A stretch of DNA of 64,000 nt from Eledone cirrhosa (lineage: Eukaryota), in NCBI GenBank assembly GCA_964016885.1, contig OZ024743.1, forward strand, positions 223,014,001-223,078,000, in the 5' to 3' direction. The notes beneath the pieces were generated by a model. That model worked only from the letters and a program-made list of their open reading frames with translations, had not been told where the DNA came from and did no database searches. Position 1 is the first letter of the stretch. Every line of letters begins with the position of its first letter. The translations under genes and the position numbers were made by a program. Of this stretch, positions 1-64,000 are shown piece by piece.

Positions 1-163
1 CTCCTTTACTATAGGAACTTGTGCCATATGTATTAGCGCCTGTACCCCAATAGCCAGTGCTGGAATCAGTGGTGCTTCCATAGTTACTGTACATCCCTTC
101 ATATTGACCTGTGGTCGAGGTGGTAGTGTTGTTTCCAGAATAGCTATCAGAATAACCTGACTG
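1..163 (-). CDS. RAVER1/2: RAVER-like exon, truncated by window edge ((Q)SGYSDSYSGNN...YGTSSYSKG)
   Basis: Pyrimidine tract then AAGCAG tandem acceptor; open S/Y/G/T-rich frame to position 1. Confidence 0.8.
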
Positions 164-3100
164 CTTTAAAATTGGAAGAATAAAAAGAATAAAAACAAAA
201 TGTAAAGAGAACAATTCAATAGGGGCCAAACACTCAGGTATAGTGGGAAATAGAGGCGGGGGGGGGGGGGGGGGGGGGATGAAATTTACAGTCCACACAT
301 ATGGACTCCTACGAAGTTGAATCTCACAGGACTGGGTGTCCTCTATCATTATAACACCTAAGAAACCTATCATGAAAAGCAACATGAAATGAGGTGTCTT
401 GCTCAAGAGTATAGTGAGTTTTTATGATCAAAATTTTACGCAAAAACTAGGGAGTTGCATTATTCACAAGTATTTCTTTGGAGAGGTGGCTACCCATGTA
501 TTTTCAGTAGCTCCATCATATATTCTTGTTACAATTGGCTAACCTTTTAAGGGATCTTCTTCAATATATCTGGGTGGCTGTGTACAAAATCATGGAAACT
601 AGGGAAAGTACATAGGGTTAGGGTACAGCTGAAAAAATATAACAAGATAGTTTGGTTAATTACTGATACTTATGTACAAAAAGACTCAGTACTGGAATGT
701 TCCACTATAATAGGCCTACAAGTACTACAAAAGCCCCAGTATTTTCATGAAAACAGTCAGGCATAAAATAGATTTATACATGAGTATATATGGTAGCTCT
801 TTCAAATCTGTTACAAGCACACATACATGTCACCATCATCATTATCTTTATATTTTTTCATGCTGGCATGGGTTATCATAGACTATGCCTATATTTATAT
901 CGGAGCTATAGTCACCCTAGATGGGCTGGGTGGGCCACATCCCACATTTGTTCTGGTTTCTGGCAAGTTTTGACAATTAAATACTCTTCCTTGCACCAAA
1001 TAAATTTACAAAGTATAACGGGTGCATTTTATCATAGCATTAGTATTAGTGAGGGTGTTATATTCTAGATACAACTGAAGAGTCCTCCAAACTCTTTGTT
1101 TGACAGGTTTTCTACAGCTAAATACTTTTCCTAACACCAACTATTTTACAGTGGCACATTAAATTGTTTATGTGTAATTCTATCAAAATAGAAACATACA
1201 AGAAACAAGTTTTAAAGAAGCATCAAAAAGAAATACATACTGAGTAGCTAGTTCCCAAGTCTTTGTTATAATAGTCAGAAGTTGTCTGGCTTTTAGCAGT
1301 GTTATAGGCATCTTCATTCCCTTCACTTTGGTCATAATAGTTAGAATAAGTCTGAAAATTTGTAACAAAAACATAAACATTAAAGTAGGAAGTTTGATAC
1401 ATTAACAGAGGCAGTAAGTTATTATTTTGTCTGATTAGCCATGACTGTTTCATTGTTGATCCTAGTTTAATGCTTCTCATATAAAACTGCCTGAAACTGG
1501 ACTTGGTTTTATGATATAAAGCAGTTTGTTTTAAAGTGTTCTTGTTAAAATTTAAATCTTTCATCCCAATTGCATGTAAGAACCTTTGTTACGTTATGTT
1601 CCAAACATGAGTTTAATAATGTAAAGTTAGTTATATTACTAAATCCCTCCAAATTCTTGATTATTTTCAAAATTGTTTGAAAATCATAGGCAGTGTATTT
1701 CATTAGAAAGATAGCAATGAATGGGTTAAATGATAAAGCAATGGGATTTCTTATTTTTATATCAAAGAATATACACAGTAGATTGGCAGAATCATAAGAA
1801 TGTTGGTCAAAATGCTTGTAATATCTAGTTACAACCTTTTGTCATCCATCCCATTTGGGGGTTGATAAAAGTACCAGTCAAATATTAGGGTCTATTAAAT
1901 ATTTCTATAAGGTATCCTAGATGCAAATAGAAATTGTAATCAAGAAGACTAAAAATTAGGTTGTCTGTTTGTTAAAAATAGATATAAATAGTATATTCTT
2001 GTCGAAATAGAAAGAGAAAGATTTGGAATTTGGATAGGTTCACCAAATCACCAGGAGATATCCTTGTGTGAAATCAAAAGGAAGAATAATTTACAATTTA
2101 AAACAACTGGGTGAGAAAAATATATTTATTCCCTTCCATAACTGAACAGACTTAAAGTGGAATCAAATTACAAACTAAAATTAAACCTGTAATTAGGTAA
2201 GACAAATATTTTAATTAACCGATGAAGACAATTAATGCAAGCCTGCACTGCACATTCCTGAAATATATAGGACACCTAGTAACTAAAAATGAAAGTTGAA
2301 TTCAATAATGAAAAAAATATTTATTGACAAGGCTTGCATGATAAAAACAAAAGTTGTAAATTGAATATAATTTAAAGTGATAGATGATTTATGCTTTGGA
2401 ACATTCAGAAACATATATAACTGAATCTTTAACCAATTTCATACTAAACGATCTGTGGCTCTATAAAACAAAGTAGTTTATTCTAAAGTTTATATTTTTC
2501 TAAAACTCTTTCATCATAATTCGAGGTAAGCAACTTTATTAAATTATGTTCCAAAAAAGAAAAAAAAAAAGTTTAATAATGAGGAAGTAAGTTATATTAC
2601 TAAATCCTTCCAGTTATATTACTAAATTCCTCAAAATTATTATTTTTGAATTTATTTGAAACACATAGGCAGTGTCTTTCATTAAAAATGTAGCAAGGAC
2701 AGGGTAAAAATGTAACAAAAAATATCAATAAAATCAAATCATAGAGTGACAAAACTAACCTGATTGTCATAGTAATTATTATAGTTGTCATAATATTGGT
2801 CATTACTAGTAGTTCCATATTGGTTGCTATACATATTGCTGGAGTAATCAGTGAGGCCAGTAGTGGCACTGCTGGTTCCACTAGTAAGGGTAGTGGAAGG
2901 AACCAAACTACTGCTAGAACCAACATTGTTTCCAGTCTAGACAAAGGGAATGAAAAATCAAAAATCAAAAAAAAAAAATCAAATATTAATTGAAGAGATG
3001 TTCCATTCTCTTATATCAAAAACTCAAGCCTGAGAGATAGATTGACAGATAGAATGGAAATTTCAGCAGCTTGAAAAACAAAGTAGCTGCGTCTCTGGAT

Positions 3101-6100
3101 AAGATGGTGGTTGTGGTAATGACAGGTGCTGGTTCAAGTGTGAGTTTCAATCTTATTTATACTGAAAAAAGAACGAAATGACATTTACAGCTCACACCAA
3201 TTGTAGGTTTAGCTGGCCTCCTAGGTTTCTTGGGTGTTTTAATAATAACGGGCCCAAGTCCTATCATGAAAAGCAATGTGAAATAAAGCATTTTGCTTAA
3301 AAACAATGTTTTGCCAAGTCCAGGAACCAAACCTATGAATTTATGCCCCAAAGCACAATACCCTAATCACTAGGCCACATGCCTTTACTACTTATTTATA
3401 ATAAATATTTATGGCATGTTAGTTAGAAAATGGTCTACTATAGTTTAGTTCCCTAGGTAACCAGTGATAAATTTGGAAATATTTATATGAAAACTTAAAG
3501 AAAATACAATAACCCTTTTGATACTAACCCGACCAAAACTGCCTCTGGTTCTATGAAACAAAAGCACACATTTTAAAAGGTTCCTATTTAAATAAAAAAA
3601 ATTCCAGAGCCATTTATTAAATTGTGTTATAAATACCATGTTGATGAATTAATTATAATAGATATCTAAAAAATATTTTCATTAATTAATTAAAATACAA
3701 TGTATTTCTTTAAGAATATGGTCCCCCCAAAAGTTAAACATGAGCACAGAATCATAAAAACTAAAATCTCTATCAGCACAAACTACTTGAAAAATTCCAT
3801 CAATCCAACTCCCCAAAGATAAAAAGGAAACTTAACCATGGCAGCATTTTATCTGAGCTTCTAATAATTCTGCCAATCCACCTAATAACTAAAAATGAAT
3901 TCAACAATATTGATTGCATAAAAAAAAGAAAACAAATCTGTAGAATATGATTTAAAATGAAAGATGATTATGCAAGTACAGCAATCCCAAGCATAATGGA
4001 AAGGCTGTGATCCTGAAACTTTGGTCATAATTTTCCTATTGGTTTCCATGTTAAAAATTAAATGTGGTCTTACAGAATTTTGTTATTGTTGGGGGAATAA
4101 AATATTACAACTAATTTTATGTATGAAAAATAATCATTTTTGAAACAAACACAGTACATCATTGTTTTAATGCCTGTTTTCTCATGCTAGCATAAGTTGG
4201 ATGGGTTGTCACAAACCAAGTCAGTACTTAGAGTTACTGCTTCTCAGATGGACTGGAGGCCATGTCTCGCTTACATGGCATGGTTTCTACAGTTGGATAC
4301 TCTTCCTACCACCACTTACTTTACACAGTGTACTAGGTGCATTTTATTGTGGCACCAAAAGTAGGGAGGTTGTTATGTCTTTGACACAGCTGAAGATTCA
4401 TGTTGGCCCTTTTTTTTTTTTTGGTACAATACAATATACATAAAAACATTGGAAGATAATTACATTAGGGAACAAATAAATTTTTAGCTTTTGCCTCAAT
4501 GACCGTTATGTTATTGGCAAATTAAGTCCAATCTGATCATTGATCCACCAGGAGCTCTTTAACCTTTTTCATATCAGCGCTGCTTCTATAAAAAACTACC
4601 CATTTTTAAGTGTTCCTTCCTATCTAAATTAAAATCTTCCAACAATTATATGTTAAGTTACTATCTTAGTAATGAAATAAATAACTAATAAGTTTAGTAA
4701 ATCCCTAAAAATTCTTAATTAATTAAAATGCCATGTATTTCATTAGAAATATGGTCATGAAATGGATAAGCATCATGTAAAATCTATGACAAAACAATAT
4801 CTGGACAGATAATTGTGTAGTTTGTTGAATACGTGACCTAAATGTTTTTATCATATACTGCTCCAACTGGAGACAATGCAAGCTTTAAAATCTCTTTTAG
4901 ACTATTGCAGAGTTACCTCAGCAAAAAATTTCACACCCAAAGTAAACCATTTAACATTATCATCTTTACTTCTAGTCAATTTTTGCTGAGGAAGGATATA
5001 AAATGCAACTGACTCCTGTATACCACATAATTTAGTGCTTAGACTGAGTTCTACTACCATTTCATCTAACTTGCCACATTCATATCTAATGATTCTTTTA
5101 ATAATTGTCAGAGTAGATTTAATAGAGGAAGGTTATAATCAACTGAATAAACATTAGCAAAATGATTTAACATTGGAAGCACTACAAGGTACTAAATAAT
5201 AAATGGTTTTTAATTTTGCCATAAGGCTAGCAATTTTAAACAGAAGGGAAAGTCAATTAAATTGACCCCCAATACTTGACTAGTACCTTATCTTATCAAC
5301 CTTAGAAGGATGAAAAGTAAAGTTGAACCCAGTAGAATTTGAATTTAGAATATAAAAGGTCATGATGAAATGCTACAAAGTATTTTCTCTGCAGCTGTAA
5401 TGATTCTGCCAATCCACTGCCCCCGAGTTACCAAAAAATGATTTTTAATTTAGGCACAAAGCCAGAAATTTTGTGAGGGAGGGATAAATCAGTTGCATCG
5501 GTCCCAGTGCTTCACTTATATGAATACATAGTGTAAAGAACTGTAACTAAATGCTGTAAAGAATTTTGTCCAACACACAACGATTCTGCCAATCCACCAC
5601 CTATAGTACAAATAATGATGAATTTTACTTAAGGCTAAATGGATCCAAATCATAATAGTAGCGAGAACAACAATATTGATTAAATGGTTTGAAGAATAAT
5701 ATGGCAGTGAACAATGAATACATATAATAAACAATGAGTGTGAATTATAAGAAAAGAAAATAAGAGATGTTTAAAAAGGGAATATTTACCTGATAGTTGT
5801 AGCTTGAACTATACTGTCCAGATCGAGGCTGGCTGCTGTAACTTGAACTCCCACGGGTCGTTGAATAACCAGAGGATATTCTATCATACAAGTAACTGCC
5901 AGAGGATTGAGTTGATTGGCTTGCTTCTGGTTCATTCAATAGACTGCTTCTCTTGGATGTATCATAGCTGTATGAACCCCCACTCAACCTCTGCGAAGTT
6001 GTATCACCGTAGTTCCTAGTGTCAGTGGTGTAAGAACTGTTAAGAGATCCAGATCTACCAGCTGAGAATGAGGGACTGGAATTGGTCTTATTTGCTGGTG

Positions 6101-9100
6101 GAGGACTCCCAAGCAATGAACCTGCTGCCATCATGGCATTCTTGTCTTTGCTGGCTGGTGGGGTTCTTTGGTTAGAGTTGGCATTGCCTTTATTAGAGGC
6201 CATCTGTTGAGCTGCAGCTAGAACTTGTAAATTACGCATAAAATTAGCAGCTGCTACCATATTTTGATTAAAGTTTCCAAAGCCTGGAGAAGCACCAGAT
6301 TTTTGATTAGGGTTAGGAAGGAGACCTGGCTTACCAATAGCATTGGCTAGAGATGGAATATTCATATTTGGTGAGCCACCCCAGTTGCTTTTCTGCTGTT
6401 GGTTAGGAGTGAAAGGACTAGTTTGGGGTGCATTCTTATCCCCTCCTTGGCTGAGGTTAGCAGCCAATCCTTGCAGGTTATTACTGTTCTGCATAGTGCT
6501 CATTAACTGACCAAGAGCCATCAGTTGCTGGATGTTCAAGTTTTGAATTTTCTGAACATCAGAACCTGGAGCCTGGTTAAATGGTGCCTTCACTGGTTTT
6601 TGTATAGGACTGCTTGCTTCACTGAAGTTGATAGGTAGAGGAGGAGTCACTTCTGGTATCGGTTTTCTAGTGGGAGCTCCCTTTTTGTCATCTGTTGAAG
6701 GTTCTTTGTTCATTTGAGACATTAAATTCTGAACAAGGATGTTAGCTTGAGCAGTCATAGGGTCACCCAGGAGTGAAGGCTTCTGTCCTTTGAGGACAGC
6801 TTGGAAGTTGGACTATGCAAAAGATTGAGAAAAAAATTATCTAGAAATATAGATGAAACACTGAAATTCAGCAAACTTATACAAGAACAACATACAAGTG
6901 TTTTATAGCCATTTTCCTTGCTAAAGCAAGGGTTAGCCTTGTTGAACCCCATAACAAACTTTATATACATCATGAGGTACTTTTTTAGGAAGCGTTTTAC
7001 AACAGAATGTCCTTTCAGGTACCAACCTTTTAATCATCTATTACAGCACAGGAAAATAAAAAATAAAACTTACATCCTCCTGACAGTCTTATAAGTCAAC
7101 TACCAGACACACTAATTAGATCGTTGTTGTTACAGTTCATAGCAGTTTCTCAGGTGCTTTAACCCATTAGCATTTAAACAGGCTATATCCAGCCAGAATT
7201 CTCTCACTTCTTTCTGTTCGAATCAGCTGTAACTGGCTGCTCATACTGATGTTAGGGTATAGTTCACAAAATAAATAACATCAAAATCTCATAGATTCTA
7301 TATTATGTAAGATAAAGCTTTTACCGTGAAAATACAATAGTAAATGTAGTGTAATGTAAATGCTAAAGGGTTAATGATAGGGGCTCAGTCTTATCAGAAC
7401 CTCCTCCATGCCAGATGCTAGTTCATTGCTGGGGTTAGCTCCCAGCTCCAGATGGTACTCTATTTTCAACTGACTAGACTGGAGCAATATGTAACAAAGT
7501 ATTTTGCTCAAGGGCACAACATGCCATTCAGTTCAGAAATTGAACCTACAAACTTATGTTTGTGAGTCCAACACCCTAACAACTAGGTCATGTACCTTAA
7601 CTATTAAGATTAGCAATAGAAGACTCCACAATATGAGGAAAAGGTAACTAATGATGGTACCATTAGTGAAATATAACAGAATTTGAACAAAAAAATAAGA
7701 CAAAAACCCAGTTATTAGAGGGAGAGCAGCTGTGAGGTCCAAGTGCCAGATTAATACTATGTGGCCAACAGTTTAAATGTTACCACTACAACCATGGTGT
7801 GTTGCAGAGTAAAACACATGATGTTTCATGCTTTAGTCTACCTGGCTGATAGCAGATTAGCCCTTGATACCAATTGGGCCCAAACTCCACCTCAGGTTCT
7901 ATGAAACAAAATCAGCCATGTTTATATTTAAAATAAAACTGGCCAACATAAGAACTTTTTATTAAATTATGTAACAAACATCATTTTCATAATTTTAGTA
8001 AATCTCTCCAAATTTTTCGTAATTACTGTATATACTTGAATATAAGCCAAGGAATATTGCCCCCCCCCCCTCCCCCCAAACTTACATTCGGTGTCAATAT
8101 TTGACAATTTTCACCAACTTCAAATTCTATGTAAATAAGCTGCTAAAATATTTGGAGTGATTATTTCACAACAAAACAGTTTTTATACATTTACTATATC
8201 AGCATGAGTTTGTTTATACAACAAATTTTTATTATTTGAACTTATTAATACATAAATGTCCCCTACACATATACACACACAAATGCACATGTGCTAACCT
8301 TTTTTTAATGTCTTAATTATACTTTTTCTTTCAAACATCTTTTGTTTTACTTCGCTTACTCTCTTCTCCTTTCTTTTTCTCACTCTGCCTCTCCTCTCAC
8401 ACTTGCTGTCTCTTCCTCCCACTTCTACTTTGAATCCTCACACAGTGTTCTCTTAGTTGACCTTTCAACTATACCCTGTTCATTTTGATCTCACCCTAGT
8501 GTTTTTAATGATCTACATAACGCTTAAAGAAAATCTAGTTTTTTAAATAATACCTTAAACTAAAAATATATCTCCATTTCTTTATATTACATTAATTTAG
8601 AATTTTCTCATACTTTTTTATTTTCTAATTATAAAGAAGTACAATTTTCTAAAATTGTGGAAGGGTGTTGTCTTGTTTTCACTTGGGAGTTTTGTACGTA
8701 GTAGATTTGTGAAACAAAAACTATACCCAAAACAACATAAAACATTATAAATATCCAATATTAAAACTTTGTAAACATTTTCTCCACTCCTGAGAATTTC
8801 AAAACTGCACCATAATGTGTGGAGTAGCAGCCTTAGCTTATAAACGGGGTTTGGATTGGCCCTTGAGTGCCTTTAGCAGAGCCCACTCTGTTGCAAGCAT
8901 TTAAGACAGGTTTCTAACTAGAGGATAATTTGATACACAGATGTGCTGCTTCTTATTACAGCAAATCAAGTTGTAATTTCTTCTTTAATTGCTCCCAATA
9001 AACCTCAGAGGTTCTGCAAAACAATAATAGGGATTGTCTTTCTTCTGATTAATCCTTTAGCATTTAAACCAGCTGTATCCAGCCAATATTCTCTCACCTC

Positions 9101-12100
9101 TTTCTGCTCATAAAGATGTTAGGGTATTGTTCTCAAAATAAATAATATCAAAATCTTATAGATTTGATATTATGTGAAATAATTACGTAAAGTAAAGCCT
9201 TTACCATGAAAATATAATGGTAAATATAGAGTAATGTAAATGCTAAAGGGTTAAACTGTTAAAAACTAAATATTTATAACAGTCATGGCTAAACTGCAAA
9301 CCATTTGGCTTTCTAAATGGCATGCCTAATTTCACAATTGCCTTGAATTTTTTTAGAAGCGCAGCCCACTTTATGATGGACCACATCCTATGTAGCCCAC
9401 TGCTTAAAAATGTCACCCATGCCTGATTTATACAATATGGAGATACCCAACTTTTACAAAAGAGGTTACTGTGTTGATAAAGGAGGGGGAGGGGCCATTA
9501 GAATAATTTTTTTAATTTAGGTACAAAGTGTATCAAAATATATTTACATGTTCTAGAGTGTACCATGAATAAAACAAGTTTGGAACAAATGTTCGAATGC
9601 AAGTTTCTTTTATGTAACTTTACAGTGAAGCAGTAGACCACAACCACTTTTCTCTCACCACAAACAAAATAAACAGGACGGTTAGTTTTCATTGTTAAAA
9701 GTATGTTTAGGTCTAATTACGTAACAAAGCAGTGAGAGCTACCTCAATACATCTCAAAAAACATACATACAAGATAGTGAGGTAACATTTAATCTGTCAT
9801 TCTATATACTCAGAACTATATATATTCTGCCATCCATTATCCTTCAATAATAATAATACATTTTTGAGAAAAACACGCTGCAACAAATCTTGGGACAAAG
9901 ATTTAACTGACTTAAGTTGAGTGATACCTATTCTATAAGTCACAGAATCTGAGCTAAGAATTGTCAGATTGATTTCTGTGCCAAGTCAACTTCTACACCA
10001 CAACTTATGTTAAGCTGAAATAGATTTTAAATGGGAAAACAAAGAGACAAAGAACTGAGAAAGAAAGAGAAAATTGCTGTTAATATGAAAGAAGAAAATA
10101 ATATAAAAGATAAAAACCAACAAAGAAAAAGCAGTGAAATCCAAAGACAGAAACAATGGGAAGAAAAGACAGAATGAAGGAAGGAATGTTAAATAGGGAA
10201 AGTTTGTGGGGTTTGGGTAAATGGAGGAAAGCTTTGTGACAATCTTTTGTATTAGGTATATGAGATGTAAACAATGATTTTGACATTTTCCGGAAGTTAC
10301 CCATGCCACCCCCAACTTCACACATCTATATCTAAACATATAATATTGGGTATGAATCAAAGTTGTAGCCGCAATATAGCAGGTACTGATCAAATTGTTT
10401 GAGGCAATCCCAAAGCACTCAATGGGGCGAGAAGTTAATACATTACCGTCCAGAGTAAACACAAAATTTGATAAAGTGTGACACCAAAAAAAACAACCAA
10501 AGGCAGTGGCCATACTTATACCACAACAACGATAAATACAAATAGGCTGAATATTAACCTGAACCATCTTGAGTTGATAGAAATCGCTAAAAATCTTCAA
10601 TAGGTATATATATATATATATATATACTTGGGGAGGGTCATATTTGTGTAATAATATTGCCAGAATTAATAACAGAACACACTCACTGTTTGGTTGGTTT
10701 TCGATTCTGTGTCTTTTATATCGGTTACTTTAATTTATTCAGTCCTCAATGTTACCATTGACTGACCAACGGTTAAAAATACAGATACAATATAGACACA
10801 AACATATATTTGGTCTAACAAAGTTCTTTCGTTGCACATCTGCAACCAAACAGTGAGTGTGTTCTGTTATTAATTCTGGCAATATTATTACACAAATATG
10901 ACCCTCCCCAAGTATAACAATATTTGTTTCGACACACGATTTCATATCAAAAACCTCGCAAAACTAATATATATATATACATATATATATATATTTAATT
11001 TCAAACACTTTCTTTTATTAATAAAACAAATTCTCTTGCAGTTATGTGAAAAAGACATCATTTAATGGCCATGAATCTTGTGATATTTCCTTTCCTTTTA
11101 CTAATCAATCATTCAGAATTTACATACACAGATCAATTCTATTTATTTTATTACTGTTGTTGGCAATGGTATTTAATGAGCAAAATAACAAAAAAAAACA
11201 AAAACTTACAAACAATGGAGGGATTAGTAAAAGGAAATATTAAAAATTAAATATATATGTGTATATGAATGTATGTGTATGTCGTATAGACATGCTACTT
11301 CCAGAAAATGTTGGACCCATTGTTTACATCGCGTTGACTTCATATGAAAGATTGCAGAGTTTAGAAATGGGGAAAGGATTAGTGAAGTTAAAAATTAACT
11401 CTTCTGATACCAAACTGCCCATGGCTTTTAAGATACAAAACAAATTGTTTTAAAGAGAGTTCAAATTCTGCTGAGGTCAACTTTGCCTTTCATCCATTCA
11501 AGGTCGATAAAAAAAGTATCAGTCTAGTATTGGGGTCAATTCTTCCTTTATTTCTCTTTCTTACTTCCATTCTCTCACTCTCTTTCCTTCTCTGGAAGAA
11601 ATCTGCTGTATTCAGACCTGGAGAGAATTGGGTTCCACCCGGTTTTTTAAATTGGCCAAGAAACCCTTACGTCAATACAGCGCCCCTATGACTCCCTCAA
11701 GTATTACGGAACCATGCATGCATGCACATTGTCACAGAGGCATATATTTGTAGGGAAGAAGTACAGTAGATGAACTCAACCACTGTACACAAGTAATACT
11801 TATTTTATTGACCCTGGAAGATTTGAATTCAAAACAGTGGAATTAAATACACCACTATTAAAGATTTACTCCATTGTTCAAAAAAAAAAAACTCAACTCA
11901 TGCCTATGCAGGTTTATCTGACCTACAAGGATGTCTCTCATTGAAAGTGTTTTCGGGTGATTTAATGATATTGGCCCTAGTCTTATAATGAAAAGTAACA
12001 TAAAATGAAGTGTCTTGCCCAAGAATATAATGCGCCACCCTGTCCAAGAATTGAACCAAAGACCTTATGATTGTGTGTATAACAGCTTAACCATTGGGCC

Positions 12101-15100
12101 ATGAACTAGGGATAAGAGATATTATGAATGAAAACAATAGAAATAGCCCATGCAGAAGTGGAAATACAAAATGCACAGAGTACTATGTATATATACAAGT
12201 ACCGAATGCAGGAAATAGAAATCATGCTAAGGAATAAACATGAAAAATCTGTTAAACTTTTGATAGTGAATAGAATATTAGGCTTTTTAGATCTTTATTC
12301 TGATATATGCATGTAGTATGTGCACTTATGTGTGTATGCACACACACACACACACACATACATACATACACATATATAATATATATCATATATCATATAT
12401 ATATATATCGACACAGTATGGCCAAATGGTTAAGAAGTTCACTTTGCAATCATAAGATCCCAAGCTCAATCCCCCTGTGTGACAACTTTAATAACTTTAC
12501 TACCATAGCCTTGGGTTCACCAAATCATGCGAATAAAATAAGTTAGACAGAAAGTCCTTCGAAGCCTGTTGGATAGACTGCTAGCAATTCAAAGGGCCAG
12601 CCATGTTACACATTGTGTAATGCAAAATCTCTGATAATTACATTAATGCTACATGTGACTGTTGAAGGCTTCCATGCTAATTTCTTAAGTAGTCTCTTCT
12701 ATTGATTGAATACATGGAACATGCAGTGTTGACACCAACAAGGGTATATGTCTCTGTATATTACTATCATTATAACATCCATTTTCCCCATACTGCCACA
12801 TGTTGCTCATAGCCACTTATGATCCTTTGACTTCTTGATAGAGGCCTAGATGTTTTTTAAATCTAAATTTAACCAGTTTGCTATCAATCAAGCTAAAACC
12901 ACCCTGCATTTCATGATACAAAACTGCTAATTTTAAAGTGTTTATATATTTAAACCAAAATCTTCCAACATAATTTTATCTAAAAAATGTTTGTTCCATA
13001 ATAATGTTAGTTATTTTGCAAAAGTTTTCCAAATAGTAGGTGGTGTCTTTCACTACAAATATGTTAATGAAATGAGTTAACATTTCTTCCCTAAACTTTA
13101 TCTTAAAGTGTATATTTGTCTAAAAACTTTCCAACATAATAATTATTTCTACTTTAGGCACAAGGCCAGCAATTTTTTGGGAAGGGAAATCGATTAAATC
13201 GACCCCAGTGCATTACCTCTGCTTTACTTATTGACCCCCATAAGGATAAAAGACAAAACTAACATCGGCAAGATTTGAACTCAGAACACAAAGGACCGTA
13301 ACTCTATGCTGTGAAGCATGTTGTCCGACACTCTATTGATACTGCCAATCCACTGTCCTACCTTCGAACTTAGTAATGAGAAAGTTAGTTATATGACTAA
13401 ATCCATCCAAATTCTCGAATATTTTCAAAATCACCTGAAAACCATGGGCAGTGTTTTTCATTAGAAAGCATTAATGATTTAGCTATTATAACACATCACA
13501 TGATAGTCATCATCACCATAAAGTAAACCATCAAATCCACAGACTTACAAGTTAATCACTACTTCCACCAACTACTGAACTTACATATATTGAAATATTG
13601 AAAAGATAAAACTTCGAGGAAAGTGATGAAGAAAGAAAGGAAAAAAAAGATGGTAAAGTTATAATAGACAAAGCAAATGTTTCTCATTTGAGCAAAGAGG
13701 ATAGAGGAAAGGAAAATAAAAGTTACATCCGAAGGCATTTGACCAGTGACTTAATATATTGTCCAGTTTGAACTGCGGCAATTTAGCAATTTACCTGTTC
13801 TCCAACTGAAGTGAGCAGATTGAGTTGGTTGGCCAGTGGTCCAGTGAACTAAGAGGAAGACAGAAAGATAAAACTACTTTAAGAAATAAACAATATCTAT
13901 ACACTATACACCCCTTTTTTGTAACCACATCAACCAGAACCAACATTATATTCACCCAGTTTCAGCATCTTTCTTGGGTGTTGTTTATGTGTTAACACTT
14001 CGGATACCAAACCACCTGACCTCGCTCCTGGTTCTACAATACTAGGCTGTTTGTTTCAACGTGACACCCTTTTTTTGTAACCGCATCAACCAGAACCAAC
14101 ATTATATTCAGCCAGTTTCAGCATGTTTCTTGGGTGTTGTTTATGTGTTAACACTTCGGATACCAATCCACCTGACCTCGCTTCTTGTTCTACAATACTA
14201 GGCTGTTTGTTTCAACGTGTTTATCATCATCATCATTATCATTATTGTTTAACGACCATTTTCCATGTTAGCATGGGTTAGACGAGTTGTCTTGTGCGAT
14301 AAAGTCAGTGACCATATCTTGCTCATACAGAATTGTTTATATTTATCTAACTGAACTGTTATATTTATCTAAAAAGCCTCCATCATAATTTTGTGTAAGA
14401 ACTTTTTGTTAAGTTATCATTGAAACACCTGCTTAATAACAAGAACGTTTCTTTACAAAATCGGCCCAACTTCTTGATTATTTTCAAAATTATTTCAAAA
14501 TCATAGATAGAATCTTCCATTAGAAATCTGGTATCAAAACTTTTATAATATAACACGGATAGCATAATGTTGTTAATGTGTTAATATAACACACAACCAG
14601 CAGTGTATTACTTATGTACAAACACAAGACATATAGAACAAGGTGTTCTTTATATATCAACATAACACATATAGTATAAGGGTGTTGTTTATGTGTTATA
14701 TAATAGCACATAGAACATAGCATGTTATTAATGTGTAAATGTGTTACATCTACACAATGACAACATACTAATGTTCTATGTGTTAATATAACACAGAGCA
14801 TAGGTTTGTTAATGTGTTAACACACAACACATATAGAATAAGCTGTTGTTAATGTGTTAATACAACAAACAACAAATAGCCTAAGGTGTTATTGATGAGT
14901 TAAAGTAACACGTAACACATAAAAAGATCGTTGGGAAAAACACCAACTTGTGATAATTCAATTCAATGACAGAGCTAAAAACACGATACATCCACCAGTG
15001 TGTATGTGTATATATATAGAGAGAGTTTGCAGTGCTGAGACTGAGGAGACAACTAATCACAGGAGTACTCAATGCATGGAGATATGCAGAGTGGGTATAG

Positions 15101-15233
15101 AAATATGTAAAATCCTGATCGCAGCGCCAAGCGGTTTCGGTTTGTGTGTTCAGCAAGTCTACACACTTGAAAAGTGTTGCTGAACACGAAAGCCAGAACC
15201 GCTTGCCGCCGCAGTCATGACTTTACATCTATA

Positions 15234-15315
<82 letters not shown>

Positions 15316-18300
15316 CATACATATACACACATACCACATCCACTGCCAAATAACCATACACACACACACACACACATCTGACCCATGCAAGCATGGAAAA
15401 GTGGATATAAAAACACAATGATTTTATATATATATATATAATGTAGAAATAATGAAATAATAAGAGGACAAAGTTAGGTAGTTATTAATCCATTGTTTTA
15501 CAACAGCTTCAGCTGAGCAGACAAAAATGTGCATCTAGTTCAATGGCATAAAAGTAAATCTATTGTATCAGTTTTTAAAAGTATGTCCTAATTGCTGGCA
15601 TTGTTCAGAAACTATGCTCCATGGGTTGGGCGAATAGATTTATCTTTACGCCATCGAACAAGATACATATTTTTAATGGCTCAGCTGAAACAATCATAAA
15701 ACAAAGGATTATATCTACCTCTTCTCTTATTCTTTCATTGTTCAACATTATGTATTTGACTCAGTAGTTTCAATACTTATTGACATATATGAGGGGATCA
15801 TCACACCACACAAGTGGGTGGCACTCTGTATTGATTGAATATACACATCAGCATTACATGGAGTTCTATGATGTTTAAAAGCCTTGCCCTGACTAGGCAG
15901 AATTATGACTGGGTAATGGACTTTGCTTCACAACCATGTGGTTTTAGATATACTTCCACTGTGTAGCACATCAAGAAAGTGTCTTCTACTATAATCTCAG
16001 GTTGACCAATGGCATGTGAATGAAATTTAGTAGGTGGATACTGTAAGGAGGCTTGTTGCATATATATGTATGTGTATATGTGTGCATGACAGTTTACTGC
16101 ATATGTCTTCATATCAACAGTGTTTAAAGCAGCACGGTGACATTTGTTTAGTGAAGATGGGCAGTCTAACTTATATTTCAAGGAAGGACCATGGTCAACT
16201 GAATTGAATCCAGTATAGGACTGTACTAACAGACCCAAGAAAGCTAGAAGACAAAGCTGACCTTAGCTCAAATAGATATTAGAACATAAATTTTCAACGG
16301 GGTTATTCATATCATCATCATCATCATTCAATGTCTGTTTTCCAGGCTGGCATGGGTTGGACAGGTTTTCAGTCTGAGGCAAGACATGAGTACTGGGTAC
16401 ATTCTACCAGAGCACCAACACTCTTATTTTGACCCAAGTACTTGACTGGTACTTTATTTTATTGACCACAGAAGGATGAAAGGCAAAGTTGACCTTGGCT
16501 GGATTTGAATTGAGAACTTAAATATCCAGAACAAATACTGCAAAACATTTTGACTGACACTCTAATGATTCAGCTAATCCATTGCCTTGACTGTGCTGTT
16601 ATCAATGATTGTAGTGCTCATGATGATAGAAATTCCTAGTGAAAATAACTTAGTCAACATTTACCTGATAAAGAAAACTTAAGGACTTCTTAACTATTTA
16701 CAAAGTCTTAAGAGATTGGGTAAATAGTTTGAAGGTGTGTGGTATGTTGTAAATCAATGAAGGTAACCTGGTTCACAAAACCAGTTGGAATGGGGAAAAG
16801 AAATAAGAGTACACACTGAGGCTATACAAGAAGAATATTTCACATGAAAAGACAGAAGGGAGGGGAGGGACAGAGATGTCAATCAATAAAAACATAAAAG
16901 TACTATTTCATAAATGGAGGGGAAATTTCTACAAAAATTCAACACAACATATAACTTTAAATACCTTTTGATAACAAACTGCCAGAAACCACCTCAGGTT
17001 CAATGATACAAAACTACTACTTCTTCCTGAGAGGGTCATGGAGGTAGAGTCCTCAAACACTCCTTCCAGTGGGTCCTGTCAGAAGCAACCATTTCCAACT
17101 GATCCGGCAGGATCCCCAAGTGAGACCAGCCGAACTCATGGATGGGATCTTGCTTGGGATCTACCCCTGAGTGTCTTGCCAGTTGGTTTTGCTTGTAAAA
17201 TTTGCCCAGAAATTCTTTCCTGAGACATTTTAACCACATGCCAATAGTACCGGAGCTGTGATCTCCCGAGTCGAAGAAGTATTGACTTGACTCTACTTGG
17301 AGCGACTATTTGATCGCCGAGCTATGCACACTATCAAGTAACATTACTCCAAAGACTCTTCGGAGGAACCCCATTTCAACAACCTGCATTCACAATCGCA
17401 TTATTTTGGTCATTACCCAAGATTCATGACCATAGGTAAGGATTGGCACAAATACCAAATTGAAGATAGCGAGTTTGGCCTTTTACCCCCAACTCTTCTG
17501 ATTACCGAATGCAGGAGCTGGTGAATTACTGCACCGGCTCCTGCAATTCGTGCACTTAATTTAGCCTCGTGTCTTCCATCACTCATTAACATGGCCCCAA
17601 GACACTTGAACTTCTCTGCCTGCTTCAGTGGAACTCCATTCATGTGTTTGTTTATATTATCTAAAAACCCTTCTTCATAATTTTATGTCAGAATTTTCGA
17701 TAAGTTATGTTCCAAAAACCAGTTTAATATTGGGAAAGTTAGTTATATTATTAAAATCCATCAAAATTCTTAAACCATAGGCAGCGTATTTCAATAGAAA
17801 TATGGTAATGAAAGGATTATTTTATATACAACTAGTACATGGCCCATTGTTTTACGGAGTTGTTATAAAAGTAACTGAATAGACATCACAAACAAGACCA
17901 AAACTAATTTTTCTTGAAGCTGATAAAGCAAACCAATACCACGACGTGGTTAGAGAACAAAAACAAAACAACACTTAAAAAAATCACCAATTACTATATA
18001 TATATATATATATATACACACACATACATATATATAAAAGTAATCTGAGTTTTTTTGAATTTTTGAATATTAATAATATTCGATTCGTTTGCAATTATGC
18101 AAACAGCCTCTTTTAAGTCAGATTAGATTTATTGTATTTAGCCATGTGGGGCAATAACTTTTTGTTAGTTATATATATATATATAACAAAGGAATTGTGG
18201 TAAGGAACCAGATGGACCATAATGCACCAGAGTACTCAATACTTAGGGTAGTAGAGTGGGAAATAGGAAAAAGTATGGCCCCGACAGCAGAGCTCAAGCC

Positions 18301-20595
18301 GTTTCGACGGCTATTTCTGGAAATAGCCGTCGAAACGGCTTGAGCTCTGCCGTCGGGGCCATACTTTTTCATATATATATATATACACATATACTATATA
18401 AAATTAACGAAGATTGCTGGTATTGATTCAACGGTCTCCGGCCAGCGTCTAGCTCACTCAATAAATTTGCCGAATTGCAGTAATGCAGTTGCAATCAGCC
18501 GTTCAGAGTACATACATTTAGTTAATAGTAGATACGGTGGCGGTGTTTAGGTAGAGAGAAAGGTGAACCCTTATATATATATATATATATATATAAGGGT
18601 TAAAGAGTATGTAAACAAGACTGGAATTTAAGAGAATGTTTTGCCTCTTGCATAGATTACTAAAGCCCATATTAACTATAATATAGTTGAACAAAACTGA
18701 GGAGAATAAAACACCTTGAGATGGAAAAAAAGAAGAGAAATGTCTGCGGTAGCATTACAAGTGTATTAGGTACGTTTTATCATGGCACAAGAAATGCTGT
18801 GACATTTGAAAGAGAACCAAGATATCTATAATAAAGGCTTAGCTCTATTACATAATCTTTCAAATAATATCTTCTTTATTATTTTGAGATAGTCATTTAC
18901 AGTACTGATGTGTATTTACTTGTTAATAAAACACATTCACACACTGTCAATGTTTCAAGATTTGCTTATATTCTATAACTATACTATGGTTTTAATGACA
19001 TAGGAGATACAATATCTAAATAGGTTAACATGACCTCTCAGCAGATGAGAATAAGTGTAGTCTATACACCAACTCTAGAATTCAATATCAAATCTACCGG
19101 TAGAGAGCTACTGGGATAGAATTAGAGAACACAACCATTACCAGGAACTAGATATCATGACCCAAACACACAAGTGAGTGAACTTCTGATTCTTTAGAGG
19201 CATTTGTCCAAAGCCCCAACGACTGCTGAACCACCAATGAACATGACTATAAATCTGATAAACTATCAAATCTGTCACTTTCAGCCCCACCACAAAATTA
19301 AACTTTGGCATGGACACGCACACATGTAACAACAAGCAAGGCCATCCTCTTTGCTAAAGCAGGAGTTAGCCTTGCAGGCCTCATGATAAGCTGCTCCATT
19401 TTACTCTATCATATGTACCCTTCTCATCAACTCCCTGACTGGGTTGAGTTTAATTTCCTCCTCCACCTCTAAGCCATGTGTTTCTTGGTCTTCTCCTTCC
19501 CCTATTTTCTTCCACATTCTTTTCCCTCACAGTCACTTTCATCCTTGCTCAACATATGACCCAATCAACACATTCCATTTCTCTTCACATCATTAACCCT
19601 TGGCTCTATTCCCATGATCCTTTGTAATTCATGGCCATGCATGTTTGTATAGATGTTTAAACAAGTTTCCTCTACTTACCAACTGCTGCCTTTGTCCTTG
19701 CATCTGGAGAGCTAGTAAAATGATCAGTCCTAGTTGCATGTTTGAGTTCATCAGTGGATTGAAGGACACATTGGGACCAGGGCCGAGAAGACCTGTAACT
19801 CAAATGGCCCAGAAAAACAACAAATCTTTCAATATGCTCACAACAAGTAAGTACAGGAATAACACATTTAAACAATAATATAACAAAAATAACCACATAA
19901 AATAAAATAATTATTTTTATTGCTGGTTTACACAGTAAATATGATGATTATTGGATCGACTGTGTGTCAAGTTTGAAAAGGGACCATAGAAAACCAGCAC
20001 TTTTCTGGGTATATGTGCAGTGCCCAACAATGCAGTTGGAGAGCAATTTGTGTTTCAAGGCCTATTTGCTCAAGATACCCCTCTCTCAGTTTTAGTGGTG
20101 TCCTTGAGCAAGGCACTTCATTTACATTGTTTCAGTTCACTCAACTGAAAATGAGTACCTGCAATAGCTGGAGGTTAGCTCTTTAATGGACTGGTGTCCC
20201 ATCAATGGGGAGGTCTTTTACTCTCATTCGCTTTATGACAATGAAATCAGAATAAACTCTAGGCTTCATTCAACCCATGCAAGCATGGACAAATAGACAT
20301 AAAATGATAACAGTTCAGTGAAGAATGGAAAGGGTGTTTCTCATTGTAGATTTCAGCTTTTGGTAAAGGTATGTATCTAGAGACCCTACATGTTGGCAAG
20401 TTCTTGATCTACTGTCATTGCCTTATCTGCACCACCTAACTCATTACTGTTAATAATAATATTGGTTTCTAATTTAGGCACAAGGCCAGCAGTTTTGGAG
20501 GAAAGGAAAAGCTGATTAATTTCTGTCACACGAAACCATTATTAAAGTTGTAACAGAAATGAAAAGTTTGTAGGCTGGTTTTGATTCCCAGTTTA

Positions 20596-20635
<40 letters not shown>

Positions 20636-23600
20636 ATCAATCCCAATACTGGACTGGTACTTTATCGAGCTTGAAAGGATTTAAGGTAAAGTTCACCTCA
20701 GAGTGCAATGAGCTGGAACAAATACCAAGGCACTTTTAATTCATCACCATACAGACTGCCAAACCACTGTCTTTTTTATTTATTCACTTATAAAATGAAA
20801 TCATCATCATCATCATCATCATTTTACATCCGCTTTTCCCTGCTTGCAAATAGCAGTGCACTTTGGCCAACCTATATAACATCAATTTCATTCAGATTTA
20901 TATTATCCAACTGAAGATAATGTCCACACTGTAAATGTGGTTGGTGTTAGGAAGGGCATCCAGCTGTAAAAACCTGCCAAAGACACTTCCGTGCGAGCAA
21001 GACACAGTCTCCCTACCATTCCTGCATCAAATGGAACAAAACCGTCTAGCATGAAAGATGGATGTTAAATGATAATGATGAGAAAGATATAAAATATATA
21101 TTCAAGTAAACCTAGCAAGCAATATTAACTCTTAACATCCTATACCACATGAAACTACATTAGCAAGACATTTTTTAAAAGTATAAAGCAGCACTATAAC
21201 TGCATCATATTAATCATTAAGATATTACTCTAATACTGTTAATTTTCACAACAATCTGTTGATTAGTAAAGATACTATAAACATTTGAATTTGCAAACCT
21301 GTTTTTAGATATTTTCTGCTAAACCATTACAGGATGTTAAGAGATAATTGTTTCTACTTTTTGGCACAAGGCCAGCAATTAGCCAGTACATTACTGTACT
21401 TTATTTTATCGACCCCTTAAGGATGAAAGGCAAAGTTAACCTTGGCAGGATAGATAATATTAGTCCAAGTTCTTCATTTATTTAAAAAAATCAATAAACA
21501 AATTTTGAAGCCAAAAATACCTGGTTTGGCATTCCTCATGATGGTCTGATGTATATAGGTTTTCTGAAGTAGCTGGAGGGCTTGGTGGAATTGCTCGAGT
21601 ACTAAAAGAAAAAGAAAGTCCATTTATATAACTTGCTGAAATATCAAAGAAGAAAAGAATCCAATATCACTTTTCATCCTTTTCCAAATCTGAGAAAATA
21701 TCTCTGGTTTGGACCATAATAATTTACATCAAAGCTGAATCAGCTCTAGTTCTATGAAACAAAACCACCCATTTTAAAGGGTTCTTAGTTAAATTTAAAT
21801 TTTCCAACACACAGACACAATACAATCACAAAGGATTTAACGCTCACTTTGTTACCATATTTCAAGTGATAGGCATTGCCTATATTTTCAAATAACTTTA
21901 AAGATAATCAATAATTTCAAGGCAGTAATATAACTAACTTTCTCATTAGTAATCTAGTGTTTGGAACATAAAAAAGTTCTTACATAAAATTATAATGAAA
22001 AGTTTTTAAATATAAACATTTTAAAACAAACAGTTTTGTATCATAGAATCAGAGACAGTTTCAGGCAGTTTAGTATCAAAAGGGTTCTTTTAAATATTTT
22101 CATTAGTTGGAAAAAAAATATGTTGGTGTAGTGAAACTGGACAGGTCACATGGCAGCTTTATAGATAAAAATAAGCAAATAATCTTGCTAATTAATACAA
22201 CAGTTGTGTTAATAAATTATGTACATAGCCAGAATTGCTTCAATTACTTAATACAGTGCAGGTGATGGACATAGTGGTTAGGGAGTTTGACTTACAATCG
22301 TAAAGCTGTGAGTTCAATTCTCAGCAGCATGTTGTGTCCTTGAGTGAGACACTTTATTCCATACTGTTCCAATCAACTCAGGTGGGAAAAGAAAAAAAAA
22401 TCAGTTGTACTGATAATTCAAAGGGCCAGCCTCGTCTCATTGTGTCATGCTGAATCTCCCTGAGAACTAAGTTAAGGGTATACATATCTGTGGAATGCTC
22501 AGCAACTTCCACATTAATTCCATGAGCAGGCTGTTCCATAGATCAAATAACTGGAACACTCAGAGGTCCAGCATATATACAGATACTTAATACAATCATA
22601 AATTTGCAGGTCTGTTCAAGCCATTAAAATAAAAAAAAAATATTCTCAAGATGGAATAAAGCCACACATGCCAATGAAGGAGCCTCTATACAGTCACTTG
22701 ACCTGCTAAAAGTAGCAACTAAATTTCGCTTGAATCACACCCTATTGTCTTAAACATAAAAACAAAAAAAAAAGCCCTGATATACAAAGTGATGGGCCAT
22801 GGCTGGAATGCCATATATCTTGCTGGATTAGACCCGACATGAAGATAAATGACAACTGAAACCACATCTACTACAGATCATTTAGAGTGCTAAATAATCA
22901 ACTTCCTTAAGTATCAGTGCCTACATAGAAACCACTCTAATTCCAGTTCACTTTGTTCATGATCTCCCATATCTTTCTCTCTCTTCTCAATTCCTCTAAC
23001 ACAACTCACTTCTCGATCTTAAATTATCCTAGCTGACGGCAATGCATACAAATTTCTTTGACACTGCTGTCAAAGGCCAAATCTTCACTATGGTTAACTG
23101 TTGCTGTATCTGTTTAACACTCCTCACCTAGAACAGCAACCACAAGGCATCTCGCCTGATGCTCTAACAATTCTGCCAATCCACTACTCTGGACTGCTAC
23201 TTAATTTTATTGATCCTGCAAAATTGACCTCACTGGGATTTGAACTCAGAGCACAGAGTTGTAAAAAATATTGCAAATCATTTTGTTCTACACTATAATG
23301 ACTCTGCCAAATTGCTGCCTGCAAAAGATATTTACAGTGCTTACGTTTTCTAATCAGTCACCCCCACTAAGTACTAGCTACGCTTAACATTGCATAACTT
23401 CAGTGATCAGACGAGAACTGGTGTTTTCAACTTGATATGACCATAAACAACTGCAGATTTAAGAGACATAATTTTTAGAGCAGGCAAATTAGAAGTGACA
23501 TTTACAACAAATGAACAAAACTGGTAAATCATTTCCATATTCAATAAAACATGAAATGAATAATTAAACATTTCATTACAATATTCCTAATGAAAGACAC

Positions 23601-24482
23601 TGTCTATGATTTTTCAAATAATTTTGAAAATAACCAAGAATTTAATAATATAGCTAACTTTCTCATTATTAAGACAGTGTTTGAAACAAAACTTAATAAA
23701 GGTTCTGACATAAAATTATGATGGGAGGTTTTTAGATAAATATAAACAGTTTAATTTTCAAGTCACTTTCTTTACTACATAGTTTCACAATACACACTCA
23801 AGCCATTTCACATCATTCCTCTTTCAGCTTTACAGATTTATTTCCTTCCTCACCACTCTGTCACATCAACTATTTAAGTGTATTTTATAGATTGATATAG
23901 GTGTAGTCATGGCTGTGTTGTTGAGATGTTCACTTTGCAAGCACATGGTTCAAAATAATTTTTACATTCATCAGATCACATGCTAATGAAACCACATTAG
24001 CAAGACATTCTTGAAAAGTAAAAACAGCATTATGACTGCACCATGTAGAAAAAACTGAAGTCTTTAGTTTACTGAAAATTTTCAAAAGAGTCTGTCCACT
24101 AGTAAAGACACTATAAACATTTGAATTAACAAAAAAACCCCTTATTTTTAGACATTTTTCTGCAAAACCATTTTACAAGATGTTAAGAATTAAGAACTAA
24201 AACACTTAGGAAACAGTTACCCATGGCCACCCAAAACCCATCTCATCAAATTGAAACAAGGGTGGATGTTGTAAGGTGGGTAATTGTCTGTCACCACAGT
24301 AAATATGAACTAAAGTCCTTGATATAGAGAGAGAAAATCAAAAGAGTGTGATAATAAAGTGAGGTAATGAGAGATGTTGCTAAAAACAGTATGTAATACA
24401 GAGCTGCTAATTAGGTCAAGAGAATTTAGGTCAATTAGGAGGAGGGAGGGATATTACAAGATTCAAGGAAACATTTAAAATA

Positions 24483-24520
<38 letters not shown>

Positions 24521-25334
24521 CACACACACACACACATACAAAACATGTTTGTGTGTGTGTGTCTAGAGAATTGAATAAATGAACTTTACTTGTTAATGAA
24601 TTTGTTTATCCCAGAAAGAGTCAGGGTGTTAATATATAGAGGATTTTGCTGAGATTATAGAACAAAAGAAGAATTTGATTACATTTTTGTTGATACTTCA
24701 AATACCTGATATTTCTGTAGATTTTTATGAGGAGAGAGAGAAAGAAAGAAATGAAGATAAATAGATGGAAAAAAAGATAGACTGAAAGAGAGCTAGATAG
24801 ATAGGAAGAGAGAAAAGGTATTAATAGCTAGAAACTGAGAGAAAAGGCTAGATAAATAGAGGGGAGAGAGAAGGCAAAAAAGACAGAAAGAGAAAGAAAA
24901 TCAAATATCAAATGTTCAAGGCTGTGAAAGGTTTCTATGCGCAAGAGATTGAAATTAAAAGAAGGATAGTCTATGCATATAAGAGAGAGACAATATATAC
25001 CTAAAACTGACAAAGATTATATATATATATGGGTGAGAGACAGGAAAGAAATGGGTTAAAGAATGCATCCACAAGTCACCAGAGGTCAATTATCTGTAAT
25101 AGTAGGTGGGATGAGGTGGTGGCTGCCATCGACATACTTTGATTACATTTCTGTAGCTAAAGGCAAAATTAGAAAGCAAACTGAGAATATAGCACAAACA
25201 TAATTGTAGTCTTTTTGTCCGTATGTTACACAAATGCTATGATCTGTTAAAAAGTTTAAAATTATAATTTAGAATCCATGGAACTCAAAATGTGTTCTCT
25301 GTCAGCAGTGTTGTCTATGTCTCCCCACTCGCTC

Positions 25335-25402
<68 letters not shown>

Positions 25403-28400
25403 GTTAATAAGATCGTTTCAATGTCCTGTTTATCTCAATATTCTACTGAATGTTTACTACGTCAACTGACAATATATAAACCACCTCATTGGAAATAGAT
25501 CTAGTACAATAATAATAATTGGTTTCCCCTGTTTTTGTGTGCTACTATCATAATAAATACAAACTGTGAAGTTGTTTTTATATATATAGTACACTAACAT
25601 GAGCAGTTAATAATAAGCTCTGAATTTCTGTATTGTATATGTATATATACAAGATGTCCCCACAAAATATATACACACTTTGAGTACCTGTACAAGCAAT
25701 ATTTAATAGAATGCTGTTGAAGTATGTATATATTTTTGGGGACACCCTGTATATATGTACGTGTGTGTTGATATTAATGTGCAACGAGAAACTTCAAGTA
25801 GCATCTTGCGAAGACCCAGCCTTGAATATCATTCTACTTTATGATTTTGAGTATTTTTTTTCCCTGCATTGCATTTCATCCAAGAGTGATCTTTTAGTTT
25901 ACACACGCAGACACATACATATATAGCTATGTCAGATTAAGGTGGTGGTAGTGGCTAAGCTTTGACTAGAGACTCACAATGCTTAGAGGCCCCCAAATTA
26001 ATTTGTTTGCTATCATAATATATGAATCTCATAAGGCGAAAAAAAGAGGCCAATATGACAAAATATGCCCTTTCCACTAGTAAATTAAAATGAGTTTAAT
26101 ACAAGGGCCTTGATGAAATTTTCAGCCAGGGGCCCCATGCAAACTTGATTTACCATACACATACACACATATTTTCTTGATTCCAGCCAATGAGAAAAAC
26201 AGTGTTACATTACAGAAGATAGACTCTAATATGAGCACCTCAAATCTGTTATTAGTAGTTAATATTTCTTGTGAAACCTCTATAGATATGTAACCCAACT
26301 GTGTTATTGTGCATTAACCCACATACCATATTTCTATTAAAAATCACTGCCTATATTTTTTTAATAATTTTGAAAATAATCATTATTAACTTGGTGTTTG
26401 GAACATAAAGGTTCCTACATAAAACTATGACAAAAGATAAATGTTTATATACATTTCAAAACAAAAAGTTTTGTATCATAGAACCAGGGTCAGTTTCAGG
26501 TAGTTTGCTATGAAATGGGTCGACATAGATGAGCTATTTTACTGTAAAAGATTAATAGTTATTAAAAAAACACCTCAACTGTGTTGGAATAGATGTTAAA
26601 CAAATGGCCTTCCAAACAAATGAAATTCTAGCAGATATCTAATTACTAACTTTTGCTTCTGGAAACAGTCGATAACTATTGAAATTGTATATATCAGGAA
26701 TAATGGCAACAAGAAAACTATCTAATTATACAGTATCAATAACTGGAGTTATACAGATATATGCCAACCACTTTCATACAGAGTAAGTACCTTTTCGTTA
26801 CCATATTTCTAATAAAAGACAGTGCCTATAATTTTCAAATAATTTTGAAAATAATCAAGAATTTGGAGGGATTTATTAAGCTGAAGTCTAACTTATCAAA
26901 GGTTTTCACATAAAATTATGATGGAAGGTTTTTAGATAATATAAACACCTTAACAACAAACTTTCATATCACAGAACTAGGGATGTTTGATATCAAAAGG
27001 GTTAAGTCATTAACCTCTTGAGTGTTGAAATAAATGAACTGTGGATTTAGAGAAATAGGACACAGCATTCTTGTTTTTCTAGACTAATTGAAAAACCACA
27101 TCCTCAGTAACAAGTGAAAGCACACAGCCAAGAGGTTAGGGTGTTGGGCTCATGATCACAATATTGTGGGTTCCATTCCTGGACTGGATCGTATGTTGTG
27201 TTCTTGGGTAGAACTCTTCATTTTACACTGCTCCAATCTTAGCTGAAAATAAGTATCAGCAGAAGCTAAGGGTTGAACCTGTGATGAACTGACATTGCAT
27301 CCAGCCACATAACATTAATGAAACCAAGACAAGCTCAGGCCAGATAGAGCCTCCAGGCTTGGAACAGGTTTTAACCATTATTTTCTTAACAGGTAACAAG
27401 AGGAATTAGATGGTATGTATTCAGGAACAGAATTTATACAGAAAAGAAATGGTATAGATGAGGGGAAAGAAATGATAAAACAAAAAAACAAAAAGCGTCG
27501 CAATTATTGTTTGTCAAGGATTTCTAATTATCCATCTAAGTCAACATCAACTTTATAGTTAATACTTACGTTTTGGGTTCTGATTAGCCAAGCCTTTGAC
27601 TAGAGGGTTGCTCATCATTGAAGGGTTTGGAAATACCGGATCAGGCAACAAACCCGATTTGATGCTGTTCAATACTGCTCCAGCTTGAAATGGGGAGGCC
27701 ACCTTCTCCTGAAGTCCAAACAAACAGACGTTGACAGCACACACATCAGGCATCGTCACACAGTAGCACAAACAGAACAAGATAGAAACTTAACAAGAAA
27801 GAACAGTTTTGGGTTTTCACATGTATACACACATTTAAACAGCAAACAAGGTATAAACTGAAAATAAAAAAAAACATGATGTGCGTAATGAAGTTAGAAG
27901 TTCAATTTAAAGAATGTTTTTATTATGGTTTCTAATTGAGGCACAAGGCCAGTAATTTTCAGGGAAGAGGAAAATAATTTAAATTGCCTCCAGTACTTGA
28001 CTGGTATTTTATTTTAACAAACCTGGGAGGATAAAGGGTAAATTAGACCTCAGTAGAATTTGAACTCAAAACAAAGAGCCATAAAAAATGCTGCAAAACA
28101 TATTGTATGATGTGTTAATGATTCTGCCAAAAAGATATTTGAGTTGTACCAAACATTTCTATAGAAGTAAGCATGTGGAGAACTCACGCCAAAATAGGGT
28201 TGAGAGAACTGTTCAGTTATATCAAGAGCACAACCTCTCTAGTGTTGGGGATCTACACGATAAATTGCACACAGTTCTCTGTAAAATGGCTGGTAATATG
28301 AAGGGCATCAAGCCATGGAAAATCTGTCAAACAAAGGGTTGGGAGTACTCTTCAGCTGTGTTGTAGACATAACAACCTCCCTAGTACTGGTGCTATGATG

Positions 28401-31400
28401 AAATGCACCCAGTGGGAATATATAGAAGTGAGAAGTGGGCCCCAGCCCATCTGAGAGGTCAGTACCTTTGCTTAAGTACTGACTTGGTCCTGTGATAACC
28501 TGCCCAATCCTTGCCAGCAGGGAAAAAAGAGTATTAAATGATGATGTTGATGTACACACTGACGGTAGTTCAATTTCAACAATGTTTTTTAATATGAAAA
28601 GATGTTTGAGGTGTATCAAATATTTCTAGAAAACACAACATGCAAAGTAGACAGGGCCAGCGCTTCCATTAGGCCAACTAGGCAGTTGCCTAGGGTGCAG
28701 ACCTCTAAGAGGTGCGTTACTGAATTTTATAAGAGCATATGTTTATACAAATTTGTATAACTAACTTAAATATATAATAATTTTCTGTAATCAATAAAGG
28801 AAAGTAAGAGATCGTTAGATTGGACCAAGGACTCAATGGTCTTTCAACTGTTGATACTGTCTTTTGGTCAAAAATCCTGACAGAAGGAATAACGTACAAT
28901 AAAGTATTTTACTCAAGAACACAACATACTGCCTGGTCCAGGAATCAAATCCACAACCTTATGATCAATAAATAACTTGCTAAATATTTTTGATGTGTAG
29001 CAGTGTTGTGGAAACACCCAAATTGAAGGAGAGGGTTTTATGACCTGTGATATGGATGAATGTGGACTGTATAGTGGAAAATGCAGGATTAGTAATTTTC
29101 TTAGTATTATTAAAGCAAGAAGTGTAAAAATTAAGGTTGGAGGAATGGGACACAAGTAAGGTTAGCCAAGGGTGCTAAATACTCTGGCACAGTCTCTTGG
29201 AGTAGAATATACACTCACAATAATCTACACATTGCCAGTAGTTCAATTGAAAAAAAAAATGTTTTTAAGATTTGAGAAGATATTTGAGATATATCAAGTC
29301 TATCTGGAGAAAACGTGTGGAGTATGAAGTTGTGACAATGATCAACACAGTGTTGGCCTGGAGTCCACCAGCTTCTTTACTTCATCAATGAGCCTGGAAT
29401 AATCTTGAGGACACACACATCTAGGCACACATACAACTAACAAAACAGGAAATTTGAAATTAGTAATAAAGAAAATGATCATTTTTGTGTAAACTATCTC
29501 TTCATATTTGCATTAGCTTATTTCATTACCATGTTACTAACGAAAGACACTGCTTATGATTTTCAATTAATTATGATAATAAATAAGAATTTATTATTAT
29601 GTTGGTGTTTGAAACCTAACTTGACAAAAAGTAAACTTCTCTATTATATAACCAGGGGAGGTGTTGGGCACAATATTATCAAGAGTTAAATATAGTGCCA
29701 TACTCATGGTTATAACAAAATACTATGGATTTGATCTTATAAACCAACAAGCAGGCAATTTATGTCTGCTTTCCATGATTGCATGGGTTATGATAATTAT
29801 GTAAACAAATCAGAAAATAGATTAAAAACAGATGTTCTTGGATCTTATGCTACTTTCTCTAGAAATTAATGTTTACAGAATATTAAAAAGAAGTCAGTAT
29901 GACACACATGGTTGTCTGTTCCATTTCAAGGCCTGCCGTATCAACTTGCAACAGAACTGTACACGAACACACACACACACTAATGATCAACCAGATACCA
30001 ACTTACAGACAACATCTTCAGCATTGGAAGGAAGTATTTATAATGACCGTTGAAATTGTACCTCAAGTCTGGTATTTTAGACCACTTGGTCCTCTTCACA
30101 GCTAAGACCAGGAGTCATTAGGGCATCAAATTAAATGGCTCAGCATCATTCCATAACAAGAACAAAAACTAATTTCTGTTCTTGTCATGAAAACTTATAA
30201 ATGTATTTTAAAGAGATTAATTCTGAATGAGTAAACAATATTGTAGCGTTTGTAAATATTGCATTTGGGTGGTTTTGTACATTTTAACTCTAACCCTTTT
30301 GATACCAAACTGCCCTTGGTTCTATCATACAAAACTGTTTGTTTTACAATGTTTATATTTTATCTAAAAGAAAACCTCCTTTTGACCAATATTTGGATTT
30401 ATTTATGTGGAATTGGTAGTCGGCATTAAATTTGCAGAATAATTAGTGTCAGCATTTGTTCTGGCTCTTTGTGCTCTGAGTCTAAATCCTGTTGCAGTCA
30501 TCTTTGCTTTTCATCCTTTCGGCAGGAGGAGGAGGGGGTGTCGATATATAAAGCCCTAGCCCAGAGGCAGTGGATTGGCAGAGTATCAGATAGGATGCCT
30601 TGTGATGCCTGTTCTGGCTGGTTTAAATGCTACCTCCGGTCACCAGAAAGGTGGTAATGCCATTACCAGAAGTTATGGCCAGCAGATTGTATCAGCATTA
30701 AAAAGACCAAAAGAAATATGGTTTCCTTGGTCTAATCTAAGGCTCGGCTCCTTGCCTTCCTTATCTGAAATGATTATTTTCTATGTCGTCTCTACTCTGT
30801 GTTTGTGTTAATATGTGTACAGACAGCACTGTGGAAACAATGTGGCCAAATTGTTAAGAGTTCATTTCACTATCATCAAGTCCCAGGTTGAACCTCACTA
30901 TATGATATTGGAATTAAGTGTTGATCCAAACCTTGTTAGTGAATTTGGGTAGATGGAAATTGTGCTGAAGCCCATTATATGGATTGTACCTGTATTTCAA
31001 AAGAGTAGCTTTGTCACATACTGTGTCATGCTGATCCAGTTTGGGAAATGGCGTAAGGGTATATGTGTTTCAACCACTTACACATAAATTCACAAGTTGG
31101 GTGTTCAATTGATCAAATGAAATGCTCATTGTTGAAACCAACAGAGTATACATCATATGGGTATATGTAGAAAGGTAGAAAGAGAAGGCAGTATACATCA
31201 TGTGTATAGGGGGGAGAGAGAGAGCAGTATACATCATGTGTATAGGTAGAGGGGGGGGGGGGGGGGGGGCAGGAGAATGTGGGTAGCATTAATTTCAGTT
31301 ATATGCTTCAGCTCTTCTGTGATAAATGTGACCAGATTGAAACACCACTGCACTGATCAATTTATAAACTTTCCTACTTTGTGAATCTCTGCAGTGGTCA

Positions 31401-34400
31401 ACAACAAAAACATCCAAGAATATAAAAGTTTATATATCAAAATGGCATAGAACGACATCCCACATACATTTAGAGTGAGACAAAGCCACATTATATCACA
31501 AGACAAATAGTTTATATTTCGTAAGAATTACACCCCAGCCACAAACATATTGATTTTTTACAACAATTTACACTTTTTGGTAATAACATCTGTACTACAG
31601 TGTGTGTGTGTGTGGGGGGGGGGTCAAAGTAGACACGCCATATCCCTGCATGTTGTAAGAGACGAGAAAAAGTTGGGTGCTAAAAAGGGCATCAAGCTGT
31701 AAAAAATTGCCTCAAATTGAACCGAATTATCAGTATGAAGTCTGACAGGGGCTTGCAAGGCAAACCACTCGTTTAGCAGGGAAAACAGCCACAAAATGCT
31801 TGCTAGTTGGTGTTGGTAAAATTTTTGAAACTAAATTATTTCTACTATAGGCACAAAGCAACCAATTTTAGGGGAGAGGAAAGTTGATTAAATTGACTCC
31901 AGTGCATTACTGGTGCTTTATTTTATCAACCCCGTAAGGATGAAAGGCAAAGTTAACCTCCGCGGGATTTGAACTCAGAATGTGAAGATCAAATGTCAAG
32001 GTGTATATGTCAGTTATATGTGAATGAGTAGTGTGATAAGAAAGGCAGCCAGTCGACAACACTAATTACACACATCACCATACATTTGTAATGACTGACA
32101 ATTGCAGTTAACCAGATCTGTTTAGCAAAAGGAAATAAAAAAGGATGGGTGGGGTCGGGGGTGAACGTATTGGTTTTTAGAGCAGCAGTTCCAGTCTAAC
32201 TGTCAGACTTTCATCTCATCTCAAATATGTACTGAGGACAATAAATGTTTTGGTTATAAGAACTATACTACATGTATGTATATGTGGTGAGTATATAACA
32301 CGAGAGAGGTGGGAGGGGGCAAAACAATATAATTTGTTGATACAACTAACTGCATGTTATTGTGGTATTATAGAGTAAACTTAACAAGATGAAGATTTTA
32401 TATATATATAGTGAGAGAGAAGGAAAGAGAGAGGTGGAGAGAGAAAGAGAGTGATAAAGACATAAGTAGAGAGGTGGCAGTCAGAAGAAGCAATCACTGA
32501 AATCTTGAAGTCATTGCCACTTTTTTCTTCAGAAAATATATATTATACGCTGTTCATATGCACATTCAGTTAATCTTTGAATGTTTTATGTATCCAAAAC
32601 AGCCATTTCAGTAGAGAAAGAGAAAGATAGGAATAAAAACTGGAATATAGTAATATAAATTTTGAAATACATTATAGAAAGTTGGAGACCATAAAATCTA
32701 TTTAAACATTAACTAGCAATTGGAAAACTAACATCTGCTCCACTGGGTATAGAATACACAGACCAATGACAATGACACAGAGTTGTCCAGAGGTTACAAC
32801 TTGGCTATCAAAGCTCTTAAGTAAGTTTTCACTTTATATCTTCATTTCACTTTTCCCATGACCCTCCAGGGACATAGAAGCACTGTTTATGCAGTGTATC
32901 TTGGGGGGAATACAGCCCTGTGATACCCATTACTCTCCAGGTTTTACTTTATATAAGAATTTCTTTTTCTTTTTTATATATATAATAATAAAAAATCTGA
33001 TTGAAATGGGATGAAATGTTCATTTGGAATGGAGCAGAACAGTTATAATTGAGAGAGAGAGAGAGAGAGAGGAATAGAGAACAATTACAGATAAATTGAA
33101 AGAGGGAGAGAAGAGAGAGAGAGGAGAGAAAGAGGGAAAAATAGAAAGTAAGAGAGAGAGAGAGACCAAAAGTCACGACAGGATGAGCATCAAAATGTAT
33201 GAGAAATATAAATAAGACAAGGGCTACACACAAATACAGAGTTACAAGAAACAAATACAGAGAGTTTCAATAGACAGAAACATGAGAACTAAGAGACAGA
33301 AAGGAGAGTTACAATAGACAGAGAAAGGAGAGATACAATAGACACAGAAAGGAGAGATGACAGAGACTTGAGAACTAAGAGAGACAGAAATGAGAGCTAC
33401 AAGAGACAGAAATGAGAGCTGACAGAGACAGAGACTTCAGAACTAAACGAGACAGAAAGGAGAGCTACAAGAGACAGAAATGAGAGCTGACAGAGACAGA
33501 GACTTCAGAACTAAACGAGACAGAAAGGAGAGATACAATAGACACAGAAATGAGAGCTACAATAGACACAGAAATGAGAGCTACAATAGACACAGAAATG
33601 AGAGCTACAATAGACACAGAAATGAGAGCTACAAGAGACACAGAAATGAGAACTACAATAGACAGAAACATGAGAGCTACAATAGACAGAAACATGAGAG
33701 CTACAATAGACAGAAACATAAGAGCTACAATAGACAGAAATGAAAGTTACAATATATGCAGAAACGAGAGCTACAAGAGAGACAGATAGATATGAGTTAC
33801 AATAAATACAGAGATGGAAGTTACGAGAGAGAAAGAGAGAGAAGAGCCACAAAGATGAGAGTTACAAGAGACAGGGATATTATGAGTGTGAGAGTGATAA
33901 GAGTTATAAGTGTATGCAAGAGAGAGAAAGTGAAGTATTGTATATGAAAAAGAGTTACGAATGAGAGTGAAGAGTTGTGTTGAAGACAGGATTGAGAGAG
34001 ATGAGTTATACGAAAGAAAAAAGGTAGATAGAGAGAGAAAATAACAGAAATATTGTTTAGTCTGACAATCCATGTTTTATTCTTTCTTTGACAATATATA
34101 GAATAAGATTTGTGGTAAGAGCTGAGTGGGAACTACACACTTTTGATATCCTTTCCCCTGAGGAGGTTACTAACAATGTTTGTGATATGATACTGACTAG
34201 GAATTGGAACTAGGTCATGAGTTCAATTCCCAGGAGCTCTTTTACTGTTAGACAACACAGTGGTGGTGGTGGTTCTTCTTATGATATGTAGCATAAGATT
34301 TGTGGCTGGGGGAAACCATACAGTTGTCATGATGTCTTTCCTGAGGAGGCTGCTATCAATACATGAGAAATGACACTGACTCGGAACTGTAACCTGGCAA

Positions 34401-37400
34401 TGAGTCTGATCCCCCGTTGAATGTCTTTCACTGTTACACAACACTCAGACAATATAAATGTTAATACTCAGTGACTCTAACAAAAGTTAACACAACTAGT
34501 GATAGTAGAGGAGGAGGGGGTGTTTAAAAGAAACGGAAAGGCAAGGGAGGATAGAGAAATGTTAATCACTGCTGAAACAAAAGAAATGATTGTATATATT
34601 GATTACTACTCCATTCTTGCAATGTATTAAGTTTAGCATTTTAGATAAATAATAATAATAATAATAATAATAAAAAGTTAGACTGAAAAAGGAAATATGA
34701 CCCAGGTGTTGCTAACAATTTTTTTTTATATCCCAACTAAAATCAATAATGTCATGAGATCAATAAACATTAAAACTAAATAAATAGCACAATTCGTTAT
34801 TGACACAGAAAGATATATTACACCTACTGTTCAGAAGCTGTTAGCAAAAATTGTTCATCTGTCTTGCATAGCAGCATGTTTTTTTCCCCCTTCTCTACAG
34901 AAAACTAAGCTATATCAACCCCCAACCCCCACCTAGCAGCTTATCACTACAAAACACCATCATCACTACTGAAATCTTTATCAAAGTTTTAGTTAAACAT
35001 GGAGAAGCAATTAATATTTAGAGTAAATTAAAACTGAATTTTTTCTTTCTTTCGAGTAAATATTAAAAAGGAGTTTGCTTCACAACCTTGTAGTTCAGGG
35101 TTCAGTCTCACCACATGACACCTTGGGCAAGTGTATTTTAATACAGTCATGGGTTGATCAATGCTTTGAGTGGAATTTAGTAGAGAAACTACAAAAGCTC
35201 ACCATATATGTGTGTGTGTGTACTTATGTGCGCATGTTTACATTCATGATTATGTGTTTATCAGTTTGACAAAAAAGTGATTGATAAAATAAGTACTGGG
35301 GTCAATATGATCAAATAAATTTCTTTGAAGTCATGCCCTATATGGCCCCAGTCAAATGACTGAAACAAGTAAAAGAATAAAAGAAAAAAAAACAAATTAG
35401 ATATTTTCTAAATTTCCTACTGCCTTACATTTAATTAGCAACGGACGATATGACAGGCTGTTGCAGCCAATAAACTCCGTGGCAAACCATGACACAATAG
35501 TGAAAGCCAAGTAGTTAGGGTGTGGGGCTTTTGATAATTAGGTGGTGAGTTTGGTTCCTGGATCAGATCCCTGAGCAAGATGCTACATTTCAAGTTGCTC
35601 CAGTTTGGGGTTTAACTTGTGCAACGGATGGTGTCCAATTGAGTGGGGAATTATTTCATGATAGAACTATGACCTTTACCATTAAAACGTCCTAGAAACT
35701 GCTTATGACATTCAACCTTGTAGAGGTTAGCTAAACCTACATAGAATCTTCCGTTAACAAATTTCCAACAACTAGCTGAGCACAGCAACCTAGAAGAAAA
35801 TCTTCCGTCAAGTCCGTATAAGGATGACGGCATGGTTAAAAATATTTGGTTTGAAACCAAGTTTGATTTCACTGCATGGCTGCTTGAGCAAGTGTCTTCT
35901 ACTAGTCTTGTGAGTGCAACAGGATAGATATAAATTGTGCAGAGGTTCCATGGATGGGTTCGCTATTTCCCATGACAGATTACTTTGTCAGATGTCAGAT
36001 ATCAACCGATTTGAATCACACAAACCAAAGAGGAAGAATCTATAGGGTCACCCAACCTGTTAGAAACAAAAGCGCAAACCACCCTCAATCACAACACCAC
36101 CCACTTAATATATGAAGGACATAGTAAAAATGTCTTCTGGAGAAAAGAAAATACTGGGGGATAGATAAACCTATTGGATAAAGATTGACCCGGGGCCTAA
36201 TGGTTAGGGTATTAGACTCACAATTGTAATGTCATCGGTTTGATTCCTGAACCAGGCAGTATAATGGCATGAAATATTTCTAACTCTGGCACATGGACAC
36301 AAAATCAAAGTATAATTGATTAAATTGAATTCTGTATATAATTATCATTTATTTTAGCAAGCCTAGCAAGATGAAAAGTTGATTTATGTGGGATTTTAAA
36401 CTCAGTATGTAGAAGAATGAAGCAATATTCATCTTTCTGTTTTATCCATAGCAAATTTCTACAGCCAAACACCTTGTCTGTTGCTAACCCATACTTTACA
36501 GTATGGTAAAAATTCACTGACTTAAGTGCTTTGGAGAGTAAGACACAGGCACACAAATGACAGGCTTCCACACAGTTTCCATCTACCAGATTTATTGTCA
36601 AGGTATTGGTTGACCTGAGGCTATAACAAAAGACACTCATTTAAAGTGCTATGCAGTGAATGTAATTAGTCCAGATATGCTTCCTCAAATTTACAGAGGA
36701 TATTTTCGTCAAGAACATGGGTGATGTAATTAAAGATAAATAGTTTTGATTCTGAACTGAAACAAAGTCACAGGCTTGGCTCTGGTGGCAGCTACCTCAA
36801 CCATAAAGTGCTCATATTTGCAAATGAGTTAATAACATGCCTTTATTAATGCGATGGCCTAATGGTTATGTTGTTTGACTGTGGTCACAGGATGTGTGTT
36901 CCATTCTTTGATCATGTTATGTCCTTCAAAAAGGCACCCAATTTCATGTTGCTCCACTGTACGTCACTTTCTTTCACAGTTAGTTAAAATATTGCAGAGC
37001 AACAAGCATTTTAAACCCATTTTCCTTGACAAAACAAGGATTAGCTTTGTAGGCCCCATTGTAAGTCTACTAGTAAAAGATACTATAAATATTTAAATTA
37101 ATAAACCTGTTTTTAGATACAGTCTGCTAGATCATTACAAGATGTTAAGAGTGAGTCACTATTTTTGCTAAAGGTTTTGTCAGAAGAAGGTCATTTTTTT
37201 ATATTTTTTATACCGTTATTAAAATGAAAGAAAACAAGAAATACCTTTTGCTGAACAATCTTGTTGTAAATAGACACTGCAGATGAGCCAGGAATGCAGA
37301 ATGACACTGCAACTTTCTTGTCCTCAACTTTTGCATCTCTCATGCCTTTCCATGTCGCTTCAGCAGCCTCTGCAGTTGCATATTCAACAATAGCACACTC

Positions 37401-40400
37401 CTGGGATTCATTCTCTTTCATAACAATCTGGAAAAAGATATTTTATGGTATAAATTTGAATTCATGACATGGAACAGTGAAATACAGACAGTAATTAATA
37501 AAAACTGACAGAAGTTGAAGACAAAAAAAAGTCTAATTACAATGTTAAGTATATTGGTTGATCAACAAACACATAACAACTAGGTTCTGTTCTGATAACA
37601 TGGTCATAAAATCCTCATCACCATTTAACATCCACTTTCCCTGCTAGTAAGGGTTGGACCTGTTGTTGCAGACCAAGTCAATATTTAATTGGAGCTACTG
37701 ATCTCCCAGATGGGTCAGTGGTCTGCTTTTAGATTATATGTTCCAACACTCTACAGTGCCCAAGGGTACATTTTATCATGGTACTGGCAATATTGGGGAT
37801 GTCATGTTTTTGACACAGCTGAAAAGTCTTTTCAACCTATTGGCAAACTTTTTATGGCTGGATACCCTTCTTCTCATCAACTTCTTATGGAAACACTAAC
37901 TTAGTAACTCTAAGTTTGTTTTATTTGCCAAACTCTGACATATGTATGGTGAAATGTGTGTTTCCATTAAATGAAACAGTACTTCAGTCAGGAGTGGCTG
38001 TATTCAAGATACACTGCATGTCTCTGTGTGTCACTGGAGGCATCTAAAAGGGTTGGCAGCATTAGAAAGGGCATCTGGCTATAAAACATTATTGCAAATG
38101 ATCCCCTCCAAACTCAATTCAGCATGGAAAAGTTGATTTAAAAATGATGATGATAATGATTCTAATTCTAGATGACCTATATAATGGATATCATCTAACA
38201 TTAGGAAATCAACAGAGTAGAAAAGATATGGGAAAAACCAGCTATACATCAGAAGAATTTATTGAGGCATGGATGAGAGATTGATGGCCTGGATAAGTGA
38301 CATAGAAACGAGAGTAAAAGACATGGAGTGAAATAGATCTGATACAAAATAAAGACAGAGATGGCGGGAGAACATGAGAAAGCTCTCACGCTGATAAACT
38401 GAAGAAATCATACAAGTAATTCATGAGTAATTTGATGTAAACAGAACAAAAATGTGACAGACAATTAAAAAAAATATTTAACTCTTAACTCTGCCACCTT
38501 TCAATATAGTAGTACTTAGATAAAGTCCGTGTTGAGCTTAAAAACCCATCATGCCCCAGAGCTTATCCTGGTTACACTACCGTTAAGCGACTGAAAGTAC
38601 AAGATTTAGGTGGCAGACTTAATCTGTTGCCCAGTTTAACACAACCTAGCCCTGTTGAAAACGTTTGGAACAGCTCTCCAATTCAAGGAGAGCATCCTCC
38701 TTCTCGCCAGCCCTAAAAATGTTGTGGGCACTGCCCTTACTTCCTTAACCCATTAGCATTTAAGCCAGCCACACTTGGTCACATTTCTCTTACTTCTTCC
38801 TGTTCAAACCGGCCACTCATACTAATGTTAAGGTATTGTTCTCAAAATAAATAATATGAAAATCTCATAAATTTGATATTATGTGAAGTAAAACCTTTAC
38901 CATGAAAATACAATAGTATATATAGAATAGAGTAATGTAAATGCTAAATGGTTAAATAAACAATAATCCGCGCTAAACTGTGACCAAGAAGATTTCTAAA
39001 GCCCACAAACACACACAACTATTTCAACATTAATGTGTGTATACATTTTAGTCTTACTTGGCAATATATAGGGGCTTCATTTGTAGAAAACATATCCTTT
39101 AAATTAGCTGTATCCTTGAAGGTTTTTGGTAAGCCATCAATAAGAAGACATTTTGAATTCAACTTGTCATAAGAAGCAACCAAATTCTCCTCAATGAAAT
39201 CACATGCCAGAAGATTATCCTTGTATTTCTGACAATTCAAACCCTCTTTAATACAGGTAGATTTTTCCTTGTTGTGGCAATATTCAAATATAGCATAATT
39301 CTTGCTTTCACCTGAAATTAGAAAAACATCACAAAATGAAAAGTTTATCTTCATATGATTTTATGTCCCAAATTCCAGCTTACTAACAACAATGATAGTT
39401 ATTTTACTAAATACATCCTAATTTTTAATTATTTTCAAAATTAATTAGAAAATACAGGCATTATTATATTTCAAAAGAAATATAGTAACGAAAGCATTAA
39501 AGATAAGAATCCTATTGAATACCATATTAAATTATCAACTAATTACATTAGAATAGACCTACATGCAATCTATATATAGGGACTACTTTCTATACTTTCT
39601 AAGAAACCCAGTTTGTGTAACTTTTTATGAAATTTATCTGGAAACCCTGGTAATAATTATATAAACAGTAGTAACTACTAATAAAACATACTAGCAACAA
39701 TAAAAATTAATCCAATGTCCTGTACCACATAAAATCACTTTAGCAAGATATTCTTTAAAGATTAAAGTTTAATATTGCAAATTTTCATAATTTACCTACC
39801 AGTAGGGATAAAATAAACATTTGAATTAACAAGCATGCTTTTAGATATTTTCTGTTAAATCATTACAGGATATTAAAAAGTTAATTAACAAATGTTTATA
39901 TGCAACACATTAAAAATTAATATCTTTAACTCTATTATTGCAAATTTTAACAAGGATCTGTCCACTAGTAAAGACACTATAAACATTGAATTAACAAACC
40001 CATATATTTGTTGCTAAATCCTTACAGGATGTTAAGAGATAAAATATGAAAAGCAGTTTAAACTCAAAATAAGAATATTGAAGCTATACACACCAGTATC
40101 TTCACAACGCATCAGAAAGAATTTCTCCATTGGTCCATATGTTAGCAGTAATTTATGAACTTCCATTTCCAAACAGTCTTCAGGAAGGTTTGTAAGACAC
40201 AGCATCTTATCACTGGGGTGTAAGCTAACAGTAACATCAGTCTCAAGTAGCTGTTTACCAGTAAGCTGTTCGACAATTTCTTCAGCATCTTCACCATTCA
40301 TTAGAGTTACTATTGCTGTAGAAAGACATAAATTAAGAGGCTGAACATTTTAAAGGTTTACACACAAATAGTGGGTGAACAAATCGAGACAATATAGAGT

Positions 40401-41806
40401 AAAAAGGAACTTCTAGCCTTATATAGTATCTGAAAACCTCTCGAGTGTTGATGCCACGATAAAATACACCTACTACACTTTGTAAACATACTGTGAAGTA
40501 GTTGTGTTGGTGCCATGATAAAATACACTCAGAATAAGTAAGATGGTTGGTGTTAAGAAGGGCACCCAGTTGCAGAAACCATGCAAAATATGGAATGTAA
40601 GAGCAAGAGCTCTCTCCAACCTATCTTGTCTCAGATTGTGACAACTCATCCAACCCATACCAGCATGTTAAGTGGACATAAAATGATGATGATGATGATG
40701 ATGGCATCACTCAACATATGTAACCCAGAGTTCATAGAACTGCATGTGTGTACAGACATACACTTGACTAAATATATAAATAGACATGAATATTAAAATG
40801 TTTCTTGGGATATGGATTTTCCTAAACCAACACATATTTTAACCCTTTTGATACCAAACTGCTTGAAAAAACTCTTGGTTTTATGATACAAACTCATTTT
40901 AAAGTGTTTATATTTATATAAAACTTCATAATGTTATGTAAAAACCTTTATAATATTATGTTCCAAACACCACATTAATAATGAGAAAATTAGTTATATA
41001 ACTAAATCCCTCCAAATGGACTGACAAAATGATAGGCAGTATCTTTCATTAGAAATATGGTATTTTGTTACAGCATAAACAGCTTATATAAATCTTACCA
41101 CAGCCAATAACAACCAGTGAGATATGTCAATCAATTTAATTTGCCATACTTCATTCCTTTTCATTTCATGTCACAGTTTATCATAACCACAGAAAACACT
41201 TGAATTGTTTATCAATGGTTCCTTACTAATTCTGGAGAGATGTTCAAGTTTCACCCTATTGAATTGTACACAATTTTGCTTGTTATATGAATAATAATTT
41301 TGTATTGTACTTGTCTGGCAAGTGACTAACCATTTAAAAACAAACTTAACTTTATTTTATATGTATTATCTATCTCCTAGTGTCAACATTTTCATCATAT
41401 TGTTTGTGACCGGGTCATTGACACAGTTCCATTGCAACTGAATTCTGGTGCTTGGAAATATATCATATATATAAAGTTAACAGTTTTTGTTTTCAAATGG
41501 CTAAAATGACTCTTCCACACAGAAGCAATTATTTCTTTTATTAAAGGTCAAGAAGACAATTATTATTGTTGATTTACAATAGTGACAGCTATAACAGAGA
41601 TATCTTATTTTTTTTCTTCTCTTTCCTCTGAAATTTTTATGGATGAACAAATCAAACAATACTTTTAATGGTTCACAGAAAAAAAATCTCAAATTGAATT
41701 TAAAATATATAAATAAGAAATCAGGTAGAAACTACATACCATGACGAGATTTCTTGCTGATAACAATGTTGGAAATGCTGTGTCCACCAATGAACTCTTT
41801 TACTTC
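1..41806 (-). CDS. RAVER1/2: RAVER1/2-like ribonucleoprotein PTB-binding protein; spliced gene span, 12 exons in window, partial at both ends
   Basis: Exons 41806-41740, 40315-40094, 39311-39058, 37427-37245, 27708-27570, 21601-21521, 19792-19680, 13848-13795, 6812-5790, 2936-2760, 1351-1241 and 160(163)-<1. All have AG acceptors, all but the edge-truncated last have GT donors, and phases are compatible. The translation follows RAVER RRM1-3 as I recall them (VTLMNGEDAE, LHPSDKMLCLTNLP, SKCLLIDGLP, AIVEYATAEAAE, VSFCIPG), then SGLLPDP and LLGxxP motifs. Confidence 0.9.
1241..1351 (-). CDS. RAVER1/2: RAVER-like exon (TYSNYYDQSEGNEDAYNTAKSQTTSDYYNKDLGTSYS), 111 nt, phase 0-0
   Basis: tttcag|ACTTAT...TCA|gtatgt. 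Confidence 0.82.
2760..2936 (-). CDS. RAVER1/2: RAVER-like exon (TGNNVGSSSS...YYDNYNNYYDNQ), 177 nt, phase 0-0
   Basis: gtctag|ACTGGA...CAG|gttagt; 59 open codons rich in S/T/Y/N. Confidence 0.82.
5790..6812 (-). CDS. RAVER1/2: RAVER-like large low-complexity exon, 1023 nt, phase 0-0
   Basis: gcatag|TCCAAC...CAG|gtaaat; contains most of ORF 5745..6758; motifs SLLGDP, GLLPNP and SLLGSPP; Q/N/P-rich then S/Y/G-rich. Confidence 0.9.
7159..7374. mobile_element. MITE family A (about 215 bp, TTAA-bounded, piggyBac-like ends)
   Basis: TIR TTAACCC(A/T)TTAGCATTTA...TAAATGCTAAAGGGTTAA. Other copies at 9049-9254, 38745-38955, ~49111-49300, ~52266-52464, split 56615-56687 + 59978-60113, and ~63829-63975. 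Confidence 0.8.
8024..8701. mobile_element. Non-autonomous TA-bounded Tc1/mariner-pogo-like element remnant
   Basis: Starts TACTGTATATACTTGAATATAAGCC, an end also seen at ~41940 and ~60995. Interrupts a MITE-B copy. Right end is uncertain. Confidence 0.4.
10623..10916. repeat. Perfect 74-bp inverted repeat with 146-nt spacer, between (TA)n tracts
   Basis: 10623-10696 is the exact reverse complement of 10843-10916. Confidence 0.95.
13795..13848 (-). CDS. RAVER1/2: RAVER-like small exon (FTGPLANQLNLLTSVGEQ), 54 nt, phase 0-0
   Basis: ctttctgtcttcctcttag|TTC...CAG|gtaaat; open frame. Confidence 0.75.
13909..14218. repeat. Tandem duplication, 2 x about 155 bp
   Basis: caccc(t)n gtaacc...tttcaacgtg occurs twice with few differences. 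Confidence 0.9.
14560..14920. repeat. Degenerate minisatellite (tgttgttaatgtgttaa-tataacacacaac-like units)
   Basis: Recurrent 35-45 nt semi-palindromic units. Confidence 0.65.
15242..15309. repeat. (TA)n microsatellite; others at ~10607, 17995, 18572, 20599, 24487 and 25339
   Basis: Seen directly. Confidence 0.95.
17018..17645 (-). mobile_element. 5'-truncated degenerate RTE-clade LINE of a second family, inserted in a MITE-B copy
   Basis: Peptides VPLKQAEKFKCLG...LSARIAGAGAV and WSHLGILPDQLEMVASDRTHW are typical RTE C-terminus. Related 3' stubs at ~42400-42490 and ~45385-45520. Confidence 0.8.
18267..18370. repeat. Near-perfect 104-nt palindrome (51-bp arms, 1 mismatch)
   Basis: gaaaaagtatggccccgac...gtcggggccatactttttc, centred at 18318/18319. 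Confidence 0.95.
19680..19792 (-). CDS. RAVER1/2: RAVER-like exon (GLLGPGPNVSFNPLMNSNMQLGLIILLALQMQGQRQQL), 113 nt, phase 1-0
   Basis: ttacag|GTCTT...TTG|gtaagt; begins with a GLLGxxP motif. Confidence 0.85.
21521..21601 (-). CDS. RAVER1/2: RAVER-like exon (LLEQFHQALQLLQKTYIHQTIMRNAKP), 81 nt, phase 1-1
   Basis: Strong polypyrimidine tract ctttctttttcttttag, donor CAG|gtattt; open and phase-compatible. Not in the ORF track. Confidence 0.82.
22260..22570 (+). mobile_element. tRNA-head SINE with a ccttgagcaagacactt-type central domain (old family)
   Basis: A-box-like tagtggttagg and B-box-like gagttcaattc. Related copies at ~12415-12740, 27120-27370, 30835-31145, 35075-35380, 50580-50760 and 51600-51910. 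Confidence 0.65.
23330..23448 (-). pseudogene. 5S rRNA pseudogene, full length and diverged
   Basis: Minus strand reads GTTTATGGTCATATCAAGTTGAAAACACCAGTTCTCGTCTGATCACTGAAGTTATGCAATG...CTAGTACTTAGTGGGGGTGAC...CTGTAAAT, then TCTTTT. Colinear with animal 5S rRNA as I recall it, with many CpG-type transitions. Confidence 0.88.
27570..27708 (-). CDS. RAVER1/2: RAVER-like exon (EKVASPF...SGLLPDP...NPK), 139 nt, phase 0-1
   Basis: cttcag|GAGAAG...AAAC|gtaagt; GLLPDP corresponds to the RAVER GLLPEP motif after RRM3. Confidence 0.88.
33235..33960. repeat. Purine-rich ~24-bp minisatellite (gagctacaatagacacagaaatga)
   Basis: Homogeneous core at ~33530-33790 with degenerate flanks. Confidence 0.92.
37245..37427 (-). 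CDS. RAVER1/2: RAVER-like exon, RRM3, 183 nt, phase 0-0
   Basis: ttccag|ATTGTT...AAG|gtattt; CAIVEYATAEAAE...VSFCIPG. Confidence 0.92.
39058..39311 (-). CDS. RAVER1/2: RAVER-like exon, RRM2 end and RRM3 start, 254 nt, phase 1-0
   Basis: tttcag|GTGAA...CAA|gtaaga; GESKNYAIFEY is RNP1-like; SKCLLIDGLP. Confidence 0.92.
40094..40315 (-). CDS. RAVER1/2: RAVER-like exon, RRM1 end and RRM2 start, 222 nt, phase 1-1
   Basis: ctacag|CAATA...ACTG|gtgtgt; overlaps ORF 40032..40301. Confidence 0.92.
41740..41806 (-). CDS. RAVER1/2: RAVER-like exon, RRM1 part (EVKEFIGGHSISNIVISKKSRH), 67 nt, phase 0-1
   Basis: tttcag|GAAGTA...CATG|gtatgt; 22 codons + 1 nt; joins the next exon in frame as Ala. Confidence 0.85.
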
Positions 41807-43700
41807 CTGAAAGATAGAAATAATAGAATAAGTAGGTAATGTTAGAACACTGAGAAATAAAATCATGCATGAAACTGCTTGACACTTTTCATACCAACCC
41901 ACCCATAACCTCCTCTGATTTTAATAATGCTCCAACACTTACTATTTATACTCGAATAAAAGCCAAGTCAACCCCTATTTTATGCCTGAGAAATGGGCAA
42001 AAATCCAAACCCCATTTATAAGCTGAGGCAGGTAATCAACACATTATATTCAGATGGTATGGTTTTGAAATTCTCATGAGTAGAGAATATATTTATGAAA
42101 TTGCAATATTTTAATATTTAAAATGTTTTAAGTGTCAATTAGAGTATAGCTTTTGTTTCACAACTCCTTTACATAATTTTTTTTTCCAAGTTCTGTAGGA
42201 GACCTGCTAAGCTTGCATAGATGTAAGCTGTTAGTAGACTGATCATAGATAGCATGTGTTGATATCTTTTCATTAAGCTTGTTTGTGAAACTACCTTAGA
42301 GGTTCCTATGTAAATTTATGAGGGAAGGTTTTTAGGTAAATACAAATATATTAAAACAAAGTTTTTTTTAATTGTAAAACCAGGCAGTTTGGTATTTTCG
42401 TCTTCTCTGCCCACTTATTCTTGGGAGGGTCATAAAGGCAGAGTCCTCAAGCATGCCTTCCAGCGGGTCCTTGTCAGAAGCAACTCATAAAATTTGTCCA
42501 CTAATTCTTTCCCTACATCTCTTTTCCAGACACAAAGTATAGACTTTAACCAGAGAGGATTAACAAGGAGATCCCTCTATAGTTAGAGCAATTTCTCTTG
42601 TCTTCCTTTTTGAAAATTGGGATTATCACTCCTGATTGCCATTGCTTTATGTGCATTTCCAGAGATCCAGGCCACCAAGCACACAAAAGTCAGCAAGAGA
42701 ATGCCTTCCTTATTTAAAGCTTTTAACATCCCAGGCCGAATTTCATCCTCTGTAGAGACCATGCCACATTTGAAGGGTTAGTCATCATTCCCAGGTGCCC
42801 CTCATATACTCTACCTTGCAAGGATGTAACCCTTTGAAGAGAAGAATCCTGGATGCATTCCTGATAGCTGACATGAAAGGGGACTTCTTATGAAGTTAGC
42901 AGATGGTCTGCTAGAATACTTTATTTACTGACCTGAAGTCAGATTTAGAGCTTAACTTTTGATGCCTTTGTCCCTGCTGCGACTTTTCATGCCTGCTTGT
43001 TTCACAAGTGCAAGAAGGAGGACTTATTTCCAAGCCCTGTTTTGTAAACCTCGTTCTTTGACCTTTTGATTGAACCAAAGGGTTCTTCTGCCACCTAACA
43101 TTACACCAAGCTGCTTTCACCTGTAGCATTTAAGAGGTGAATCAGAAACTACTGAGCTGAACAGTTTGTTATCAACAGGGTTAATTATTTGGTGCAGGTA
43201 TTGCCATGCCATTAAGAAGTTCACTTTGGAACATGGTTGTGGATTCAAACAAACAATGTACGTGGCCATAAATTGCCCTTAAGTGAATTTGTAGATGGAA
43301 ACTGTAAGAAAACTGCCTAAAAAATTATACTCTAACTCAAAATAACAGAAAAAGCATATGTAAAAACGTCAATGATATTTGCTGTTTGAAATTGTTTTCC
43401 CATTATAGACACAGGAATGGTTGTGTGGTTATTTTAATGTTAACTATTAATGTTAATTTAAATTAAAAAGATTACTTTTAATATTATGGTTACTCTATAA
43501 TTTCACCACCATCCTTCCAGTCATTTCTACACCCTTTCATCTATTTGCTCTTAATATTTTAAACAGATGCTGATTTTTCAAAAAAACCCAAAAACTATGA
43601 CCTATTTTTTGTTTGTTTTTGTTTCCTAGTGTGTTTTTGTTAGTTGTAAGTTAATATTTACAAGACCATTATAGTAAATTACAGTGTTAAAGTAATTAAG

Positions 43701-45012
43701 AGCCGAATCAATAGCTGAGCTAGAGAAGAAATTCCAAACATGGAAGCGTGGCCTAGAATCAAAAGGCCTTAAAGTTAACTTGTCTAAGACTAAAGTCCTA
43801 ATATCTAGGAAAGAGAATAGGGCACTGGTCCCATCTGGGAATTGGCCATGCTCAGTGTGTAGGAAAGGAGTAGGCAGAAACTCCATTTTATGTCCCAAAT
43901 GCAAAGTATGGGTGCATAAAACATGTAGTGGGATCACAGGTAAGCTAACTAAGAATATAGATTTTATATGTGGCCGGTGCTCTGGTGCAATTAGTAGCAG
44001 CAAATACCCACAGAATACTAGCTTATTACATTGCCCAGATGGTTCTATAGAAATAGTGGACACCTTCCGTTACCTGGTTGTCAAAATCAGCAGTGGTGGA
44101 GGGTGCTCTGAAAGTACAGTAGCTAGAGTCAGAACAGAATGGAAAAAGTTCAGAGAGCTTATACCACTATTGGCCGCTAAAGGTTTCTCTCTAAAAATGA
44201 AAGGCAGGCTGTATGATGCCTGCATACGAACAGCGATGTTACATGACAGTGAGACATGGGCCTTGTGTGCAGAGGATCGACGCAGACTGGAGAAGAACGA
44301 AGCTTGCATGCTCCGTTGGATGTGTAATAGTAATATACGCGAACGGCAAAGCATAAATGAACTAAGTGAGAAATTAGGAATAAGAGGGATCAGATGCTGT
44401 TTACTCGAGAGAAGACTATGTTGGTATGGTCACGTGATGCGCATGAAAGATGACAGCTGTATAAAAAAGTGCAGGGCAATCAAAATAGAAGGTAGCCACA
44501 GAGTAGGCAGACCCAGAAAAACCTGGGACGACTTGATAAAATCCGACCTTACACACTTACACCTCTCCAAGACAATGTCACTGGAACAAGATCTTTGGCG
44601 CTACGTAGTAATACAGAAGACCTGCCTTGCCTAAGTACAAAGCGAAACCACAGTCAGTAGGCACCTCTTAACCAAAATAAACCCCCGTCTCACTCACCCT
44701 ACCCCCACGCATCTACACCACCCCTTTCCATGTAAAGCTATGTTGGTACCACAGCATCCAGTCCTAAATAAATGAGGTCGTGTAGGTGTCACGACAAAAA
44801 AAAACACACAGTCCATGCTGTAATGTGGCCGTGTAGGTAACACGGTAAAAACCTCCCAGTCCACACTGTAAACGTGGTTGGTGTTAGGAAGGGCATCCAG
44901 CCGTAGAAAACCCGCCAGACAGTCCTGGGCAAGACAACAAATCTTGCCTCAAATGGGACAATTCCCGTCCAGACCCATGCTATCGTTAAACGATGATGAT
45001 GATGATGATGAT
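43701..45012 (+). mobile_element. RTE LINE copy A: 5'-truncated, RT C-terminus + PHD + 3'UTR + (GAT)n tail
   Basis: ORF 43780..44634 (KTKV, WYGHVMR, GRPRKTW); tail gatgatgat. Confidence 0.93.
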
Positions 45013-46109
45013 TTTGTATTCCTTTGAGAACAAATAACACCATAGCAACAGTAGTCAACTTAATCTGTCGGACTCCTGGTCCCTTTGTTTCTTAATCCGT
45101 TGTTTCTATCAATAGAACATCTACTACAACTTTATTATCCTGTACATTATGATTACACATTAACCCTTTCAATGTATGTATGAATCCAACTGCTGGTTAA
45201 GTCACATGAGTATTTAAAACCTGGTGGAGCCCATCCCCATTGCAGGTCTGACCAGGTGCCGATTTCTTCCAGAGAAGAGAGTGATAGAGGAAGTAAGAAA
45301 GAGATATAGCAAAGAAACCGTAGTATTGGCCTGGTAATTAAACACATTTTTTTTTTAATCTATCTTGATAATATAAGACACTCTCTTCTCTCTTCTTCTT
45401 CGGCCATTATTCCTGAAAGGGTCGTGGGGGAAGAGCCCTCAAACGCTCTCTCCAGCGGGTCCTGTCAGAAACAACCGTCTCCAACTGATCCGGCTAGATC
45501 CCCAAGCATGGCCAGCCAAGGGCAAGATGTTTGGAAAACATACATAACATAAGACACTGCCTATAAATTTCAAATAATTTTGAAAATATATATTTAAAGG
45601 AATTTAGTAATATGACACATTTTCTCACTATTAACCATTTCGGTACCATACTTCTAAAGAAAAGCACTGTCTATAATTTTCAAACCAGTTTGAAAATAAT
45701 CAATAATTTGAAAGAATTTAATAATATAGCTAACTTTTTCATTAAGTTGATGTTTGGAATATAACAATTACATTAAATTATAGAACAAGGGGCAAATTAA
45801 TGTGGTTGGAAGCTGGTATTTGGAGCATAATTTAACAAAGGTTCTCATTAAAAAAATATAAACACTTTAAAACAAACAGCTGTGTATCATAAAACTACAT
45901 ACAGTTTCAAGCAGTTTAGTATCAAAAGGATTAATCATCATCATCAACATTTAACATGTTTTCCACTGCTGGTAATTACAAATACATTTTGAGTCCTCTT
46001 GACAACAAATAACACCATAGCAACAACCGCCATCAGCTTCATGTCTTTTTGTTTCTTAATCCATTCATGACCTATATTTCTAATGAAGTACGTTCTACTT
46101 CAATTAATT

Positions 46110-46292
46110 AATTGTTTCTACTTTTGGCACAAGGCCAGCAATTACCCAGTGTATTACTGGTACTTTATTTTATCGACCCCATAAGGATGAAAGGCAAAGT
46201 TAACCTCGGCGGGATTTGAACTCAGAATGGCAAGGGCCGTAACTCTATGCGTCAAAGCATGGCGTCCGACCCTCTACCGATACTGCCAATCC
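46110..46292 (-). mobile_element. Young tRNA-derived SINE with target-site duplication
   Basis: A box TGGCAGTATCGG, B box GAGTTCAAATCC, body gcctttcatcctt..ggggtcgataaaataaagtaccag, flanked by aattaattaat on both sides. Near-identical copy at 48364-48545 with TSD agtcctaataat. Plus-strand copy at ~56428-56592. Older copies at ~5200, 11455, 13143, 16425, 21346, 27925 and 31835. Confidence 0.85.
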
Positions 46293-47266
46293 AATTAATT
46301 AATGAAGACTGTTGAGGGATTCACTAAATATATTTTATTACTAAGATAGTAACTTAACATATGGTTCTTATATGAAGCTTTGTTGGAAGATTTAATTCAA
46401 ATAGGAACCCTTTAAAATGGGTGTTGTTTCACAGAACCCGAGTCACTTTTGACTGAGTTGGTATCAAAAGGATTAATCCTTTCCAACTTACTATCAATAG
46501 AGTCACACCTGCTACAACTTTAGCCCCAACTGTATATTTAAACTTTAACTTTTTTATGACCATATTTCTAATGAAATGCACTTTTCATTACCATACACTG
46601 GCATGTCTTGAAATTAATTTTGAAAATTACCAAACATTTGAAGGAATTTTATGAAATAATTAAGTATGAGCAAGACAGTCATCTGATCTGGCTTGGCTCA
46701 CAACAGGACAACTCGTCTAACCCATGCTAGCGTGGAAAAATTGACCAAACAATGATGATGATGATCAATTAAGTTTTTCATTAGTAAACTAATATTTAGA
46801 ACATTACTTGAGAACATTTTCTAAAATAAAATTATGAGGAAAGGTTTTAATATAAGGATAAGCACTTTAAAATGAACAGTTTTGTATCTTAAATCTAAGG
46901 TGATTTCAGGTAGTTTGATAAAGAATGAACACAAGACAACCGTTTAGACCAATCTCAGATACATTGCTAGTGTCACTAGCTTGATAAAATGTACCCAGTT
47001 CAGACTCTGAACTAGTTGGTAAAAACCATGCCAAAAACATAATAGGAAAGACTGGTTTTTAAGTGTGTGCCAGATGATGAAAGACTATCACAAGTAACAA
47101 GGCGAAACACTGCAGTGAAAGTGGACAAAAGCAAAAATCTACACAAACCAGCCAGAAATATTTACAATAGAATGTTATGAAATTTTATTAAAAGCAGATA
47201 AACATGTCCATTTACATACAATATAATCAATGAAGTTGAGGTTTATATAGGTTTAGTTGTATATAT

Positions 47267-47507
47267 TTAACCCTTTCGCTACTAAATCACCTTTAGTTCA
47301 ATGATAGAAAACTGTTTGTTTTTAAGTGTTTATATTTATCTAAAAACCTTCATCATAGTTTTATGTAATCTTTATGCTCCAAATACCAGCTTAACAATGA
47401 GAAAGTTAGATATATTGCTAAATCTTTCTAATTCTTGATTATTTTCAAAATTATCTGAAAATCATAGGCTGTGTATTTCATAAGAAATATAATAAAGAAA
47501 GGATTAA
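47267..47507. mobile_element. MITE family B (about 250 bp, TTAA-bounded); the most abundant repeat in the window
   Basis: Ends TTAACCCTTT..TACCA / TGGTAA..AAAGGGTTAA with a conserved body (aatgagaaagttagttatattactaaat...ttttcaaaattatttgaaaatcataggcag). Whole or partial copies in both orientations at ~1480, 2430, 3515, 4560, 12870, 21837, 26790, 40840, 45630, 47716, 50185, 50940 and elsewhere. Confidence 0.8.
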
Positions 47508-49339
47508 ATATACCATGGCAAATAAAATGCATCAACCAATGCAAACCTTACATAGTATTCAAGGACCACAAGGGTAATTTAACAGTTAATTAAAGTGCCG
47601 ACTTATTAACCAAACAAAAAGTGAACTAAGTGTAGTCAGCAAACATATTTTAGATTCTATATACACAAAACAATTTTAATACAATGAAATTGTAGCTGCA
47701 CTACTATTAAGTGGTTTAACCCTTTTGTTACCATATTTCTAATGAAATACACTATGGTATTCATTTGGAGGAATTTAGTAATATAACAAACGTTCTCACT
47801 ATTAAGCTGCTTTCTGAAAAAAAATATTATAATGGAGAGGGTTTAGATAAAGATAAACTCTTTAAAATAAAAGAAAAATTGTATCATAGAATGAGGGATG
47901 GTTTCAAGTGAGTAGGTATCAAAAAGGTTTGTTTCTTACAGTTGTCTCTTTTTCTGTTTAACCTTTTAATGCCAAACCATCTGAAACTGCCCCTGGCACT
48001 ATAATACAAAACTATTTGGTGCCAAAGACTCTTCGTCTGCGAGGACGCACCCTAATTATGACAACCAAATATTTGAAAAAAATATAATAAACAACCTTCG
48101 GCCTCCAGGACATATGGTAAATTTTTGAGACTTATTTTATGAAAAAAGTAGCTTCTTTGACGCCGGGAAATACAGTATATCTATGTAAAAACCTTCAATC
48201 AATTGATTGTAAGAACCTTTGTTAAATTATATTCCAAACATAACTTAACAAAGGTTCTTACAATAGAGGTAAAGCTAACCCCAACAGGATTTGAACTCAG
48301 GCTGTAACTATGCCGCAAAGCATGTTGTCTAATGCTCTACCAATCCACCATGTTAGTCCTAATAATTGTTTCTACTTTTGGCACAAAGCCAGCAATTACC
48401 CAGTGTATTACTGGTACTTTATTTTATCGACTCCGTAAGGATGAAAGGCAAAGTTAACCTCGGCGGGATTTGAACTCAGATTGGAAAGGGCTGTAACTCT
48501 ATGCGTCAAAGCATGGTGTCTGACCCTCTACCGATACTACCAATCAGTCCTAATAATGATAGGACTACATGTAATACTGTGTGTGGTGGGTTAATGAAAT
48601 AATGAGAAAATTAGTGACATTAGAAAATCCCTACAAATTCTAGATTATTTTCAAAATTATTTGAAAATTGTAGACTGTGTTTTTCATTAGGAATCTGGTA
48701 ACAAAGGGGCTAACAACACTCAACAAGTCTGTTAAAGTTGTCTTTTTTATCAATATGACTTACTAAAGAGCACATCTCCCAATATTTACATATAGTTTGT
48801 ATGCAAACACTTCTCAAATTCAGGTAACTCGACAAAGTCTCCAAGTAGAACGTGATCTGGGCAAACATTTTAGCACCAAGGGAGGCGAATTCCAATTGCC
48901 TAAGTACTTGTGCCAAAATGTAATGAATCGTTAATTTTATATATTCATAAATAGGCAACTTGTATTAAGTTACTGTTATGGCTTTTTAGATATTTTGAGA
49001 GCAAGCAGTTTCAGATTTATACAGGATTGAAATGTTGCCTGAAAACATGAGGTTTCTCATCTCTCAATAGGAGAAAAGAGATAATTTGACTTCCTGCATC
49101 AACATATGACTTAACCCTTTAGCATTTAAACCAGCCGTATCCAGCCAGAATTCTCTCACCTTTTTCTGTTGAAACCGGCTGCTCATACTTGTTAAGGTAT
49201 TGTTCTCAAAATAAATATCAAAATCGATATTATGTGAGATAGAGTGTTTACTGTGAAAATACAATAGTAAATATAGAGTAATGTAAATGCCAAAGTGATA
49301 AAGTTCTACTTGACACATACAACAGTAAGGAAGAGATAG

Positions 49340-49730
49340 ATACCCATAGCATAGAGGAAAATTGGGAAATTTTATGTGACAATCTACTGAAGGTCATGGA
49401 CCATGTAACAAAGTTATGGGATTGTAGAATGATAGGACTGATAGAACTATAAGAGCTTGGAAATACTGGAAAAATGCAGGAAACAAAGCAATATCGAATA
49501 GCTCATAGAGAGGTTAGACATCAGGTATACTTAGTGAAGGGACAGGCAAAAAAGTATGCACACGTTCTACAATGAGATGATTAAAGTTGTGAAATTTTCT
49601 GGATTGCAAGACAGTGCCAGGGAAAAACAAGATAATGGGGAAAATTGTCCAAAATGGTAATCGTGTATTTTCTCTAAGGCCCAAAAGAAAGAGAATAAGT
49701 GGAAGAGTGAGGGCCTATCCTACACGGACA
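49340..49730 (+). mobile_element. Highly degenerate RTE fragment
   Basis: Patchy similarity to the linker of RTE copies B and C (atagaggaaaattgggaa, gttctacaa, ggattgcaagacagtg, gagaataagtgg). Confidence 0.55.
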
Positions 49731-52464
49731 CACTCATCACCTTGTTAAACTCTATCACACCTATCTTACACCCATGATATATTTTCTTCCTACATCACTA
49801 CCTGAATCCTGCACACCTGATATTCAACCATAACACCAAACTTACCCTCTGGCACTACTTGTCACTTAACCATGATGTACCTATCATTCTTTTTACCTAC
49901 TCTATTTTATTCCTCTCTAGCTACCAATCCATACATTACAGAGGCTCTTTCAGTTGAATATATGACCAAGAAGTCAGTACTGGCTTGGTCTGTGATGACC
50001 TGACCAACCCTTGATAGCAGCAAAAATGAATGTTAAATAATGATGATGATGATTATCATATTTTTTAATGAAATACACCGTCTATGATTTTAAAATCATT
50101 TTGAAAATAAAGAATTGAGCCTATGATGAGCATGAAGCCTGCAAAGCTAACCCTTACAGAAAATGGCCTTAAAATACTTGTTATATTACTATATTTCTAA
50201 TGAAAGATGCTGTCATGATTCGCAAATCATTTTGAAAACAAACAAGAATTTGGAGGTACTTAGTAATGTAACTTACTCATTTTTGAAAGATTCTTACATA
50301 AAATTACGATAGGTTTCTAAATAAATATAAACACTTTAAAATAAACAGTTTTGTACCATAGAACCAAACAGTTTCAGATGCTAAGGCTTCAAGAGAGTTA
50401 AATAAACATACAATTTTAATTTTGATATGAAAAATAAACAGTTTGTTTGCTTTTCACAGCGAGGCTAAAATTACATGGTTATTAGAAAAAGGTGTACTTT
50501 ACATTTTAAATTACTCCAACTTGCTCTGTAGTATATTACAAATTAATCAAACATGACTTTCAACTTTGTTAATAAGTGCATGGCTTAGTGATTAGTCACT
50601 AATAATAAAGTCATAGGTTTGATTCTTGGACTTGATGGCACTTTGTGACCTTGAGCAAGATGTTTCATCTCACATTGCTCTAGCTTACTCAGCTGGAAAA
50701 AAGAATGAGTACTAGCAGCAACTGGGGCTAAACTCTGCAACAGACTTGCATCTGGCCCAGAAATAATTTCATGATTGGACTGGGTGGATTCTAACATTAG
50801 AACACTTGAGAAATCTATGAGATGCAACCTTGTAGGAGGCAAGCTAAACCTACACAGGTGTAGGCTACAATAATTCTTAAATTTATCTACGTCTGTGAAA
50901 TTACTGATACCATCCTTAAACTTTTGTAGCTATCTCTAACATGTTTTCGTTACAATATTTCTAATGAAAAACACTACCTATGATTTTCAAATAATCGAGA
51001 ATTTAGAAAGATTTAGTAATATAATTGAAAAAAATTAAATTTACAGCTCACACATATAATGGGTTAGTTGGTCTCTTATGAGGTTGTATCTCATAGGAAA
51101 TTTCTCAGGTGTTTTGATGATAGTCATATCAAGAAAAGCAACATGAAATATAGTATCTTGTTCAAAAACACAACATGCCACCTGATCCAGGATTCAAACC
51201 CACGGTTTTATAATCACAAATCTAACACCCTAACCATTAGACCAAGTGTCTGCACAGTAATATAACTAACTTTCTCATTATTAAGTTGGTGTTTGTAACA
51301 TAACTTAAAGACTCTTATATGAAACTACGATGGAAGGTTTCTGAAAAAATATAAATACTTTAAAATAAACAATTTCATTCATATCATTAGAAACAGGAGC
51401 AGTTTCAGGTAGTTTGGTATCTAAAGTGTTAACATCAGGCATTATATGCCTAAACCGTTTAATTGTAACATTCAGTTATACTACACAATAATATATCTGT
51501 CTTGTAAGTGATCAGTAATTGCTCGAAAGCAAAGCATATTTTATCCCTGGCAAAAAATAGATTCCTTTCATAGAGTTTTCTTAAAAATGTAGATACAAGC
51601 ATAGCTGTGTGTGGTTAATGAGTTTATTTTACAACCACATGTCACGTTGGGCAAGGGTTATCTACTATAGCCTCTGATTAACCAATGATTTGTCAGTGAT
51701 ATTTGACGGGTGGAAACTGCAGAACTGTATCATATATGTATCTGTTTGTGTGTCCAAATCTGTGCTTATGATTGTGTAACATAATTTAGCAGTTTGATAA
51801 AGAGATTGATAAAATAAATACCAGACTTGAAAAAATATAATTAGCTAAACCCCTTTAAATTCAGTGCCCCAACATAGCTGCTGTCTAATGGCTGAAACCA
51901 GTAAAAGAATAACTGCAAAGTGAAAGTTATAACTAGCATTAGAGGTTCGATGTTCTTGTTTAAAAAAAAAAGCTATGTGTAGCAGCCAAGATTATACTTC
52001 ACAACTTCACACACCAGATAGATTACTGAAAAGAAATTCATGATATTAGCTTTGTAAATTATTCATTTGATTCAGACTTTCCAATATTTACCGAAATGAC
52101 CCTAACCAAGAAGAGCATTTGTTGTGACATGTGTTGGCAGATTGATACATGTAGTTGGGTATATAAATATATTATTTAAAACATGTAAACCCTATGGTCA
52201 AGCTAAAACCATTTAGATGGTTGAATGGAAATCCAATTTAATTTTCATTCAACTATTGAAATGGTTTAACTCTTCAGCATTTAAACTGGCTGTACCCGGC
52301 CACAATTCTCTAACTTCTCTCTGTTCAAACCAGCTGTAACTGGCTGTTCAACTGATGTTAAGGTGTTGTTCTCAAAATAAATAATATCAAAATCTCATAG
52401 ATTTGATATTATGTGAGATAATTATGTTAGGTAAAACCTTTACTGTGAAAATATAATAGTAAAT

Positions 52465-54386
52465 AACCAAATAACCGACAGTGACTACATAATTATTGCA
52501 GGCGACCTAAATGGTCACGTTGGACAACATTGTGATGGCTATGACGGAATCCATGGAGGCTATGGGTTTGGTACTAGAAATGAGGAAGGCTCCAGAATCC
52601 TGGAATTCTGTGATGCAAATAACACTAACTTCAAAAAACGAGACAATCACTTGATCACCTATAGATCAGGGGAACACGCCAGTCAGATAGATTATATCCT
52701 TACCAGAAGACGTGATAGAGTGTCTGTTGTAAACACTAAATCCCTCCCCCATGAAGAATGCACCTCCCAACATAGACTCATAGTTAGCGACCTCATAGTC
52801 AGGACAAAACGTACTCGACAACAGAAGAGGACTATTCTCAGGAGAAAAATATGGAAGCTAAAGGACTCCACAGCCAGTAATACATTTAAAAGCATATTAC
52901 TTGATGCTTTTGAAAGTAAGGAAGAGCAATTAGAGTCATACAATATAGAGGAACAGTGGGAATTCCTGAAAGCTAACCTGCTGAAGGCAACAGATGAAGT
53001 CTGTGGCTGGAGCAGACCTATAGGCAGGAGGAGAGTAACGTAGTGGTGGAACAGTAAGGTGGAGGAGTTAATCAAGGCCAAAAAGCAGGCTTGGAAAGTA
53101 TGGCGGGATGGGGGAAGTAGAGAAGACTATCAAGTGGCCAGGAGGGAAGCTAGGAGACAAGTGTACTTCGCAAGAAGGGAAGCAGAGGAAAGAAAGTTCA
53201 AGCATGTTCTACAACGCGAGGACCAAAAACATGAGGTGTTCAGGATTGCTAGGCAATGTGTCAAGGAAAACCGTGATATTGTCGGGGAGAAGTGTGTCCT
53301 TAATGATGATGGTGTACTTGCCATCACTGACGCTGATAAGAAGGTAGCTTGGAAGTGTCACTACGAAAGGCTACTAAATGAGGAGAATAAATGGGAGAAA
53401 GACAGTCTCCCCCACATCGATCCAATAGAGGGACCAGCAGTGCAAGTTGAAGGTAGTATAAGTAAGGCAATCAAAGATATGAAGACGGGCAAGGCGGCTG
53501 GGCCTTCGGAAATAGTTGCTGAAATGCTGAAAGCATCTGGAACGGTGGGACACACTATGGTCACCCGGATAGTAAACCAAGTCATACAGAATGGGGTCGT
53601 ACCGAAGGACTGGCGTAGCATCATCATCATTAACTGCTACAAGGGTAAAAGAGATGCCCTAGATAGGGGAAACTATAGAGGCATTAAATTAATTGACCAG
53701 GTCATGAAGGTCACAGAAAAAGTAATAGCGCAACTAATCAGAGAGCGAATTGATCTGGATGAAACGCAGTTCGGGTTTGTGTCAGGTAAAAGTACCACAG
53801 ACGCTCTTTTCATTGTACGACAACTACAGGAGAAGTACCTAGCTAAAAGTAAACCCCTATACTTAGCTTTTGTTAACTTGGAGACAGCCTTTGACAGAGT
53901 CTCACGCCCCATTATCAGGTGGGCTCTCAGAAAACTAGGTGTTGATGAATGGCTTGTGAGAGCTATACAAGCCATGTATAAAGAAACAGTCAGGTTAGAA
54001 TTAACAACGAATATAGTGAAGAGTTTAGCGTAAAAGTTGGTGTTCATCAGGGCTCCGTCCTCAGCCCCCTCCTATTTATTATTGCCCTTCAGGCTATAAC
54101 AGAGGAGTTCAAGAACGGCTGCCCATGGGAACTCCTATACGCTGATGATCTAACGCTTATAGCTGAATCAATGGCTGAACTAGAGAAGAAATTCCAAACA
54201 TGGAAGCATGGCCTAGAATCAAAAGGCCTTAAAATTAACCTGTCTAAGACTAAAGTTCTAGTATGTAGGAAGGAAAATAGGGCACTGGTCCCATCTGGGA
54301 AATGGCCATGCTCAGTGTGTAGGAAAGGAGTAGGCAGAAACTCCATTTTATGTCTCAAATGCAAAGTATGGGTGCATAAAAGATGT
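52465..54386 (+). mobile_element. RTE LINE copy B: partial endonuclease + RT, truncated at both ends, with stops and frameshifts
   Basis: ORFs 52651..53043, 53059..54033 and 54171..54413; GDLNGHVG, QIDYIL, NYRGIKL, QFGF, YADD. Confidence 0.93.
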
Positions 54387-54941
54387 ATTATTATGTATTA
54401 TTACAATATATAGAAACAAACTCGGACCCTAATTAATTCCTCTAAGTTCATAATTCATTTAACCTTATCTTCATTCACCTTATATTCTTAATATATTTTA
54501 ATAAATTCCTTTTCGCACATCTTATTAAACCCTTCAATATATAAACCTTAAATAAATAGTATTCTTAATTCCTTTTTCTTTAATCATAAGCATCACCATT
54601 CATAAACCTCATTAACTTTTAATTTCTTAAAATTATGTATTATCTTACAACGGTTTTTTTAAATTTTTCTCTGAGACAGTGTTTCTCAGTATTAAAGGTT
54701 ATCTCTTTCTCTCACTCATTTTCTCCTCGTCTCTCATCCTTCCTTCTTATACTCCTCCTCCGTCATCCTTTCCTTATTATTATTTTTTTTTTCCTTCTAT
54801 CTATATTTTTTCTTCCTCACCTTTTCTTTCCCCCTTCCTTTCCTTTTTTCCAATCTCATATATCCCTCTAATTTTATTTTTCATGTTGATTTGACACTTC
54901 ACTGCTCGCAAGTGTTTTTTAAGCTTCATATCATGTCTCCC

Positions 54942-55009
54942 TATTTTATCTGATGAGAACGCAAATATCATCCCATGATATTTGTTTTTGAAATGTGCAT
55001 AATAAAATA
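54942..55009 (+). ncRNA. Type I hammerhead ribozyme motif
   Basis: Stem I tattttat/ataaaata (8 bp); CTGATGA; stem II of 14 positions with 1 mismatch and 2 G-U, loop tccca; GAAA; stem III ATG-tg-CAT; NUH triplet AUA. Confidence 0.8.
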
Positions 55010-55389
55010 CATGGAACTCTTTTAACCATCTTTTGATTTTATATTATATATATAATGTAGGTATATATGTGTGAGTCCATGCCTGTGTTTATGTTTTTAT
55101 GTATATATAGGAAGGGCTCCCCACTGCAGAAACCATACCAAAAGCATCGAGGGGACTTTTTAGGTCTATCAAGGGTATGTTCTCTCTAGTGTTGGTGATT
55201 TACATGATAAACACATCCAGTATACTCTGTAAAGCAGTTGGTGATAGGAAGGGCATCCAGCCATAGAAAACTTGCCAAATAAAGGATCGGTAGGACTCTT
55301 CAGCTGTGCCATAGACATGGCAACCTCTCTAGTGTTGATGCCACAGTAAATGTATTAGGTAAAGCAAGACGGCATTATATACATATATA

Positions 55390-55690
55390 TCATCATCACC
55401 GTTTTACGTCGATTCTTCCATGCTAGCATGGGCTAAACGGGTTGTACTGTTGTGGGCATGTGGGCAATGCTGACCTTGTCTTGCTCATATGGAAACTGAT
55501 TTTGGCTTGATTTCTACAGCTGGATGCCCTTCCTAACACCGACCTCATTTACAGTGAGTGCTGGGTGCTTTTCTCTGTGGCGCCTACACGTCCACTTTAC
55601 AGTGTGGTCTGGGTGCTTTTTTGTCGTGACACCTCCACGACTACTTTGCAGTGGGAGGGGATGGGGGCATATTGCCTATAATCTTCGGCT
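55390..55690 (-). mobile_element. 3' end fragment of the RTE or of an RTE-tailed SINE
   Basis: Reverse complement of the LINE 3'UTR (ggtgttaggaagggcatccag...cccatgctagcatgg...gatgatga). Confidence 0.75.
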
Positions 55691-55794
55691 TCGAAGTATA
55701 TATATATAATAAAAAATTGAACAGGGACAGAACAGAGAGGCAGTACGACAAATGTTTATTAGATTCACGCTCAGGAGAGTGGGGGGTAGGTGGA

Positions 55795-55832
55795 GGACGA
55801 CGTTTCGGGCATAAGCCCTTCTTCAGGTAAGA
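55795..55832 (-). ncRNA. Minimal type I hammerhead-like motif (weak stem I)
   Basis: ac-CTGAAGA-a-GGGC ttat GCCC-GAAA-CG-TC-gt. Confidence 0.6.
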
Positions 55833-55986
55833 GTTCAAAAGGTATGTAGGGGAGTGGTGGAGAGACATATAGCGAAAGGAAACGGTGCGAATATATATAT
55901 ATATATAAAGTAAACAGAGGTAACAAAGCAAATGACACAGTACAATGAAGAAATAGATTAATTTAACGTTTGAAATAATAGGAAAA

Positions 55987-56025
55987 GTCTTTATGTTTCA
56001 GACACTCGTCTTTCATCAGGAGATA
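55987..56025 (-). ncRNA. Minimal type I hammerhead-like motif (degenerate)
   Basis: tctc-CTGATGA-a-AGAC gagt GTCT-GAAA-CA-TA-aaga. Confidence 0.55.
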
Positions 56026-56687
56026 GAATGAGAAATAAAATATGAAATAGAGTGAAAAGAGGAAGGAATGGAAAAAAAAAATAAAACCTACCATCATCAA
56101 CACCATACACAGTTTTACAAATGTTACAAGCTAATTATGTCATACAACTATCTGCTGTATACACTAAAGATATACATTCACAATGCTTTATAGCTACTTT
56201 CATTGCTAAATGTTAAATGTATTCATTGACATTATCATTCCACCTGAAATTATTCTCAAGGTTTTTTATTTAATCTCCATTAAGCTATAGTTGTAGAACA
56301 ACTTTCCACTGGCAAAGTTGGAAATAATACAGAATCGAGATGTGTTAAGAATTACTTGTGTGGTCTATTTTGTTTCTGCCAAGAACAAATCAGTTTTAAT
56401 ACCATATAACTAGTTAGCAGTCATTATTGTCAGACATCATGCTTTGCAGCATAGAGTTATGGCCTTTACGTTCTGAGTTCAAATCCCACCGAGGTTAACC
56501 TTGCCTTTCATCCTTTCGGGGTCGATAAAATAAAGTACCAGTAATACACTGGAATAATTGCTGGCCTTGTGCCAAAAAGTAGAAACAATTATTGGTAAAT
56601 AGCTCATCTTATTTTTAACCCTTTAGCATTTACATTACTCTATATTTACTATTGTATTTTCAGAGTAAAGGCATTATCTCGCATAAT

Positions 56688-59600
56688 GGTCGATGTTTGT
56701 TGTATTCAAGAGACCAGGTGGAGGGGTGGGTCTGCTAGGTTCATTGAGGGTAAAAAACGATGTTATAAGCTTTTCTGGGTGGGAAACGACGATGGGCTGG
56801 GTGGAGTAGGAATCATGGTAGCAGAAAAGTGGGCAGATAAGATAATAGACGTAAATAGAGTGAACGACAGAATAATTAAAATACGACTTGTCCTCAATAG
56901 AACTACGGTGACAGTAATATCTGCATACGCACCCCAATCCGGACTGCCCGGCACTATAAAAGACAGATTCTATGAGACACTGATGCTAACTACCTCCCAA
57001 ATATCCGACAGTGACTATATAATTATCGCAGGCGACCTAAATGGTCACGTTGGACAACATTGTGACGGCTACGACGAAATCCATGGAGGCTATGGGTTTG
57101 GTACTAGAAATGAGGAAGGCTCCAGAATCCTGGAATTCTGTGATGCAAATAACCTAACTATCTGTAACACTAACTTCACCTGATCACCTATAGATCCGGG
57201 GAACACACAAGCCAGGTAGATTATATCCTTACCAGAAGACGTGACAGAGTGTCTGTTGTAAACACTAAATCCCTCCCCCATGAAGAATGCACCTCCCAAC
57301 ATAGACTGATAATTAGCGACCTCATAGTCAGGACGAGACGTACTCGACAGCAGAAGAGGACTATCCTCAGGAGAAAAATATGGAAGCTAAAGGACCCCAC
57401 AGCCAGGAATAAATTTCAAAGCATATTACTTGATGCTTTCGACAGTAAGGAAGAACATTTAGAGTCGGACAATATAGAGGGACAGTGGGAATTTCTGAAA
57501 GCAAACCTGCTGTTGGCGACAGACGAAGTCTGTGGCTGGAGCAGGCCTGTAGGCAGGAGGAGAGTAACATGGTGGTGGAACAGTAAGGTGGAGGGGTCAA
57601 TTAAGGCCAAAAAGCAGGCTTGGAAAGTATGGCGGGATGGGGGAAGTAGAGAAGACTATCAAGTGGCCAGGAGGGAAGCTAGGAGACAAGTGTACTTAGC
57701 AAGAAGGGAAGCTGAGGAAAGAAAGTTCAAGCATGTTCTACAACGCGATGACCAAAAACGTGAGGTGTTCAGGATTGCTAGGCAATGCGTCAAGGAAAAC
57801 CGTGATATTGTCGGGGAGAAGTGTGTACTAAACGACGATGGCACACTTGCCATCACCGACGCTGATAAGAAGGTAGCTTGGAAGTGTCACTATGAAAGGC
57901 TACTAAATGAGGAGAATAAATGGGAGAAAGACAGTCTCCCCCATATCGACCCAATAGAGGGACCAGCAGTGTTAGTCGAGGGGAGTATAATAAGTGAGGC
58001 AATCAAGGATATGAAGACGGGTAAGGCGGCTGGGCCTTCGGAAATAGTTGCTGAGATGCTGAAGGCATCTGGCACGGTGGGACACACCATGGTCACCCGC
58101 ATAGTTAACCAAGTCATACAGAATGGGGTTGTTCCGAAGGACTGGCATAGCAGCATCATCGTTAACTGTTATAAGGGTAAAGGAGACGCCCTAGATAGGA
58201 GTAACTATAGAGGCATTAAATTAATCGACCAGGTCATGAAGGTCACGGAAAAAGTAATAGCGCAACTAATCAGAGAGAGAATTGACCTAGATGAAATGCA
58301 GTTCGGGTTTGTGTCAGGCAAAAGTACCACAGACGCTCTTTTCATAGTACGACAACTACAGGAGAAGTACCTAGCTAAAGGTAAACCCCTCTACTTAGCT
58401 TTTGTCGACTTGGAGAAAGCCTTCGACAGAGTCCCCCGCTCCATTATTTGGTGGGCTCTTAGAAAACCAGGCGTTGACGAATGGCTTGTGAGGGCTATAC
58501 AAGCCATGTATAAAGAAACAGTCAGCAAGGTTAGAATTAACAACGAATATAGTGAAGAGTTTAGCATAAAAGTTGGCGTCCATCAGGGCTCTGTTCTCAG
58601 CCCACTACTATTTATTATTGCCCTTCAGGCTATAACAGAGGAGTTCAAGACAGGCTGCCCATGGGAACTCCTATACGCAGACGACCTGACACTCATAGCG
58701 GAATCAATGGCAGCACGGCCTAGAGTCAAAAGGACTTAAAATTAACCTGGCTAAGACCAAAGTACTAGTTTGTAGGAAAGAAAACAAGGCGGCGGTCCCT
58801 TCTGGGAAATGGTCGTGCTCGGTGTGTAGGAAAGGCGTAGGTAGAAACTCCATTTTATGTCCTAAATGCAAAGTATGGGTGCATAAAAGATGTAGTGGGA
58901 TCACAGGTAAGCTAACTAAGAACATAGATTTTACATGTGGCCGGTGCTCTGGTGCAATAAGTAGCAGCAAGTGCCCACAAAATACTAGCTCTTTCAATTG
59001 CGCAGAGGGTTCTATAGAAATAGTGGACAGCTTCCGTTACCTGGGCGATAAAATCAGCAGTGGGGGAGGGTGCTCTGAAAGTACTGTAGCTAGAGTCAGA
59101 ACTGGTTGGAAAAAGTTCAGAGAGCTTATACCACTATTAGCTGCTAAAGGGTTCTCCCTAAAAATGAAAGGCAGGTTGTACGATGCCTGCATACGAACAG
59201 CAATGCTGCATGGCAGTGAGACCTGGGCATTGTGTGCAGAGGATATACGCAGACTAGAGAGGAACGAAGCTTGCATGCTCCGCTGGATGTGTAACAGTAA
59301 TATACGTGAACGGCAAAGCATAAACGAACTAAGGAAAAAATTAGAGATAAGAGGGATCAGATGTTGTTTACTCGAGAGAAGGCTACGTTGGTATGGACAC
59401 GTGATGCGCATGAAAGTCGATAGCTGTATAACAAAGTGCAGGGCAATAAAGATAGACGGTAGTCACGGAATAGGCAGACCTAGAAAAACCTGGGACGAGC
59501 TGATAAACTCCGACATCACACACTTACACCTCTCCAAGACTGTCACTGGACCGAGACCTTTGGCGGTACTCAGTAATAGAGAAGACCCGCCTTACCTAAA

Positions 59601-59977
59601 TATATAGTAAAACCTACTCCAGCCAGTTGGCATCTCTAACAAAATACACCCCGTCCCACCCCCACCCCCCCCGTTCTATGTAAAGTTATGTTGGTGCCGC
59701 GCCATCGAGGCCGAAACAAATGAGATCGCGTAGGTGTCACGACAAAAAAACACACAGTCCACGCTGTAATGTGGCCGTGTAGGCAACACGGTAAAAACCT
59801 CCCAGACCCACACTGTAAATGTGGTTGGTGTTAGGAAGGGCATCCAACTGTAGAAAACCTGCCAGACAGTCCTATGCGAGCAAGACAATCACTCTTGCCT
59901 CAAGTGGGACTACCCCCGTCCAAACCCATGCAAGCGTGGAACACGGACGTTAAACGTTGATGATGATGATGATGATG
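56688..59977 (+). mobile_element. RTE LINE copy C: nearly full length (APE endonuclease, RT, PHD, 3'UTR, (GAT)n), frameshifted
   Basis: CIQETRW, SAYAPQ, GDLNGHVG, QGSVLSP, YADD, FRYLG, WYGHV. Frame-breaking deletions near 57180, 58712 and 59540 relative to copies A and B. Confidence 0.95.
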
Positions 59978-61066
59978 AATATCGAATCTATGAGATTTTG
60001 ATATTATTCATCTTAAGAACAATACCTTAACATAAGTGTGAGCAGCCAGTTTGAACAGAACGAGGTGAGTGAATTCTGGCCAGATTCAGCTGACTTAAAT
60101 GCTAAAGGGTTAAAGCTCACACCTATGAGGTCGCATCTCATGGAGGGTATTTTTGTTTGTTTTTTTAATTTTATTTGAAATTATATTGGAAGGTTTTAAT
60201 TTAAATACAAACCCTTTAAAATAGCTGGTTTTGTTTCAGAGAAACAGAAGCATTTTTCTGAGGTTGGTACCAAAATGGTTAAAGGTGACTTTAAGTAGTT
60301 TCTGTAGAGGCAGACATACTTTCAAACACCACAGATCAGTGATCTCTTATTTGATAACTTTGATGAAAACAATGAGTTAATCTTGAGAACTATCAATCCT
60401 AGATATCTTGAAAACATCATTCAATGGAAATATGGCAACTATGCCTCTCCATCAACAACACAGACATTTGCTGCACATAATCAGAAAAGAAACAAGCTGA
60501 TTGTCAGATCAGACCAAGGAAATAATGTTTCCATTGGAGTTTCCACAGCTGATACTATCTACCAAACACAACTCTAGTCAGGAGGTGGGATATGACTTTA
60601 AAATGTAAAGAACTGGTTCAGATATTGCAAAGCATCCTGCCCAACCCTTTAATGATTCCTGGACTGGCACTTTACTTAGCAACCCCAAAAGGACAAAAGG
60701 CAACATTAACCTCGGTGGGATTTAAACTCACAGACCTGGAAAAAATACAGACACTCTAACGACTCTGGGTATTTTTTGCCATTAAAGAAACAGTTTTGCA
60801 AAACACACTCCCTATACATGAACAACAAAAAGTCGTCTTTCCATAATAAAAAAAAAAATTAAAAAATTTTTTTGAAATGTTGAAATTACAGTGTTAGAAC
60901 TGTTTTTCAAGTTATGCCAAGGGCCACTTTTAACTTGATTAGAAAATTAGCTATAATACCAAATTCCTCCAAATTTTTGATTATTTAAAAAATTACTGTA
61001 TATATTTGAATATAAGCTGACCCCATTTTATGTCTGAAAAATGGGCAAAAATCCAAACCCTGTTTA

Positions 61067-61204
61067 GGACCACATACAACACATAAGGAGGTGATATACA
61101 CATCTAGGACCACATACAACACACAAGCAGGTAATACATACAGCTGGGACCACATGCAATACATAAGCAGGTAATACATACATCTAGGACCACATACAAC
61201 ACAT
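61067..61204. repeat. About 40-bp tandem repeat x 3.5 (ggaccacatacaacacataagcaggtaatacatacatcta)
   Basis: Seen directly. Confidence 0.88.
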
Positions 61205-62802
61205 TGTATCAGGTGCAACGGACGACGCAACAGCTATGGTCGGCCAACATAAGGGTTTCTATCTGTATTTGCTGTTCATTGTGTCATTCATCAACAACAC
61301 TTGGCTGCGAAGAAACTCAGCGAGCCACTGAGCAAGTCCTTGCAGGTGGCCATTGAAGTCATCAATTTTATCAAACGCCATTCCCTCAATGAACGAATTT
61401 TCCGGCAACTGTGCAAAGATAATAACAAAGAATTCGTCAAGTTGCTCCTTCATACTCAAGTGAGGTGGCTTTCAATGGGCAAGTGCCTTACTCACTTCTT
61501 TGAACTGTTCGACTATCATTGATTTTCTTCGAGGACGCAACAGAGAACTGTACAAGAAAACCCTCGATGTGAGGCAAAACTGCGCCTACCTTGCCAACAT
61601 CTTCGACAAATGCAATAGTGTCATTATGGCTTTGCAGGGGAAGAAGATCACTTTGCTTAAAGCAAGGAATGCTGAGAAAACATTTCTGGCCAAACTGAAT
61701 GTAATCAAAAGGAATCTTTGATGACGGGAATTCTATAATTTTCCTAGTGTCGTCAATGTTCAAAACATTGTAAGCAATGACCAACTCCAAATTTATACCG
61801 TTTACCTCCATGCGCTACAAGACAACATGAGAGAACGGTTTGTCGATCTTTTGCCGATGGGCATCCCAATGTGGATAGCAGATCCCTTCATAGCTAATGT
61901 CGATGATTTGGACGTTAAATATCAGGAAGAATTCATTGAACTTCAAGCAGATGACATGATCAAAATTAGATTTCCCAAAATAGGTGAACTTCTTTTTTGG
62001 ATGCAAGAGGAAATTCAGTGTCGATTTCCACTCCTACATGCAAAGGCTAAGAGATTTTCTCTGCCTTTTCCAAGCTCATACTTAGTAGAGAGGTTTGGTG
62101 CTGTTTCCAGACTGCACAGTAAGACTCACAACCGCTACAATGTAATTACACGAGGAGATCTCTGGCTACATCTTATGAAAATTCAGTCTCACGTCAAAGA
62201 GTTAGCTAGACTCCATGAAGCCCAAGGGTCCCATTGAAATGAGGTCAAAGTTAAAACTTGGATATGCTATTGTTACAAAGCAAACTAACAATTTTTTTAT
62301 TTGTAGTTGCAGTCCATGGTCTCTAAGATCACAAAGCGGAGGGGGCATCAAGTTAGATATCAACATTTATTCTGTCCGTTTCATTAAAGGGAAAATTGGA
62401 AAGCTTTGAAATAATATAATTGCCACTTTCTTCCAGATAAGAGCACTCTTTGGATAGATAGAGTTACTCTTGTATAAATGTTCAAAATAGCTGGTATCGA
62501 CTGGTGGGAATATAACAAATTCAACTGGTCCTTATTCATAAAAAAGAACATTTATGTTCCTTTTTTTGAAATTCATATATTTCCTTTCAAGGAATGTATT
62601 TATACTCTCAGCTGCCTGCAATGGTATCTTTGGAATATTGTTAATCAATTTTTTAGTAATATACTGATATCAAAATCAATAGTATATTGAAAAATGGAAA
62701 AATAGGAGGGGGGGGGTTATGATTTCGAGGAATAGGAGGGGGGGGGGTTATGATTTCGAGGAACAAAAGGGGCATTTGGCCTAAATGGGTTGAGAACCTG
62801 TG
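61205..62802 (+). mobile_element. Fossil hAT (Buster/Charlie, ZBED8/SCAND3-like) transposon, 3' half
   Basis: Frameshifted peptides VHCVIHQQHLAAK, LLLHTQVRWLS, LPFPSSYLVE, EAQGSH*. Right TIR-like ggttgagaacctgtg at 62788-62802 is followed by attTAgag, matching the nnnTAnnn Buster-type target. Confidence 0.88.
62701..62761. repeat. 2 x 30-bp G-run tandem repeat, subterminal in the hAT
   Basis: aataggaggggggggggttatgatttcgagg occurs twice. Confidence 0.85.
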
Positions 62803-64000
62803 ATTTAGAGTATAGTTTTTGTTACACAACTCCATTAATGTAATGATTTTTTTACCAATTTCCAACCGTTTTGATGGCAATAATTCATTCAAAACACATT
62901 TAAAAAATAGGAAAAAGAAATTTCACTCCCGAGGAGAAACCATTGTAATATGCACCACCAAAGTGAAACCAGTGTAATATTTACCCACAAAGCAAAAATA
63001 TTTTAGCACCTCATTTACATAGAATTTGGTAAAATATTAATCTCGAATATAAGCTGACTTCCTATTTTACCATAGAACTTGCTGTCACATATTTCTTGGC
63101 TTATATACAAGTATATGTTAATTGGAAATCATAGAAATTATATTCCATTAGAAATATAGTAACAGAGGCGTTCAAGTGTATATATTTATCTAAAGGATCT
63201 ATTATATGATTTAAAACACATCAAATAGTGCAACCCTGAGCCACAACTAACTGCAAATCCCCTAGCACAACCCTATAATTAATCTGAATAGTTTATCTAT
63301 GGCATCTTTGGTATGGAAGAGGTAGGTGGAAGTTGGCAATTGGAGATGCAATCTTTAGAAAAATTTTAAACAAAAATATTTACTGCTCCAAAGGAAAATG
63401 TTAGGTAGCTGATAAATATGAATGAGATTCAAACAAAATTCCGAACAGTTATACAAAATAAATGTTAGGATTCACAGCTGTAACACCATGGATTTGATTC
63501 TTGGTATGGGCAGTACGTTGTTTTTAAGCAAAACACTTCTTTCACAGTGTTTTTCATGATTGGACCCAGGCCTTATCATTAAATCATCCAAGAACCCTAA
63601 TATGAAATGCCAACTCATAAGAGTGAACTGTAAATTTCGTTTTTTTTTTCCATTTCAATAAGTTTACTGGGTTTCTGCTCAGTTAACTTATCTCCAATCA
63701 ACATCAGATTAAACACATTCCTTTTACTCTTTTACTAGCTTCAGTCATTAAACTGTGGCCATGTGGAGCATTGCCTTCAAGTCTCAGTCAATCATACCAG
63801 TCACGATATTCATTTTATTGAGCTGTATTTAACCCTTTAGCATTTACATTACTCTATATTTACTATTGTATTTATTTTGAGAACAATGCCTTAACATAAG
63901 TATGAGCAGCCAGTTATGGCTGGTTTGAACAGAAAGAGGGGAGAGAATTCTGGCAATACGGCTGGTTTAAATCTAGGATTGAATATAGAACTTCCACGCT

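What the first reader, a model, noticed from the sequence alone, without database searches (positions are those of the whole stretch)
54942..55009. Almost fully paired hammerhead ribozyme at the end of an unclassified (TA)n-bounded element
Seen: all core elements are in type I order. There is an 8-bp stem I, CUGAUGA, a long stem II, GAAA, a near-palindromic short stem III (AUGUGCAU, one transition from AUGCGCAU) and an AUA triplet, giving predicted cleavage after 55001. The G-U pair at the base of stem II and the change in stem III look like CpG decay. Known: type I hammerheads with short palindromic helix III occur in Penelope-like element repeats and animal retrozymes, and often work as dimers. 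Inference: 54390-55030 is a non-autonomous Penelope-like/retrozyme-type element that may have truncated RTE copy B. The motif is antisense to the host gene.
Basis: partly seen in the sequence, partly recalled or inferred. Interest (0 to 1): 0.8.

Follow-up and report, generated by a model that had tools for sequence, protein, structure and literature searches.

The report
Hammerhead of a Hydra-clade Penelope retrotransposon
The motif is a hammerhead-ribozyme sequence near the end of a broken-off piece of a very abundant jumping gene (a Hydra-clade Penelope-like retrotransposon); such ribozymes are already known from this group, and this copy, lying backwards in an intron, is likely inactive.

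Summary
The motif is as described and beyond chance (0 of 300 shuffles). The 'non-autonomous/retrozyme' reading is wrong. 54399-~55050 is the 5'-truncated 3' end (3' UTR/pseudo-LTR) of an autonomous Penelope-like element. Other copies continue upstream into a ~800-aa RT + GIY-YIG ORF with Hydra-clade marks: DKT, CxCX5C linker, no CCHH, CxxC..E..N..CxH, (TA)n targets. Its lineage has about 19,700 exact-core motifs in this genome (controls 0), and related families covary in stems I and II. The stem III change is CpG decay in this copy. The G.U at the base of stem II is fixed in the subfamily, one step of a likely G-C > G.U > A-U series. Stem III forms only as a dimer (monomer P = 0.001). No copy begins at the cut site (0 of 29), so inserted copies come from uncut or re-ligated RNA. 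The copy is antisense in an intron of a Raver-like gene and is likely inert. Cleavage is untested. Verdict: new family of a known kind.

The parts
54942..54949 (+). Hammerhead stem I, 5' arm
   Evidence: pairs 8 of 8 with 55002-55009
54950..54956 (+). Catalytic core CUGAUGA
54957..54989 (+). Stem II: G10.1.U11.1 closing pair (fixed in the subfamily), two A-U pairs, C x U mismatch at position 4 (54960/54986, shared across families), 11-bp upper helix; lacks a 3-nt ATG of the loop that most copies have
54990..54993 (+). Core GAAA
54993..55000 (+). Stem III octamer AUGUGCAU; family form is the palindrome AUGCGCAU, this copy has C>T at 54996 (CpG decay)
55001..55001 (+). Predicted cleavage nucleotide (AUA triplet, cut 3' of 55001)
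   Evidence: sequence plus hammerhead consensus; cleavage not tested
55002..55009 (+). Stem I, 3' arm
54399..55047 (+). 5'-truncated 3' end (3' UTR / pseudo-LTR) of a Hydra-clade Penelope-like element; starts about 430 nt downstream of the ORF stop codon; 3' end ambiguous to 55052 by microhomology with (TA)n
55048..55055 (.). Short (TA)n target remnant at the 3' end
   Evidence: loose (TA)n ends at 55054 in DNA contigs of one sample
54388..54398 (.). 11-nt TA-rich filler at the 5' junction
52467..54387 (+). RTE-type LINE copy B, broken at the junction; its 3' part is absent from the window
40098..40310 (-). Part of an RRM exon of the Raver-like host gene; a likely first exon lies about 6 kb beyond the window end, so the element is intronic and antisense

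Best explanation
The motif is the type I hammerhead sequence in the 3' pseudo-LTR of a 5'-truncated copy of an autonomous, high-copy Hydra-clade Penelope-like retrotransposon; in source elements it likely cuts the element's RNA only as a dimer or with protein help, and this antisense intronic copy is likely inert. Shown: family copies have the layout pLTR(hammerhead) - ~90-nt tail - 5' UTR - ORF (RT, CxCX5C linker, GIY-YIG) - ~1-kb 3' UTR/pLTR(hammerhead) - (TA)n, with 5' truncations and head-to-head inverted arms. 3' ends fall at +46 to +51 or about +133 nt past the predicted cut. Inferred: a tandem source copy is transcribed; the endonuclease nicks (TA)n; RT starts at either of two internal sites downstream of the hammerhead, which gives the tail/no-tail ends, as shown in vitro for a Poseidon element (PMC11167929); early stopping left this 650-nt piece. 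Because RT starts downstream of the cut, the template must be uncut (or cut and re-ligated) RNA. The ribozyme most likely trims or releases tandem and read-through transcripts (the cut is 211 nt before the AUG) and is kept by selection in source elements rather than needed for each insertion. Two hammerheads pair through the 8-nt palindrome to make the stem III that a monomer cannot form.
For: Family: 1,142 first-look candidates, 40 scored, 96-99% identity. ORF upstream in copies; pLTR-ORF-pLTR copies such as L086, L090, L093. Hydra marks in natural ORF pieces match the clade description (PMC8557442 section 11); by eye the protein follows Hydra-1_Obim motif by motif. Exact-core counts for the ATGCGCAT lineage: G/C 755, G/U 2,934, A/U 15,991, A/C 40, reversed-pattern controls all 0. 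A wider pattern gives 12,612 vs 26. Across 10 sequence clusters with 2 or more copies, stem I pairs 98% in own arms vs 68% with arms swapped; stem II pair 3 holds in 9 of 10 vs 41% swapped. RT tree: G-C subfamily branches first, G.U and A-U subfamilies group at 92/96. Monomer stem III P = 0.001; octamer self-duplex -10.5 kcal/mol (family), -6.0 (window), -3.2 (another abundant family). 42 of 56 head-to-head pairs counted have one tailed and one untailed end (overlapping loci count some twice). 0 of 29 ORF-start copies begin within 10 nt of the cut, 17 run through it (1 of 30 loci gave no alignment). Host gene on the minus strand: Raver-1 match E = 1.2e-11, likely first exon at ~70.2-70.6 kb; no CUGANGA on the antisense strand here.
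Against: No cleavage was measured. In a 252-nt context stem I has only P = 0.01 (0.5-0.75 in the isolated motif), so folding is easily diverted. Rfam hammerhead models miss it. Pfam finds neither RT nor GIY-YIG in three ORF pieces, so the domain call rests on motifs and homologs. No copy of this subfamily with one unbroken ORF was seen among those fetched. The copy counts reflect amplification of a few source elements, so the 10.1/11.1 series is about two events; another abundant family has A.C at that pair, which shows the position is tolerant. The endonuclease-region tree left the subfamily order open. The families share ancestry, so the swap test overstates independence. RWK is RWI in this family, and the 2.8-4.4-kb unit is longer than the '<3 kb' given for Hydra.
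Confidence: 0.86

Rival explanations
1. Cut-and-ligate model: the two hammerheads of a tandem transcript cut out one unit, which circularises; RT starts about 50 nt past the junction and runs more than once round the circle, making the 5' pLTR.
For: All 3' ends lie downstream of the cut, 5' pLTRs join the ORF seamlessly through the cut site, and no copy starts at the cut, as a circle predicts. Proposed in PMC4209133 (parts 1-2 read).
Against: Uncut linear RNA predicts the same pattern. For a Poseidon element, hammerhead mutants inserted normally in vitro and no RNA-seq reads ended at the cut (PMC11167929). 5' and 3' pLTRs of one insertion are 89-98% alike (6 cases), which does not separate the models.
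Confidence: 0.2
2. Non-autonomous Penelope derivative or animal retrozyme.
For: This copy has no coding sequence; retrozymes carry type I hammerheads and derive from PLE pLTRs (bioRxiv 10.64898/2026.07.22.740005, parts 1-2 read).
Against: The 5' end is private to this copy and other copies run on into the ORF. There is no head-to-tail array of short units here, which that paper uses to define retrozymes.
Confidence: 0.03
3. The motif is a non-catalytic relic kept as a protein-binding or RT-positioning structure.
For: Weak closing pair, A/U-only stem I, poor folding in context, constant ~50-nt spacing to the 3' end in several families, no copy ends at the cut.
Against: CUGANGA, GAAA and the UH triplet are kept across families whose proteins are only about 35-60% identical; the patterns selected for these letters, but controls show the arrangement is far above chance. 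Related PLE hammerheads cleave weakly or with protein (PMC4209133, PMC11167929).
Confidence: 0.12
4. This particular copy acts on the host Raver-like gene, for example by cutting an antisense RNA.
For: Core intact; the decayed octamer still self-pairs at -6.0 kcal/mol.
Against: It is antisense to the pre-mRNA, no second hammerhead of the family lies in the window, and it is about 2% from its subfamily with no sign of special conservation.
Confidence: 0.03

Closest known systems
Hydra clade of Penelope-like elements, e.g. Hydra-1_Obim, Penelope-13_HM, Penelope-17_HM (PMC8557442, section 11 and supplementary files S1, S2, S4)
   Same: Single ORF with C-terminal GIY-YIG, DKT, YRDD, CxCX5C linker, no CCHH, CxxC..E..N..CxH, (TA)n targets, sense type I hammerhead near the 3' end. 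A G.U at the base of stem II also appears in Penelope-13_HM and Penelope-17_HM as listed in file S2.
   Different: A different family: its hammerhead is not in the supplement. It has clear pLTRs (Hydra-1_Obim is listed without), RWI for RWK, a ~1-kb 3' UTR and tens of thousands of copies. Its hammerhead has a loopless 8-nt purine-pyrimidine palindrome and a C mismatch at stem II position 4, which I did not see in the Hydra rows of file S2.
PLE hammerheads with small palindromic helix III (PMC4209133)
   Same: Type I, in pLTRs, longer helix II, palindromic helix III, predicted dimer action, mostly solo truncated copies.
   Different: No extra nucleotide after A9; the G10.1-C11.1 pair called highly conserved there is G.U or A-U here; helix I is 8 bp.
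Poseidon element PAc of Anolis (PMC11167929)
   Same: Two alternative 3' ends downstream of the hammerhead (tail), AT-rich targets, no sign that cut RNA is the template.
   Different: Different clade; there the hammerhead overlaps the start codon, here the cut is 211 nt before it and the tail is ~90 nt, not 30-40.
Neptune clade PLEs
   Same: C-terminal GIY-YIG, cysteine linker, microsatellite bias.
   Different: Linker is CxCX5C rather than CX2-5CxxC, and the CCHH motif is absent.
Animal non-LTR retrozymes
   Same: Type I hammerhead with short stem III; PLE-related.
   Different: Retrozymes are non-coding tandem repeats; this family encodes its own RT and endonuclease.

Membership tests
Type I hammerhead ribozyme | CUGANGA, GAAA and NUH in type I order with stems I and II | tested here: met
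Type I hammerhead ribozyme | Stem pairing kept by covariation among relatives | tested here: met
   (stem I 98% own vs 68% swapped, 10 clusters, related families)
Type I hammerhead ribozyme | Stable monomer stem III | tested here: not met
   P = 0.001 in the monomer; 8-bp dimer helix possible, as usual for PLE hammerheads
Type I hammerhead ribozyme | Self-cleavage after the NUH | not testable with these tools
   needs an assay
Rfam hammerhead families | Score at the gathering threshold | tested here: not met
   no hammerhead match even at E <= 10
Penelope-like element (EN+) | Single ORF with RT and C-terminal GIY-YIG in family copies | tested here: met
   motifs in natural ORF pieces; Pfam silent; no unbroken copy of this subfamily seen
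Penelope-like element (EN+) | Pseudo-LTRs, partial tandems, inverted 5'-truncated arms, optional tail | tested here: met
Hydra clade | DKT in place of DKG | tested here: met
   SDKTN
Hydra clade | CxCX5C linker; CCHH absent; CxxC and CxH around the conserved E and N | tested here: met
   CNCPIRTKC; LVYECK..YFGST with one Cys; CNLCLAE..N..CLH
Hydra clade | RWK motif | tested here: inconclusive
   RWI in this family, RWK in a related family of the same genome
Hydra clade | (TA)n insertion and canonical sense hammerhead | tested here: met
Hydra clade | Generally under 3 kb | tested here: inconclusive
   unit 2,799-4,406 nt in 6 copies
Hydra clade | RT phylogeny with reference Hydra proteins; no IFD | not tested
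   reference proteins compared by eye only
Neptune clade | CX2-5CxxC linker plus CCHH motif | tested here: not met
Non-LTR retrozyme | Non-coding head-to-tail units, each with a hammerhead | tested here: not met
Non-autonomous PLE family | Shared 5' end without ORF | tested here: not met

The most novel reading that the evidence does not exclude
This genome holds an unrecognised radiation of Hydra-clade elements (over 30,000 exact-core hammerheads in ten or more clusters, invisible to Rfam here) whose ribozymes form a distinct subtype: a loopless 8-nt palindrome that forces dimers, and an invariant unpaired C at stem II position 4 that would serve as a tertiary or protein contact. In the boldest form, cleavage and re-ligation make the circular RNA from which copies are reverse transcribed, and the subfamily series G-C > G.U > A-U records selection on catalysis.
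Probability: 0.2. Interest if true: 0.6.

Novelty: new member of a known kind. Interest (0 to 1): 0.3.

Why it matters
The copy itself is ordinary transposon debris. The family is useful: what hammerheads do for Penelope-like elements is still open (PMC8557442, PMC11167929), and this genome offers many natural variants of one hammerhead subtype, with dated subfamilies and two mapped 3' ends, for testing dimer cleavage, protein assistance and circular templates. [quoted passage not shown]

Tried and rejected
Rfam at gathering (window) and at E <= 10 (54300-55300): no hammerhead. Core-box count alone: not above chance. Pfam on three PLE ORF pieces and PDB sequence search on one: nothing. Expression: no RNA holder listed, no evidence either way. 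Contigs of one sample laid on 53900-55700 collapsed the repeats and showed no empty allele. Neptune was my first clade guess; rejected. An AAUAAA overlapping the cut and another in the tail were considered as poly(A) signals and dropped: copies end in (TA)n, and the motif is common in AT-rich DNA. Endonuclease-region tree did not resolve subfamily order and one row (L249) was a different family; distances included non-homologous flank and were redone. Within-subfamily divergence does not make the A-U group youngest (6.8% vs 4.5% for G.U, 8.3% for G-C). Lunse et al. 2017 on PLE hammerhead dimers was not held; I saw it only as cited in PMC6765202 passages, and it may already describe the stem II mismatch. 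Earlier-findings look-ups by place, words and sequence returned nothing. Paper searches found no description of this family.

Full report
Observation. Core boxes alone are common (8 in the window, 5.2 expected), but the full descriptor with an 8-bp stem I occurs only here and in 0 of 300 shuffles. Rfam does not detect it.

What it belongs to. A search of the own 3.0-Gb genome with 54880-55060 gave 1,142 first-look candidates; the 40 scored were 96-99% alike over the main match. Copies share a 3' end at 55047-55052 followed by (TA)n, have variable 5' ends, and often carry a head-to-head inverted arm. Of 19 other loci picked with the 5' part of the window copy, 18 align from its first base with family sequence continuing upstream and one starts just inside it. 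[quoted passage not shown] Copies such as L086, L090 and L093 show the layout pLTR with hammerhead, a ~90-nt tail, 5' UTR, ATG 211 nt after the cut, ~800 codons, ~1-kb 3' UTR with a second hammerhead, and (TA)n. All fetched copies of this subfamily have breaks in the ORF. The window copy is therefore the last ~650 nt of an autonomous element, starting about 430 nt after the stop codon.

Clade. The natural ORF pieces have SDKTN, the linker CNCPIRTKC (CxCX5C), one cysteine between the GIY and YIG boxes (no CCHH) and CNLCLAE...N...CLH. These are the features given for the Hydra clade (PMC8557442: passages, section 11, supplement parts 1-2 and search hits seen). By eye the protein follows Hydra-1_Obim motif by motif, but that family's hammerhead differs. 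RWK is RWI here, and the unit is 2.8-4.4 kb. No tree with reference proteins was built. Pfam and PDB gave nothing; 41 unnamed homologs at 26-41% identity were found. The organism was not identified; a cephalopod is my guess from recalled genome traits, not from a call.

Is the hammerhead under constraint? Exact patterns for the ATGCGCAT lineage, split by positions 10.1 and 11.1, give G/C 755, G/U 2,934, A/U 15,991 and A/C 40, each with 0 control matches. Of the 100 listed G/C sites, 99 are a sister subfamily; of the 100 listed G/U sites, 2 are that sister type. An RT tree rooted on other families puts the G-C subfamily first and groups the G.U and A-U subfamilies at 92/96 (19 rows kept, rows covering under 100 residues dropped). 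The endonuclease-region tree left this open. So the G.U is a fixed subfamily state that likely arose by C>T at a CpG in a source element and was later followed by G>A. This is about two events, not thousands. A wider pattern (C11.1, purine-pyrimidine octamer) gives 12,612 sites against 26 controls; with the two U11.1 counts that is over 31,000 exact-core motifs. Among 230 distinct hammerhead contexts in the loci held, 10 clusters had 2 or more copies: stem I paired 98% in own arms vs 68% swapped, stem II pair 3 in 9 of 10 vs 41%, and position 4 of stem II was an unpaired C in 9 of 10. Many of these lie next to Hydra-like ORFs. Against strong constraint at 10.1/11.1: one abundant family has A.C there, and published Hydra rows already include G.U. 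The families are related, so these are not independent trials.

This copy. The family octamer is the palindrome AUGCGCAU (26 of 39 rows in loci picked by likeness to the window, 17 of 21 in loci picked by the 5' part). The window has C>T at 54996 and one copy has the matching G>A, so this is CpG decay. A monomer stem III has P = 0.001. The self-duplex is -10.5 kcal/mol for the family octamer, -6.0 for the window's and -3.2 for AUAUAUAU of another abundant family, so the decay need not block dimers. In a 252-nt context stem I falls to P = 0.01. The copy is 2.3% from its subfamily over the hammerhead region.

Mechanism. 3' ends lie at +46 to +51 or about +133 past the cut; 42 of 56 counted head-to-head pairs have one of each (some pairs counted twice). 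This matches the two internal RT start sites and tail shown for a Poseidon element, whose hammerhead cleaved only with protein and was dispensable for insertion in vitro (PMC11167929, parts 1-2 read). Of 29 copies holding the ORF start, none begins within 10 nt of the cut and 17 run through it. Inserted copies thus come from uncut or re-ligated RNA. I favour a slow, dimer- or protein-dependent ribozyme that trims tandem or read-through transcripts (inferred; PMC4209133 parts 1-2, PMC6765202 passages); a circular template is the main rival.

Context. RTE copy B matches copy C up to 54387, then 11 TA-rich bases precede the element; the RTE 3' part is not elsewhere in the window. No target duplication is visible. 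Contigs of one sample confirmed (TA)n ends at 55054 but no empty allele. A minus-strand exon at ~40.1-40.3 kb matches Raver-1 (E = 1.2e-11) and a likely first exon lies ~6 kb past the window end, so the element is intronic and antisense; the pre-mRNA strand has no core here. No RNA holder was listed, which says nothing about expression.

Verdict. Observation confirmed; interpretation partly right. It is a new family of a known kind, with this copy likely inert. The copy number and the shared stem II mismatch are the points worth a specialist's look. Six paper searches found no description of this family; PMC6962438 passages mention 235 Rfam hammerheads in giant squid. One key paper on PLE hammerhead variants could not be read, and the bioRxiv retrozyme paper's supplements were not seen.

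Noticed in passing
window 55700-55892 (minus strand; core at 55826-55803): 3' end of another very young repeat (96-100% identical copies, 4,172 first-look candidates) with a minimal hammerhead (CUGAAGA, extra A, 4-bp stem II, GAAAC GUC, 2-bp stem I), (TA)n on both sides; other copies continue upstream. It is sense to the host pre-mRNA. No PLE ORF found within 1.5 kb in 19 loci.
   Followed up: partly
window 55906-56090 (minus strand; core at 56019-55996): A second, more decayed minimal-hammerhead-like motif (CUGAUGA, extra A, 4-bp stem II, GAAACAUA) in a TA-bounded piece; 78% match in one other locus.
   Followed up: partly
L183:~4630-4800, L152:~820-990 and about 20 other loci: A related Hydra-type family (RWK, 800-aa open stretch in L182, 2,102 candidates) has no CUGANGA at the usual place, but GAAACGGUCGUA sits ~50 nt before its 3' end with a possible U3-A8 core (UUGAAAA) and a 75-nt stem II upstream. 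Possible variant hammerhead; untested.
   Followed up: partly
L154, L164, L204, L086 and others: In several unrelated-looking families the tail begins with a shared ACTCC box just after the first 3' end, a candidate RT start signal.
   Followed up: no
L179, L200, L205: A separate hammerhead family with a GC-rich 9-bp stem I, short stem II, ATGCGCAT and AUC triplet, not followed by (TA)n; could be a retrozyme or another PLE clade.
   Followed up: no
window 2-421, 5748-6812, 39022-39360, 40035-40349 (minus); G000:C4 ~223,084,200-223,084,600: Likely exons of a Raver-like RRM gene with a long low-complexity C-terminal part; the short second exon was not located.
   Followed up: partly
window 43701-45012, 52467-54387, 56599-59976: Three pieces of one RTE-type LINE family (85-94% alike), all on the plus strand; PLE copies elsewhere also sit inside this family.
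   Followed up: partly
window 23329-23448 (minus): Solitary 5S rRNA-like match (61 bits, several broken pairs), likely a pseudogene or SINE head.
   Followed up: no
window 61253-62237 (plus): Broken ORFs that look like a hAT-type DNA transposase remnant (recalled resemblance; Pfam silent on two pieces).
   Followed up: no
L255-L258 (about 75-104 kb in window coordinates): A long minisatellite-like array just upstream of the host gene's likely first exon.
   Followed up: no
window 33260-33816, 13908-14219: A 24-bp tandem array and a 156-bp tandem duplication.
   Followed up: no
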